Assembly: GCA_000002445.1 (NCBI GenBank)
Contig: CP000070.1
Span: forward strand, 1,440,001 to 1,504,000
Origin: Trypanosoma brucei
Taxonomy: Eukaryota
Reading direction: 5' to 3'
Length of the DNA stretch: 64,000 nucleotides
The position numbers and the translations under genes were made by a program. The notes beneath the pieces were generated by a model that searched no databases, had not been told where the DNA came from, and saw only the letters and a list, made by a program, of their open reading frames with translations. Positions 1 through 64,000 of the stretch are shown here, in pieces; positions within the stretch are counted from its first letter, which is position 1; every line of letters starts with the position of its first letter.

Positions 1-261
1 AAAATGACAATGCATTAGTCCTTCCGTTGCAATATATAAATATGTATATATGTATATATGTATATGTGTATATTTATGTATATATATACATATTTATTTG
101 GATGTTTTACATATTTGTATGTTCCGCTTATATAAATAAATATATATATATACACATATTTAATTATTTTATTTTATTGTTTGTTCATTGACTTACCTGC
201 GCGCACATGTCCCCGAGTGTCCGTTTGCCTGTCTCCATTTACATGTGTACTTTTATGTGTT

Positions 262-265
<4 letters not shown>

Positions 266-304
<39 letters not shown>

Positions 305-345
305 TTGTGTGTATGTGTATGTGTATGTGTGTGTGTGTGTGTATG
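266..345. repeat. Compound microsatellite: (AT)n of about 17 units followed by an imperfect (TG)n.
   Basis: atatatat... at 266-298, then gtgtatgtgtatgtgtgtgtgtgtgtgtgt at 300-345. Confidence 0.9.
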
Positions 346-2639
346 GCTTCCCTTCTTTCTTTTATTATTGTTATTGTCAAATGTGCAATCTGGTACCTAT
401 CTTCTTCCTGTTTTTATTCCCCGATGGGTTGCCGTTGTTTTCTTTTTTCTTTTTCTTTTTTTTACTCCACTTGACATTATTTTATTTATTATTTTATGTC
501 CTGCTCCTTTTTTTGTTTGTTTTCCTCTTATTTCTCCTCCATCCCTTCTTTTTTTTATTTTACTGCATTTTCTTTTCTAATTTATTTTATTATATTAAAA
601 ATACTTTCGCCATGTCCCTCTATTTCGTATATTACCCGACTCTTTCTTTCATGTGGTTGTATCGCAATATATATTGCTATTGCTATTACTATTCCTCCTA
701 CTATTGTTATTGTTATCTTTTATTATTTTCAAAAAAAGAATTTTTCTGTTCAATTTCTAGTTTATGTATCACTTTTTATTTGTTTGTTTATCGCCTTTGC
801 GTTAAATAATAAATTTTATGAAAACAAAGAAGAAAGGGAAACAATCCGAAACAAAGTCTCGTTCCACACATTTTGATTCTTTTTTTTAATTGTTCCTTCT
901 TTTTTTTTTTTTAGATCTTCCTGTTTCAAACCCTTCATTTTCCTTTTTGTTTTATTTTTATTCTCACTTCTTTACTGCAACTTTTATTTATTTATTTTGT
1001 CCTCATTTTTTTTTTTATTTCCCCCCCTCTTCCTCACTAATTTCTTCTCACCACAAAATACACGTCAGTAATCGTTGTGTTTGAAATCATATACTTAAAA
1101 TATATATATATATATATATTTTTTTTTCTCTCCATATATTTCTCCTTCATTCAACTTTTTTTTGTCCGCTTACCTTTTTTATCCCTTCCTTTCTTCTTTA
1201 AAAAAAATAATAATTAATTATTTTAATTTAAATAACTTTTTAAAGGGGTAGAAACCTTCGCAGTGGTCCTTTTTTTTGTTTTTAATTTTTATTTCTTTCC
1301 ACCTGAATTGTCTATTTTCCTTTTTGAGTTTAACGTTTATTATTATCATTATTATTTCCTTCTGTTTTTCATTGTTATTATTTTTTTTAATTTTTATTTA
1401 CTTCGTAACAAAATAAATAAAAATCAGAGAGGAAAAAAAGGAAGTCCTCCCTCTTTCTTTTCTTTTCTTTTTTTTCCCCCCTCTTCCCCCTTCAACTCAT
1501 CACTCTGCTTTCTCTTCAACAACCACATAAGTAGAAATTTTTTTTAAAATAAAAAGCTGAAGGATCAAAGTTTATATATTCCTTTCGGTTTTATTTTTCC
1601 TATTTTTCCAATTTGTATTGATTATTAAATTCTTAAATTATTACTGTTATTATTTGTTGTTATTATTATTATTTTATTTGTTATTTCTCCTTATTTATTG
1701 TGTTATTTTAAAATTTTCTTCATAATTTTTGTGTTTTTCATATTCCTTCCTTCCTTCCATTCTTTCTTTCTTTCTTTAATACCTTTATTTGTAATCATAT
1801 TATTATATTATTATTATTTTGATCAACTCCATTATTTGTTTACTGCGGCTACCACACTTTCTGCTAAAAGTTTATTACAATAATAGTAATAAATGTTGTT
1901 ATTTTTATTTGTTGTTGTGATTTTACGTCTCTTGGTTCAAGAGGAGCTTAAATTTTTTTTGTCGCATGATTGTGAACAAATATATGCAATTGATATAAAT
2001 AAATATATATTTTTTTACATGTATGTATTTATATATGCATTTCCTGATGTGCTTATATCATTTATTCTATTGTCATGATTTCATCACTATTAAAATTGTG
2101 TGCCTGTGCCTTTCTCTCTCTCTGTCTGTCTGTGTGTTATGGTTATGGTTAGGGGGAGGCACCTTTCTTTCTTTCTTATCTTTTTTTTTTTAACCTCCCC
2201 CTTTTTAAAATTAATTAATTAATTAATTAATTTTTATTTAGTTATTTATATGTCTTTTTCTTCTCTTCCACCACCTGCTCCTCCTCCTCTATTTTTTTTA
2301 ATAAAAATATATATATTTACTATCTTTTTTTATTAATTGTTATTCTTCCATTAAATATATAAATAAATATTTATGTATCTCTTTTTTATGTATTAAATTT
2401 TCTTTACTTCCATTTTCGTTCCAGTCAGTTAAACTTGTTCCCGTTTATTTAACTAAATCCCCCCCCCCCACAAAAAAAAAAGAAAAAGAGGGAATATACA
2501 ACATTAATATATAAATGCGTGCGATATAGGTGGATCTTATTAGCCTTTTGTTTTTTTTTAAAAAATCCGTCTCTTGTATTTCATTACTTTTGTTGGTATA
2601 TATTTTAACCAATTGAGGACACAACAGCTATGATAATGA

Positions 2640-2712
2640 TGGTAATAATAAAAATATGTTGTTGTTACGATGATAATAATAATAATAATAAATATTATCA
2701 TTATTATTATTG
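2640..2712. repeat. (TAA)n / (TTA)n near-palindromic trinucleotide repeat.
   Basis: gataataataataataataaatattatcattattattattg is an inverted-symmetric arrangement. Confidence 0.8.
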
Positions 2713-5670
2713 CTATTGTGTCATATCATATCAGGGTTTCATTTATTTATAAATAAATATATATTGTTATTATATGATCGTGTGTGTTTGTGTTTTGACG
2801 TGGCTGTAGAGAAGGGGAGATTTATATTCAACTTTTTATTTGTTTTACATTTTCTTCGTTTTGTATGTATTTAAAAGAAGTAAAAATAAATAAATTAATA
2901 TATATATATATATATATATTAAAAATCTTAAGTGTCCTTCTGAGCTAAAGCTGTTGCGTGTTTATAAGAAAATGAAAAGAAAAAAAAGAAAAACGAAAGG
3001 GATAAATAGATAAAGGATCGGTGTAATAATTTTTGTTATTTGTTTATTTATATTTCCTCCCTCTTCCCTTTTATCTGTTTTTTTTCCGCATTTTCTTCGG
3101 GATTCGCTTCATCATTTATTTTGTTTATATATTTCTTTTCTTTTTTCTTTATCTTTTTCATTCGTAATTGTTATATTTATTCCCTTTTTTCCTTTTCTAT
3201 ATTTTCACCCCACTTTTATTATGATGTACATTTATATGCGTATCAAATCTGTCGATTTTATTTTATTTTATTGTTTTACTATTTTCTTTTTCTTTTGTTT
3301 CTTTTTGTTTTTTATTTTTATTTTATTATTATTATCATCATGTTGTGATGACTGTTTTTCTGTCCTCTCCTTTCAATTTACCATTTCTGTCTTTTTTTTA
3401 TATGTTGTTCCTATTATTTATGTCTTTTTTAAAAAAAAAAATAATTTTGGAGGAGGTCGTTGTTATTATTGTTAATACTACTTTTATTATTGTTGGTAAC
3501 TATGATAATGAGGATTGTATTATTATTATTATTATCGTTGTTATTTTCCAGCTACAATTGGGGTTGAAACGTGAGAGATGGAAAAAGAAACAATAGAAAC
3601 AAAAGAGTCAAAACGAAAAAGAGTAGAAAAGAAAAAAAGAAAAGAAATAATAATAATAATAATACAATATTGATGACAATAAAATATATAATGAATAGAA
3701 AATAAGGGAGATATGAGGCTAAAAACCCGTAGAAAAGTCACTTGGAAATATAAAACAATGAATATTTTCCAGTATGTTAAGCGAACCCGTGAACAAAATG
3801 AAAGTCAAATATCGGTAGCTATTTAAAAAGGGGGAAAAACAACAACGGCCGGAACAAATACGTAAAGAAGAGTTTATCAATCACACTTTGCACGTGTAGT
3901 GAAACTCGTTCAAATTGATTAATAGACTAATTAATTGATTAAATAATTAAAAAATCATTCAAATCATTCTTACCAACGCATCTTCCCACATTTATATAAC
4001 TATATATTTTTCAGTATTGATGTATTTTTTTCTTTTATATTTCGTAACTGTCTTTTTTTTTCCGCTTTTTTTAAAAAGAAAGAAAAATGCCTACTATGCT
4101 GCTTCGTATTTTATATTAGGCTTTTTTGACCATTTCAACCCCGACATTTACCATCAATAAAGATGGTAATAATGAAATATATATATATACATATATAACT
4201 ACGGGAGGCCTTTTATTAAATTACTATTATCGTTTTTGTTTTTGTATTGTAGACCTTCTGCCTTGAAGAAAACAAGGCATGGGTGTAGAGAGGGGAAAAA
4301 AAACTAGATGTACGAAGATAAAAAGCTTTCTCATTTACTCTCTTCTTTTTTGTGTGTTTTATTAACGTCTGTTCTTAATTTTTTTTTCTTCTTATTTCTT
4401 AATTTTATTTGTTTATATTTTACTGATGTTGTGGGAAATGCGGAAAGGAGCTACTCACTTTTTTTCTTCCACTGAAGGGGAAAAGGAAGAAAATTTAACA
4501 TATATATTTTTCATAACTAAATGATAAAAGGGATTCGAGCCGGAGAAATATAAAAAAAAATGGGGAAAGAAGAAAAGAGAGAGATATGGAGTTAAATAGG
4601 TTTGTTACGTCTGAAAAACCTTTTGTGTATAAGTAAATAATATTAATATATATATTAATATTATATTATATATATGTTTGGTATTTAAATTTCTTATAAG
4701 GGGAAAACGATTATACGTAATGCACATATAAGTATTTACAATTATATATATTTACATATTCATACGCCTATACATTCACGTATACACACTTTTTTGATCA
4801 CTTATATTTATATTCACTTATATTAATTTGATTAGCATTGGTATATATGTATGACTGTACTTGTAGACCTCTGTTTGATACATTTCATATGGAAGAAAGG
4901 AGAAGAAGGGGGAGGGAAATGAAAAAAAGAAAATGAAAGAGAAAATGGCTCTCTACTGGGATAAAAACAGGAAAATAAAATTAGGGGGGAGAAGGTGCTT
5001 GCAAAGGGAAAACGACTCTTTTTTTGTTTTGTTTTTTTATTTTTATTTTTTGTTATTTATTTGTACGCGTCTGTTTCCGGCCTAAGTTGCGCACGGGGAG
5101 TTCGGGGGGCTGTTTATTATTATTATTATTATTTTCCCGGTTTCCACCGCTTTTTGTCGTTAGTGTTTATGCTTTTGTGTTTCGGGGGAGCAACGCACAA
5201 CTGTCACTTTGTCTTCGACGTGTCCTTTTGTGCATGCTTTAAAAAAATTTTTTATTTACTTGTTGTGAGCCTTGGAGGGAGGGAAGTTGCTTCACTGTTC
5301 CTTTTCTATTATTTTTTCCTTATTTTTATTTTGGTCTCTCATCATTTTTAATGGGGGTTTTGTTTTAACTGACTGTTGTTATTTTTTTTCCCTAACTGTC
5401 TTCAATGTTTGAGCGACTGTTATAAATCTTGACTTTTGATTATTTTTATCTTTTATTATTTTATTATTTTGTTTGTTTTCCTTTTTTTTTAAAAAAACCT
5501 TTTCTCTTTCTGCGTGCGTGAGTATGTGTCTGTTTCCAGACTGACCACTTTCAAAAAGTGATTTTTTTGTACACGCAATTTGGTAATGCGATCTGGCATC
5601 AAAATGATGATAAAAATGATCTGCTTTTTAATCCCGTTGTTTCTTCTGTGTCTACCGTTTCATCAATAGT

Positions 5671-5714
5671 TTTTCTTTCCTTTCCACTTTCTTCTTTCTT
5701 TCTTTTTTTTCCTA
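5671..5714 (+). promoter_or_regulatory. Polypyrimidine tract upstream of the first gene. With the ttcttttcag AG at 5906-5917 it gives a likely spliced-leader acceptor and polyadenylation guide region.
   Basis: A CT-rich run ttttctttcctttccactttcttctttctttctttttttt, and a separate cttttcag AG 14 nt upstream of the ATG at 5932. Confidence 0.45.
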
Positions 5715-5931
5715 TTCATGAAGGGCCTCCGTGTAACCCTTTGCCTTTTTGTGATTAATACAAGCACATAATAAAACAAGCTGAAGAAAAAGGGTAGAAG
5801 GAAAGGAGAGGGACGAAAAGGAAACTGGGAGGAGAGGAGAGGAGGGGGGAGAAAGATTTTTCTCACAGCCTCCAACGACTACGACAGACTGTATTTCTGC
5901 ACTTGATTTCTTTTCAGGTGAGGAAGAGCGG

Positions 5932-8900
5932 ATGGAGAGAACGGAGGATGTAACATATTTAAAACTCATTCCAATGTGTACTGCAGCCGAAAGGAGTGAA
6001 GCATCACTTCTGCTCGGCACTTTCGTTGGATGTTTCAGCGAAAACGATAAATTAGATCTTGAAGTGTGTGATGACAGCCGATATGTACTGCGTGGCATAC
6101 GTAAGTCGTTACGGCAACTGGTTTATGACGGTAACGGAGTTGAGGCGAAGGAAACCCTCGAGCGACTTGTGCACATTGTTTGTGAGCGAAGGATGGCAAC
6201 AGCTGCATTGCGCTCTCCTTTTGTAGCACCGAACACCTTAACATGTTATTTGCCATCCAGTGCACAATGTGAACGGAGGGGTGGAGTTACAATGTTACGG
6301 GTGCTGCGAGAATTAGTCGGAACCGCTTCCTCGCTAAATAATTCCATCGAATTGAATGAATCCGGCGATTACACCGGATGGCCTGTTTCTGTATTGCCTT
6401 GCCCTTTATTGTACGTTGTGTACTATTTGACCAGCGCTCAATGTAGCGAGGGCTCAAAGGACGACTTCTGCAGTCCGTGGGCAAAGCTATTTTTCGGCGA
6501 GTTACTGTCGTTAGAAGGAACTGAGAATGATGAACTTGAAGCTGTAGTGGCATCTTACGATGATATGCCGGGTACGTGTACGTGTGGGCCAACATCACGT
6601 GAAAATCTTCCACATACGCAGCAGCCGCTTCTAATGAAAAAGATCCGGCATAATATTACACGGCTCTTCTCCACTTCATTTCCTCACCATGGTGCGTGGC
6701 GTCTACTTTCTTTCATGGATGTCTATTCAGCGTGGATAAGGCGGGATTTGCACCGTGCATTGGATGGCGCTACGCAAGCATTGCATGCTGCGACGTTTGG
6801 CGAAGACAAATGCACTATGCTGTGGATTGCACGACATGTTTTGCGGTTTATTCATGCTTTTGCTGTTGCAGCAACGACAAACTTGGCGAACCACGACTCG
6901 CGACGTGAGATGGAATATAAGCTCGAGCACGTAAACTCTCATTACAATTCCTCCGATGACGACAGTTTTGCATGCAATGATAGCATCGCCAGCCAATTGT
7001 ATTTTCCACATTCCCCGTCTTTGCTCTTGGATGTGCGGGAGAATTTCCGCTTTGTGTTGTTTAGCGATTGGCCTGATTGCAGTGAGGCAGGTGAGCGTCG
7101 TGGAGAGGACAAAACGACATTCTGCAGAGGTGATGGTGTTGCATCCCGGCAAACAAAGCACGTAAACCACCGGCGCTCCAGCGGGAATAGTGATAACCTC
7201 CCAAGTGGAAGCGCCACGTCTCGGCAGTTCGGCACTTGCCGGGTCTCGTTATTTGTCTCTCTTCTGGAAGTGTGGCTTCGCGCTAAAAAACATACTGATG
7301 CTGGTGAGATGGTCGAATCCCGCATCTTGATAGTAAATACTCTGGACAGCCTGTTTGACAATAGCGCTTCCGATGAGGTGCCAAAAGGACCGTTCTCCGC
7401 ATGGGAGCACCGCACTGCCGAATACATGTGTCCAATTCAGTGGCTTCGTCAAGTGCTACTTGTCAACTGTGCAGCACTTGTCGACAGTCCAACCGTTTTG
7501 CACATGCTTTGGAATTGGCCCCATCCACTTACTACAGGGGAGTCAGTTTTCCTGGCCGTGTGCCCAACGCTAACCGCTGGTGGGTTGCACTCACCCATCC
7601 TCTCTTGTGTTCCCTTCTGCCCAACGACTTCACCGATGTGCTTGGATGATTTTATTCAACTTGTGGATTGTTGGCCCCTTCCTGTGCAGGTGCCATTGTT
7701 GATGCAGCGGATTTGGTATAAGCAACAGGAACTTCAGCGGCCATCTGTCGACAAGGGGGGTAACAGAAACACCAAGGGCTATAATTCTACAGAAGATGAT
7801 ATGTGCTGTGAGGAAGGAGAACGACGACTTTCTCTGCAGTGGGAAGTTTTACATCTTTGTGAGATCCTTGTTGACCGTGCACGAGGACTATCTGGAACTC
7901 TCGAATTAAGTTTCACGGAATGCTCTCCACACCGCGCTCTGCTCGAGGCAATTACGACGGTGTGCGAGTTGCAGGAGGATATTCTACGCGTAACAGCTAC
8001 CTGTTTAGCGGGTGATCACCAAACTTCTTCATCCAGATCGCCGAGCAGCGGCAGCGTCAGTAGCGACGGCACTGAGGTTGAGGTCCCAAATCGTGCAGAC
8101 ATCACAACTGCTTTGGGTTCATGTGAAGAGCTTGTTTGCCTTCGTTGCAGAGAAGCATTTGAAGATTCTGCTTCATTATTCCATAGGAATGGACCGACTG
8201 ATAAGGATGACCAACGTGAGAAGTTGGCTGGTAGTGGCGGCCACAAAACCAATGCAACGGAAGATCCACTGTTGTTTCATTTATTTCCCATCATCTCGAC
8301 CACAAAACCAGTGGTGGCGCATGAAGTATTTTGGCTTGCGCACAAGCAACTGCCCCGGTGGGCTGCGGTTTTCCTGCAAAACTACGGTTACCTCAAGGTT
8401 TCTGCGGCTGTGTGCAGGCTGCGGATTGCAGCCGCTGCCTTCGATCCCACGACACCACAACTCGCGGCGGAGATGCTGGCTGCTTTTCCTAATAATGCGG
8501 TGGTAGCTGTTCATGCTGCTGCATCGTTATTTGCGAGTCTTCACATTGTTCAGGCGAAACAATGCATCAACGAGGCGGTTCAGGAGTACCCTCACTCAGC
8601 GGAGTTGCACCGTGTTTTCCACATGATACATTCCAGCGGTAACAGAAAGCAGCTGAGGGACCAGCTTAAGGAAACGCCTCAACGCAGTCGGCACAAGAAT
8701 ATTGCAGGTATTACTTACTCGCATCAGTACCGTGGGATGTGTACTGTGCGCTACAAGGTTGCGCAATGCGACAGTGTTGCACACTGGTTGCAAGTATTTG
8801 CCTCTGTTGTCTGTGTGTTTTTTTGGATAGCTTCACTCGGCCTCTATTTTTTTGATAATGTTTTAAGAACCGCGGTAGATGTCAGTGATTCCCCGCCACC

Positions 8901-10155
8901 TTCATTCCAGACTTCTAACGAAACAGCGATTGATGGCACACCGACGCATGGTGCAAGAAGACGCTGGTCGTTTAAGTTATTTTTTTCTCCTCTTATTTAC
9001 CTTTCTGCGTTTCTTCTTGTATACGCGATTACCGCTGCCGTTGTTGTTCCCATTCTTGCGGGACGTCAATCTAAATGGAAACGGCGATGTGCACTCGTGA
9101 ACAGGTTCCTTCGCTCTTTGCTTGAGGAGCAATCTCTTGTGAACACTGCTCTTAACAGAATAAACTTCTGTCTTCGCGGTATGGCACTTGTGAACATCAT
9201 AACAGCTGTACAGCTCGTCACAAGCAACATAATTTCCCTTCGTACCCCAGATTATCGTCTTGAAGCGACGAACTGGATGAGCACTAAGTCCCATGTACCA
9301 AATACGTTACCGGATGGTGATTTTACCAATTGGTGTATTGCTTTGTCGCTTCTACTACCTGTGCTTTTATTTGGAGTTGCCTTTCATGGTACCGCGTGGC
9401 GAGTGGTGCGTGGCTGCGATACTATGGTAGGATCCGCAACAACGTATACTACCGTTTTTTTCATTGACTTAACCACTTTTATTATATTTTTTCCTCTTCA
9501 CTTTATCTGTTCTGTGTTGGTAGAACCACTACTTTTTACTCTTGTGGCTGCGTTTACCATCGGGACATCATTACCTGTACTGCTTGAGCGACTACCTCTT
9601 GTGCCACCCGACAGCCTGCTCCACCCTTTGAGTTGTCCAAGCGCCGATGAAAAAAAACAGTGCCATGACAGAAACGACTTCTGTGCTCGATCGGCATCTT
9701 TCTTTTCTAATCGGTTACTTGCGAATATGCCACCCACGAAGTGGTCACCCAATCTCAACTGTGTAAGAGCACTGCTCTGCGCACACGAGGTGGTGTGGCC
9801 TCCGGACAGGGCACAGAAAACTAAATCCCAACATCGCTTCAACAATTTTTGCAGTGGCATTAATAACACTAATGGTTGCCAACACCCCCTCCAACAACTG
9901 CTTTGCCGCTGCATCAGGTGGTACATTACGATGCACAGTTTTCTTTTCTGGGGCTCGGTCGCTCGTTATGAAAAAAGCAGATCAGCGGTACGTTTGGAAC
10001 TCGTCCATGAGGGATACAGGGAGTTTTTTCAACCACAATCAGCTGCGTCATGGGAAACCGCAACGCAGGACAGTAACGAACTTCGGGTGGTCACACTCCC
10101 TTTTAAATCGTTAGACCATCAAAAAATGCCAAAATCAGAAACATTGTTTGGTTGA
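5932..10155 (+). CDS. Hypothetical protein of 1407 aa. The N-terminal ~1000 aa look soluble; the C-terminal ~400 aa carry at least 6 predicted transmembrane helices.
   Basis: Long uninterrupted ATG-initiated ORF. Hydrophobic helix-length segments in the C-terminus include VAHWLQVFASVVCVFFWIASLGLYFF, LIYLSAFLLVYAITAAVVVPILA, WCIALSLLLPVLLFGVAFHG and TTVFFIDLTTFIIFFPLHFICSVLVEPLLFTLVAAFTIGTSLPVLL. No family recognised. Confidence 0.8.
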   Translation: MERTEDVTYLKLIPMCTAAERSEASLLLGTFVGCFSENDKLDLEVCDDSRYVLRGIRKSLRQLVYDGNGVEAKETLERLVHIVCERRMATAALRSPFVAPNTLTCYLPSSAQCERRGGVTMLRVLRELVGTASSLNNSIELNESGDYTGWPVSVLPCPLLYVVYYLTSAQCSEGSKDDFCSPWAKLFFGELLSLEGTENDELEAVVASYDDMPGTCTCGPTSRENLPHTQQPLLMKKIRHNITRLFSTSFPHHGAWRLLSFMDVYSAWIRRDLHRALDGATQALHAATFGEDKCTMLWIARHVLRFIHAFAVAATTNLANHDSRREMEYKLEHVNSHYNSSDDDSFACNDSIASQLYFPHSPSLLLDVRENFRFVLFSDWPDCSEAGERRGEDKTTFCRGDGVASRQTKHVNHRRSSGNSDNLPSGSATSRQFGTCRVSLFVSLLEVWLRAKKHTDAGEMVESRILIVNTLDSLFDNSASDEVPKGPFSAWEHRTAEYMCPIQWLRQVLLVNCAALVDSPTVLHMLWNWPHPLTTGESVFLAVCPTLTAGGLHSPILSCVPFCPTTSPMCLDDFIQLVDCWPLPVQVPLLMQRIWYKQQELQRPSVDKGGNRNTKGYNSTEDDMCCEEGERRLSLQWEVLHLCEILVDRARGLSGTLELSFTECSPHRALLEAITTVCELQEDILRVTATCLAGDHQTSSSRSPSSGSVSSDGTEVEVPNRADITTALGSCEELVCLRCREAFEDSASLFHRNGPTDKDDQREKLAGSGGHKTNATEDPLLFHLFPIISTTKPVVAHEVFWLAHKQLPRWAAVFLQNYGYLKVSAAVCRLRIAAAAFDPTTPQLAAEMLAAFPNNAVVAVHAAASLFASLHIVQAKQCINEAVQEYPHSAELHRVFHMIHSSGNRKQLRDQLKETPQRSRHKNIAGITYSHQYRGMCTVRYKVAQCDSVAHWLQVFASVVCVFFWIASLGLYFFDNVLRTAVDVSDSPPPSFQTSNETAIDGTPTHGARRRWSFKLFFSPLIYLSAFLLVYAITAAVVVPILAGRQSKWKRRCALVNRFLRSLLEEQSLVNTALNRINFCLRGMALVNIITAVQLVTSNIISLRTPDYRLEATNWMSTKSHVPNTLPDGDFTNWCIALSLLLPVLLFGVAFHGTAWRVVRGCDTMVGSATTYTTVFFIDLTTFIIFFPLHFICSVLVEPLLFTLVAAFTIGTSLPVLLERLPLVPPDSLLHPLSCPSADEKKQCHDRNDFCARSASFFSNRLLANMPPTKWSPNLNCVRALLCAHEVVWPPDRAQKTKSQHRFNNFCSGINNTNGCQHPLQQLLCRCIRWYITMHSFLFWGSVARYEKSRSAVRLELVHEGYREFFQPQSAASWETATQDSNELRVVTLPFKSLDHQKMPKSETLFG

Positions 10156-10533
10156 AAAATACTATCCTTCAAGTTGCCTCATTTCTTTTTATTTTTCAAC
10201 ACTTTAATGGTTTTTTGTCGTTTTTTTTTCCAACTTGAACTACCTGTACTACCGTTGCATTTTTTTTTATGAAGTTGGGGTGTTCTCTGCCTTTTTTGTG
10301 GAGATGCAGCCATACTTTGTTACCACTAACGAGTGTGGTAGCTATCTTTTTCGGCTACAGTCGTCACGGATAAGGATGCCTTGCGTGCATTGTGCCGCCA
10401 TCCCTCCATGTATGTCTTCTTGATGATACTCGTTTACTTCTTTCTTTGACCTTTCCCACTGTTTATTTTTGCTGACGTGTACGAAAGAGGCACTGTGACA
10501 CTCCAGTTGCAATTAAGTAATAACACCTGAGGT

Positions 10534-12195
10534 ATGTATACAACAACAGACCTCATACAGACGCGGGTCGCTCCAGCACACTTGTTTGTTATTGTCTACT
10601 TTCTACAGTGGTTGTTTGTGGCGAGTACCGCATCTGGCGAGAGTGTTCATGCGATCTTCAAAATATCGAAATCTGGAGATGCACCCTTCTTCAAACAAGC
10701 TGAGAGGCACTGCGAGCGCGCTAAAATGCGTCTTGCGACGCCGACGACGGCAAAGGGGGCGACTGCTGTGAAGAAGTTGCTGAAACGCTGCGGTCCATCT
10801 GATGTACCCGTACTTGGCGGTGGCCTAAGCGTGCGATGCAGCAGTAACTCTTTTTTCTTCTTGTGGTCACCGAAACTGGATGAACCCAAGTACCCTGTTG
10901 AGGACACAGCACCATACTGCGGGGAACGCGATCCGCGAGGGTGGGGGACCAAGTGTGTGACAAGGAACAGGAGTGCGGGGAGGTTATTTTACCAATTTCA
11001 TACATCTGAGGGCGAGAAAGGGAACTGTACCGGACCTGTGACAATGGACTATGACCCGGCGATTCTCTATGAATTGGAGGTCCCTAGTGCTGGTGAGGAG
11101 GGTCTCCTCGCATGGGTTGTCTCGCGTGGTGGCAAGAACGGAAGCACTGCTGCGCTTAGGAGCCTTCGATCAGACTTGGAGGACACATCCCGCGCATACA
11201 TTGGAGATTCGAGCAAAATGATCGAGTACGTCCTGTGTGAGGGTGGAAGGTCCTCCGTCGTGTCTTCCACATCATGCTATTCCGTTTCTTATGCTTCTGT
11301 GCCAAATGTTGGCGGTTCAAGTCGAACGGGTGTTCATTGGTTGGTGATTGTCTTCCTCTCCTTCATCGGATTGATTGTGTTATGTGTAGTAACCCTGTCT
11401 ATTGTCGGTGGAGTTACGAAAAAAGTAACCGCAGGGAATGTTGATCGGGGAGACAACACTGGTAGTGGACGGCGACGAACCTCTTTGTCTCACAGCAGCT
11501 GGCATGTAATGAGCCAACCAGGAGGCAGCAGCGGGATTCAATATTCTCGTCGTGGTAGCCAGCCGGGTAACATCCTTTCTCCGCTTCAAGATGCTGCGAG
11601 CATTAACATGCAACGCTATGAAAGCGATGGGGTAGCCGCTGTACCTCGGCAAGGAAGCTTTAACGGCAGAAACACACAACAGCGAAGTAGTTTACCAACA
11701 AACGTAAATCAAGCGCAACAAAATTACAACACAAACAGAGTTACGTCACAAGTAAGCAATTATAGCGCAAGCTTACATCGTCTCGGGAGCTTCCGTGGCC
11801 CCATCATCCATCGTCAAGGAAGCTTCAACAACATTACCTCCGTACCAGCAGGGAATACCTATACTGGGGGTTTATCGCGTCCTGGGAGCTTCCGTGGCTC
11901 AAGCCCCAACCATCAAGGAAGTTTTAACCGTAGTGATATATTTCGCGATCCTAGTCTCTATGGTGAATCTCCTCCTCACGGTGATCCACGCTTGGGTTTA
12001 AACCCTCTTCGGGACATTGGCTACGACAGGGGAAATGCCCCAGAGCAGGTGAGCCTTTCTTCGGTCGGTATGGCCCAACAGGGCAACTTTGCAAACGTTG
12101 GTGCACGTGGCGGGAGCTTCCGAGGAATAAACCGCAACCAACAAGGAAGTTTCCGCAACTCGAACCCGCCGTCTGGTGGTTTGTTTAACACGTAG
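10534..12195 (+). CDS. Type-I membrane protein (553 aa), paralogue A. It has a signal peptide, a Cys-containing ectodomain, one transmembrane helix, and a Ser/Gly/Asn/Gln-rich cytoplasmic tail with reiterated R-x-G-S-F motifs.
   Basis: ATG at 10534. N-terminal hydrophobic segment LFVIVYFLQWLFVASTASG. Transmembrane helix VHWLVIVFLSFIGLIVLCVVTLSIVGGV. The tail contains RRGSQ, RQGSFN, RLGSFRG, RQGSFNN, RPGSFRG, HQGSFNR, RGGSFRG and QQGSFRN. Confidence 0.8.
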   Translation: MYTTTDLIQTRVAPAHLFVIVYFLQWLFVASTASGESVHAIFKISKSGDAPFFKQAERHCERAKMRLATPTTAKGATAVKKLLKRCGPSDVPVLGGGLSVRCSSNSFFFLWSPKLDEPKYPVEDTAPYCGERDPRGWGTKCVTRNRSAGRLFYQFHTSEGEKGNCTGPVTMDYDPAILYELEVPSAGEEGLLAWVVSRGGKNGSTAALRSLRSDLEDTSRAYIGDSSKMIEYVLCEGGRSSVVSSTSCYSVSYASVPNVGGSSRTGVHWLVIVFLSFIGLIVLCVVTLSIVGGVTKKVTAGNVDRGDNTGSGRRRTSLSHSSWHVMSQPGGSSGIQYSRRGSQPGNILSPLQDAASINMQRYESDGVAAVPRQGSFNGRNTQQRSSLPTNVNQAQQNYNTNRVTSQVSNYSASLHRLGSFRGPIIHRQGSFNNITSVPAGNTYTGGLSRPGSFRGSSPNHQGSFNRSDIFRDPSLYGESPPHGDPRLGLNPLRDIGYDRGNAPEQVSLSSVGMAQQGNFANVGARGGSFRGINRNQQGSFRNSNPPSGGLFNT

Positions 12196-13365
12196 GGAGT
12201 TCGCGCCATCTTTTGGCTTCACCCAATGGGAGTAGTTTGGTGTTGCTTGCTGACGTGCCTTTGACCAATGCGGAGATGAGTACATCCGCATATCGAACCA
12301 ATTAGTTACTACAGCGTCTGTGTTAGGTCATTGCCTTACATCCTTCGCTACTTCACTGTATCATCGGATTGAGTATTTTACCACTGTTACTCCCCTCTAC
12401 ATATATTCGCGTTTATACCCTTACCCTACGGTTTTGTCAAATATATATATATATACATGTGTGTGCGTGTGAAGTTTCCCCCACTTTGTTTTGAGTGCAT
12501 TCGCTACGACATGCGTGACAGTGACGCTATTTGGACCACTTCGTTGCGTACGTATCGTAGGCTGCACAGCGAGCACCTTCGCATCGCCTCATTGTTTACG
12601 ATGTGGTCACGCTCCACCCTCTCTTTTTCACTGCGACATGGTTGAACTATGAGTTTGGAGTTGACCCTCCATAGTACTGTCGTGTATTTCGTGTTATTCT
12701 TTTTTTTTTCTCTGTTGTCTCCGCTTGTGCCTTGCTTATGCTTCTATTTTCTTTGTGCCTTCTATTTCCCCGTTTCCGTCAGTGGCTCTACAGTCTGAGT
12801 GAGTGCGGTGGTGAAATGCGGTGTATTGCGCAATGCGCGTGTCAACTGCTTCCTTTCCTTTTGTTTGATATTATTTCCCTCATCATTTTCTTTTCAGACG
12901 TTTTATTATTTTCTGTTATTATTATTATTATTTATTTTTTATTCTTTGCTCATTCATTACCGAGGGTACCGTAATAGATATGATGTGGTATTGGCTTACT
13001 GCTACACCTTTTCTTACTATCCCGCAACCTTGTTCTAGTCCTTTGGAGGGGGTAAGTCACTCCAGAGATTACGATGGGATAAAATGAGTCGGCCGATTGT
13101 TTATATGTTACTCGGGGTGCGCAATGCTGAACGTTTTGTTGTGTGTACAGAGGATTCTTTGCCTTCTTTACTCTTTACCATGTTCTTTCAATTATTTTCT
13201 TACTTCTCCCATAATAGTAAGGTGTGATTATACTCAAGTGGATATCCGTGTGTGACGTGTGCTGGTGCCAATAGGCGTGCTAAACACACGAGTCTCCCTC
13301 TTCAGTGATAAACTCGATTTAACATTTATTTGTAATTCTTACCACTGACCATTCATCTTCATGCG

Positions 13366-16086
13366 ATGTCTGCCTCTCGATCTCCCTCTGGCAGTGGGAG
13401 TTTGTATCCCGCTGGCACCATGTCAACGGGATGTTCCCTGCCTTCATTGACGTGTCCCCCGAAACTTGGTGTGGGCAAGGTTGAGGGCAGTAGCGACACT
13501 GTTTCCATGGAGCGCTCGCAAGCTGGCAGCCAGTGGGCCGGCGGGACACATGCTGAAGAAGTGTGGGCATGCAAAAATGCTGCTTACACCAGGGCAATGA
13601 AATATTCCAAAGGATTGGTTGCGGACGTGGTGGATAGTTCGGTAGAATTCCTGCCACGCCGTCTCATGAGGAGTTCTGTGAACCACAGTATAAAGGACAG
13701 GAAATCGTCTTTCAGTGTCATGGCTGATGTTGGGCGCGACACGCAACAGCAATCTTTGGCTGCCACAAGCTGCAAAGGTACTTCATCCACTCCCATGAGT
13801 GAAGCCACATTCCCATTCCTTGACGGTGGGAAGGTACAACCAACGGATCCAGGGCACCTAAAAGCTGGAATTACGTACGATCCGCAGTCGTATGGATCGC
13901 TTTTACCCACGACGCTGAAGGTACGATCCGTTGAGGAAGCTGTGAGTGGCCCTCTAATGGGGGTTGCGGCTAACGAAATGTTTGCAAACCGAGATGCTAA
14001 ACAGATGTTGAGGGGTATTCTCCAGCCGGTACAGAAGACTTCGCAATTTTCACAGTACTTTGATCGACAACAGTTTGAGGGTAAAATGAGGCAGTTGGAG
14101 GAAAGCGCGCGACACTTCAGCAAATGTCTTGCTCAGCGTGTGTCTTCCAGTACCGGTGGTGGTGGTGTGATGATTGTCGTAAACGATTCTGATGATGGGA
14201 GCTCCGACGACGGTGGTTTGATGGGTGACGGTGTGAGACGCAGAGCTCGAAAGCCCGCCAAAATGGTAGACGAAGCGCGAGTAGCTGGCGACGCTGAATC
14301 TAATGCCCGGAAACAGCGACTTAACGCACTTCGTTGCACTCCACAGAATCTTTGTAGCTCGGTGGCGTTGCGTGATGCGTTGAAGAAAAGCAGGATTACG
14401 GTGAAGAAAGCACGATGCAGTGCTGTTAATGTAGCAAGACACAGCTCTGATCTACTGGAGCTTCTGCGGAGGAGAGGATCGAGGAGCACTGGTCCCCAGG
14501 AAGCGATGGTTGTTTTGCCCAACGAAGAGGTTTCATGGGACACGGGATCTGTTTCACCGAATAAGTGTACCCAAGCCTCATTTGCGTCGATACCGGATTC
14601 TGCATGTGGTAATGAGGGTCACCGCACCAAGGTTGTTACAGACCAGCGCGCTGTAACAATGCTGGAGTCGTTTTTGCGCAGCGGCAAGGGATTGACGACT
14701 CATGGTATTTTACCTGCAACACTGTATGGCAATCACTGTGGCCCCAATGGCGGCCAGTTGATCCCTGCACCAGAATCTTCGCGGTTACCATCAATGCTAG
14801 ATACTGCTTTCAGTGATGTTTTCTCCACTGGTGCATTATCACCAAGTGGGCAGCAGCTAGCGGCATCAGCAGAGTGCTTGCAACAGCAGAGGAAAAGTGT
14901 CCACCGTACGAAACCAGCCCGCCGTGTGATTCCTGTTGGTTACGGGATGAGTGCTCGTGCCCGTCAAAACTACGAGGCGATGGTGGAGAACTGGGAGGTG
15001 AGTGAGATCGAGCAAGAGCTTCGGAACGGGGAAGCATTATGCCACGCCCGCCGTCGGCTGCTGAAGCTCGTGTCTGAGCGCAAACGGTTGTTAAACGCGT
15101 CGCTCGCGCACTTCCACCATAACCCGCAGCAAGCCGTGTCGCTGCAGCGGCGTGAGATATTCCGGATGGTTGTCGAGGTTGATGCCGAGGACCGTAAGCA
15201 GGCGTGTTTTTCATTTGTTGATTTGCTTGAACAGTGCTGCCGGAACACTCTGGATGATGCCGCATGGTCTGTTGTTTCCGGCGCCTTGAAGTCTAGCCGC
15301 GATCTTATCCAACTCTCTCCACTACGGTGCAACCCGCAGAATTTCATTTCCATTCTGAACGACTGTCTGTCATTGCAGCATATCCGGGATCAGCGCGTTC
15401 AAGATGCTCTACAGTGGTTAGCAAAACTCTTTGGTGTATCGCAAGGGCAATTCAAGTCTGCACTACAATCATTGCACCACAACCTCAACAAGCCACGCGA
15501 TTACGAGGCACGGTTCCATGAAATTGACAGCCGCGTGTGTGGGATAGCAGCGTCCACTGAGAGACGTGTTCGTATTAAACTGCGCCGTTGCAACTTTCAG
15601 CTTCCCCGTCCTGTGGGTGCTGGCAACCAAATGAACCCCCTTGTCACCAGCAATGGTGATGGCGCTGTGGGCTGTGTGTTGGGTCCCAACACCTGTGTTG
15701 ATCGTCCTGAAGTATCGCTCGTTTTTCAGCTGGGAAATGAAACTGCCGTCTCCTCAACACTCAGCGCTCATCGTAGCGGTACCGGAGGGAGTGGTGATGT
15801 GGTGTGTGAGATGGTTGATGACGCCCCGTGCTATGTGGTTGACTTCAATGACGAAATTGTGCAGCTGAAGACTGTGGACACCAGTGTGGTACGCGTCTCT
15901 CTTTACTGCAACGGCAACGTTCTTTGCAGTGGCTTCTTGCACCTGTCCAAGTGTACTTTCCACAGTAATCGTACCTTATCTGTCATTCTTCGTCTCGACA
16001 ACAAAAGAATATTTGTGGCTGATCTGAGGATCAATGTGGAGCTTGTGTATGGAAGGGACCGCCGGGGGCGGGGTGGGAGAAGGTAG
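13366..16086 (+). CDS. Hypothetical protein of 906 aa (copy A). It has no recognisable domain and an acidic Asp/Ser-rich patch flanked by basic stretches.
   Basis: ATG-initiated 2.7-kb ORF duplicated at 19902-22622; the two copies differ at 3 amino-acid positions. Confidence 0.75.
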   Translation: MSASRSPSGSGSLYPAGTMSTGCSLPSLTCPPKLGVGKVEGSSDTVSMERSQAGSQWAGGTHAEEVWACKNAAYTRAMKYSKGLVADVVDSSVEFLPRRLMRSSVNHSIKDRKSSFSVMADVGRDTQQQSLAATSCKGTSSTPMSEATFPFLDGGKVQPTDPGHLKAGITYDPQSYGSLLPTTLKVRSVEEAVSGPLMGVAANEMFANRDAKQMLRGILQPVQKTSQFSQYFDRQQFEGKMRQLEESARHFSKCLAQRVSSSTGGGGVMIVVNDSDDGSSDDGGLMGDGVRRRARKPAKMVDEARVAGDAESNARKQRLNALRCTPQNLCSSVALRDALKKSRITVKKARCSAVNVARHSSDLLELLRRRGSRSTGPQEAMVVLPNEEVSWDTGSVSPNKCTQASFASIPDSACGNEGHRTKVVTDQRAVTMLESFLRSGKGLTTHGILPATLYGNHCGPNGGQLIPAPESSRLPSMLDTAFSDVFSTGALSPSGQQLAASAECLQQQRKSVHRTKPARRVIPVGYGMSARARQNYEAMVENWEVSEIEQELRNGEALCHARRRLLKLVSERKRLLNASLAHFHHNPQQAVSLQRREIFRMVVEVDAEDRKQACFSFVDLLEQCCRNTLDDAAWSVVSGALKSSRDLIQLSPLRCNPQNFISILNDCLSLQHIRDQRVQDALQWLAKLFGVSQGQFKSALQSLHHNLNKPRDYEARFHEIDSRVCGIAASTERRVRIKLRRCNFQLPRPVGAGNQMNPLVTSNGDGAVGCVLGPNTCVDRPEVSLVFQLGNETAVSSTLSAHRSGTGGSGDVVCEMVDDAPCYVVDFNDEIVQLKTVDTSVVRVSLYCNGNVLCSGFLHLSKCTFHSNRTLSVILRLDNKRIFVADLRINVELVYGRDRRGRGGRR

Positions 16087-17112
16087 GAACGGCTCGTGAG
16101 TCTGTGTGGCCTTTGCTCACATAAATGGTCACGGGATTAACGTTCGAATGTATGTGTATCTTTGTGCATATGTGCACTGTGCGTTTGCTGTAACATGAAA
16201 CTGTCCTGGATATGATAATGTTTCTTCACGCTTGTGTTTTATTGGTTTGCGTAAACGGGAACCGTCACATGAGCAATGTTAGCCTTTCTTTTTTTCCTTT
16301 ACTTGCTGTACATGTTATGGATGAGAGCCTTGTTTGTTCTGCTCTTTATCCTTCCCTCTCTCATACACACACTTTCACCGTTTCTTTTCCATTATTTTAT
16401 AACTGATTGATGGTCATTAGAGGTCGAGTGTGCTTCACTGCTGGGGTAGCGGTAAGGGGCGCGCAAAAACCCACACGTTTGTGTGGTGTCATTGAGGCTG
16501 GTAATGGAAGGTCGTTTACTCTCCAGTATTTTTCGGAATTACGATTTGTATTTTTATCATAGTGAGTAATTTGTTTTTTTCTAGACTTCATGCACACCTT
16601 TTAGATTTTCTGTTGCTGTTTTAAAGAACGATGTATTATTTTTGTCGTTTTGTTACTGCTGCTCCCATTTTTTATCTATTCGTCCCTTATTATGGTGTGA
16701 GCTCTTTTAACTTTACTGCCGTTATGGCACTGTGGCTGAGGCAATCTTTTAAAACTTTAGATTAATTTTTTTTTAAAATCACTTTTATGGTTTTTTGTCG
16801 TTTTTTTTTCCAACTGAACTACCTGTACTACCGTTGCATTTTTTTTTATGAAGTTGGGGTGTTCTCTGCCTTTTTTGTGGAGATGCAGCCATACTTTGTT
16901 ACCACTAACGAGTGTGGTAGCTATCTTTTTCGGCTACAGTCGTCACGGATAAGGATGCCTTGCGTGCATTGTGCCGCCATCCCTCCATGTATGTCTTCTT
17001 GATGATACTCGTTTACTTCTTTCTTTGACCTTTCCCACTGTTTATTTTTGCTGACGTGTACGAAAGAGGCACTGTGACACTCCAGTTGCAATTAAGTAAT
17101 AACACCTGAGGT

Positions 17113-18735
17113 ATGTATACAACAACAGACCTCATACAGACGCGGGTCGCTCCAGCACACTTGTTTGTTATTGTCTACTTTCTACAGTGGTTGTTTGTGG
17201 CGAGTACCGCATCTGGCGAGAGTGTTCATGCGATCTTCAAAATATCGAAATCTGGAGATGCACCCTTCTTCAAACAAGCTGAGAGGCACTGCGAGCGCGC
17301 TAAAATGCGTCTTGCGACGCCGACGACGGCAAAGGGGGCGACTGCTGTGAAGAAGTTGCTGAAACGCTGCGGTCCATCTGATGTACCCGTACTTGGCGGT
17401 GGCCTAAGCGTGCGATGCAGCAGTAACTCTTTTTTCTTCTTGTGGTCACCGAAACTGGATGAACCCAAGTACCCTGTTGAGGACACAGCACCATACTGCG
17501 GGGAACGCGATCCGCGAGGGTGGGGGACCAAGTGTGTGACAAGGAACAGGAGTGCGGGGAGGTTATTTTACCAATTTCATACATCTGAGGGCGAGAAAGG
17601 GAACTGTACCGGACCTGTGACAATGGACTATGACCCGGCGATTCTCTATGAATTGGAGGTCCCTAGTGCTGGTGAGGAGGGTCTCCTCGCATGGGTTGTC
17701 TCGCGTGGTGGCAAGAACGGAAGCACTGCTGCGCTTAGGAGCCTTCGATCAGACTTGGAGGACACATCCCGCGCATACATTGGAGATTCGAGCAAAATGA
17801 TCGAGTACGTCCTGTGTGAGGGTGGAAGGTCCTCCGTCGTGTCTTCCACATCATGCTATTCCGTTCCTTTTATCCTATCAGTTGCAAGTAGCGATGACAA
17901 GTCGCATTTTGATCATCGGCACAACGTCACTATTGGTATATTGGTTTTAATTGTTTTAATTTTAATTATTGTAGCCGCTTTCTTAATTTTGTGGCTCCTT
18001 TCACGGAACCGTCCGGCAGGTGATGTTGAGGAAAACCGGCGCAACGGATCAGATGTACAGAGAACTGTCGTTGAGTCGGTTGGTGATTTAGGTGGAACTG
18101 TTAGATCCGAAAGCTACTCGGGGCGAGGTAGCAAGTCGGGTGACAATCTTTGTCGTCCGGAAAATGTAAACGGTAATTGTCCCCAGGTGAATAATGGATT
18201 CTGTGTTAACGGATCCCCCCAACAAGAAAATTTGCAAATGAATGCCCCTGGACAACAACCAAATTTTAACTACCACAGCACAACACCCGAAATACAAACA
18301 TACAGTGGCGAAATGGAACTACGGACTAACTTTGGTGGTCCTATCTTGTACCGCCAAGGAAGCTTCAGACAAAATATAACCTCCGACGTCAATCCAACAC
18401 CGCTAAGCGCCACACAGCGTCCTGGGAGCTTCCGTGGCTCAAGCCCCAACCATCAGGGTTGTTTCAACCGTAGTGATGTATTTCGTGAGCCTAGTCTCTA
18501 TGGTGAATCTCCTCCTCACGGTGATCCACGCTTGGGTTTAAACCATCCTCGGGACATTGGCTACGACAGGGGAAATGCCCCGGAGCAGGTGAGCCTTTCT
18601 TCGGTCGGTATGGCCCAACAGGGCAACTTTGCAAACGTTGGTGCACGTGGCGGGAACTTCCGAGGAATAAACCGCAACCAACAAGGAAGTTTCCGCAACT
18701 CGAACCCGCCGTCTGGTGGTTTGTTTAACACGTAG
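17113..18735 (+). CDS. Type-I membrane protein (540 aa), paralogue B. The N-terminal 263 aa are identical to paralogue A. The transmembrane and juxtamembrane segment is diverged. The C-terminal ~100 aa are near-identical.
   Basis: ATG at 17113. Transmembrane helix IGILVLIVLILIIVAAFLILWLL. The tail carries YRQGSFRQN, RPGSFRG, GGNFRG and QQGSFRN. Confidence 0.8.
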   Translation: MYTTTDLIQTRVAPAHLFVIVYFLQWLFVASTASGESVHAIFKISKSGDAPFFKQAERHCERAKMRLATPTTAKGATAVKKLLKRCGPSDVPVLGGGLSVRCSSNSFFFLWSPKLDEPKYPVEDTAPYCGERDPRGWGTKCVTRNRSAGRLFYQFHTSEGEKGNCTGPVTMDYDPAILYELEVPSAGEEGLLAWVVSRGGKNGSTAALRSLRSDLEDTSRAYIGDSSKMIEYVLCEGGRSSVVSSTSCYSVPFILSVASSDDKSHFDHRHNVTIGILVLIVLILIIVAAFLILWLLSRNRPAGDVEENRRNGSDVQRTVVESVGDLGGTVRSESYSGRGSKSGDNLCRPENVNGNCPQVNNGFCVNGSPQQENLQMNAPGQQPNFNYHSTTPEIQTYSGEMELRTNFGGPILYRQGSFRQNITSDVNPTPLSATQRPGSFRGSSPNHQGCFNRSDVFREPSLYGESPPHGDPRLGLNHPRDIGYDRGNAPEQVSLSSVGMAQQGNFANVGARGGNFRGINRNQQGSFRNSNPPSGGLFNT

Positions 18736-19901
18736 GGAGTTCGCGCCATCTTTTGGCTTCACCCAATGGGAGTAGTTTGGTGTTGCTTGCTGACGTGCCT
18801 TTGACCAATGCGGAGATGAGTACATCCGCATATCGAACCAATTAGTTACTACAGCGTCTGTGTTAGGTCATTGCCTTACATCCTTCGCTACTTCACTGTA
18901 TCATCGGATTGAGTATTTTACCACTGTTACCCCCCTCTACATATATTCGCGTTTATACCCTTACCCTACGGTTTTGTCAAATATATATACATACATATGT
19001 GTGCGTGTGAAGTTTCCCCCACTTTGTTTTGAGTGCATTCGCTACGACATGCGTGACAGTGGCGCTATTTGGACCACTTCGTTGCGTACGTATCGTAGGC
19101 TGCACAGCGAGCACCTTCGCATCGCCTCATTGTTTACGATGTGGTCACGCTCCACCCTCTCTTTTTCACTGCGACATGGTTGAACTATGAGTTTGGAGTT
19201 GACCCTCCATAGTACTGTCGTGTATTTCGTGTTATTCGTTTTTTTTTCTGTTGTCTCCGCTTGTGCCTTGCTTATGCTTCTATTTTCTTTGTGCCTTCTA
19301 TTTCCCCGTTTCCGTCAGTGGCTCTACAGTCTGAGTGAGTGCGGTGGTGAAATGCGGTGTATTGCGCAATGCGCGTGTCAACTGCTTCCTTTCCTTTTGT
19401 TTGATATTATTTCCCTCATCATTTTCTTTTCAGACGTTTTATTATTTTCTGTTATTATTATTATTATTTATTTTTTATTCTTTGCTCATTCATTACCGAG
19501 GGTACCGTAATAGATATGATGTGGTATTGGCTTACTGCTACACCTTTTCTTACTATCCCGCAACCTTGTTCTAGTCCTTTGGAGGGGGTAAGTCACTCCA
19601 GAGATTACGATGGGATAAAATGAGTCGGCCGATTGTTTATATGTTACTCGGGGTGCGCAATGCTGAACGTTTTGTTGTGTGTACAGAGGATTCTTTGCCT
19701 TCTTTACTCTTTACCATGTTCTTTCAATTATTTTCTTACTTCTCCCATAATAGTAAGGTGTGATTATACTCAAGTGGATATCCGTGTGTGACGTGTGCTG
19801 GTGCCAATAGGCGTGCTAAACACACGAGTCTCCCTCTTCAGTGATAAACTCGATTTAACATTTATTTGTAATTCTTACCACTGACCATTCATCTTCATGC
19901 G

Positions 19902-22622
19902 ATGTCTGCCTCTCGATCTCCCTCTGGCAGTGGGAGTTTGTATCCCGCTGGCACCATGTCAACGGGATGTTCCCTGCCTTCATTGACGTGTCCCCCGAAA
20001 CTTGGTGTGGGCAAGGTTGAGGGCAGTAGCGACACTGTTTCCATGGAGCGCTCGCAAGCTGGCAGCCAGTGGGCCGGCGGGACACATGCTGAAGAAGTGT
20101 GGGCATGCAAAAATGCTGCTTACACCAGGGCAATGAAATATTCCAAAGGATTGGTTGCGGACGTGGTGGATAGTTCGGTAGAATTCCTGCCACGCCGTCT
20201 CATGAGGAGTTCTGTGAACCACAGTATAAAGGACAGGAAATCGTCTTTCAGTGTCATGGCTGATGTTGGGCGCGACACGCAACAGCAATCTTTGGCTGCC
20301 ACAAGCTGCAAAGGTACTTCATCCACTCCCATGAGTGAAGCCACATTCCCATTCCTTGACGGTGGGAAGGTACAACCAACGGATCCAGGGCACCTAAAAG
20401 CTGGAATTACGTACGATCCGCAGTCGTATGGATCGCTTTTACCCACGACGCTGAAGGTACGATCCGTTGAGGAAGCTGTGAGTGGCCCTCTAATGGGGGT
20501 TGCGGCTAACGAAATGTTTGCAAACCGAGATGCTAAACAGATGTTGAGGGGTATTCTCCAGCCGGTACAGAAGACTTCGCAATTTTCACAGTACTTTGAT
20601 CGACAACAGTTTGAGGGTAAAATGAGGCAGTTGGAGGAAAGCGCGCGACACTTCAGCAAATGTCTTGCTCAGCGTGTGTCTTCCAGTACCGGTGGTGGTG
20701 GTGTGATGATTGTCGTAAACGATTCTGATGATGGGAGCTCCGACGACGGTGGTTTGATGGGTGACGGTGTGAGACGCAGAGCTCGAAAGCCCGCCAAAAT
20801 GGTAGACGAAGCGCGAGTAGCTGGCGACGCTGAATCTAATGCCCGGAAACAGCGACTTAACGCACTTCGTTGCACTCCACAGAATCTTTGTAGCTCGGTG
20901 GCGTTGCGTGATGCGTTGAAGAAAAGCAGGATTACGGTGAAGAAAGCACGATGCAGTGCTGTTAATGTAGCAAGACACAGCTCTGATCTACTGGAGCTTC
21001 TGCGGAGGAGAGGATCGAGGAGCACTGGTCCCCAGGAAGCGATGGTTGTTTTGCCCAACGAAGAGGTTTCATGGGACACGGGATCTGTTTCACCGAATAA
21101 GTGTACCCAAGCCTCATTTGCGTCGATACCGGATTCTGCATGTGGTAATGAGGGTCACCGCACCAAGGTTGTTACAGACCAGCGCGCTGTAACAATGCTG
21201 GAGTCGTTTTTGCGCAGCGGCAAGGGATTGACGACTCATGGTATTTTACCTGCAACACTGTATGGCAATCACTGTGGCCCCAATGGCGGCCAGTTGATCT
21301 CTGCACCAGAATCTTCGCGGTTACCATCAATGCTAGATACTGCTTTCAGTGATGTTTTCTCCACTGGTGCATTATCACCAAGTGGGCAGCAGCTAGCGGC
21401 ATCAGCAGAGTGCTTGCAACAGCAGAGGAAAAGTGTCCACCGTACGAAACCAGCCCGCCGTGTGATTCCTGTTGGTTACGGGATGAGTGCTCGTGCCCGT
21501 CAAAACTACGAGGCGATGGTGGAGAACTGGGAGGTGAGTGAGATCGAGCAAGAGCTTCGGAACGGGGAAGCATTATGCCACGCCCGCCGTCGGCTGCTGA
21601 AGCTCGTGTCTGAGCGCAAACGGTTGTTAAACGCGTCGCTCGCGCACTTCCACCATAACCCGCAGCAAGCCGTATCGCTGCAGCGGCGTGAGATATTCCG
21701 GATGGTTGTCGAGGTTGATGCCGAGGACCGTAAGCAGGCGTGTTTTTCATTTGTTGATTTGCTTGAACAGTGCTGCCGGAACACTCTGGATGATGCCGCA
21801 TGGTCTGTTGTTTCCGGCGCCTTGAAGTCTAGCCGCGATCTTATCCAACTCTCTCCACTACGGTGCAACCCGCAGAATTTCATTTCCATTCTGAACGACT
21901 GTCTGTCATTGCAGCATATCCGGGATCAGCGCGTTCAAGATGCTCTACAGTGGTTAGCAAAACTCTTTGGTGTATCGCAAGGGCAATTCAAGTCTGCACT
22001 ACAATCATTGCACCACAACCTCAACAAGCCACGCGATTACGAGGCACGGTTCCATGAAATTGACAGCCGCGTGTGTGGGATAGCAGCGTCCACTGAGAGA
22101 CGTGTTCGTATTAAACTGCGCCGTTGCAACTTTCAGCTTCCCCGTCCTGTGGGTGCTGGCAGCCAAATGAACCCCCTTGTCACCAGCAATGGTGATGGCG
22201 CTGTGGGCTGTGTGTTGGGTCCCAACACCTGTGTTGATCGTCCTGAAGTATCGCTCGTTTTTCAGCTGGGAAATGAAACTGCCGTCTCCTCAACACTCAG
22301 CGCTCATCGTAGCGGTACCGGAGGGAGTGGTGATGTGGTGTGTGAGATGGTTGATGACGCCCCGTGCTATGTGGTTGACTTCAATGACGAAATTGTGCAG
22401 CTGAAGCCTGTGGACACCAGTGTGGTACGCGTCTCTCTGTCCTGCAACGGCAACGTTCTTTGCAGTGGCTTCTTGCACCTGTCCAAGTGTACCTTCCACA
22501 GTAATCGTACCTTATCTGTCATTCTTCGTCTCGACAACAAAAGAATATTTGTGGCTGATCTGAGGATCAATGTGGAGCTTGTGTATGGAAGGGACCGCCG
22601 GGGGCGGGGTGGGAGAAGGTAG
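19902..22622 (+). CDS. Hypothetical protein of 906 aa (copy B).
   Basis: Substitutions relative to copy A: P to S at IPAPESS / ISAPESS, N to S at GAGNQ / GAGSQ, and T to P with Y to S at LKTVDTSVVRVSLY / LKPVDTSVVRVSLS. Confidence 0.75.
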   Translation: MSASRSPSGSGSLYPAGTMSTGCSLPSLTCPPKLGVGKVEGSSDTVSMERSQAGSQWAGGTHAEEVWACKNAAYTRAMKYSKGLVADVVDSSVEFLPRRLMRSSVNHSIKDRKSSFSVMADVGRDTQQQSLAATSCKGTSSTPMSEATFPFLDGGKVQPTDPGHLKAGITYDPQSYGSLLPTTLKVRSVEEAVSGPLMGVAANEMFANRDAKQMLRGILQPVQKTSQFSQYFDRQQFEGKMRQLEESARHFSKCLAQRVSSSTGGGGVMIVVNDSDDGSSDDGGLMGDGVRRRARKPAKMVDEARVAGDAESNARKQRLNALRCTPQNLCSSVALRDALKKSRITVKKARCSAVNVARHSSDLLELLRRRGSRSTGPQEAMVVLPNEEVSWDTGSVSPNKCTQASFASIPDSACGNEGHRTKVVTDQRAVTMLESFLRSGKGLTTHGILPATLYGNHCGPNGGQLISAPESSRLPSMLDTAFSDVFSTGALSPSGQQLAASAECLQQQRKSVHRTKPARRVIPVGYGMSARARQNYEAMVENWEVSEIEQELRNGEALCHARRRLLKLVSERKRLLNASLAHFHHNPQQAVSLQRREIFRMVVEVDAEDRKQACFSFVDLLEQCCRNTLDDAAWSVVSGALKSSRDLIQLSPLRCNPQNFISILNDCLSLQHIRDQRVQDALQWLAKLFGVSQGQFKSALQSLHHNLNKPRDYEARFHEIDSRVCGIAASTERRVRIKLRRCNFQLPRPVGAGSQMNPLVTSNGDGAVGCVLGPNTCVDRPEVSLVFQLGNETAVSSTLSAHRSGTGGSGDVVCEMVDDAPCYVVDFNDEIVQLKPVDTSVVRVSLSCNGNVLCSGFLHLSKCTFHSNRTLSVILRLDNKRIFVADLRINVELVYGRDRRGRGGRR

Positions 22623-23465
22623 GAACGGCTCGTGAGTCTGTGTGGCCTTTGCTCACATAAATGGTCACGGGATTAACGTTCGAATGTATGTGTATCTTTG
22701 TGCATATGTGCACTGTGCGTTTGCTGTAACATGAAACTGTCCTGGATATGATAATGTTTCTTCACGCTTGTGTTTTATTGGTTTGCGTAAACGGGAACCG
22801 TCACATGAGCAATGTTAGCCTTTCTTTTTTTCCTTTACTTGCTGTACATGTTATGGATGAGAGCCTTGTTTGTTCTGCTCTTTATCCTTCCCTCTCTCAT
22901 ACACACACTTTCACCGTTTCTTTTCCATTATTTTATAACTGATTGATGGTCATTAGAGGTCGAGTGTGCTTCACTGCTGAGGTAGCGGTAAGGGGCGCGC
23001 AAAAACCCACACGTTTGTGTGGTGTCATTGAGGCTGGTAATGGAAGGTCGTTTACTCTCCAGTATTTTTCCGTATTCTGTATGTTTTCCTAACAGGTTGT
23101 CATACCGTAGATATCTATGTGGATTACGGTTTATCAAGTTTCTTACGTTTTTTCCTGGCAATACTCGTGCGAATGGTTATTGCGATAATCTTTTTTTGGG
23201 TTTTAACCTTTATTGTCAACGTAACGTTTCTGGAAGGGCATATAACGGGCGCAATATCGATATCCCTAGTCCCCCGGCACCTCTAACTCTGAATTCGTTG
23301 GTATCTTACGTGACGGAATTGCGTTTGTTACACAGATCATGTGGCGTATCGGTGTCAGCTTCTCGCGTTCGATTCCAAGCACGTGAGTTTCTTACTCGTG
23401 GTATTGCGAAAGATCTCTTTTGCTCTGATACCGACAAGGGGAGTACTGCATTGTGCAATGGTGGA

Positions 23466-26400
23466 ATGAATGAGGAGTGCGCCACGGCATTACTTTTGAC
23501 GTGTGGATATTTTGAGTTGTCTATCTTTGAGTGCGGTTGCGGTTATGAATGTGTGGAACTGCTTTCCTCCCTTTGGAGTAGTCGTCTTGTTTCGTCACTT
23601 TCACCTCCATGCAGTTGTGCAGCTGCAGGCGATGCCGGCCGTTTGACTCTTTCAGTTCTTGGTATGCTTACGAGCGGTGGTGTGCGAACTTCTGCGGAAA
23701 ATCGTGATAAATTACTACAGTTTCTGTGTAAAATATTGTTACCTGTTACGTTGCGTCTCGTTCAAGAAGAGTCGCTTTTTGTGACTTTCACTACCGACGC
23801 AGAAAGGGCAATGACCAACGATGGGGGAGCTGCCTTTTCGACATTAATTTCGGCCCTAACTAAAGCTGCTGTGGCGGGGTGGATTTGTGGCGATCGTTCA
23901 TCAGGCAGTGGCAGGGTTGCTTTCGGGGTGCCATCTTTGCCACAGGCGTTCTCCCGGAAGCGAGAGGTCTCGGGCCCATTATTTCACACATTAGCGCAGG
24001 GAGATGCCATCGACTGTAGCCGCCTGGCTTCGGTGATGCAGATGTATGCTGGATGCTTAGTAAACGATCATCTGAAAGGGTCTGCTTCACAAGTATTACG
24101 TTTTTTTACGCTTACACAGTGTGTTCCGCAGTTAGTTGCACTGGCAGACCATTACCAAGAGGGCGATAGGCGCGTAAGTTTGGTTGCGTCGCTTGTGCGG
24201 TCTGTAACTGCTGTCCTCCTGGCGTCTTTGGATGTTAAGGGCACAAACGTCTCCCACCTAGTCGCAAGCATTGCCTGTTCCTACGCGCGTATTTTGACAT
24301 TCCCCTCAGAAGAGAAAGCTGCGACTACCGCAACATCATATGGTATTACGAAAGCGAAGGAGCCACAAAAACCGTCGTGGACACTTTTCAGGGACGTCAC
24401 AATTGGCGTAAGAAATAATATGCTCTACGGAAATGAGGTGCTTTCGCCGGCTGTTGTACTGCTCCATTTGTGTGAACGTGTGACACCCTTTGCACACAAG
24501 TATTTGTTTTCGGATTTGGCAGCATTACTTAATGCCCTGGGAAAGATATATAGAGTGGCGGTAGTGCACTTCAACCGGCGCGCAACCACTTCCAAAAAAA
24601 TTACTGAAAAGGCTCACTGTGATGAAGGTAATTGCGGTTCACGAGAAACTTGGAAAGTATCTAGCAAGACGTTCACTCACTCGCGTTTCGAGCGTCGCGG
24701 ATCTGCCACGTGTGTCCAACAAGCTCATCTTTCCCCCACCCACGGGGCAATGGTTAGTGAAAGCACAGAATCTCCTCAGGTGGGATTGACTTCACCATAT
24801 TCACTCGCTCTTCCCTTTGCTGTTAATGCCGAGGACATCGCCGAGATCGAGGGCGAGTTAGAAGTGCTGCTAACTTCTGTTGTAACTGTAATGGAAAGAC
24901 ACATGCCATCTACTCGGAACGGACGACCAGTTTTTGTGTCGCGGGCAAACTTTACAACGGATGATTCAGTATGTGCTGAAGAGTGTGTGGATATGAGCCG
25001 CAAGGGATGTGCTACCGATGGGCGAAAGCACTACGCGGAGGATACTAGTGGACTACAGTCTGTGCCCACAGCCCGTGCAAAGGAACTTGGTGGCAGAAGC
25101 CGTCTGCTAAAGAAGTCGGTTGCTGGTAAAGAGCTGGTGTTGATTGCCGAAGGTCTCCACACCCTTGGCTGGAGGTCTTTTGTTGCATTTCAGGATCGTT
25201 TACTGATGTCACTCTCGTCACAGTTGGGGCAAGAGGTGCTTAGTGGAAGACAGTACGCGTCTCTTGTTTGTCTTTTGCTTCGTGCACCTCCTGTATTAGC
25301 CTCCGTCGTTTTTCACGCAGTGGAGGATCGGCTTAAGCGACTTATTCATTCAGACGCAGTTACAATCACGGAGGAATTTAACACTGAAGAATCCAAAGAA
25401 AGTCAGGGGGTTTCTCAAGTGGTGGTTGCCCTCCCGCATGCACGTGCCATTCAGGATGAGTCAATTTCTTTGTGCGAGGCGTGTGCCGTTATCTTCGGTT
25501 TCGCGTCAAAAATGGGGAAAAATGCCCTCTCTCTGCTGAATGACCTTTTCATCCGCTGCGGAAATCGTGTGCTTGTGGAAGTACCTTTGTCGAATAGCCG
25601 CCTTGATGAAAATGTTGAGGGCGCCTTAACGATGTTTGTGGCGAGCTCCACATGGGTTCTTGCCAACTCTTTGGCGGGACGGTCAGGGTCGCAGCACTCC
25701 GGCAAGGAAAAATCAGTAATATCCTTCATTAAACGAGCTCGTGATCATGCAGCACATGCCTTATGTGTTTCCTTATTTATGGGAAATACTGTTGGCAACC
25801 CACTATCGCTGATTTCAGTGGAAGCAGTTGCAAATGCCTGTATGATGTTGGAGTGCTGTGGCAGCAGATCCGACAAGAATATAGAACAAATTCATGGTCA
25901 CTTGAAACGTGCGTATGCTTTTTTGGTCTCGCAGTGCGACAGTCGCGAACTTGCGCAACTACTGGAAGGCTTCGTAGGACGCAAACAACTGGTTGGGCCA
26001 CGCAGTCCCCAAGACGAGAGCGATGTTGGAGTGGCACTACAACTTCCGCGCTGGATGATATCCTCAATGAATCTTTCACAGCGCTTTGCTAAGGAAGACC
26101 GTCTTCTCTCGGTGATGTTTTTCCCGTTCCTCAGAGTAAATGACAAATGTGATTCCCACGAAGCCCTCTGTGACACAAGGAGGAAATGTTTATACTCCGT
26201 TACTGATGTTGAACGTGTTTTACTTATTACTCAGCGTTACTGCCGGAATTTCGGGACGCTTGTTGTTGTTCTGCGGTTACTTCACACAACGGACCCATCA
26301 ATTCTTCGGCAGGGTAACGTTGTTGATCTGGTGCTGCGGAAGGTTGCCCAAGTTATGCGCCGTACTTGCAAACCACTTGATCTCTTCGCCTTCTTCGCGA

Positions 26401-29006
26401 TGTATGGTGATTTTGAAAGTGTCGTGTCAGTCGCTCTGCGAGAACTTGGGCCTGAAGCTAGGTGCTTCGCAAGTGTAAAAAGAAACAGGGACAGTACCGA
26501 TAGGGAGGTGGCCACCGCAACCACATCAAAGGGCATGTTACATGGGAGCAGTGAGTTGGCCGAATTTCTGCCAATGGGTCAGATAACAGCCGCTGTAAGT
26601 GCAGTGAACCGGTTGCAGTTGCGGTCACTACGGCAAAATTGGTTAGCGACCACTGGTCCACTTATCGTCGCCGCAGCCAAGGTTTCTCGCGAGCCACTGG
26701 AAGTTGTGCTGGACCTGGCAGAGTTAGTAAAAGGAGATGATCCCAAACTTCTTTACGACCTTCTTACGTGCTCCTCAGCTATGTGTGCCATTGATGAAAC
26801 GTGCAACTTTACAACTGATATCAGCACGTTGTTACGACTGCTGCTGCTTCTCCAAGGTGGGAATTTATCGAACCCAACGGTTCGCCGACTGCACATCGCC
26901 TCCCGCAAGTTGCTTTTTAGGCCGGCTGAGTTATATGTGCCGTCCCTAATGCAGTTGGCGCAGGTCGCCATCCTTCCCTCTGTCAAAGGAACGGCGCTTG
27001 GGCGGCAGATTAGGCGCATTTTCTATTTTCGTGTGGGAAGGTTGCTGTTTGGCAAGCAGCAATCTCCCTGGAGAAGCCTTGCAGATAGTGGTGGGGAAGT
27101 GAATCGTGGTGTGAACTCAGATAAATCGCGAGAAACTGAAGTCGACCATGAAAAGGGTGGTTGGACCGAATCACTCACAGAACTGGCACTGGAACATTGG
27201 CTGGTGCTATTACGGTACTCATCCGTAGGCAAACCCTCTTCGTATCGTTTAGCTGTGGAGTTGAGACAGAGGGAAGAAGCTGACGAAACGAGAAGGAGGA
27301 AATCCAAAGTTTCGTCTCAAGTTGCGTCAGAGACAGTGCTAGTGTGTACTGATGATCAGGTTACTTGTTCTGATGACGGGCAGACGGCTAACGGTGGGGT
27401 TGGGTGCGGCGCCGCGGCAGGCAGGGTCGACAAGCGCTTTGAGGGCATCGATATGTTTCACGCGTTTTCAGATCGTTTGGTTATGCAGCTGCGGCAGTCG
27501 CTGGGTGCCTCAAAGTTCATAGCATTTGTGGGTGAAATGGTGTTGCATGCAGCTAATGCGGCTCCGTACACCTCTCCTCTTGAGTGCGATGGGGAAGCTT
27601 TATGTGAAGAGAGGTTGATATATGAGGGGACGGCGCCTCTACTTTTAGACGCACGTGTGCGTAGATTTGTTCGCCTAGCCACCCTCATTGTGGAGGAGAT
27701 GTCTAGTGATCTCGGTTCCTTCTTAGGGAATGAGCAGCATCTGGACCGACAGTGCGTAGACAAGCAAGATAGCGAATTAGTGAAGAAGTCCATTGGTTTG
27801 GATCTCGGTGCTGTTCTGAAATTCCTTGTCCTGCTTGATACGTTTGATCCTCTTCAGTATGAGAAACGGGTTCTGGAGCGGTGGGAACGTAGGGACGTGC
27901 AAACACAGTCAGTTGAACTCTCTGATGTTTTTGCCGATGCCAATGGTCTCCCTCTGCGACACTTGTACCGTATAGTTCAGCAGCTACCTGATTATTGGTG
28001 CAATACGATGGGATGTAGTTCCTGCAGTTTCGGAGGGATAGTAGGCATTCACCCCACAAACATTTCCACCGTTTTTGAGTACTGCATGCCACCCGAAGGA
28101 GTAAATGTAAACGGCGACTGCTGCATCTTCCCCGTCACTGCAACCACGGACCGCGAAGCACCAACATGCTGCCACTCAGCAGGTATCTTTGGTAGTGATA
28201 GGCCACTTGTAACTGACGTTTGGGTTCCACTTTCTAAGGCAAGGCAGCAACAGCAATTAGTGAACTGCCTTGTAAAGGAGAAGCTGCTTGATGTGACGAT
28301 GCGCTGCTTTTTTCGTGAGGGTGAATCACCAGCTGTGACAAGAGCACGATTGGGACTGCTTGGTCCCCGTGACTTGACGTGTGTTTTGCGGACAATTCTT
28401 GCAAAGCGAGATACCACCAATGGCGATGCTGGGGAAGCTTCGGAGAGGACAAGCGTTACCACAATACTTGAACTACTCACAGATATGCTACCAAGCACGG
28501 CAGCAGAAGACCTGCACAATGTTGTGGTGGCGCTTACCCCGCTTTTGTCCAGGTCAGAATTCTCTGATCACCCGAAATTGTCGACAGATGCTTGTGCGAG
28601 CGAGTCCTGTGAAGCGGGGGTGGGGTTGAAGCGCTTCCTCGCACACGTCGCCGTGGTTATGGGTAACGATGCGGAGCGTTTTTCCGTACCTGTGCTTTTG
28701 GATATGATTGAACACTTGCATGTTCCACATCGGCTCATTTCGCCGGCAGCGGCTGCAATTATCTTGAGTTACCTAGTACCACTAGGAAATGAGACTGAGG
28801 GAACCCAACGGGCGGGGGAAGGCTCATTGGATGACGAAATTGATGTTGGTGCTCCCTCGATGCATAATGGTGCAGGAGCTACAGTGGAAATAGGGAACAC
28901 TTTTGATGCGATAGTAAGCCTCCTTCAAAGTATTGTTAACACAGCGCCGGAAAGTCCGATAGCTTCGGTGCCGCGTACCGGAGATGTGTATCACAAATGC
29001 AGTTGA
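23466..29006 (+). CDS. Large hypothetical protein of about 1846 aa from the ATG at 23466. The track ORF begins at GTG 23019 and the first in-frame ATG is at 23040. No recognisable domain.
   Basis: Continuous 6-kb ORF. The translation between 23019 and 23460 is F/L/C-rich and looks non-coding. A pyrimidine tract tttcttacgttttttcctgg lies at about 23140-23160, so the 23466 start MNEECATALL is favoured. Confidence 0.7.
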   Translation: MNEECATALLLTCGYFELSIFECGCGYECVELLSSLWSSRLVSSLSPPCSCAAAGDAGRLTLSVLGMLTSGGVRTSAENRDKLLQFLCKILLPVTLRLVQEESLFVTFTTDAERAMTNDGGAAFSTLISALTKAAVAGWICGDRSSGSGRVAFGVPSLPQAFSRKREVSGPLFHTLAQGDAIDCSRLASVMQMYAGCLVNDHLKGSASQVLRFFTLTQCVPQLVALADHYQEGDRRVSLVASLVRSVTAVLLASLDVKGTNVSHLVASIACSYARILTFPSEEKAATTATSYGITKAKEPQKPSWTLFRDVTIGVRNNMLYGNEVLSPAVVLLHLCERVTPFAHKYLFSDLAALLNALGKIYRVAVVHFNRRATTSKKITEKAHCDEGNCGSRETWKVSSKTFTHSRFERRGSATCVQQAHLSPTHGAMVSESTESPQVGLTSPYSLALPFAVNAEDIAEIEGELEVLLTSVVTVMERHMPSTRNGRPVFVSRANFTTDDSVCAEECVDMSRKGCATDGRKHYAEDTSGLQSVPTARAKELGGRSRLLKKSVAGKELVLIAEGLHTLGWRSFVAFQDRLLMSLSSQLGQEVLSGRQYASLVCLLLRAPPVLASVVFHAVEDRLKRLIHSDAVTITEEFNTEESKESQGVSQVVVALPHARAIQDESISLCEACAVIFGFASKMGKNALSLLNDLFIRCGNRVLVEVPLSNSRLDENVEGALTMFVASSTWVLANSLAGRSGSQHSGKEKSVISFIKRARDHAAHALCVSLFMGNTVGNPLSLISVEAVANACMMLECCGSRSDKNIEQIHGHLKRAYAFLVSQCDSRELAQLLEGFVGRKQLVGPRSPQDESDVGVALQLPRWMISSMNLSQRFAKEDRLLSVMFFPFLRVNDKCDSHEALCDTRRKCLYSVTDVERVLLITQRYCRNFGTLVVVLRLLHTTDPSILRQGNVVDLVLRKVAQVMRRTCKPLDLFAFFAMYGDFESVVSVALRELGPEARCFASVKRNRDSTDREVATATTSKGMLHGSSELAEFLPMGQITAAVSAVNRLQLRSLRQNWLATTGPLIVAAAKVSREPLEVVLDLAELVKGDDPKLLYDLLTCSSAMCAIDETCNFTTDISTLLRLLLLLQGGNLSNPTVRRLHIASRKLLFRPAELYVPSLMQLAQVAILPSVKGTALGRQIRRIFYFRVGRLLFGKQQSPWRSLADSGGEVNRGVNSDKSRETEVDHEKGGWTESLTELALEHWLVLLRYSSVGKPSSYRLAVELRQREEADETRRRKSKVSSQVASETVLVCTDDQVTCSDDGQTANGGVGCGAAAGRVDKRFEGIDMFHAFSDRLVMQLRQSLGASKFIAFVGEMVLHAANAAPYTSPLECDGEALCEERLIYEGTAPLLLDARVRRFVRLATLIVEEMSSDLGSFLGNEQHLDRQCVDKQDSELVKKSIGLDLGAVLKFLVLLDTFDPLQYEKRVLERWERRDVQTQSVELSDVFADANGLPLRHLYRIVQQLPDYWCNTMGCSSCSFGGIVGIHPTNISTVFEYCMPPEGVNVNGDCCIFPVTATTDREAPTCCHSAGIFGSDRPLVTDVWVPLSKARQQQQLVNCLVKEKLLDVTMRCFFREGESPAVTRARLGLLGPRDLTCVLRTILAKRDTTNGDAGEASERTSVTTILELLTDMLPSTAAEDLHNVVVALTPLLSRSEFSDHPKLSTDACASESCEAGVGLKRFLAHVAVVMGNDAERFSVPVLLDMIEHLHVPHRLISPAAAAIILSYLVPLGNETEGTQRAGEGSLDDEIDVGAPSMHNGAGATVEIGNTFDAIVSLLQSIVNTAPESPIASVPRTGDVYHKCS

Positions 29007-29809
29007 ACAACTGTGATGGAGGTGGTTTATACCATGTACACACTGACAGCATTATCCTCAGTGACACAAACTACTTTTATTGTTTATGTATTACACCGGC
29101 TGCAATTGTATGAGGGAAAAAGAGGTTCGTGGGGTGGGGTGAGAATCCCTACTCTCGGCGGCTCTCACACGTGACACACTAACACTTAAGGTTGTTACAT
29201 AGTGGCGGAGGTTTCGGATACCTGATTACTCCAGTGGAGTATAAGTTATCGTTCCCAGCTTCACATGTGAAACGCCGCCTCGAAGGTAAATTGTATTGTG
29301 TGTATAGGGAGCGATGTGAGGTTGGTTTGGGAATTTTCAAGTTGCTTTTGCGTTTATTACTCTTTGAACGCTAAGGTGCGCTGTGGGAGGAGCAAACGCC
29401 GTGTTTTCTCCATTTCCAGTTTTCAACCTGATGCTGCAAAACATTCTCTTCACAAACTTCTTTCTTTCTTTTTGCCCCCCCCCCCCAACACAGACCGCTT
29501 GTGCTCGCAGGTGCACAAGGTAAATGTGTTCTGTGTGATTTGTACAAACTCGTGGAAGACCTGCACAGGTCGTCGTAAGTGAAAGAGGCCACTGTGCTGC
29601 AGTTAAAATAGTGAGTAAGGCAGAAGCCATCTTACATATTTTTTTTTCTGTGCACCTTTTGCTGTTGGAGTGTTGCTTGTGTTCCTTTCCAATTCGTCGC
29701 TTATGCTTAAATGTACTCTGGTTTCTTTCAATAGTCTTGTCTAAACTATTTAAAGTCTACCGTTTCGACGGTAACGTGTACTATATAAGTTTTAAAGGGG
29801 ATACATAGC

Positions 29810-29838
29810 GTACATATATATATATATATATATATATT
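29810..29838. repeat. (AT)14 microsatellite.
   Basis: atatatatatatatatatatatatatat. Confidence 0.9.
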
Positions 29839-30187
29839 GATACATTTGTATTCGGGTTGTAGGGAAAGGTAGCAGTAGGAAACCCTCTAGTGTTGCTTCC
29901 ACCGCCCACGTTCCTGATTTTACACTGTGGTGGTCGTAGTGCTTTAAGAGGAAGTGTGAACGAGTTTAAAGTAAATCAGCAACAAAAACCAAACTGCAAA
30001 ACGTTGGACACATCCTTCTGGGCCGCTGGTGCAATAGACGTACGCACCGTCAGGAAAAAAAAAAATAAAACATTGTCAGCAAAAACAAAGAAAGAAAATT
30101 GCCGCTACCTCTTGAAGCAACAGTTGTGAAGAGTGACCTCTGTTGCTGTGCATTTTTTGTATCAACTGTTGTTGACTTCGTGTGGCG

Positions 30188-32608
30188 ATGATATCTGGTT
30201 TTGCAGATTTCTTTAACATCAATCATCTCGACATGTCGAGTGATGCCAACGATGTGATTGTTGTGCATCACCCTGATGGTCGCTTACATAGCACCGACTT
30301 CAACGTCCGCTTCGGTAAAGTAAAAGTCCTTCGTCCGGGTGACAAAGTGGTGCGTATTGAAGTAAATGGCCAAATGACATCAGCAATCATGAAGATTGGA
30401 CCGAATGGCGAAGCGTTTTGGTTGAAGACAACATGCCTATTGGATGGGGATTGCGGGAGACCGGAGTCGCCCGTTTTTGCCAGTGACGACTCGCAAGACA
30501 CCGGAGCCTCGATCACCTCTGCCGGAGGAGGGGAACTTCCCGTAAAATCCCTACGGCACCGATTATTTGGCTCTTGGGGGAAAAACAAGTTTAATGGGAC
30601 TCAAGATGACCCGGAAACGAGGAGCCATCAACCTCTTATCAAGCAAGATTGCGATGAACGCCTGCATGTTAATACGCAGGCGCAATGTTCAGGTGCTGAT
30701 GCTGTTGAATTGCATCTCGCCGAGGAAACTGTTGTTGCGGCAGAGCGTGCGATGCAGGAAATCAAGCGGCTGTCGCATCAGAATCCCGATTATCTACGGG
30801 ATGTAGTGATGGGTGACACCGAGGGTGAAGCGTGTTTACAGGAGCTAAGCGGATTTCAGGACTATACGAGGTTAATGGTTGATACGACGGAGGGAAGCAG
30901 CACTGCAGTGAACAGTACCGAAATTACTGTTGGTGTTCCTGATGATGTTACACAGATGGTGCAAGTAGAAACTTCCACCCAAGGTGGAGATGGTTCTTTT
31001 TCCGACGTCGCTGCACTGGGTTCATCAGCAAGTGATGAGGGACTTGAGGCGTCAGCTGACGATTATATTTTTGAGGATGTTCATCTTCCCGCGGACACTG
31101 ATGAAGGGGTAACAGCAGGTTGCAGCGGCACGCCACCGTGTGGCTCTTGTACACCTGCACGGAGTGTTGCACCAGTAACTCCCGTTCCTGATGTTTGTGC
31201 CAGCAACCCTCCATCACCGTGTGGCCCCACTCCGGAGGGGCAAGGGGCTGTGTCTCAACAAAATGATGTGCCGAGCAAGGCGACGGCAAGCAACTACAGT
31301 GGCAGTGGTACCAACGACTTGAATTCCAATGGCATTACATCAAGTGACGGGACATACTTTACTCGCAGCCTCGTTCCCATGGAAGCGGATCTGTTAAAGC
31401 TAAACCTTGTCCCGGGGCACAATCGCATTCGCTATATTACGCACAGTTCCCTCCGTGGTGAAGTTGCTGTAGAGGCGAACGTGTACTTGTGGGACTCTAC
31501 TGACCGCCTTGTCATTAGTGACGTGGATGGCACGATCACGAAAAGTGATGTTCTGGGCCACATCATGCCTTTGATTGGTCGGGATTGGACCCATCCCGGT
31601 ATTTGCTCGTTGTATAGCCAGATTCAAAAAAATGGCTATCGTCTTGTATACCTCACTGCACGAAGTGTTTCACAGATAAGCATGACGCGCAAATTTTTGT
31701 GGAATATACAGCAGAATGGAGTGTCACTTCCCAAGGGCCCGGTGCTTACAGCACCGAAGCGACTGTTCTCAGCGCTGGCGCAGGAGGTAGCGATGAAATC
31801 CCATTTTTTCAAGATTGCCTGTCTTCAGAAGGTGGTCAATGCCTTCCCACAAAAAACTAAACCCTTCTACGCGGGTTTTGGAAACCGACTGAGTGATATG
31901 CTAAGTTACCTTGCCGTCATGGTTCCGGAACATAAAATATATGTTGTCGACTCAAAGAGTTTGGTTCGCGTGGCGAATGTGACATCAACCTATCAAAGGC
32001 TTGCGGATGATGTGGATAGCAGTTTCCCACCAATTGTGAGGCGACATAACTTAAGTTATGTTCAGTTTGGTTTAGGTTGTTCCGCGGGTGCGCATAACGG
32101 GGGAGCTACATTCAAAGGGAGCGAAGGAGAGCCTTTCTCCGATGGCAGGCGTTTTTCTTCTTACAGCAGCGGCGATAAATTTAGTCCAACGCCCACCGGA
32201 ATTACCAACACCGCCTCGTTTAGTAGTCAAGGAACTTCTACGCACCCGTTGTCTGCACTTGGGAATGGGCTTGGCCTCGCTGATATCGATGCGCGTGGTT
32301 TGGAAATGTCTGGAATGAGTAATCCCAGTGCGAGCGTCGCTGTAACCAACCGCACGAATGACCCAACCTCCACATATAAGCCGTGCGATGTCGTCGTTGA
32401 CAGAGAATTTGACTCTTTTGTGTACTGGCGTGCACAACCAACTGACATGATAGAAGGGGAAAGCAGCGCCTTCAATACTAAGGCCGCTACAAACCTTGAG
32501 CAGAAGGATCAGCAACCACGGGTAATTAATGAAAAAAAAGCTTCATGGTTGCCTTTGGGTCTTGGTAACACAAGCAGCGAAAACTATCAACAAGGTGACA
32601 CTGTGTGA
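30188..32608 (+). CDS. LPN: Lipin-family Mg2+-dependent phosphatidate phosphatase with N-LIP and C-LIP/LNS2 (HAD) domains.
   Basis: N-LIP signature DVIVVHHPDGRLHSTDFNVRFGK. HAD motif I DVDGTITKSD (the DxDxT of lipins). Motif GYRLVYLTARS. A long acidic, Ser-rich linker separates the two domains. The ATG at 30188 lies within a track ORF that starts at GTG 30182. Confidence 0.9.
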   Translation: MISGFADFFNINHLDMSSDANDVIVVHHPDGRLHSTDFNVRFGKVKVLRPGDKVVRIEVNGQMTSAIMKIGPNGEAFWLKTTCLLDGDCGRPESPVFASDDSQDTGASITSAGGGELPVKSLRHRLFGSWGKNKFNGTQDDPETRSHQPLIKQDCDERLHVNTQAQCSGADAVELHLAEETVVAAERAMQEIKRLSHQNPDYLRDVVMGDTEGEACLQELSGFQDYTRLMVDTTEGSSTAVNSTEITVGVPDDVTQMVQVETSTQGGDGSFSDVAALGSSASDEGLEASADDYIFEDVHLPADTDEGVTAGCSGTPPCGSCTPARSVAPVTPVPDVCASNPPSPCGPTPEGQGAVSQQNDVPSKATASNYSGSGTNDLNSNGITSSDGTYFTRSLVPMEADLLKLNLVPGHNRIRYITHSSLRGEVAVEANVYLWDSTDRLVISDVDGTITKSDVLGHIMPLIGRDWTHPGICSLYSQIQKNGYRLVYLTARSVSQISMTRKFLWNIQQNGVSLPKGPVLTAPKRLFSALAQEVAMKSHFFKIACLQKVVNAFPQKTKPFYAGFGNRLSDMLSYLAVMVPEHKIYVVDSKSLVRVANVTSTYQRLADDVDSSFPPIVRRHNLSYVQFGLGCSAGAHNGGATFKGSEGEPFSDGRRFSSYSSGDKFSPTPTGITNTASFSSQGTSTHPLSALGNGLGLADIDARGLEMSGMSNPSASVAVTNRTNDPTSTYKPCDVVVDREFDSFVYWRAQPTDMIEGESSAFNTKAATNLEQKDQQPRVINEKKASWLPLGLGNTSSENYQQGDTV

Positions 32609-32772
32609 TGGCGTGGGTGTGGTGATTTCGTTTAAACAAATGAGGAGTACAGGAGGGGAAAAGGAGGTGCCCATGATTATAAATTGAATCTATTGATTGG
32701 CCGTTACCAACCCATACCACGGTGAGATAAGTGTTAGGAACAGGAACCTGCAACCGAATTAAAATCACAAAC

Positions 32773-32800
32773 GAGGGAGGAGGAGGAGGAGGAGGAGGAG
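32773..32800. repeat. (GGA)9 trinucleotide repeat, then C9 and G/T-rich runs, in the lipin 3' flank.
   Basis: gggaggaggaggaggaggaggaggagg, and ccccccccc at 32864-32872. Confidence 0.85.
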
Positions 32801-34643
32801 GCCAAGTTGATGTCTTTGATGACGTGTACAGCGGGACATGCGAGAAGGAAAACTCAGTTTTCTTCTCCCCCCCCCCTTGTGCACGGTGCCGCATTTGTAT
32901 CACTACAACATGTTGATATCTTTTTCTTTTTTTTTATGTGTGTGTTTGAAAGGGGGAAGTGAACAGTCTCGACACCAATGTGTTCCCTCAACACTTTTGT
33001 TTTTTAGTCGACCGCTACTGTTTCCTTTAGTCCTTCTCGTTACATTTCCCCCTCCTTTTTTTCGTTTCCTCACCTTTCCGTTCAATTTAACATCATACGT
33101 GGTCATGGATTTGTACTGAATGAGTACAGGATGTTGTTAACTATTAGAAGTGCGAGGAAACAATGAAAACCGACGTGGGGGAGAAGAAAAGGAGAAACGG
33201 TGCGGTGATAAATCTGTGAATTCGTGTCGTAGAGGAGCTCTGTCTCTGTCTCTTTCTCTTTCTCTTTCTATTTGCCGTTTTTTCTTTTTTTTATTTTGTT
33301 AAGTGTGTTCGTGAGGCGTCTCATAAAGGGTTTCGTTTTCTTCCACCTTTTCCTCACAACTCCCCTTTCCATAGCTTTTGTTCCTTTGTTCGTTGGAACT
33401 ACTACTCCATTTTTTTTTTTTTACCACACGATATCACAGTAAGAAGCAGGTTCTGTTAAGCAAAATAATAAATGCCCATCAACGAATAAAAAAGAAATCG
33501 TGTGGGGCGGGTATGGGGTTGATTGCGCATTAGTGAGTTAGGGTCTCACTGAACTGTTATCTTCTGTTAGAACATTGTCTCATTTGGTTGGTTTTGGATT
33601 TCATTTTTTTTTTCTGTTCTTGTTGCCGGGTCGTGGTGGTGCTGAAATGGTTATTATTACTATTATTATTGTTGTTGCTTGACTGCCCTTCTGGACAACC
33701 TTCTTTTCCCTCTTCTATTTTGTTGAACGTGGAGTACGACAGAAGGTCCCGATTTAGTTTCTTTTTTTTCTGTTTCCATTAATACTTTCAACTATTTCGG
33801 GCTCTGCGTACCTTCAGTAGCGTTAAAAAAAAACAGTAATTCCCTTATTTCAACCACTTTTTTCTTTCCGTTGCGAACAACAGGTGGCAATTTCCTCGGT
33901 AAGGAGGTTGTGTATCGGAACCATGCGTCATGTGGTTAAAGTCCTACGCGTTTTTTGCTTGTTTTATGCCCTTATTTTGCTGCGTGTGCGAAGGTCTAAT
34001 TATGCCCAGTTGGTGCGGTGCGTTGTCATCTTTATGTGTGTGAATTAATATTGTTTGCTCCCTTTTGTTTTTTTGTCCCCTTCCGCTTATTCGTATGCAT
34101 TACCCACTCATTTCGCATTGGTGAGTAGAAAATTTGCTGATTTTAAATCCCTTTCTGCCTTTCCCCCCTAATTACACTGTATCCGTACCCCTACACATAC
34201 ACAAAACTAAAAGGGGGTGAATGAGGGGGAGATACGGAAAGTTTAAAGCAGTTTTGCACCATGTTTCATGTTTACCAGCATTCACATTCTAACATATTTT
34301 TATGCCTATACACGCCGGTGGTACCGATGTGCTATCTGTAATATTGGACGAACTTTGCTTTCACGAAGTTCCCTTTTTCTTTTTGTTGTTGTCTGTTTCT
34401 TCTGCTTCGGGTTTCCGGACCTTACGTCATATCCACATGACAGATTTTCCGCATTAGATTGGCTATCCAGACCCGCATACACAAGTATAACTAAATAAAC
34501 ATTTATATATATATATATATATTGCTGCCGGCAGTCGGCGGCATCACAAAGAAGGGGAAAGAGAAGAAAGAAAAGTAGGTTTCCAAAACAAGTTGGGAGG
34601 AGGTTCTTCTTTGGTTTCACAACTCCACTGAAACATAGGTGCG

Positions 34644-34684
34644 TTTTCATTCTTGCTGCTTCCTTTCCCCCTTCTTCTGCATAG
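34644..34684 (+). promoter_or_regulatory. Polypyrimidine tract plus AG immediately upstream of the ATG at 34719; a candidate trans-splice acceptor.
   Basis: ttcttgctgcttcctttcccccttcttctgcatag. Confidence 0.45.
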
Positions 34685-34718
34685 TGACCTCCAACTTCCC
34701 TCCGTAAAGGTCACAAAA

Positions 34719-35327
34719 ATGCAATTCGATGAAGATATTGTGCCCCTCATGGAGAAGATGAATGCTGCATTGGATCGAGTGCATCAGTGCCTCCTTCCGC
34801 TTCTCTCGTCCCTAGACGAGGATATGTTGGTTTCCAATTACACTGTGGATGAGCAAGCTCGTATTTCCCTTTCAGCCGCCTCCGCGTTGCTGTTTCTTAC
34901 GTATGCTCACGACAGACTTCTCAACCGAGCTCAGGGGGCGGGGGAGGATCAGCAGTTGATGCTTAAAATTAACCGTGTAACGGAGTACATTGGCAAGTTA
35001 CGGGAAATAACATCATTGGAATGTAAACCTCGGTCAAGTAAGGGACAGACACAACAGGAAGGACATGATGGTGATGTTAGCGAAGTTAGAAACCGCAAGA
35101 GGGAACGCGGTGAGCCGCCTGAGAAAGCTACAAAGTACGCGAAGGTCGATGATGGGCGCGCTAGTAAGGGTGGAGCTTTGGAGAATGTGAAAGCCGATGG
35201 GGAAGATGCTTCGGTGGACCCCTACGGTGATGCGATTCTATTCAAAGAAATAGAACGCAAAGGAGGCAAAACATCTGCTTTAGTGCAGAACTTGTTGCAG
35301 CACGTTACGGGAACTAACAACTCCTGA
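34719..35327 (+). CDS. Small Sas10/C1D-domain protein (202 aa). It is a candidate Rrp47/C1D-like nuclear exosome cofactor.
   Basis: The N-terminal segment QARISLSAASALLFLTYAHDRLLNRAQ...LMLKINRVTEYIGKLREI follows the Sas10/C1D pattern: AKL-x-LA-x-A-LF-x-YL, then Q-EL-x-R-x-YM-x-K-x-KEI. The C-terminus is Lys/Arg-rich. The track ORF begins at TTG 34653; the first ATG is 34719. Confidence 0.5.
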   Translation: MQFDEDIVPLMEKMNAALDRVHQCLLPLLSSLDEDMLVSNYTVDEQARISLSAASALLFLTYAHDRLLNRAQGAGEDQQLMLKINRVTEYIGKLREITSLECKPRSSKGQTQQEGHDGDVSEVRNRKRERGEPPEKATKYAKVDDGRASKGGALENVKADGEDASVDPYGDAILFKEIERKGGKTSALVQNLLQHVTGTNNS

Positions 35328-35975
35328 GTGATGAGTGGAATTAAACACATGTGTCAATATTTATAGCCTACCTTCAATTACACTTCTGGCATATCGAGAC
35401 ACTTAAAGAGAGGCAAACAATAGTGAAATAAGAGTGCGGGAAAACGGGGGTTAAGTTGGTGTAGTTTTATCTTCTTCCGGGGTGAGCGTATCCCGCTTAT
35501 TTTACAGTTTGCAATTTGCTTTTCTCAGTGTGTATCGTTTATATCGTGCCAGATTTCTCAAGGAAGAAGGAAGTGTCCATTTGTGTTCCCACCCCCCTAC
35601 CCCGTTTCCTATCTTACGTCACCCGCGTATTAATGGTAACGTCTACATCACCCAGATCGGGAAACCTCCCCTTCCTGTACGTAATTTCATTTATTAAGTG
35701 GGATTGTGAAGTGTGTGGTATTGTGGAAAACAATAACATTTCAGGTGATTTAGTGGGATGGTGCGCTAACGTTTGCTTAAGGTTCTGTTTTTAATTTTTT
35801 TCTTTTTTGACTGCTACGTTAATCTTGTCGACCCCTTTTACCGCATGTGTTTTCAACATGCATACACATATCGTTTCCTTTCCCACCCCCTCTTTCTGCT
35901 TGTTTGTTGCGATGGATATTTTGTATTAATATCTTTTTGTGAGTGAAAGCCTCAGGTATAGAGGTTGGGAAGGGC

Positions 35976-38015
35976 ATGTCCCGCCCCTGTGGCGTGCAGT
36001 TGGCAATTCCGGCAAGGTTAGCCGCTATAGTATTGGGTGCTGCAGTGTTTACGTTTCTATTGAAAGGGACATTATGGGGCCGGCCAACCAAACTGGCCGC
36101 CGGAAGAAACTGTGAAAGAAACAACACTCCATTGGGGTCGCCAAAGCGCCGCCGCAACAAGGAGGGTTCCCTCGGCTGCGTTGAAATGTTTCGTCGCTTT
36201 TTAAAGAAATTAGGGCGTACCAGCGCTGCTGAGAAGGTGGTTGCTATACGTACGGCTAAATCTCCCGATGCAGAGATATACCGTTTGTTACTTCTCGAGC
36301 ACCAGAAGCAATTGGGTATAACTTTTTCTGTAGCTATAGAAGAAGTACCAGAACTTAGTGGAGAACTTCAAATTGTTGTAGGCCCACTTGAAGACTACAG
36401 GCGACAAACAAGCAACTGTTCCCCCTTCTCTACCACTGCTGTGACCGAAAGGGAAAGGCGCGTTGGTGGATCTGAGCAGTTAGCTAAGGTGGAACAGTTG
36501 CTTGTTTGTCGCATCAAGCTTCCCGAGAGGCGCTTTTGCTGTAACATTCCTCCATTCGTTATGAGGGTTCTCGCTGCACAAGCAAACAACAGTTTGGTGT
36601 TCAGCACACATGCCGCCGAAGTCTTGTATTGTATGCCCCGGATTGAGGAAGAAACCCGTGAATATCAGAATAAGCATTTGCTGAACACCCAGGGGGAGCA
36701 GAAACAGAAAAAATACAAACGAAGTGGATTGACTTCGTCGAGTCCATCGTTAACATTGGGTAAGGGTGCCGTGGTTTTAGGGGGTTCATCGCGACCTACC
36801 TCGAATTCGACTTTCGGTAGCCTGCAAGACACATTACAGTCTACTCCATCTTGTGGAAGCATCACCATTCAGTCGCAGCTGCGGGTGCAAGGACACGAAA
36901 CCGCCGTAATGCAAAACCTTGGTGAAAATATTGATGTCAATGCCGTACTCTTCTCCACATCTCTATTGGTGTGCGGCGACAGCACCTCTAGCGGAAAAGT
37001 TGGCCCGGCATTTTGCTGTAGCGTGCCAAATCGTGTACAGGAGAAAGACGAACCAACGCACACTGCTGTTCGTGAGGCACTTCTCAACACCTTGTTCCTC
37101 GTGTCCCCCAAGGGGTTGAACCGGGGCCCACTGGAGAAATTGAGGCAAAATCCGTTAGCCGTTTGGCGTGCATCCCGCCAGTCAGTGCTGACGACGGCAA
37201 TGCTTTACGTAATTGACGTTGCTTCCGCCAACGGTGATCCAATGGTTTGTTATTCAAGGGTCGTGGATGAGGTGGTAGCGCAAGCCGTCCTCTTGCACCA
37301 CGATGGGATGGTGTTGGACTTCATAGGTGCTTTATCTGAACGTTTTGGAAAACAGTACACACCGCACTGTACGGTTTTTCAACAGGCAGTTGAAAGCCGG
37401 CGTGAAGATCATAGTCGCAGTGGAAACGTTTCCTTCCAGGTCGATTCACCAAATCCGTGTGAAAACCTTCAAAACATACTAGAGGAACTTCCTTACATAT
37501 GTGAGTTCATCCTTGAACATCGAAATGATTTTTCCAATGCAGTGCTCACGCCGGGTGGTTCGAATCTGCTCGAAGAGGTCTTTGGTGTTCCAGCCACTGT
37601 TTTCCCTTTCCTTCCGTGCGCTCGTGAGAGCATCGCGTTTATTACACAATCATTTAACTGTATCGTAGAAACCTATGGGTCGTTGAGTTCAGAGGGGTTT
37701 TGCGAATTCAGGAGCGATGTGCTTAACGAAAGTAAGGCGGATGTGATGGCTAGCAGTCAGCGGTGCTTTCGTGAGTTAAACAACTCACGCAGTGGGATAA
37801 TCTCCTTTGAAGAGTTGTGTCACTGGATGGCGCGCAAACTGTCGAGCGACAACACACTCTCCAATCCCGATGCTCGCTTACTTTCCATTGCCATGTCCCT
37901 CGGGTTACCGATGGCTTTATTGTTGGGGACACGTCAAGAGTGGGCTCGCCTGGGTCGGGCACCAATATTTAATGGGGAAGGGGATCAAGGATGCAGACTA
38001 GCGCATGCAACGTAG
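35976..38015 (+). CDS. Hypothetical protein of about 679 aa. The exact start is uncertain: the ORF opens at GTG 35943 and the first ATG is 35976. No recognisable domain.
   Basis: Continuous 2-kb ORF in the same orientation as its neighbours, with a codon-like composition. Confidence 0.6.
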   Translation: MSRPCGVQLAIPARLAAIVLGAAVFTFLLKGTLWGRPTKLAAGRNCERNNTPLGSPKRRRNKEGSLGCVEMFRRFLKKLGRTSAAEKVVAIRTAKSPDAEIYRLLLLEHQKQLGITFSVAIEEVPELSGELQIVVGPLEDYRRQTSNCSPFSTTAVTERERRVGGSEQLAKVEQLLVCRIKLPERRFCCNIPPFVMRVLAAQANNSLVFSTHAAEVLYCMPRIEEETREYQNKHLLNTQGEQKQKKYKRSGLTSSSPSLTLGKGAVVLGGSSRPTSNSTFGSLQDTLQSTPSCGSITIQSQLRVQGHETAVMQNLGENIDVNAVLFSTSLLVCGDSTSSGKVGPAFCCSVPNRVQEKDEPTHTAVREALLNTLFLVSPKGLNRGPLEKLRQNPLAVWRASRQSVLTTAMLYVIDVASANGDPMVCYSRVVDEVVAQAVLLHHDGMVLDFIGALSERFGKQYTPHCTVFQQAVESRREDHSRSGNVSFQVDSPNPCENLQNILEELPYICEFILEHRNDFSNAVLTPGGSNLLEEVFGVPATVFPFLPCARESIAFITQSFNCIVETYGSLSSEGFCEFRSDVLNESKADVMASSQRCFRELNNSRSGIISFEELCHWMARKLSSDNTLSNPDARLLSIAMSLGLPMALLLGTRQEWARLGRAPIFNGEGDQGCRLAHAT

Positions 38016-38786
38016 TGCTGAAAGGAAAACAGTGTTCAAAGAATGTCAGTTGGTAGTGTGGAACATGCTGAGCGGGGGAGGAATAAGTTGCGGTGTATCC
38101 GTTACTTGTTCTGGCGCACAGGTCCTTGACAATAAGTGATATTTCATTTGACCTCAAAACAATGCGTCGTGTTCGTCGTGGGAAAGTGATGTGCAAAGAG
38201 AAAGAGGAGGGGGAGATGTGCTGGAGGGGAAATGGGGAGTCACTGATGTAAAACAGGTGAGGAACTCGAAGGAATTCCTCATGTTTTGGGGTGGCAAGGG
38301 GCATGTGTCTGTGTCTGTTTTTTTTTTCTATTTTTCATTTGAGGGTTCTGCAGTGCCGTGATAAATATGTGAGAAGTTCGGTTGCTGTTTTGGCACTTTT
38401 TTTTTTAACGGTGGGGAGAGATGTCGAATTTAAAGTGTTCTCTTTTCCTTCTTGTGTTTGACTTTGGTTACGCGTTGTACCACTATTATCATATCCTTTC
38501 TTTTAACCTTTGGGAGACACATCGATTTTACAAAGTCTGCTCAAATCGTCGGACGCGATCGCTTCGACACTCAGTTTGTGCTTCCGACGTTCAGCAAAAG
38601 TTTAAGGACGGACGCTGAAACACGGGAAATTCTTTACGAAAGGGTGAAAGGTAAAAAAAAAATAGGCTTAATCGAAATTTACATAGAAATTAACTTGCGT
38701 TTGTTCACGTGTGTGCTTGTGTGAAGTGGTAAAAACATCATTTGCCATACACACGTGGGAAGAGGTAAACTTCATTTGCTCGTTAG

Positions 38787-40412
<1,626 letters not shown>

Positions 40413-41926
40413 GAATGGGTGGAAATGCTGAGAATGTTTCTGCGAACACGGGCGCGATATTTTTTATGGAAGCAATTGTTGAAGATGTTGTTTTACGCTG
40501 CCGGGTTGTAGGGAGAGTAGTTTCCACTAAAACTAATGGCGACCGAAAAGTTTGCACAAGTGTCGATACATTTTTTGGAGCGAACGGACCCAGTGCAGTC
40601 CCCACCTGATTTTTATTATTTACAACAACTTTCACATTTGTGACATACATAGATCGAACCCCTCTTTCACTGTAAATGATGTTCCTTTGTCATTATTGTT
40701 TTTCGTTACTACTTCCATTTTTTTTAAAAAAATATATATATATCATGGTTTAATTTCTCCTTTCTCTGGCCCGCACCTCCCGCGCCCTGTGGTGACGGGA
40801 GTTGTCGATTGCACAGATTCATTTGATTTCTGGGGGACGCGTATCGCAAATCCCCTCTCATGTATTTCATGAGAGTACTATAGATGTTTTTTTTTTCCTT
40901 TATAGACGGGTGGGAGAATGCGGATTCTTAATGACGGTGTATACATATGTATGCCCGTGTGTGTGTGCGCGCGGTCGTAGGGGAGTATTAGGACAGGTAA
41001 GCGTGTATTCTTATCCATCATTCGCTGAATGTAACAGGAAAGTTTCCTTTCATTCTTCAAATTACTACGTTTTTTTTCTTTATTTAAGCAGTCACTGACC
41101 GCCTATTATATTCAGCTGTGGTTCATTTTACTGCCACTTTTCATGAGGGGATTTGTTTACCTCCCTTCCATTTTTCTGGTTCCTATGTTACCTATGTTGT
41201 TTGTCTTCCCAATCTTCTGTGATCGGGAAAATAATGAATAGAACATAATGCTATATGACTTTGACAACTTGGTTTGCTGACATGGATGTTTCTCCGCGTG
41301 TTCGTTCTGACCTTCATTGTACGTTGTCCTTACTTTTTCCGGATCTTCTTTTTTTTTTAAAAAAGGGGGGCAGAAAGAAACGGCTATATACATTAGTATA
41401 CATATATATATCCTTCACACTTTAGTAGTGGGATTAACGTACACACAAATACCGTATTTGATCTCGAACACTTTTGTTTTACAGCTATACGTACGCGGAG
41501 TGATTAACTGAGGTAACAACAGCGGCAGCGTCTGCATTAATAATACGTTTAACGATAATAATAGTAATAATAATAAGTTTAGTCTCAAAGTGGACGGACA
41601 CCTAGCAGACAGGTTCACATACACAGACACACACACACACTTAGTTATTCCCTCGCCTGTTTTTAGAATTTAAAAAAGAAAAGATTCAAAAAAAAAAAAG
41701 AGCGCGGCACTACAAACGATATAGTGGGTGGTCGTGTTGTGTCAAGTATAATTTTAATTACTAAGCCTCACCGAGTCACCTAAAATAAGTAGCAACCGTG
41801 GTAAAAAAGTAACGGAGAGGAACGAATCGAAAGCAACCATAACAGGAAACGCAACAAAAAAAACATAAGTTGGAGGTAATTGAACGTGTCACACTCACTG
41901 CCGACTGCGCAATACACACGGAGTGA

Positions 41927-43117
<1,191 letters not shown>

Positions 43118-43521
43118 CCTGGAGGAAGGGCGTGGCTCATATTCACAAGAAGGGGAAAATGAAAAGGAAATGAGGGTGAACAGTGTGCGTCAAGTTTGAT
43201 AGGCCGACACTGTTTTTTGATGCTGATTTTTTCTGGGTTTCATGCAGAAGGTGCGTGTTTGTGTGCATGCATGTGTGCTCAAAGAAAAGTTATCAAATCC
43301 GTCTTGAGGTGCACTGCATTTGCTTCCATTCCCCTCGTTTGTCTTCGACAACCTTCAGTTAAATGAATACACATGTCAATACGACTTGGGGCGCTAAGCA
43401 GGATTTGATCGATGCAACTGCCAATTTCTTTGTCTGTCATGTCCCCTATCCTTTCTTCACTCTCCCACTCCACACACTACGAAAATAATAATAATAATTG
43501 AGTCTTGCATTCCAATGAAGC

Positions 43522-46500
43522 ATGCAAAGTAGTCTCTCTATCTCACCTCTAGAGCTTCATGAGCGAGCTGCGGATACGGACAACGAGTCCATAACGAGCA
43601 CAGATAGCACAAGAAGCGGGAGACGATGTAACGGATCCCCTTCTCCGCCGATCGCATCTCCGTCGAGTCCATCACTTCGAGCACACCGGCCAAACTCCCG
43701 CTCCTTCCGCCGCAGTGTTGGCAGTCGCAGTGTGGGAAGGTGGAGGCGAAGCGGGGGGAAGGGCTGTAGTGATCATGTGCCATTGTTCCCAAACCAACAC
43801 AACCCAATGAATATTGTGCTGAAGCCGTACCCAAACCGAAGGGTCCGCTCGGTATGCGCAACTAGGGGGTCGCTGGTAACAGCGCATCGTAACGGTATTC
43901 ACGTGTTTCGTCAGCGGTTCATCATACCAACCTCTATTTCTCATCTGTCGAGTCGTCGGGGCTGTGCCACTGGAGGTGCTGAAGACGGTGGAGATATGGT
44001 GGATATTCGCACGGGACTTTGGGAAAATGTCGACTTTCGAAGCCACTTCCAGCTGCAAGACGCGTACCTTTGTGTGGCTGCCGAATCTGTGTTTGACGAC
44101 GGTGAGGTGATACCTCTCAAATGGAACCGGTACATCGCTGCGGCCTGTGGGAGTGACAGGACACGCTATAGTGTTTGTGTGCTAAGTACATCGGCGAATT
44201 TCCTCCTTCACCACGAGCTGCACTCTAACAACCGTATTGTTGCCTTGAACTTTGCGCTTGTCGCCATGGAGGCAAATCGGGACAGCAGGCGCTACCAACC
44301 GTTTGTGGTTAGTGTTGATGAAATTGGTGAGGTGGTCATTTTTGATGTGGAACGTGATCGCGCAACGAAGTTGACTATGTGCTACGCCATCACTACCTCT
44401 AGCGATGGGACTGCAGCCGCTGATTTCCCACCGAAGGAGTTGTTATGTGAAGGTAAGTTTACGCTTTTACCGGCATGTCGTAGCGATGGCGTTAATGAAG
44501 GGCGGCAAGAGCCTTTACAAGAAGGCTCACAGGCAGACACCCCGTATCGGCTTGAGGCCGGGCTAGCCTCTAATGTCTGTCTCGTCGGCCCATGCCAGGT
44601 CCTATGCAATCATTGCAGTAATTGGAGCGGGCCTTCACCAGGAACAATTTTATTAAGTTTGTTTATATCGTCCCACGCCCATAGCTCCGCAGGCCAAGCA
44701 GAGTTGCACGTTTACCAACTGCGTGTGCTGTACAGCTATATAACACACCGCGCCTTGGTGGTGTGTGAAACCCCTATCGTGCGCGAGTGCGCACCAGATG
44801 AAGTTTGTGATGCCGGATGTGCTCTTTTGCCTATTCCGTACTCCTCGGGATTACCATCCTCTGTTTTGGTTGGTCGACCCCGTCTGCGGTTCTGGCGCGT
44901 AAGTGGCTGCTCAGGGAAGCTATTGCACGTTAACCGTGTGTATCAGGACAAGGATGGAAGCGGGAAAGGTGCGCGAACGCAACGGGAGTATTTTGTTCGT
45001 GTTGTTCCTCTTGGTCGTCACGTACTTCATCATGACAAGTCGATGTCTTGGCTGTGCTTCGCCGCGCTCACCGACAATGACGTCGTTTTGCTACTTGGGG
45101 AACGTCCAAAGCCTCCCGCCAGTATCTCATCTACGGGTGAAGAAGTACCACCGCTGGACCCCATTATCAAGCCGGAGGCGCTAACTTCAGCAGCGGAACA
45201 AGCGATGTTGAACGCATGGCTTGACGAAGTGGAGCAACCGGAAGCCGAGAAGGACAAGGCTGACCCGCTCGTGCCACGCGATGACCGACGACAGGGACAG
45301 CAGGTGCTTCTTACGGGGGAGAGTAGCACTGAAGCCGTGTCTGTTACAAGGACTCCTTTGCTCTCACCTGCAGATCCTGGTAATTGTTTTACTGTTCTCA
45401 TGGTACTTGCGGAGCCCAACGTCAACACAACACAGACTGGAAAAAAGGAGAAAGACAATCACTCGCGTGTGAGACAGTTGCTGTGGGCGCCGCAGAGTAA
45501 TGAACTGCTTCTCTACATGGGGAATGATGAAGATATATATTCAATAAAACTTCCATTTGCATGGCAAGTAAAAACAGAAGAAATTGTGAATAAGAAACTT
45601 GTGGATGAACCAAGAAGAGATCAAACAGAGGACAGAGAAGCTGGTGGCTGGTTCAGCTCGGTAGTTGTTCCTGGAGCTATGTTCAGTCTTGGTATCGCTC
45701 GACCACTAATGTCGGCTATGTGGAGCATCACGGGTGAAAGCGAACTGGAACAATCGTCGGTTTCACAAGCGTTTCAACATCATCAAGAGCAACCCACGCA
45801 CCCTCCCTTAGAAAACGATGACGAGAAGCTCACCACTCGTTCCCTCAGTGCGGTGACGATTGACATTGATACAAATGGAGGCGCAATCACACGCCGCCGC
45901 AAACGTCGTGGGATGAATCGGAGCTCCAGTTCCGTATTCAGCGTGGACGCCTCAGTAACGGAGGACGCATTTAGTTGTGAAAATTTTGTCGACAGCTGCG
46001 ACGATAGCGCCCGCAGAGCCTACTTGGCAGGGGAGCGCGAGAAGTTTCTCACTTCTTCAAATCAGTGGTGCCCCCATGGAACTCAAAGTTGTGTTCTCAG
46101 TGTGGAGACCTTGGTGCGGGTGGAGCAACTCGCTTCAACAGCCGAACCTCTGCAACGCAATGCCATAACATATGAGTGGACTGATACACACAACCAACTT
46201 TACATGCAGTTTGTGTCGGAGTTAAATGATATCGTTGAGGAGGAGCGCTCGCGTACCAAAACATCAGGATTTCATGGAGGAAAACCCCCACATGAGAAAC
46301 AGCGTCATGTTCCCTTCGAAGCCTTCATTGGTCGCCCGCTATCACATGATATTGGTGACTGCACTCACTCCGCAGGATTTATGCGGTCTTACAGAAGTTT
46401 GCAGCACAAACTCAAGCATGTACGCGGCGAAAGATATGTCTTTGATTTTGCCTCCTGCTTTGCGAGCAAAGCACCACCCCAGTGGTTGCTCGATATACAG

Positions 46501-47058
46501 GAGGAAGATCGCTGCAACTTTGAGCTGGCGGATCTCCGAGTAGCGTTCGAAGCAGACATGGCAAAGCTGGTTGCAGAGGAAATTGTTTGTATTTACGAAA
46601 ATGAGGAACTTGTGCAAAGTAATGGCGGTGGCGGAAGGCGATGGATGTCTCACAAAACATTTCCTTTCGATGACGAAGGTGGTGAAGTTGTAGATATTGT
46701 ATCGCTGAATGCTACAGCTGCACTGGGAAGCCTGGCTACAGTGGGAGCTGAGCCGCAATGGCGCTGGGCAACTGAGGAAACCGTACCATCGCGCTGCGTT
46801 GGTTCTAAATTAGCCCACAAAAGGCTGCATCAGTGGACTATTGGGGAATGGATGTATGCTCCCCGTTGGCCAACACGTGAAGAGGAAAAGAGTGCAATGT
46901 TTTTATGGAGCAGCAAAAATTCTAACGGTACCGCTAGGGTGAGACGCCGCCGCCTTACACGTAAACGCATTGATATTGCTGTGGAGGCAGCGAGGGAGGA
47001 ACGGAGGCGCAAATATGAAAAGGAGGTAGAAGAACTTCGTGAGGAGCTGGGGTTCTAG
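43522..47058 (+). CDS. Hypothetical protein of 1178 aa. The N-terminal ~90 aa form an Arg/Ser/Pro-rich low-complexity region.
   Basis: ATG-initiated 3.5-kb ORF. N-terminus: SPSPPIASPSSPSLRAHRPNSRSFRRSVGSRSVGRWRRSGG. No family recognised. Confidence 0.7.
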   Translation: MQSSLSISPLELHERAADTDNESITSTDSTRSGRRCNGSPSPPIASPSSPSLRAHRPNSRSFRRSVGSRSVGRWRRSGGKGCSDHVPLFPNQHNPMNIVLKPYPNRRVRSVCATRGSLVTAHRNGIHVFRQRFIIPTSISHLSSRRGCATGGAEDGGDMVDIRTGLWENVDFRSHFQLQDAYLCVAAESVFDDGEVIPLKWNRYIAAACGSDRTRYSVCVLSTSANFLLHHELHSNNRIVALNFALVAMEANRDSRRYQPFVVSVDEIGEVVIFDVERDRATKLTMCYAITTSSDGTAAADFPPKELLCEGKFTLLPACRSDGVNEGRQEPLQEGSQADTPYRLEAGLASNVCLVGPCQVLCNHCSNWSGPSPGTILLSLFISSHAHSSAGQAELHVYQLRVLYSYITHRALVVCETPIVRECAPDEVCDAGCALLPIPYSSGLPSSVLVGRPRLRFWRVSGCSGKLLHVNRVYQDKDGSGKGARTQREYFVRVVPLGRHVLHHDKSMSWLCFAALTDNDVVLLLGERPKPPASISSTGEEVPPLDPIIKPEALTSAAEQAMLNAWLDEVEQPEAEKDKADPLVPRDDRRQGQQVLLTGESSTEAVSVTRTPLLSPADPGNCFTVLMVLAEPNVNTTQTGKKEKDNHSRVRQLLWAPQSNELLLYMGNDEDIYSIKLPFAWQVKTEEIVNKKLVDEPRRDQTEDREAGGWFSSVVVPGAMFSLGIARPLMSAMWSITGESELEQSSVSQAFQHHQEQPTHPPLENDDEKLTTRSLSAVTIDIDTNGGAITRRRKRRGMNRSSSSVFSVDASVTEDAFSCENFVDSCDDSARRAYLAGEREKFLTSSNQWCPHGTQSCVLSVETLVRVEQLASTAEPLQRNAITYEWTDTHNQLYMQFVSELNDIVEEERSRTKTSGFHGGKPPHEKQRHVPFEAFIGRPLSHDIGDCTHSAGFMRSYRSLQHKLKHVRGERYVFDFASCFASKAPPQWLLDIQEEDRCNFELADLRVAFEADMAKLVAEEIVCIYENEELVQSNGGGGRRWMSHKTFPFDDEGGEVVDIVSLNATAALGSLATVGAEPQWRWATEETVPSRCVGSKLAHKRLHQWTIGEWMYAPRWPTREEEKSAMFLWSSKNSNGTARVRRRRLTRKRIDIAVEAAREERRRKYEKEVEELREELGF

Positions 47059-47770
47059 AATTATTGGCGTACGGTCAGGGGGAGATGCTTACATTCAGAA
47101 GGTGAGTAAACTGCTTCCTTCTCAACCTCGTTGCTTTGATATGTGCCCAATGTTGCTACGCGAAGAAGAAACATGCAACTTTGGATATAGTGTGTGACAT
47201 TCTTCGGGCGTGAGATACCTTCATAGCTTGTCTTTTCGCATATTTGTAGCTCAAAAAGCACCTGTAACACTGCGCAGTTGCGTGTATCTTTCATGATAAC
47301 TTCTGTTATGCGCAAAAAAAAGGTAACTTTATAAAAGAGTTTTTCGGTGTAGTCACCGCACCAGATCATCCGTGTGTGTGTGTGTGTTAATGTTAAACAT
47401 TTGGTAACTGATTACCGGGGAGCTGTGCTGTAATTGGATTTGACACATCTTTCGTACTTCCATCAGTGAGTTGTTCTCCCCTTTTTGCGTGATTCTTTCT
47501 GTTTGTCAGCCTTTCTGTGTTGCATAACTTTTGGTAAGCAGCACATCATTCGAAATTACAGTTGTGTCCGTCCCGTAAAATGCCGCTACCTTGTGGTTAT
47601 TTTTTTTCTTTTCTGTACCCCCTTTCGTTCTGCACTCGTTTTAACATACCGGCGTACACTCTCCGTAACATTTTCTTTTTACAACAACAAAAAAACTGTG
47701 GAAAAAAAAGAGGGAGAAAAGAACCGCACACGGGAAAGTTTGTCTGTGTGTGTGTTTTAATTGGCCTTCC

Positions 47771-48790
47771 ATGATTTTGAGGGGAAGGGTTGGAGCCGTT
47801 TTTATTGATATTTCTATTAGGCACGATGGCCCCATAGATATGCTTGACTTTTTCAACCGCTCGTGGAATGTGGAGCTGACACGCAATGCAGCTTCGGAAG
47901 CCACCGGATGCCTGTTGCGCTTTCCGTTGCTAAAAGTTGGTTCGTCAGTGTGCGCTGGTGTTGTTGCGTCTTTGAACACTGAGGGCCTTCTTCGACTGGT
48001 GTGCAGCAGCACCGTAGACAACGCACTCGCTGTGGCAGACTACGTATTCGAGTACGTAAAGCAGAGGTTGCCAACCCCTGTGTGTGGTAGTAAGTCTATT
48101 GTATTTTTCCAGTTTATGTTCCGCCTTAAGCAACAAGGCGTAACAGGGAAAATTCGAATCGATACATCCAACGAATCTGTTCAATGGTTCGAGAACCACA
48201 TCGCCACCGCTGTTGCGAATGGAGTTGAGGGTCGACAAGGTCGCTGGTGGGCTGCGATCACCAAACACACTGTCATTCGCTCGCAACATCAAGGTGCATT
48301 GCGCATCGCATGCCATTTTAAGCAACCGGCGCCTTGGTGCGAAGCGCGTGCGTTGGAGGAAACATCAAAGGGGGATGAGCGGGACGCTGACAACTTCTTC
48401 GCCAGTGAGATGATGTCAGTTATACCCATGGGAAGTGTGTTCGTTGCCATGCCTCACAACAGGGAGGTAAATCCAGAGGTACGTTTATCGTCCCTTAAAC
48501 GACTCCAGTCAGAGGAAGGGGAAGGAGTAAGTATGGCTTCATCATTGTGGCAACCGCAAACAGAGGTTGAAACAAAAGCAACACCTCAACGAGGAAGTGA
48601 CGGTGGTGAGGCGGTTGAGGTGCTCACCGGAAACGCAGCGACAAAGTGTTCAACTGTTGTGAAACCTCAACTGAAAGTAGAGGTGACATTGCGACACACG
48701 GGTTATGCGGTTGCCACAGCGGACACGCAGGAGGGGCTATCCTTTTTTGTTGAAGAGGTGTTGATTCCTTTTCTTCACAGGGAAAAGTGA
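47771..48790 (+). CDS. Hypothetical protein of about 339 aa (ORF from GTG 47750; first ATG 47771).
   Basis: Codon-like ORF preceded by a long pyrimidine tract at 47590-47700. No recognisable domain. Confidence 0.55.
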   Translation: MILRGRVGAVFIDISIRHDGPIDMLDFFNRSWNVELTRNAASEATGCLLRFPLLKVGSSVCAGVVASLNTEGLLRLVCSSTVDNALAVADYVFEYVKQRLPTPVCGSKSIVFFQFMFRLKQQGVTGKIRIDTSNESVQWFENHIATAVANGVEGRQGRWWAAITKHTVIRSQHQGALRIACHFKQPAPWCEARALEETSKGDERDADNFFASEMMSVIPMGSVFVAMPHNREVNPEVRLSSLKRLQSEEGEGVSMASSLWQPQTEVETKATPQRGSDGGEAVEVLTGNAATKCSTVVKPQLKVEVTLRHTGYAVATADTQEGLSFFVEEVLIPFLHREK

Positions 48791-49747
48791 GCGGTGGTGC
48801 GGGGGACGCACATCACTCCCACACGAGTGTTTGAAATTGTTTTCCCTGGTGACGCTGGTCACCTCTACGTGGCACTATGATCCCTTACACCGTATTTTGC
48901 AGGAAGAAATCAAGTGATGGCAGCGCTTCCTGCATGGACGGCACTATCATGTTGGCATTGATAGCGTCGGTGGGGAAAGGGTGGCTCCTACGAAAGCACG
49001 TTGCCATTTCAAGATTTATATATGAAGATTGACTGTGGTGTCAGATATAAAAGAGGGCGGAATAGCGGGGAGGGTATGAGGAAAATCAGCAGCTGTTTTT
49101 GAATTCGTTATATTATACGTGTGTTTTTGTGTCCTTAGACACGAGGCCGCAATCGGGTCGACTTCGATGCTTCTTCTTCCCCCTGTTACCGGATCATCGT
49201 GCTCTTCTCAAAGTTGAGAATTCATCAGTTTTGTGTGAGTGGAGCGTTGTTGGAGAAAATAACATGTGAACTTCCCTGAGTAAGGAGAAGACAAACCAAC
49301 TATTTATTACTGCGGTTTCCCTTCCCCTTTTATTTTTCATCTTTTGTTTATCTTGCTGTTTGAATTGGACATCAGGATCGAATTGAGCGTTGGTTGCGAG
49401 GCCGGGGGAAGCACCAGCTACCTGTTGGTTCCGGTCCGCGGCATACTTTGTTGTACGTTGACCATCAGCTCTCAATATTGCGACAACGGCCCCCTCAAAA
49501 AAAGAAAAAGAAAAAAAGAGCTGAAGTGTTGTCTCCTAAAGTCGGTCCGGTGAGGAACTCAACCACAGGGCCCTCGGTCACGTGTCAAGTTTACACTGTG
49601 GAAGCTCTACAAACCAAAAATAAAATAAATATAAGGGACAAGCAAGGGAACTAATTTTTTTTTTTTGGAGGGGGGGGTCGTGACGAAGAGAAAAGGGATC
49701 TCCGACCCTTTTAAGGCTGAAGGCCACAAAAGGAGGGATACAGGCGG

Positions 49748-50368
49748 ATGACACCTCTTGGTTTTGATTTTACTTCATTTGTTCTTTCGTTCGGAACAGG
49801 AGTATTCGTGGCACTTTTTTTAATGCGGTGGGGATGCCCTTTTCAGTTCTCCGTGCGCTCAAAGATGCGGCAAGCAAATGCTTTTGCCTGTTGCGGTGAG
49901 CCTCTTAAGATGACTTTGGTTGTGCGCAGGGACCTAAAAATGGGAACGGGGAAAATTGCTGCGCAGTGCGCTCACGCGGCCGTTGCCGTCATGGAGGAAG
50001 TGCAAAGTCGGCGCAGTGATAATGGTGCTAACTGCAACGACAGCTGTTCTACGTATGGTTACAGTGGCAACAGTGATCATTACTCCCCTGCTGCATCTCA
50101 AATGTGCGGTGGGAGTGGTGCAGATAAGTGGGTGTCGTGGTATGATGCATGGAGGTTTGCTGGCAGCAAGAAAGTTGCTCTTCAGTGTGAAAATGAAGAG
50201 CAACTAATGGAAGCCTACAGAGCCGCCAGGCGTGAGGGAATTCCACACGCTGTAATCCGTGACGCGGGAAGAACTCAAATTGCCGCGGGGAGCAAAACCG
50301 TGCTGGCTGTGGGACCTGCCCCAGATTCACTTGTAGACCGTGTAACAGGTCATTTCAAACTCCTTTAA
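49748..50368 (+). CDS. PTH2: Peptidyl-tRNA hydrolase 2 (PTH2 family). It has an N-terminal hydrophobic anchor and an internal lineage-specific insertion.
   Basis: Catalytic-core motifs KMTLVVRRDLKMGTGKIAAQCAHAAV, KVALQCENEEQL, DAGRTQIAAGSKTVLAVGP and VTGHFKLL. The N-terminal hydrophobic segment is FTSFVLSFGTGVFVALFLM. Confidence 0.85.
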   Translation: MTPLGFDFTSFVLSFGTGVFVALFLMRWGCPFQFSVRSKMRQANAFACCGEPLKMTLVVRRDLKMGTGKIAAQCAHAAVAVMEEVQSRRSDNGANCNDSCSTYGYSGNSDHYSPAASQMCGGSGADKWVSWYDAWRFAGSKKVALQCENEEQLMEAYRAARREGIPHAVIRDAGRTQIAAGSKTVLAVGPAPDSLVDRVTGHFKLL

Positions 50369-50561
50369 TGGAGATGGTGGTGCGTTGTAGCCTTGAAATG
50401 TCTGGCCTTTTTGTATGTGTGGTTCTGCTGCTTATGATTTCCCATCGACACGATTAGTTATCACTGCAGGTTGTCAGTCGCACTCTAAACGAGTGAAAAT
50501 TCACAGCTTGGGTGGTTGTTGCCGCTTTACCGTCCCCACAGCGACATCTCTAGAAGGTAAA

Positions 50562-50564
<3 letters not shown>

Positions 50565-50592
<28 letters not shown>

Positions 50593-50600
50593 ACTCTGCG
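50565..50600. repeat. (CA)8(TA)7 compound microsatellite.
   Basis: cacacacacacacacatatatatatatata. Confidence 0.9.
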
Positions 50601-50763
50601 CATGATTATTCGACCGCTCGTTTGTGCTCATGGGGTCCGGTAAGGTGGGTCAGAAACTTCTTTAGTTTTCACAAATTGTGGAACTGCTCACCCCCCCAAA
50701 AAAAAGAAAGAAATAAATAATAATAATAACAATATTAATGTCGCACTCAGCTATTCAATTGCG

Positions 50764-50807
50764 TTCCCTCATCTTTCCCTTCTCCCTTTGCTTTTGTTAT
50801 CTTCAAG
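50764..50807 (+). promoter_or_regulatory. Polypyrimidine tract plus AG 17 nt upstream of the ATG at 50824; a candidate spliced-leader acceptor.
   Basis: ttccctcatctttcccttctccctttgcttttgttatcttcaag. Confidence 0.45.
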
Positions 50808-50823
50808 CTGCCGGTCTGTCACC

Positions 50824-51966
50824 ATGAATCAGAAGATTCTCCTAGCGGAAGCCCTCAATATCCTGCAAAGGACGCGGGCTTCTGAATTGGAAGTGGACTG
50901 TAGACAGCAACAGGTAGTTGGAAATAATAAGCTCCGCAGTGAGCTTTCCAACCTGTGCAGTCTGTATGAGAGGGTTGGAAACGACTATCTTCTTGGCGCT
51001 GAAATAATCAACCATGTGCGTCGCACCGTCATGGGGAATGATGACGTGAATAGCCGTCGCCTAACGGCCTTCTGCGAGGGAAAAATGGAAGAATGTATGG
51101 ATCGGTGTGAAGTTGTCAGGGCCAAAAAGGATAACATTCTTCTCCCTTTAACCCAGATGGGTCAACATGCACCGAAGGAGGGATTTGACCTTGGGGATCC
51201 GGTACTTTTGGCTAATGGCAATTCCTTTACAATCAAGCGTAGTAAACCGTTTGAACGCACGGTAGTGCTTAGGGATGGATCCTACGTTTTTTGGATTAAA
51301 AACCTCGACTCCTATAGCATTGCGGCCCCAAAGGTTGCTGTTCTGTTAGAATTTAGTACCACACTGGGTACGACTCGACGTGTGCAGAAGGTTGTTCCTT
51401 GCCAGTGTGGATGGAAACACGTTATTGGCGTCATACAGCCGGTGACGACGCGTGTGGTGGTAAGCAGTGATGCGGTTGTGCGGGATTCACACGTGGAGGT
51501 TGCGCTGTATAGCCTCAAAGAAGCGCCTGTGCAACCAGATGAAAAGAAGGAGTTGAAATTATCAGAGGTGTCATCGGTCGCTGGCTTAGCAAAGGTTCAA
51601 GGGGTTGCCGACAACGGTGTTGCAGCTCTCACAGAGCAGAAGGTTCCCAACAGAACGTTGCCCACAGGACCGGAAGACAGGATAAACACCAAAAGTGAGA
51701 AGGATATCACGGAAGAGTTACAGTCCCTGAAGGTGCCTCACGTTTCTTCAAAGGAGTCATCCGCGCTGGTTCCTCCGCGTCCTGCCCAAGAGATCCCTCA
51801 AAACATGAACTGCGTCCAGCGTCTGCAACAGTTGCAGGAGTGTCTTAACGCATGGCCCAAGGACGGGGTGATGGCAGTGACACTGGGGAGAGAGCAGCGA
51901 CACATCATCCGGAGTCTCTATGCGCTCCCGTCTCCCGTTGAAATTGACGAGGGCGACGAAACATGA
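50824..51966 (+). CDS. Hypothetical protein of about 380 aa (track ORF from TTG 50788).
   Basis: ATG MNQKILLAEALN directly follows the pyrimidine tract and AG. No recognisable domain. Confidence 0.6.
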   Translation: MNQKILLAEALNILQRTRASELEVDCRQQQVVGNNKLRSELSNLCSLYERVGNDYLLGAEIINHVRRTVMGNDDVNSRRLTAFCEGKMEECMDRCEVVRAKKDNILLPLTQMGQHAPKEGFDLGDPVLLANGNSFTIKRSKPFERTVVLRDGSYVFWIKNLDSYSIAAPKVAVLLEFSTTLGTTRRVQKVVPCQCGWKHVIGVIQPVTTRVVVSSDAVVRDSHVEVALYSLKEAPVQPDEKKELKLSEVSSVAGLAKVQGVADNGVAALTEQKVPNRTLPTGPEDRINTKSEKDITEELQSLKVPHVSSKESSALVPPRPAQEIPQNMNCVQRLQQLQECLNAWPKDGVMAVTLGREQRHIIRSLYALPSPVEIDEGDET

Positions 51967-52601
51967 ACTTCAAGGGTTGCCATTTACAGGAACAAGCTAA
52001 ATTCGACGAAACTGTCAAGGGGGGGGGGAACATGAACGATGTGTGGAAAGGACATAAGACAGAGTGTTGTCGGGTTGTTCCTGCGGCTTTTTATACTTCT
52101 TTTTTAAAAAGTCCCATCAGTTGGACATTCCGCGTGTCTTATTGCCGGTTAGCGTTGTAAAAAGCGCAGTTAATTTGAGCGGCAACTGGACCCCTCGGCA
52201 TTAGCAGCATCGGAATTTCACTTTCATGTGCAGTTTAAGACAAGCAACGACGAAACGTTTATGGGGTAAGGCGTGGAAGTTACATTGTTATGTCACGGTG
52301 CTACTCTTGAAGTGACGAATTTTCCAAAACAGAAAGGGGTGATTTTGCTTCCAGACGCAATGCAGTGACTAAACAATCAAGCGATCGGAAAGACGTGTAT
52401 TCATCTCATTTGCTTTGTCCGGTCCTTGGACGAAATTTATTTGCTCACAAAGTACTTTGTGTTCTTCCTATTTCTGCACCTCCGCATTCGACCCAACATA
52501 TCTAACAACACCCGTGGAAGGCGGAACCAACGGTTGAGGCGCAACCGGTAATAAAAAGCGTTTCAGTTCATAAGGAAGAACCGATAGGAAGGGAAGAGGA
52601 A

Positions 52602-54782
52602 ATGCCGCTAGGGATTGTTGCTGCTCCTGCAGCTCGCAAAGCCACTTCGCTCTTTTCACCGATAGCTATCGGGGCAAATAACCGTGTTGTGTTACCCAAC
52701 CGTTTCGTTATGTTACCCATGTACCTCAATATCGAACAGGAGCTTGACATGTGGAGCGACGCTCACATGGATGCCATGGGTACATTTTTCGCAGAGCGCG
52801 CAAGGAATGGTGCCAAGCTAATCGTATGTGGTGGATTGGGTGTCTCCCGTCTCGGAAAGTGGCGGGTGGATAGCATGTCACTTGACACCCGTGACGCAGC
52901 AAAGGCCCTATCGCGTGTGACGGAAGCCGTGCATAAAGAGGGCGGACTTATCCTTGCTCAGGCCCTTCACCCTGGCAGAGCGGCGCGTCGGCGATGGTTT
53001 GTTTCTTCCACCTCCACGCCATCTCCCGTCCAACCGTTTCCTCAGGCACATCCGTGGCGCGTTCCGGGAATGCTACTGGAGTACATTGTGTCCGAGCATG
53101 AGCGATTTGCTCGGCTAGCGGAAGCAGCAGGTTTCGACGGTATTGAAATACCAGTCAGTGAGGGCGCCTTGTTACACAATTTTCTCTCACCTGCCGTCAA
53201 CGACAGGAATGACCGCTTTGGTCGCTCACTTGATGGGAGAATAGAGCCCACGCTCCGGACCCTTGACGCGGTGCGCCGCTCTCTTTCGGACCCTGAGAAG
53301 TTTCTTCTCTCTGTACGGTTGTGCGTGCACGACCTGAAGGTGGGGGGAACCTCCATGGCTGAGACCGTTGCGGTGGCTGAAGCGTTGGCGCGCTTTGGTG
53401 GTGTGGACATGTTAAGCACCAGTGTCGGAATGCACGACTCACCCGTGCAGACCATGGCTTCGTACGTTCCGCAGGCCACGTTCGCTCGGTGCGTACAACA
53501 CGTACGCGAACAACTGCATTTACGTGGGGTAATTCTTCCTGTCGTTGCCACACATCGGGTGCATTCCATAGCTGTAGCAGAGCGATTATTGAAGGATGGT
53601 GTATGTGACCTTGTTGGTGTTGGGCGGCCGTTGCTTGCTGACCCGCAGATGATCCGAAAGGCAGAGGAAGGTCACACCGAGGATATCATCCCCTGCATTG
53701 CGTGTAATCACTGTGTTAATCGTCTGTACAAGCACCAGCGCATGACGTGTGCGCTTAATCCTTTCAGTGGTTATGAACGGGAGCGCCGGTGCACTCCTGC
53801 GCTGTTCAAGAAATCGATAGCCGTTGTTGGTGCAGGTGCTGCGGGTGTTACGTGTGCACTCACGTTATGGCGCCGTGGTCACGATGTTACACTTTTTGAA
53901 AAGTCGAATTACGTTGGCGGGCAACTTAACCTCGCGAAGGTGGTCCCTGGTAAGGAGTCCTACCAGGAGATTTTGGAATACTGGACCAGACAGCTACGGG
54001 AGTCGGCCATTAATGTAAGACTTGGCGCGGAGTTCACCCGGGAAGAGATGGCTCGAAATCACCAATTTTTTCACGCTGTAGTACTTTGCTGCGGAAGCGT
54101 GCCACGTCCCGCTACATCTCACCAGCTTCCCGGAACATCTGAAAGCCGCCTCGTTGTGCCTTTCGAAAAGATTCTTAATGGTAGTGTCCGCGCGGGTCGG
54201 CGCGTTGTTATTATTGGAAATGGTGCGATTTCGCATGATGTGGCCTCGTATTTGCTCCACGACCCGCGTGTGTCACGGAGCATTCACGAGTACTGCGACG
54301 AATGGGGTGTTAACCTCGACGATGGCAGTCTTGACCCACAGGCTGCCTTCCGAGTGCCGCGTAACAACCGCGATGTGGTGTTATTTAATAAAGCGGACAA
54401 GGATGCTGATCTTTCGCGGGGGAGGGGTTGGACGCAAAAGCTGTGGATTCGAAACCACGGTGGTACTATTATCAAACATGGCCTCGTCGAAAATATCGAC
54501 GGAAACGGCGTTCACATCTCTATGGTGCCACCAGACAGTCGCAAATTTTTCGTTGAGTGTGATACCATTGTTTGGGCGTATGGGATGTTGCCGAACATCT
54601 CCGTGGGAACGTGGATTTATGAATGGATGAAGGATGGTGCAAAAAAGCGAGGGGAAATGATTAGGGACTTCAGCATATACAATGCGGGGTCGTGTCGTGA
54701 TAGTTACAGTGGCGAAGGACACGGAGAGCAGGACCTGCTGCAGGCCGTGCATGAGGGGTATGAAATCGGTTACAAGATTTGA
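52602..54782 (+). CDS. FadH-type 2,4-dienoyl-CoA reductase / NADH:flavin oxidoreductase. It has an N-terminal Old-Yellow-Enzyme TIM barrel, a 4Fe-4S Cys motif, and a C-terminal FAD/NAD(P)-binding domain.
   Basis: OYE start LFSPIAIGANNRVVLPNRFVMLPM. An H-x-G-R motif AQALHPGRAARR. Cys cluster CIACNHCVNRLYKHQRMTCALNP. Dinucleotide-binding sites IAVVGAGAAGVTCALTLWRRGHDVTLFEKSNYVGGQL and RVVIIGNGAISHDVASYL. Confidence 0.8.
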   Translation: MPLGIVAAPAARKATSLFSPIAIGANNRVVLPNRFVMLPMYLNIEQELDMWSDAHMDAMGTFFAERARNGAKLIVCGGLGVSRLGKWRVDSMSLDTRDAAKALSRVTEAVHKEGGLILAQALHPGRAARRRWFVSSTSTPSPVQPFPQAHPWRVPGMLLEYIVSEHERFARLAEAAGFDGIEIPVSEGALLHNFLSPAVNDRNDRFGRSLDGRIEPTLRTLDAVRRSLSDPEKFLLSVRLCVHDLKVGGTSMAETVAVAEALARFGGVDMLSTSVGMHDSPVQTMASYVPQATFARCVQHVREQLHLRGVILPVVATHRVHSIAVAERLLKDGVCDLVGVGRPLLADPQMIRKAEEGHTEDIIPCIACNHCVNRLYKHQRMTCALNPFSGYERERRCTPALFKKSIAVVGAGAAGVTCALTLWRRGHDVTLFEKSNYVGGQLNLAKVVPGKESYQEILEYWTRQLRESAINVRLGAEFTREEMARNHQFFHAVVLCCGSVPRPATSHQLPGTSESRLVVPFEKILNGSVRAGRRVVIIGNGAISHDVASYLLHDPRVSRSIHEYCDEWGVNLDDGSLDPQAAFRVPRNNRDVVLFNKADKDADLSRGRGWTQKLWIRNHGGTIIKHGLVENIDGNGVHISMVPPDSRKFFVECDTIVWAYGMLPNISVGTWIYEWMKDGAKKRGEMIRDFSIYNAGSCRDSYSGEGHGEQDLLQAVHEGYEIGYKI

Positions 54783-55203
54783 AGTTAAGCGATTACATTC
54801 TTCGCGTTTTTGTGAAAAGTTGTCTAGCTGCCAACTCGCTGGTGCTTTTTTTTTTCCGCCGCATCAATTCATGTTGTTAGTTATTATCCACAGTGATTAC
54901 TAATAAGAGGCTATGCCTTGCTCACCTAGATACTATGCTGTCACTTCAATCTTTGCACTTCGTCTCTCTCTCTCTCTCTCCCCCTCCCCTTCAATCTACT
55001 GTTTTCATCTAAGCGTCACACCCAAAACTAAGGCGTTTCTTTCCTTGAGGTTAGCTGTGTGGAATCGAGTCAAGATTTTTTCTACTGATTGTGCTCTCTC
55101 CCACACCACTGCAACGGAGGGGAAGAAAAGGCGTCACCGTCTTCCTATTTTCTTTCTTTAAAAAAAAACGTGGGGCCCTCCGGTCAGCGAGGTATCCATT
55201 ATT

Positions 55204-55327
55204 ATTTTTTTTCTTGTTCTGCATTTAATCTTCTTTTGTTATTTTGTTTGTTTTTTTTTAACATCCCATCGTTATCGCTGCTTCCTCTCCTGCTTTCCGT
55301 CTGCAATCTGCCTCTAACTCTCCGCAG
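55204..55327 (+). promoter_or_regulatory. Long T/C-rich polypyrimidine tract ending in ...ctccgcag directly abutting the ATG at 55328; a candidate trans-splice and polyadenylation signal region.
   Basis: ttttttttcttgttctgcatttaatcttcttttgttattttgtttg...cttcctctcctgctttccgtctgcaatctgcctctaactctccgcag. Confidence 0.45.
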
Positions 55328-56422
55328 ATGGTCGGTAAGTGTCCACGACAACCTTTTTTCTACCGTACTCCACCACCTGGCGTAGCAGTTCGAGTTAAAC
55401 AACCCACCACCTCATTCACGGACTGCAGTTGTTGTTTAGATTTGGATGCTCTTTTTCCTAACCGGCGCCCATCACCTCCACTTCCACTCACGCGCTGCGA
55501 ATATCATGAGTTATTGATGGCGTTACCACCTCACCTGCATCATTCCCCATGGGACACATGCTTTGACACAGAGCAAGATGGGTTTTCTCTGCAAAATTTC
55601 TACAGGACCATGAAAGAAATTAATGATGACGGGGACGGCGGTATCGGTATATTTGTTGTTACAAAGCGTGCACCGGAATGTGGTGAACCAACACAACGGC
55701 ACAGTGATGTGGAGTGTGAATCAGGGATTGGTAACGAAGCCCGATCTTGTGAAGCAAATCAGGTGGTTTTAGGTTGCTTTACACCTCAGGTGCCGTGTCT
55801 TGGACGCTCTCAGCATGCCTTCTTTGGAACGGGCGAAACATTTGTTTTCACATATGCTGATATGAACGATGTTGACGCCAGGCGTTCCCGGAACATTCGG
55901 GATGAGCTGTCATCCGCTGTGAATTTTCCAGGATGTGAGGAAGATTCGGAAGCCGGTTCTGACGCTGTGCACAAACACATGCGGGCTCGCAAGCCTACAG
56001 TTAACAGTATGTTATCGACTTACACATGGGTGGGAAAAGAGAGTAACAAGAGGTTCGTCGTTTGCGCCCGTGATTTCTTCGGTATAGGAGGAGGACGTGA
56101 TGGAGCGGCAATATACATTGATGAGAACATTCTGTTTGGCACAAGCAGTATGCATTGTGCAACATTCGATTCCCCACCTCTCTGCGGGTGGACTCAGTCG
56201 TCACTTCCCCACTCCGAGTTCACGGTTATGCGAATGTTGTGGTTCAGAGTAGGGCGGGGAATGTCCATACTGACAGACGTGAAGTTACTTAAGCAGTTGC
56301 CCTGTGACTGTGGCAGGCGTTTGGAGCGGAACAGCGAAAGTTGTACCGCCAGAGTACTTCATGCGGTGGATGATGCAAGTGCTGTGAACAAGGCATCCGG
56401 TTGGCACTTCTGTGCCCAGTGA
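55328..56422 (+). CDS. TLDc-domain protein (364 aa) with a Pro-rich N-terminus.
   Basis: TLDc-like core: LLMALPPHLHHSPWDTCFDTEQDGFSLQNFYRTM ... ETFVFTY ... FFGIGGGRDGAAIYIDENILFGTSSMHCATFDSPPLC. Confidence 0.65.
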   Translation: MVGKCPRQPFFYRTPPPGVAVRVKQPTTSFTDCSCCLDLDALFPNRRPSPPLPLTRCEYHELLMALPPHLHHSPWDTCFDTEQDGFSLQNFYRTMKEINDDGDGGIGIFVVTKRAPECGEPTQRHSDVECESGIGNEARSCEANQVVLGCFTPQVPCLGRSQHAFFGTGETFVFTYADMNDVDARRSRNIRDELSSAVNFPGCEEDSEAGSDAVHKHMRARKPTVNSMLSTYTWVGKESNKRFVVCARDFFGIGGGRDGAAIYIDENILFGTSSMHCATFDSPPLCGWTQSSLPHSEFTVMRMLWFRVGRGMSILTDVKLLKQLPCDCGRRLERNSESCTARVLHAVDDASAVNKASGWHFCAQ

Positions 56423-57335
56423 CCAAAGCTATCACTTTGAGAGGTGTCTTTTCTTTCGTTTTTGTATATGAGGCGTCTCTGGGTACGTGACAATTTTTTT
56501 TTGTTTTGCTTTGTTTTGTTTTTATTTTTTTTTTGTTGCCTTGCGCTGCTTTATGTTACGTTTGTCCTTTATTTTATTTTTTTTTGTTATTTTTATTATT
56601 ATTATTATTTAATGTCCCCCTTACTCTTGGGCTTTCGCCCGACTTGATACAGTAGTTATATTACTCCATATATAAGCAGACGAATGCGTATATCTACACA
56701 TGTATATAGATATGTTATAGCACAGTACACTTATTTGTGTATGTGTGCTGTTTTCTTCTTTGTTCTGTTTGCTTTTTTGATGTTGTTGTTCCTGCAACCG
56801 CTTCAATTATCACTCACTATTATTTTATTTTGCCATAGTGAACTACAGAGGTACGTTGTAATAGTCACAACTAACCTAAAAGTAGGTGAGCGGTGGGTAA
56901 CCGACGAAGGTTAAGAAAAAGAAAGTGTTGTGTAGAAGAAAACATAGTGCAACGGGAAGAGTTGGCGAAACGGGGAAAAGTGTAAAGGAGAATCCCAAGT
57001 AGCGTAACGGCAACAAACCTCCTCCCCTCCCCCGAAAAGGAAGATATCTTTACGCCAGGTTAGTGCGAAAAAAAAAAGGGAGGGAGTGCAAAAGGAACAA
57101 TACAACCCTCTGTGTGAACACGGAACAAAAGAAACAAGCGGACAACATTGAGCAGTACTCACATCAAAGGTACGAATTACTACGTGGGGGGAATATTCAA
57201 TTTTTTTTTTTTTACGAAATCAACTTCAGCGGTAACAGGGTAAGAAAGGAAGTACAAACAATTTGATACGGGAGAGAGGCACAAATATATATATATATAT
57301 ACGGTAGCGTAGAAAAACAACAACAACAACAACTA

Positions 57336-59315
57336 ATGTGCGGGATATTCGGTTACATTCTTCACCGCATTCCCTGCACAACCCGTGATGTCCTCAATGT
57401 GTTGCTCGACAGTTTACAGCGCATGGAATACCGCGGTTACGATAGCGCGGGTTTGTGTGTTGACGATGTGAAATCAAAAAAGCATATTGTGGTGCGCAGC
57501 GTAGGAAACATATCAAAGCTTCGGGAACGCGTTTTCAGTGGTTGTGCCGATTTGGACTTTAATGCACAGCTGGAAAATCACGAAGGAATAGCGCACACTC
57601 GTTGGGCAACACACGGACCGCCGTCTGAGGCAAACTGCCACCCACAGGCAAGTAATAATATGGAGTTCGTTGTGGTTCACAATGGCATCATCACTAACTT
57701 CATGACCATCAAGCAAATGCTGCTGGAAGAGGGATACCACTTCAGCAGTGACACGGACACGGAAGTAATTGTTGTGTTAGCTGAACATATCTTTTCGATG
57801 GATCACTCGATTAGCTTCGCTGACCTTGCCGGGAAAGTAATGGCAGAGTTGGATGGTGCCTACGCACTGTTAATTAAATCCGTCCATTTCCCTGGGGAAC
57901 TTATAGCGTGTAAGGAAGCCTCGCCGCTGGTAATAGGCCTACAAAACGGTAAGAGCAATGGAACAGCAAGCGGAATCGCAAATGGGTCTGTTATGAACAA
58001 GTTGTTTTTCTCCTCTGACGTCGCGTCCTTTCTTCCTTATACGCAGGAGGTTATTTTCCTAGAAGACGGCGATGTGGCCCATTACTCAAAAGGTGCTCTG
58101 ACGCTTTACAATGATGCCACACCAGTTAGTCGCACATCACAAACTGTCGATGTGTCACCCGAGGGACTCTGCAAGGGGGCATATCCAAGTTTCATGCTGA
58201 AGGAAATATACGAGCAACCGGAAAGTGTGTCACGTTCAATGCGTGATCGGATTGATTTTAACACACGTGAGGTTACAATCAAAGAGATGAGCGATGGTGT
58301 TCGCACGACGCTGCTCAGCGCCCGCCGCCTGATGCTGGTGGCGTGCGGAACCTCATTCCACAGTTGCGTTGCTGCAAGACCGATATTTGAGGAGCTTTTA
58401 CCAAATATTTCCATTACACTTGAGAATGCGCCGGACCTCCTTGACAGAGAACCGAGAATAGGGAGTGATGATGTTTGCATATTTGTCTCTCAGTCCGGTG
58501 AAACGGCGGATACCCTCATGGCTTTACAGTATTGCAAGAAGTACGAGGCAATGATTGTAGGACTAACAAACGTACCGGGCTCAAGCGTGCTGCGACTATC
58601 TGACTTCGCCCTGTTGCTCAACGCTGGTGTGGAAGTGGGCGTTGCATCCACGAAAGCATACACATCACAGGTTGTAGTTTTAACGCTGTTAGCCCTTTTT
58701 CTAAGCAAGGAAAACTGTAGTGGGAACAGTTCCCATTCACACGGTGGTAGTCAATCACCAATACAAAAGCGACGCTTAGAAATTATCGATGGGTTGGCGG
58801 CTCTTCCGGGAGCACTTTCGCACTGCCTGAAGTGTACTAATGATGTTGCCACGAAATTGGCCGAGGAGTTGTGTGATGCGAAAGCTATCCTTATTCTTGG
58901 TCGCGGCTATGATTACGCCACCGCGTTGGAGGCTGCTTTGAAGGTTAAGGAACTAACTTACATCCACACAGAGGGTATCCACTGCGGTGAACTCAAACAT
59001 GGGCCTCTTGCTCTAGTGGATGAGCATTCCACAATTGTAGCTTTTTGTCCCCATGATAAATTTTTGGGGCGCAGCAAAAGTGCCATTCAACAGGTAAAAG
59101 CACGCGGTGGGCGTGTGGTGGCCATAACGACAGAACCGGATGCGGAGTTGGTTAGCGCTACTTCGCGTTGTGTGGAAGTTCCAGCCATAGTGGATTGCCT
59201 TCAGGGCATCGTGAATGTAGTGCCATTGCAGTTACTCGCCCACCACCTTGCAGTGCGACGTGGCCTAAATGTGGACTGCCCGAGGAATCTTGCGAAGAGT
59301 GTAACGGTTCAATGA
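57336..59315 (+). CDS. GFAT: Glutamine:fructose-6-phosphate amidotransferase (glucosamine-6-phosphate synthase), 659 aa.
   Basis: N-terminal MCGIFGYI with an Ntn Cys2 amidotransferase domain (RGYDSAGL, HTRWATHG). Two SIS domains (DDVCIFVSQSGETADT, KAILILGRGYDYATALEAALKVKELTYIH). Matches the kinetoplastid GFAT lacking the long fungal insert. Confidence 0.95.
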   Translation: MCGIFGYILHRIPCTTRDVLNVLLDSLQRMEYRGYDSAGLCVDDVKSKKHIVVRSVGNISKLRERVFSGCADLDFNAQLENHEGIAHTRWATHGPPSEANCHPQASNNMEFVVVHNGIITNFMTIKQMLLEEGYHFSSDTDTEVIVVLAEHIFSMDHSISFADLAGKVMAELDGAYALLIKSVHFPGELIACKEASPLVIGLQNGKSNGTASGIANGSVMNKLFFSSDVASFLPYTQEVIFLEDGDVAHYSKGALTLYNDATPVSRTSQTVDVSPEGLCKGAYPSFMLKEIYEQPESVSRSMRDRIDFNTREVTIKEMSDGVRTTLLSARRLMLVACGTSFHSCVAARPIFEELLPNISITLENAPDLLDREPRIGSDDVCIFVSQSGETADTLMALQYCKKYEAMIVGLTNVPGSSVLRLSDFALLLNAGVEVGVASTKAYTSQVVVLTLLALFLSKENCSGNSSHSHGGSQSPIQKRRLEIIDGLAALPGALSHCLKCTNDVATKLAEELCDAKAILILGRGYDYATALEAALKVKELTYIHTEGIHCGELKHGPLALVDEHSTIVAFCPHDKFLGRSKSAIQQVKARGGRVVAITTEPDAELVSATSRCVEVPAIVDCLQGIVNVVPLQLLAHHLAVRRGLNVDCPRNLAKSVTVQ

Positions 59316-59939
59316 AAATAATTTAAAAAGGGTGATGATAAATGATGAGAGGACGTGTGGGCGGAGACTGACAAACACCTATAAGTCAAGTGTCGTGGAT
59401 CGACAATCTGTGGGGCAAATTATATATTACAGTGCCCGCAGGCGGAATCGCACACGAGTATGAGGTGCCGGGTGATGCTACAGTAATCGAGAAGTGAAAT
59501 ACAAAGTTTTTGTAGCAATCTAATGATTCTAAATGTATTAGTCGGTTTTTTACGTTCACTTTAAACGTATAGCTCAGCTACATCAAGCGGGAGGGGATGT
59601 GCTTTATATCTGTAACTGTTAAGGGTAGCTTTACTTTATGCCTTAATAACATTACATTTCTTCCATTTCAACGCCCTGCGACACACCTTCAGCGGTGCCC
59701 GTACACGTGTCTCTTCGGTGAATTACTCGATGTGCTGCGGCTCTTCACGATTTGTTGACTTCCCCCATGGTCTTCGTTTTTTTTGTGGGGGGGGGGGGGA
59801 ATAGCATTTCCTCCCCCTTTTTCCCTCCCCCTTCCAATGCCATTGAATATGAGCACATTTCTTTCAATTATCATTTTTTTTTCTTCGTGAGCTCGCCGTG
59901 GGCATATTTTTATTGTTCTTATATACTCCTTCCGCAACG

Positions 59940-60015
59940 AAACTAAAGACGAGTCGTTATTATTATTGTTATTATGATTATGATGATGATGATGATTATT
60001 ATTATTATTATTCAT
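59940..60015. repeat. (TTA)n/(TGA)n compound trinucleotide repeat in the GFAT-MOB1 intergenic region.
   Basis: tattattattgttattatgattatgatgatgatgatgattattattattattattc. Confidence 0.85.
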
Positions 60016-60235
60016 TTCCACCTGACTTCGTTGTCTTGCCCTCATTTTTATCTTCGTTACACGTTTGCTTCACTGATGGAAACGGAGTCGACGTTGGGAA
60101 GCATGGAAATGAAAAGGGGAAGAGAGGAGTCACACTAAAGCGAAGGGACCACAAGTAACATGAGCGAATAATGTGGGTTCTGTTTTGTGCACCCCGTTGT
60201 TGTGGATGCCAGTTACTCTAGTCAGTTTTGTGGAT

Positions 60236-60701
60236 CAGCTGTCCACGCCCGAACAAACCAGCAACCGAGTAATTGTTGTGGTTGATTGAAGGTTTGCGAA
60301 GCAAATCTACCACCTTCAGTTGTGTCCTTGTGCACCGAACCTCTCGGTTTCAGTGAATGTTGTGTGGTGACTGTTTTCTTTCCTTTTCTTTGTTCTTTTC
60401 GTTCTTTCCGTGTCATATCTCCTCTTTTTTCCTCGGACAGATGATGTTTATCGATTTCGAAACTTACTCACACTTGAGGCTCCTGCGACCAGGACCCTCT
60501 TTCCTGTTTTTTCTGGATGGTGGAGGATTTATGAATCATTGTGGCTGTGCAACATATCTGTTTAACACCTCTACTGCACTCATCGTCCCTCCACAATTAT
60601 GTTCCGTTGTTTCCTTAATTTGCTTTTAGAAAGGTAAGCTCTGGTATTCGTTTGCTCTTCACAATATGTTGGGGAAACATATTTTCACTTGTTATGACGA
60701 T
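60236..60701 (+). repeat. 466-bp direct repeat copy 1, lying upstream of the first MOB1 gene. It contains a long polypyrimidine tract.
   Basis: Near-identical to 62551-63016 (offset 2315 bp). The tract is ttttctttccttttctttgttcttttcgttctttccgtgtcatatctcctcttttttcctcggacag. Confidence 0.9.
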
Positions 60702-61092
60702 GCTGCTGCTTGCTTTTGCGTTGAGCAAATCAATCACCCGTCGCAACACTGTTAAAACTAAACTGTGACGCGAGAACAAAACCACACTACCAGTACGCTG
60801 GAGCTGTTGTTTTGCATGCCTAAATGTATCTGTAAACCAAAGCTGGTGAATGCTCCGTACCTAAATGTGAAAAAGTTGGATGTGCAAGGAGGCAGCTAGC
60901 TAGCTTATCTCCTAGCGAGTCGGATCTTCTTAATATATTTCTTCTCTTTCCCATAATGACGTTCAATGCGAGCACTCGGGCACAAGAAAAAAAAGAATGT
61001 TCCCTACTTTCATCCCTCCCTTTATTCAATTTGTTTAAAATAAAAGCATTGTGGTAAAATAAATTCCACAAGCGGCATAGAAAATTATTCTC

Positions 61093-61719
61093 ATGGAAAA
61101 GCATAAGGAAGGAACTGAACGTTACAACCTCCACAAGTTTGCCAAATCACTTGTGCGCTCAGGTGACCTCAGTGCTGCTGTAAAGCTACCGCAAGGTACA
61201 GATCTGAATCATTGGCTTTCCGTACACACTGTAGATTTCTACAACATCACTAATGTTTTGTACGGCTCTCTAACAGAGTTTTGCACGAACAGCAGTTGTC
61301 CTGTCATGTCGTCAGGTCCACGCTATGAGTATTTATGGCGTGACCCGCCGGAATATCCAAAAGCAACGAAGGTGAGCGCACCGGAGTATGTGAGATTGTT
61401 GATGGAGTGGATCGAGCGGCAGATCAATGATGAACGTGTGTTTCCGTCTGAGGATCGTAATCCCTATCCACCAGATTTCGCGGATAGAGTGAAGGCGTGT
61501 TTCAAGCGACTGTTCCGCGTTTATGCACACGTTTACTATTCCCACTTTGCGAAGATTCGTGAGTTGCAGGAGGAATCTCACATCAACACCGCACTGAAAC
61601 ATTTTATGTATTTTGTGTGGGAATTTGATCTGATTCCTCGTGAGGAGGTGTCTCCGCTGCGTGAATTGCTGGTAAACTTAATGGGTCAGCGCGCGAAGGA
61701 AAAGTTGGAGGTTCCGTAA
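61093..61719 (+). CDS. MOB1: MOB1/phocein-family kinase co-activator, 208 aa. This is the short-N-terminus paralogue.
   Basis: Mob1 core: LPQGTDLNHWLSVHTVDFYNITNVLYGSLTEFCT..SCPVMSSGPRYEYLWRD...EYVRLLMEWIERQINDERVFPS..YPPDF...HVYYSHF. It starts MEKHKEG and so lacks the conserved N-terminal KPKK segment. Confidence 0.9.
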   Translation: MEKHKEGTERYNLHKFAKSLVRSGDLSAAVKLPQGTDLNHWLSVHTVDFYNITNVLYGSLTEFCTNSSCPVMSSGPRYEYLWRDPPEYPKATKVSAPEYVRLLMEWIERQINDERVFPSEDRNPYPPDFADRVKACFKRLFRVYAHVYYSHFAKIRELQEESHINTALKHFMYFVWEFDLIPREEVSPLRELLVNLMGQRAKEKLEVP

Positions 61720-62550
61720 ACAATTTGTGTGCGCGCCCTTGTGTTGGTGCCTTCTTCTAGCAGGGATGATTTCTGCTCATTTTTTAATAAATCGAAGTGC
61801 ACATCCTCATTGGTTGATGGTAATGTTGGTCCTGAATGTTATTTCTCTTTATTAATCAATTTTTGCAGTGACAATTGGTAGAGCAAGTGATGGGTTGATT
61901 CAAAGCCTTCACTTTCGTCCCAACTCACGCAGTTATTAATGATGGTGAAATCTTTTTTTTTAATCACTGACCGGAGAAGAACCACTGGGTTGCTTTACCT
62001 TTCATACACCTTCGTTTTGGTATGGTGAAGCCTGAAACTTCTGTCCGCCTTACAAAAAGGCTGTTTCCATCCACTTTCTCTTTTATATTGATTCGACAAT
62101 TCGATTTTTATTGGATAGTGTTGTGTTGGGCTTGGACGGGTTTAATTAATAGTCCGGATGACGGTTGTTGTGACAGAATGGACATGTTTGGCTTGTGCGA
62201 GGGAGAGGTTTGTACACGCGTGTTTCACATCCTTTTTACGTAATTGTTGCAATCGTAAAGTGAATTTATTTTGTGGATGATGGGATGTACTGAGGAAGGT
62301 AAGGAGTCGTTTATAGACATGTTGTGGAAAGCTCCACGGTGTGAAGCGTTCTAAGTGGCGCTTCTTCTTAAGAGTGAACGGATTTAATGGTAAGTGTGCT
62401 CCTACTTGGTGGATAGTGTCACGTTATTTTTCGCAGAAGGGGTGCCTCTATTTGTGCAGTGCACATTGATTTATGCCCTTGATAGGAAATTTATGTATAT
62501 CATTAATTGTTGATTGAAAAAGAAAAATTAGTTTGGCTCCACAGACTCTT

Positions 62551-63016
62551 CAGCTGTCCACGCCCGAACAAACCAGCAACCGAGTAATTGTTGTGGTTGA
62601 TTGAAGGTTTGCGAAGCAAATCTACCACCTTCAGTTGTGTCCTTGTGCACCGAACCTCTCGGTTTCAGTGAATGTTGTGTGGTGACTGTTTTCTTTCCTT
62701 TTCTTTGTTCTTTTCGTTCTTTCCGTGTCATATCTCCTCTTTTTTCCTCGGACAGATGATGTTTATCGATTTCGAAACTTACTCACACTTGAGGCTCCTG
62801 CGACCAGGACCCTCTTTCCTGTTTTTTCTGGATGGTGGAGGATTTATGAATCATTGTGGCTGTGCAACATATCTGTTCAACACCTCTACTGCACTCATCG
62901 TCCCTCCACAATTATGTTCCGTTGTTTCCTTAATCTGCTTTTAGAAAGGTAAGCTCTGGTATTCGTTTGCTCTTCACAATATGTTAGGGAAACATATTTT
63001 CACTTGTTATGACGAT
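62551..63016 (+). repeat. 466-bp direct repeat copy 2, lying upstream of the second MOB1 gene.
   Basis: Same sequence as 60236-60701. Confidence 0.9.
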
Positions 63017-63384
63017 ACTATAGGGAGCTGCATGTGAAGGACTGCCGTTGTGGGTCCTCGAGCGGCTGTGTGGATACAATAATCTTTCATTTCGCTTTTA
63101 CAAGCACTTGCGCGCATATTTCCTTCCATCTTCTTCTTGCCATGTGCCCGTCTTTTGCGGGTGCTACGCTAACTTGTCCAAAGGTAAAGAATGTTGGCGA
63201 CACAACATACCTGTTTGGGGAGGTGGTTGATCCTGGAAATTGCCGCTCGGAGAAATAACTCAGTTAATATTTATTGCGCCCTGGTACAAGTACACACCGG
63301 AGAGATGCCTGTTACCCATCTTGTCGGCATCACGCACTACTCACTCACCCCACCTTCACCAATCCGTCTATTCTAACAAGGCCT

Positions 63385-64000
63385 ATGAAGCGTTTTAAGG
63401 CAAAGCTCTTCGACTCCGACAGAACATACAAACCTAAGAAAAAGCATAAGGAAGGAACTGAACGTTACAACCTCCACAAGTTTGCCAAATCACTTGTGCG
63501 CTCAGGTGACCTCAGTGCTGCTGTCAAGCTACCGCAAGGTGCCGATCTGAATCATTGGCTTTCCGTACACACTGTAGATTTCTACAACATCACTAATGTT
63601 TTGTACGGCTCTCTAACAGAGTTTTGCACGAACAGCAGTTGTCCTGTCATGTCGTCAGGTCCACGCTATGAGTATTTATGGCGTGACCCGCCGGAATATC
63701 CAAAAGCAACGAAGGTGAGCGCACCGGAGTATGTGAGATTGTTGATGGAGTGGATCGAGCGGCAGATCAATGATGAACGTGTGTTTCCGTCTGAGGATCG
63801 TAATCCCTATCCACCAGATTTCGCGGATAGAGTGAAGGCGTGTTTCAAGCGACTGTTCCGCGTTTATGCACACGTTTACTATTCCCACTTTGCGAAGATT
63901 CGTGAGTTGCAGGAGGAATCTCACATCAACACCGCACTGAAACATTTTATGTATTTTGTGTGGGAATTTGATCTGATTCCTCGTGAGGAGGTGTCTCCGC
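63385..64000 (+). CDS. MOB1: MOB1 paralogue 2, partial (runs off the window end). It has a longer canonical N-terminus, MKRFKAKLFDSDRTYKPKKKHKEG...
   Basis: From aagcataaggaagg (63442) the DNA is near-identical to copy 1 (61099 onward). The ATG at 63385 is in the same frame and adds 23 residues including TYKPKKK. No stop occurs before position 64000. Confidence 0.85.
   Translation, partial: MKRFKAKLFDSDRTYKPKKKHKEGTERYNLHKFAKSLVRSGDLSAAVKLPQGADLNHWLSVHTVDFYNITNVLYGSLTEFCTNSSCPVMSSGPRYEYLWRDPPEYPKATKVSAPEYVRLLMEWIERQINDERVFPSEDRNPYPPDFADRVKACFKRLFRVYAHVYYSHFAKIRELQEESHINTALKHFMYFVWEFDLIPREEVSP

What the first reader, a model, noticed from the sequence alone, without database searches (positions are those of the whole stretch)
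60236..64000. Tandem MOB1 paralogues differing only by the N-terminal regulatory extension, each preceded by an identical 466-bp upstream repeat.
Copy 1 (61093-61719) starts MEKHKEG. Copy 2 (63385 onward) starts MKRFKAKLFDSDRTYKPKKKHKEG and is then nucleotide-near-identical. The extra 23 residues contain the conserved basic T-x-K-P-K-K segment. In other eukaryotes that segment carries the Hippo/MST-kinase phosphorylation site that relieves Mob1 autoinhibition. The locus therefore encodes one canonical regulatable Mob1 and one N-terminally truncated form that may be constitutively open. The 466-bp repeats (60236-60701 and 62551-63016) contain the long pyrimidine tracts. They probably supply both genes with identical trans-splicing signals, while the about 400 bp between each repeat and its ATG is unique.
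Basis: partly seen in the sequence, partly recalled or inferred. Interest (0 to 1): 0.5.

Follow-up and report, generated by a model that had tools for sequence, protein, structure and literature searches.

The report
Known trypanosome MOB1A/MOB1B tandem gene pair
This is the already published pair of neighbouring MOB1 cell-division genes of Trypanosoma brucei, one full-length and one lacking the first 17 residues; the repeated upstream block ends the upstream gene's mRNA and starts a short extra RNA, and does not supply the MOB1 splice sites.

Summary
The window is T. brucei TREU927 chromosome 7. Copy 1 is MOB1A (Tb927.7.5570, 208 aa) and copy 2 is MOB1B (Tb927.7.5580, 225 aa). Both were deposited in 2001, published in 2005 and listed as a tandem duplication in 2010.

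Corrections:
- The upstream repeat is 467 bp with 3 mismatches, not identical.
- The net N-terminal difference is 17 residues: 19 MOB1B residues replace "ME".
- TREU927 has one further amino-acid difference (T36/A53).

MOB1A cannot make the long N-terminus. Its mapped 5' UTR is 46 nt, contains no ATG and carries an in-frame TAG. Its Met1 is Lys18 of MOB1B (AAG to ATG).

MOB1B keeps the near-universal T-Y-K-P-K-K motif. A phosphopeptide assigned to Y15, next to T14, is recorded in vivo.

The "constitutively open" idea is plausible, because mouse MOB1B lacking 16 or 21 N-terminal residues loses most autoinhibition. It is untested in trypanosomes, and kinetoplastid MOB1 lacks T35 and the acidic kinase-binding residues.

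The trans-splicing idea is wrong for the MOB1 genes. Both mapped acceptor sites lie in the unique spacers. The repeat holds a poly(A) site plus the acceptor of a short transcript (Tb7.NT.60), and its two copies evolve in concert.

Verdict: already known, low interest.

The parts
57336..59315 (+). Upstream gene: glucosamine-fructose-6-phosphate aminotransferase (Tb927.7.5560). Its full-length mRNA runs to window 60931, so its 3' UTR contains repeat copy 1.
   Evidence: ORF and Pfam SIS/GATase hits. Kolev 2010 Table S3 gives CDS 1497336-1499315 and transcript 1496839-1500931, flagged 'alt 3UTR'. Window coordinate = chromosome coordinate minus 1,440,000.
60235..60701 (+). Repeat block U, copy 1 (467 nt). 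It contains a 60-nt pyrimidine tract (60374-60434). It also contains the homologue of the mapped poly(A) site (60533) and the homologue of the mapped splice acceptor (AG 60628-60629).
   Evidence: The processing sites in this copy are inferred from homology with copy 2 and from the 'alt 3UTR' flag on the upstream gene.
60702..61092 (+). Unique spacer A. It holds the 3' end of the upstream full-length mRNA (60931). It also holds the pyrimidine tracts and the AG (61045-61046) used to trans-splice MOB1A, the 46-nt 5' UTR (61047-61092) and an in-frame TAG at 61078-61080.
   Evidence: No similarity to spacer B above shuffles. Kolev transcript start 1501047. The AG was checked and the UTR has no ATG.
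61093..61719 (+). MOB1A (Tb927.7.5570), 208 aa. Met1 corresponds to Lys18 of MOB1B (ATG against AAG). It lacks the T-Y-K-P-K-K motif. It keeps the helix equivalent to the mammalian Switch helix (residues 9-23).
   Evidence: Exact match to AAZ12621 / XP_846180 / AAL10512. Alignments. AlphaFold2 model.
61720..62848 (+). MOB1A 3' UTR (1129 nt, major poly(A) site at 62848). Positions 61720-61749 are shared with MOB1B, 61750-62549 are unique, and 62550-62848 lie inside repeat copy 2.
   Evidence: Kolev Tables S3 and S13. Homology limits.
62550..63016 (+). Repeat block U, copy 2 (467 nt, 3 mismatches to copy 1). The MOB1A poly(A) site lies at repeat position 299 (62848). A 96-nt stretch that is 66% pyrimidine follows. 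A splice acceptor AG lies at 62943-62944 (repeat position 394-395).
62945..63272 (+). Published novel spliced-leader, poly(A) transcript Tb7.NT.60 (327 nt). It starts in the last 72 nt of repeat copy 2 and runs into unique spacer B. It holds only short ORFs (18 and 38 aa).
   Evidence: Kolev 2010 Table S7 gives 1502945-1503272, + strand. ORF scan.
63017..63384 (+). Unique spacer B. It holds the poly(A) site of Tb7.NT.60 (63272), a C-rich pyrimidine stretch (63340-63375), the AG (63379-63380) used to trans-splice MOB1B, and a 4-nt 5' UTR.
   Evidence: Kolev Table S1 gives transcript start 1503381. Sequence.
63385..64000 (+). MOB1B (Tb927.7.5580), 225 aa. It is cut by the window end and its stop codon lies at chromosome position 1504062. 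Codons 1-19 (63385-63441) are specific to MOB1B. T14 is 63424-63426 and Y15 is 63427-63429.
   Evidence: Full protein P0125 = AAZ12622 / XP_846181. Sequence beyond the window from L001. Phosphopeptide LFDSDRTYKPK.

Best explanation
The locus is the known MOB1A/MOB1B tandem pair of Trypanosoma brucei (Tb927.7.5570 and Tb927.7.5580, chromosome 7).

Origin. A duplication of about 2.3 kb, seen so far only in the T. brucei group, left two blocks that are still nearly identical:
- a 467-bp non-coding block U;
- the coding block, from codon 18 of MOB1B to about 30 nt past the stop codon.
Non-homologous spacers separate these blocks. Block U is kept alike by gene conversion. The coding block gives no clear signal either way.

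The two proteins. MOB1B is the ancestral full-length form. MOB1A is a 5'-truncated copy whose start codon arose from Lys18 (AAG to ATG). It therefore lacks the N-terminal strand region, the conserved T14-Y-K-P-K-K phosphorylation motif and most of the basic linker. It keeps the Switch-helix equivalent and the whole core domain.

Expression signals. Each gene has its own trans-splice site in its unique spacer (5' UTRs of 46 and 4 nt) and its own 3' UTR, so the two can be regulated independently after transcription. Block U is not the MOB1 splicing signal. It is a duplicated RNA-processing cassette: a poly(A) site, a pyrimidine-rich stretch and a splice acceptor. The cassette ends the mRNA of the preceding gene and starts a short RNA of low coding potential (Tb7.NT.60, and by homology a twin upstream of MOB1A).

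Inferred mechanism (my probability about 0.35). MOB1B activity is gated by phosphorylation of its N-terminal segment. MOB1A is a naturally de-repressed form that does not respond to that input.
For: Identity:
- The copy-1 protein is an exact match to the TREU927 entries and to AAL10512. Copy 2 matches AAZ12622.
- Published gene coordinates fit the window with a fixed offset of 1,440,000.
- Published descriptions: PMC2865264, PMC7761452, PMC2684140, and PMC2854126 Table 1, which lists MOB1 as a tandem duplicate.

Architecture:
- Repeat limits and mismatches.
- Spacers and 3' flanks are non-homologous.
- The start codon aligns with Lys18.
- Mapped acceptor and poly(A) sites. All four acceptors follow an AG.

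Concerted evolution of block U:
- Paralogues differ at 3 sites within TREU927 and at 6 within L001. Orthologues between the two assemblies differ at 8-12.
- At four sites both TREU927 copies share one base, while both L001 copies and the gambiense copy share the other.

Lineage restriction: the 208-aa form appears only in T. brucei-group entries. T. vivax, T. congolense, T. cruzi, T. grayi, T. theileri and others have forms of 224-231 aa.

Functional inference:
- T14 aligns with human T12. T14, P17 and K19 are at least 90% conserved.
- A MOB1B phosphosite at Y15 has localisation probability 0.97 and rises 2.8-fold through the cell cycle (PMC6907760 S2 Table).
- Mouse MOB1B lacking 16 or 21 N-terminal residues keeps 10-20% of autoinhibition (PMC4917820).
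- The AlphaFold2 model has helix 26-40 and low confidence over residues 1-20 (residues 1-11 below pLDDT 50). It superposes on autoinhibited mouse MOB1B 5b5v at 1.4 A, against 10.6 A on the open form 5brk.
Against: Against the functional inference:
- The mammalian autoinhibition contacts are only partly present. Human T35 is L37, H24 is E26, E51 is A53 (T36 in TREU927 MOB1A) and E55 is H57.
- E51 and E55 contact the NDR2 helix, and E51K impairs NDR binding (PMC5612953).
- Neither MOB1A nor MOB1B bound or activated PK50 or PK53 in vitro or in cell lysates (PMC2865264). The partner whose binding would be gated is therefore unknown.
- The mass-spectrometry site was assigned to Y15, not T14.
- No upstream MST-like kinase was examined here.
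- The MOB1A copy in assembly GCA_003543875.1 has a 1-nt deletion in codon 36. If real, MOB1A would be dispensable in that strain.

Against the processing-cassette reading:
- The first 328 nt of block U are identical in both copies. The poly(A) site at 62848 therefore cannot be assigned to one copy from short reads.
- The sites in copy 1 are inferred by homology only.
- I could not read the primary paper (Hammarton 2005).
Confidence: 0.85

Rival explanations
1. The two genes are functionally redundant dosage duplicates. The missing N-terminus of MOB1A is a neutral accident of where the duplication broke, rescued by a chance AAG-to-ATG change, and has no regulatory consequence.
For: No functional difference between MOB1A and MOB1B was found in the literature I could read. 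Both failed to bind or activate PK50 and PK53. The acidic surface and T35 needed for the mammalian mechanism are absent from both. The homology boundary coincides exactly with the start codon. One assembly shows a frameshifted MOB1A.
Against: The deleted segment holds one of the most conserved features of MOB1 N-termini. It is phosphorylated in vivo in MOB1B, with a change through the cell cycle. MOB1A keeps an intact ORF in TREU927, in the DAL972 assembly and in T. equiperdum OVI. It has its own mapped splice acceptor and poly(A) site. T. brucei is stated to express two MOB1 proteins (PMC2865264).
Confidence: 0.45
2. One reading: the 467-bp repeats carry the pyrimidine tracts that give both MOB1 genes identical trans-splicing signals, so both mRNAs have long 5' UTRs that start inside the repeat.
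For: The longest pyrimidine tract of each intergenic region (60374-60434 and 62689-62749, followed by AG 60439 and 62754) does lie in the repeat. The complete per-site tables of Kolev 2010 are truncated in the held copy, so minor acceptor sites cannot be excluded.
Against: The published primary acceptor sites are at 61047 (46 nt before the MOB1A ATG) and 63381 (4 nt before the MOB1B ATG), both in unique sequence. The MOB1A mRNA ends at a poly(A) site inside repeat copy 2, and another transcript (Tb7.NT.60) starts there. Neither MOB1 gene is flagged 'alt 5UTR'.
Confidence: 0.05
3. MOB1A is an unexpressed pseudogene-like remnant of the duplication.
For: It is truncated relative to every other kinetoplastid MOB1. 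It is frameshifted in assembly GCA_003543875.1. It was not called as a gene there.
Against: The ORF is intact in three other assemblies. It has its own mapped mRNA, 61047-62848. The literature states that both proteins are expressed. The single-base deletion may be a long-read assembly error.
Confidence: 0.05

Closest known systems
T. brucei MOB1A (MOB1-1, AAL10512, Tb927.7.5570) and MOB1B (MOB1-2, AAL10513, Tb927.7.5580); Hammarton et al. 2005, Ma et al. 2010
   Same: These are the same genes. The copy-1 protein is an exact sequence match. Published coordinates coincide with the window. The 17-residue offset matches the published S23/S40 numbering. The published 92.4% identity equals 208/225.
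   Different: Nothing differs. The papers I could read do not spell out the link to the Thr12-type site, the position of the mapped splice sites relative to the repeat, or the concerted evolution of the non-coding block.
Mammalian MOB1A/MOB1B, autoinhibited and relieved by MST1/2 phosphorylation of T12 and T35 (PDB 5b5v, 5brk; PMC4917820)
   Same: The fold is shared (rmsd 1.4 A to 5b5v). MOB1B shares the zinc ligands, the basic phosphate pocket, the T-F/Y-K-P-K-K motif and a helix at the Switch-helix position. MOB1A corresponds to the engineered forms lacking 16 to 21 N-terminal residues, which lose most autoinhibition.
   Different: The T35, H24, E51 and E55 equivalents are not conserved. No NDR/LATS partner binding was detected in T. 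brucei. In mammals the two paralogues are both full-length, and the short form exists only as a laboratory construct.
Leishmania donovani MOB1 (PDB 9uo7, released 2026-04-01)
   Same: It is 77% identical over the structural alignment and has a full-length N-terminus with the same motif (MKLFGSSLFDSDKTYRPKKKHKEG). It is the best structural match, with TM-score 0.92/0.96.
   Different: It resembles the long form only, and no truncated sister gene is known from the data seen here. I found no accompanying paper.
Trypanosome tandem gene duplicates that evolve in concert as sequence mosaics (Jackson et al. 2010, PMC2854126)
   Same: The pair shows homogenised blocks next to unrelated flanks, with paralogues more alike within a genome than orthologues between genomes. 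The MOB1 pair is listed in that paper's Table 1.
   Different: Here one of the homogenised blocks is a non-coding RNA-processing cassette rather than coding sequence.

Membership tests
MOB1 / Mob1-phocein family (PF03637) | Significant match to the family profile over the whole core domain | tested here: met
   Copy 1 scores E = 2.6e-70 (236 bits, cut-off 27) and copy 2 scores E = 8.3e-70. Both cover profile positions 3-170 or 3-169 of 170.
MOB1 / Mob1-phocein family (PF03637) | Four zinc ligands (human C79, C84, H161, H166) | tested here: met
   C81, C86, H163 and H168 of MOB1B are invariant in a 43-sequence alignment.
MOB1 / Mob1-phocein family (PF03637) | MOB core fold | tested here: met
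   The AlphaFold2 model has pLDDT 87. Foldseek gives 9uo7 at TM-score 0.92, and human and mouse MOB1 at rmsd 1.1-1.9 A.
MOB1 subfamily (as opposed to MOB2, MOB3 or phocein) | Closest to MOB1 sequences, with the basic phosphate-binding pocket (human K153, R154, R157) | tested here: met
   phmmer against PDB gives MOB1A/B at E = 1e-71, yeast Mob2 at 1e-39 and phocein at 1e-6. The F-K-R-L-F-R-V segment is present, with R156 and R159 invariant.
Phosphorylation-gated, autoinhibited MOB1 (mammalian type) | N-terminal Thr12 within T-F/Y-K-P-K-K | tested here: met
   Met for MOB1B only: T14-Y-K-P-K-K aligns with human T12-F-K-P-K-K. Not met for MOB1A, which starts at the residue equivalent to human K16.
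Phosphorylation-gated, autoinhibited MOB1 (mammalian type) | Second site Thr35 on the Switch helix | tested here: not met
   The aligned residue is L37 in MOB1B and L20 in MOB1A. The nearby S40/S23 is the published in vivo phosphosite.
Phosphorylation-gated, autoinhibited MOB1 (mammalian type) | Switch helix docked on an acidic kinase-binding surface (H24 to E51/E55 salt bridges) | tested here: inconclusive
   A helix is predicted at residues 26-40, and the model superposes on the closed form 5b5v. The salt-bridge residues are E26, A53 (or T36) and H57.
Phosphorylation-gated, autoinhibited MOB1 (mammalian type) | Phosphorylation of the N-terminal segment in vivo | tested here: inconclusive
   Published phosphoproteomics reports peptide LFDSDRTYKPK with the site assigned to Y15 at probability 0.97, not T14 (PMC6907760 S2 Table). 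The kinase is unknown.
Phosphorylation-gated, autoinhibited MOB1 (mammalian type) | Binds and activates an NDR/LATS kinase, with binding increased by loss or phosphorylation of the N-terminus | not testable with these tools
   The literature is negative so far. Neither paralogue bound or activated PK50 or PK53 (PMC2865264).
Trypanosome tandem duplicate under gene conversion | Paralogues within a genome are more alike than orthologues between genomes, with shared genome-specific variants | tested here: met
   Met for block U: 3 and 6 paralogue differences against 8-12 orthologue differences, plus four sites with genome-specific shared bases. The coding block is less clear: 3 and 7 against 4-8.

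The most novel reading that the evidence does not exclude
MOB1A is a naturally evolved, constitutively de-repressed MOB1, equivalent to the laboratory truncations lacking 16-21 N-terminal residues. It arose in the T. brucei lineage, cannot receive the N-terminal phosphorylation input that MOB1B receives at T14/Y15, and has entirely different UTRs. The parasite could then set the ratio of kinase-gated to kinase-independent MOB1 after transcription, for example between life-cycle stages. This could help explain the stage-specific cytokinesis phenotypes of MOB1 depletion.
Probability: 0.25. Interest if true: 0.4.

Novelty: already known. Interest (0 to 1): 0.12.

Why it matters
The gene pair is textbook material for trypanosome cell-cycle researchers, so the finding adds no new entity.

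What this analysis adds is modest but usable:
- It states explicitly that the only systematic difference between MOB1A and MOB1B is loss of the most conserved N-terminal phospho-motif. That segment is now known to be phosphorylated in vivo. This gives a clean test of N-terminal gating in an organism where the MOB1 partner is still unknown.
- It corrects the reading of the repeated block. The block is a duplicated cassette of poly(A) site and splice acceptor, kept alike by gene conversion, and not the MOB1 splicing signal.

It is also a caution for annotation. The T. b. gambiense reference collapses the pair into one short-form hybrid gene.

Tried and rejected
- The primary paper (Hammarton 2005, PMC2244713) is not held. 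Its content is cited only through later papers.
- A literature search for MOB1 together with 'Tb927.7.55' found nothing. The gene identifiers came from the Kolev 2010 supplement instead.
- The Nilsson 2010 supplement has no entry for these genes, and no Siegel 2010 supplement is held. The complete acceptor and poly(A) site tables of Kolev 2010 are truncated in the held copy. Minor sites, and any use of the long pyrimidine tract and AG at 60439/62754, therefore remain unknown.
- Urbaniak 2013 phosphoproteomics is not held.
- No T. congolense locus is on record, so the duplication could not be dated against the nearest outgroup. The T. vivax intergenic regions share nothing detectable with block U or the spacers.
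- Small-ORF lead, rejected. A 62-codon ORF (60441-60629) opens directly after the AG that follows the long pyrimidine tract. All three variable sites inside it are synonymous third positions. However, a mapped poly(A) site falls inside it and a mapped acceptor sits on its stop codon. The longer 90-aa version is broken in one copy. Three sites are too few to carry weight.
- An Rfam scan of the whole window at the gathering thresholds gave 0 matches, a tRNA scan gave 0, and a tandem-repeat scan gave 0. Block U is not a known RNA family.
- The single hybrid MOB1 in the T. b. gambiense DAL972 assembly looked like loss of the long form. The genome paper marks this locus as one where the missing sequence is present in the reads, so it is an assembly omission.
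- A Logan contig with a MOB1A 5' end and a MOB1B 3' flank (L004) begins only 22 nt upstream of the ATG and carries no spliced-leader sequence. It says nothing about splicing and may be a graph chimera.
- No paper was found for PDB 9uo7.

Full report
**What is there**

- One ORF of 208 aa lies at 61093-61719 and starts MEKHKEG.
- A second ORF starts at 63385 with MKRFKAKLFDSDRTYKPKKKHKEG and runs off the window.
- Both match the Pfam Mob1/phocein profile over its whole length, with E = 2.6e-70 and 8.3e-70.

The upstream repeat is 60235-60701 against 62550-63016. It is 467 nt at offset 2315, with three mismatches (60563, 60620, 60671). It is therefore 99.4% identical rather than identical.

The coding repeat begins at the copy-1 start codon (61093 aligns with 63436, offset 2343).
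- Up to the window end it has three mismatches in 561 nt. One is synonymous.
- Two lie in one codon and give T36 in copy 1 against A53 in copy 2.
- In another T. brucei-group assembly that covers the whole locus, the coding repeat stops about 30 nt after the stop codon.

The sequences between repeat and ATG, and the 3' flanks, are no more alike than shuffled controls.

**Identity**

The copy-1 protein is an exact match to AAZ12621 / XP_846180 of T. brucei brucei TREU927 and to AAL10512. The neighbouring accession AAZ12622 / XP_846181 (225 aa) is copy 2.

Coordinates in the Kolev et al. 2010 supplement fit the window with a constant offset of 1,440,000:
- Tb927.7.5560: 1497336-1499315
- Tb927.7.5570: 1501093-1501719
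- Tb927.7.5580: 1503385-1504062

The window is therefore chromosome 7, positions 1,440,001-1,504,000.

The two genes are MOB1A (MOB1-1) and MOB1B (MOB1-2).
- They were published by Hammarton et al. in 2005. I could not read that paper.
- They were used again by Ma et al. 2010, who give Ser-23 of MOB1A as Ser-40 of MOB1B, a 17-residue offset.
- A 2020 review gives 92.4% identity, which equals 208/225.
- The T. b. gambiense genome paper lists 'Cell-cycle associated MOB1' as one copy in its assembly against a tandem pair in T. b. brucei. It adds a mark meaning that the missing sequence was found in the reads.

The entity is therefore already known.

**The N-terminal difference**

Nineteen MOB1B-specific residues are replaced by Met-Glu in MOB1A, a net 17 residues and not 23. 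Met1 of MOB1A aligns with Lys18 of MOB1B (ATG GAA against AAG AAA), and homology stops exactly there.

MOB1A cannot make the long form.
- An in-frame TAG lies at 61078-61080.
- The mapped mRNA begins at 61047.
- Its 46-nt leader has no ATG.

In the alignment with human MOB1A, T14 of MOB1B matches T12 within T-F/Y-K-P-K-K. In 43 diverse MOB1 sequences, T14, P17 and K19 are conserved in at least 90%.

The 208-aa form occurs only in T. brucei-group entries. T. vivax, T. congolense, T. cruzi, T. grayi, T. theileri, T. rangeli and others have forms of 224-231 aa. The long form is therefore ancestral.

Published phosphoproteomics of procyclic cells lists a MOB1-B phosphosite on peptide LFDSDRTYKPK (PMC6907760 S2 Table).
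- The site is assigned to Y15 with localisation probability 0.97.
- It rises to 2.8-fold over early G1.

This shows that the extension is translated and phosphorylated in vivo, at or next to T14.

**How far the mammalian mechanism transfers**

In mouse MOB1B, residues 5-9 form a strand, 10-23 a basic linker and 24-38 the Switch helix that blocks the kinase-binding face. Removing 16 or 21 residues leaves only 10-20% of the autoinhibition (PMC4917820). MOB1A corresponds to such a truncation.

An AlphaFold2 model of MOB1B has mean pLDDT 87.
- Residues 1-11 are below pLDDT 50, the block of residues 11-20 averages about 60, and there is a helix at 26-40.
- It superposes on the autoinhibited mouse structure 5b5v at 1.4 A, against 10.6 A on the open phospho-form 5brk.
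- Its best match is the new L. donovani MOB1 structure 9uo7.

Several points count against simple transfer.
- T35 is Leu, H24 is Glu, E51 is Ala (Thr in TREU927 MOB1A) and E55 is His.
- E51 and E55 contact the NDR2 helix, and E51K weakens NDR binding (PMC5612953).
- Neither MOB1A nor MOB1B bound or activated PK50 or PK53.
- The basic phosphate pocket is conserved.

A phosphorylated N-terminus docking into that pocket is therefore the part of the mechanism most likely to survive. I rate the 'gated MOB1B, ungated MOB1A' model at about 0.35, and simple redundancy at about 0.45.

**The 467-bp repeat**

Published mapping says otherwise.
- The MOB1A acceptor is the AG at 61045-61046, giving a 46-nt 5' UTR.
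- The MOB1B acceptor is the AG at 63379-63380, giving a 4-nt 5' UTR.
- Both lie in the unique spacers.

The mapped transcripts place the repeat as follows.

| Feature | Window coordinates | Source |
|---|---|---|
| Full-length aminotransferase mRNA, 3' end (contains all of repeat copy 1) | 60931 | |
| MOB1A major poly(A) site (repeat position 299 of copy 2) | 62848 | |
| Novel transcript Tb7.NT.60 (starts after AG 62943-62944, repeat position 396; 1502945-1503272) | 62945-63272 | |

The order downstream of MOB1A is therefore:
1. poly(A) site at 62848;
2. 96 nt that are 66% pyrimidine;
3. acceptor at 62945;
4. a 327-nt RNA holding only 18- and 38-codon ORFs;
5. poly(A) site at 63272;
6. 108 nt;
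7. the MOB1B acceptor.

By homology the same layout is expected upstream of MOB1A: poly(A) near 60533, acceptor at 60630, RNA to 60931, then 115 nt to the MOB1A acceptor. This fits the 'alt 3UTR' flag on the aminotransferase gene, but that step is inferred.

Two caveats apply. The first 328 nt of the repeat are identical in both copies, so short reads there cannot be assigned to one copy. The held per-site tables are truncated.

**Evolution**

Within TREU927 the two repeat copies differ at 3 sites, and within assembly GCA_003543875.1 at 6. Orthologous copies between the two assemblies differ at 8-12 sites. At four positions both TREU927 copies share one base, while both copies of the other assembly and the gambiense copy share another. 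This is the signature of gene conversion after the strains separated.

The coding block is less clear. T. vivax has an independent, larger tandem duplication that includes the aminotransferase gene and only long-form MOB1.

**Verdict**

- Paralogue identity and the motif are right.
- 'Constitutively open' is plausible but untested.
- The trans-splicing role of the repeat is wrong.

The finding is already known and of low interest.

Noticed in passing
window 13366-16086 and 19902-22622 (+), with 17113-18735 between: Two 906-aa ORFs are 902/906 identical and have no Pfam match. They lie 6536 nt apart, with a 540-aa ORF between them. This is a second, larger tandem or segmental duplication in the same window.
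   Followed up: partly
L002 (T. b. gambiense DAL972, FN554970.1) 9143-10860: The reference assembly holds a single hybrid MOB1. It has the MOB1A upstream region and start, the MOB1B-type codon 36 and the MOB1B 3' flank, so only the short form is annotated there. The genome paper marks this locus as an assembly omission.
   Followed up: yes
L001 (GCA_003543875.1, CM010678.1) 7715-8369: The MOB1A copy has a 1-nt deletion in codon 36 that breaks the reading frame, and it was not called as a gene. This is either a long-read indel error or a real loss of MOB1A in that strain.
   Followed up: partly
L005/L006 (T. vivax SOPI01000350.1): There is an independent tandem duplication of a unit of about 10 kb: aminotransferase, MOB1 (225 aa), then a 1149-aa gene. 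All MOB1 copies are the long form.
   Followed up: no
window 63381-63385: Kolev 2010 lists Tb927.7.5580 among ORFs with a 'misannotated start, acceptor within the ORF'. Yet the coordinate given is 4 nt upstream of the ATG. The phosphopeptide beginning at L8 shows that the annotated start region is translated. The reason for the listing is unexplained.
   Followed up: partly
window 61198-61200 versus 63541-63543: The only amino-acid difference inside the shared block (T36 in MOB1A, A53 in MOB1B) falls on the position of human E51, a kinase-contact and Switch-helix-contact residue. Other T. brucei-group MOB1A entries have Ala there, so it may be a strain polymorphism.
   Followed up: partly
window 60441-60629 and 62756-62944: A 62-codon ORF opens directly after the AG that follows the 60-nt pyrimidine tract. 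All three variable sites within it across five copies are synonymous third positions. A mapped poly(A) site lies inside it, so it is probably not coding.
   Followed up: yes
L003 (T. equiperdum OVI, CZPT02000357.1) 1-2230: The scaffold joins a MOB1B upstream fragment, MOB1A and the MOB1B 3' flank across runs of N, in the wrong order. Both gene types are present, but the locus is misassembled.
   Followed up: yes
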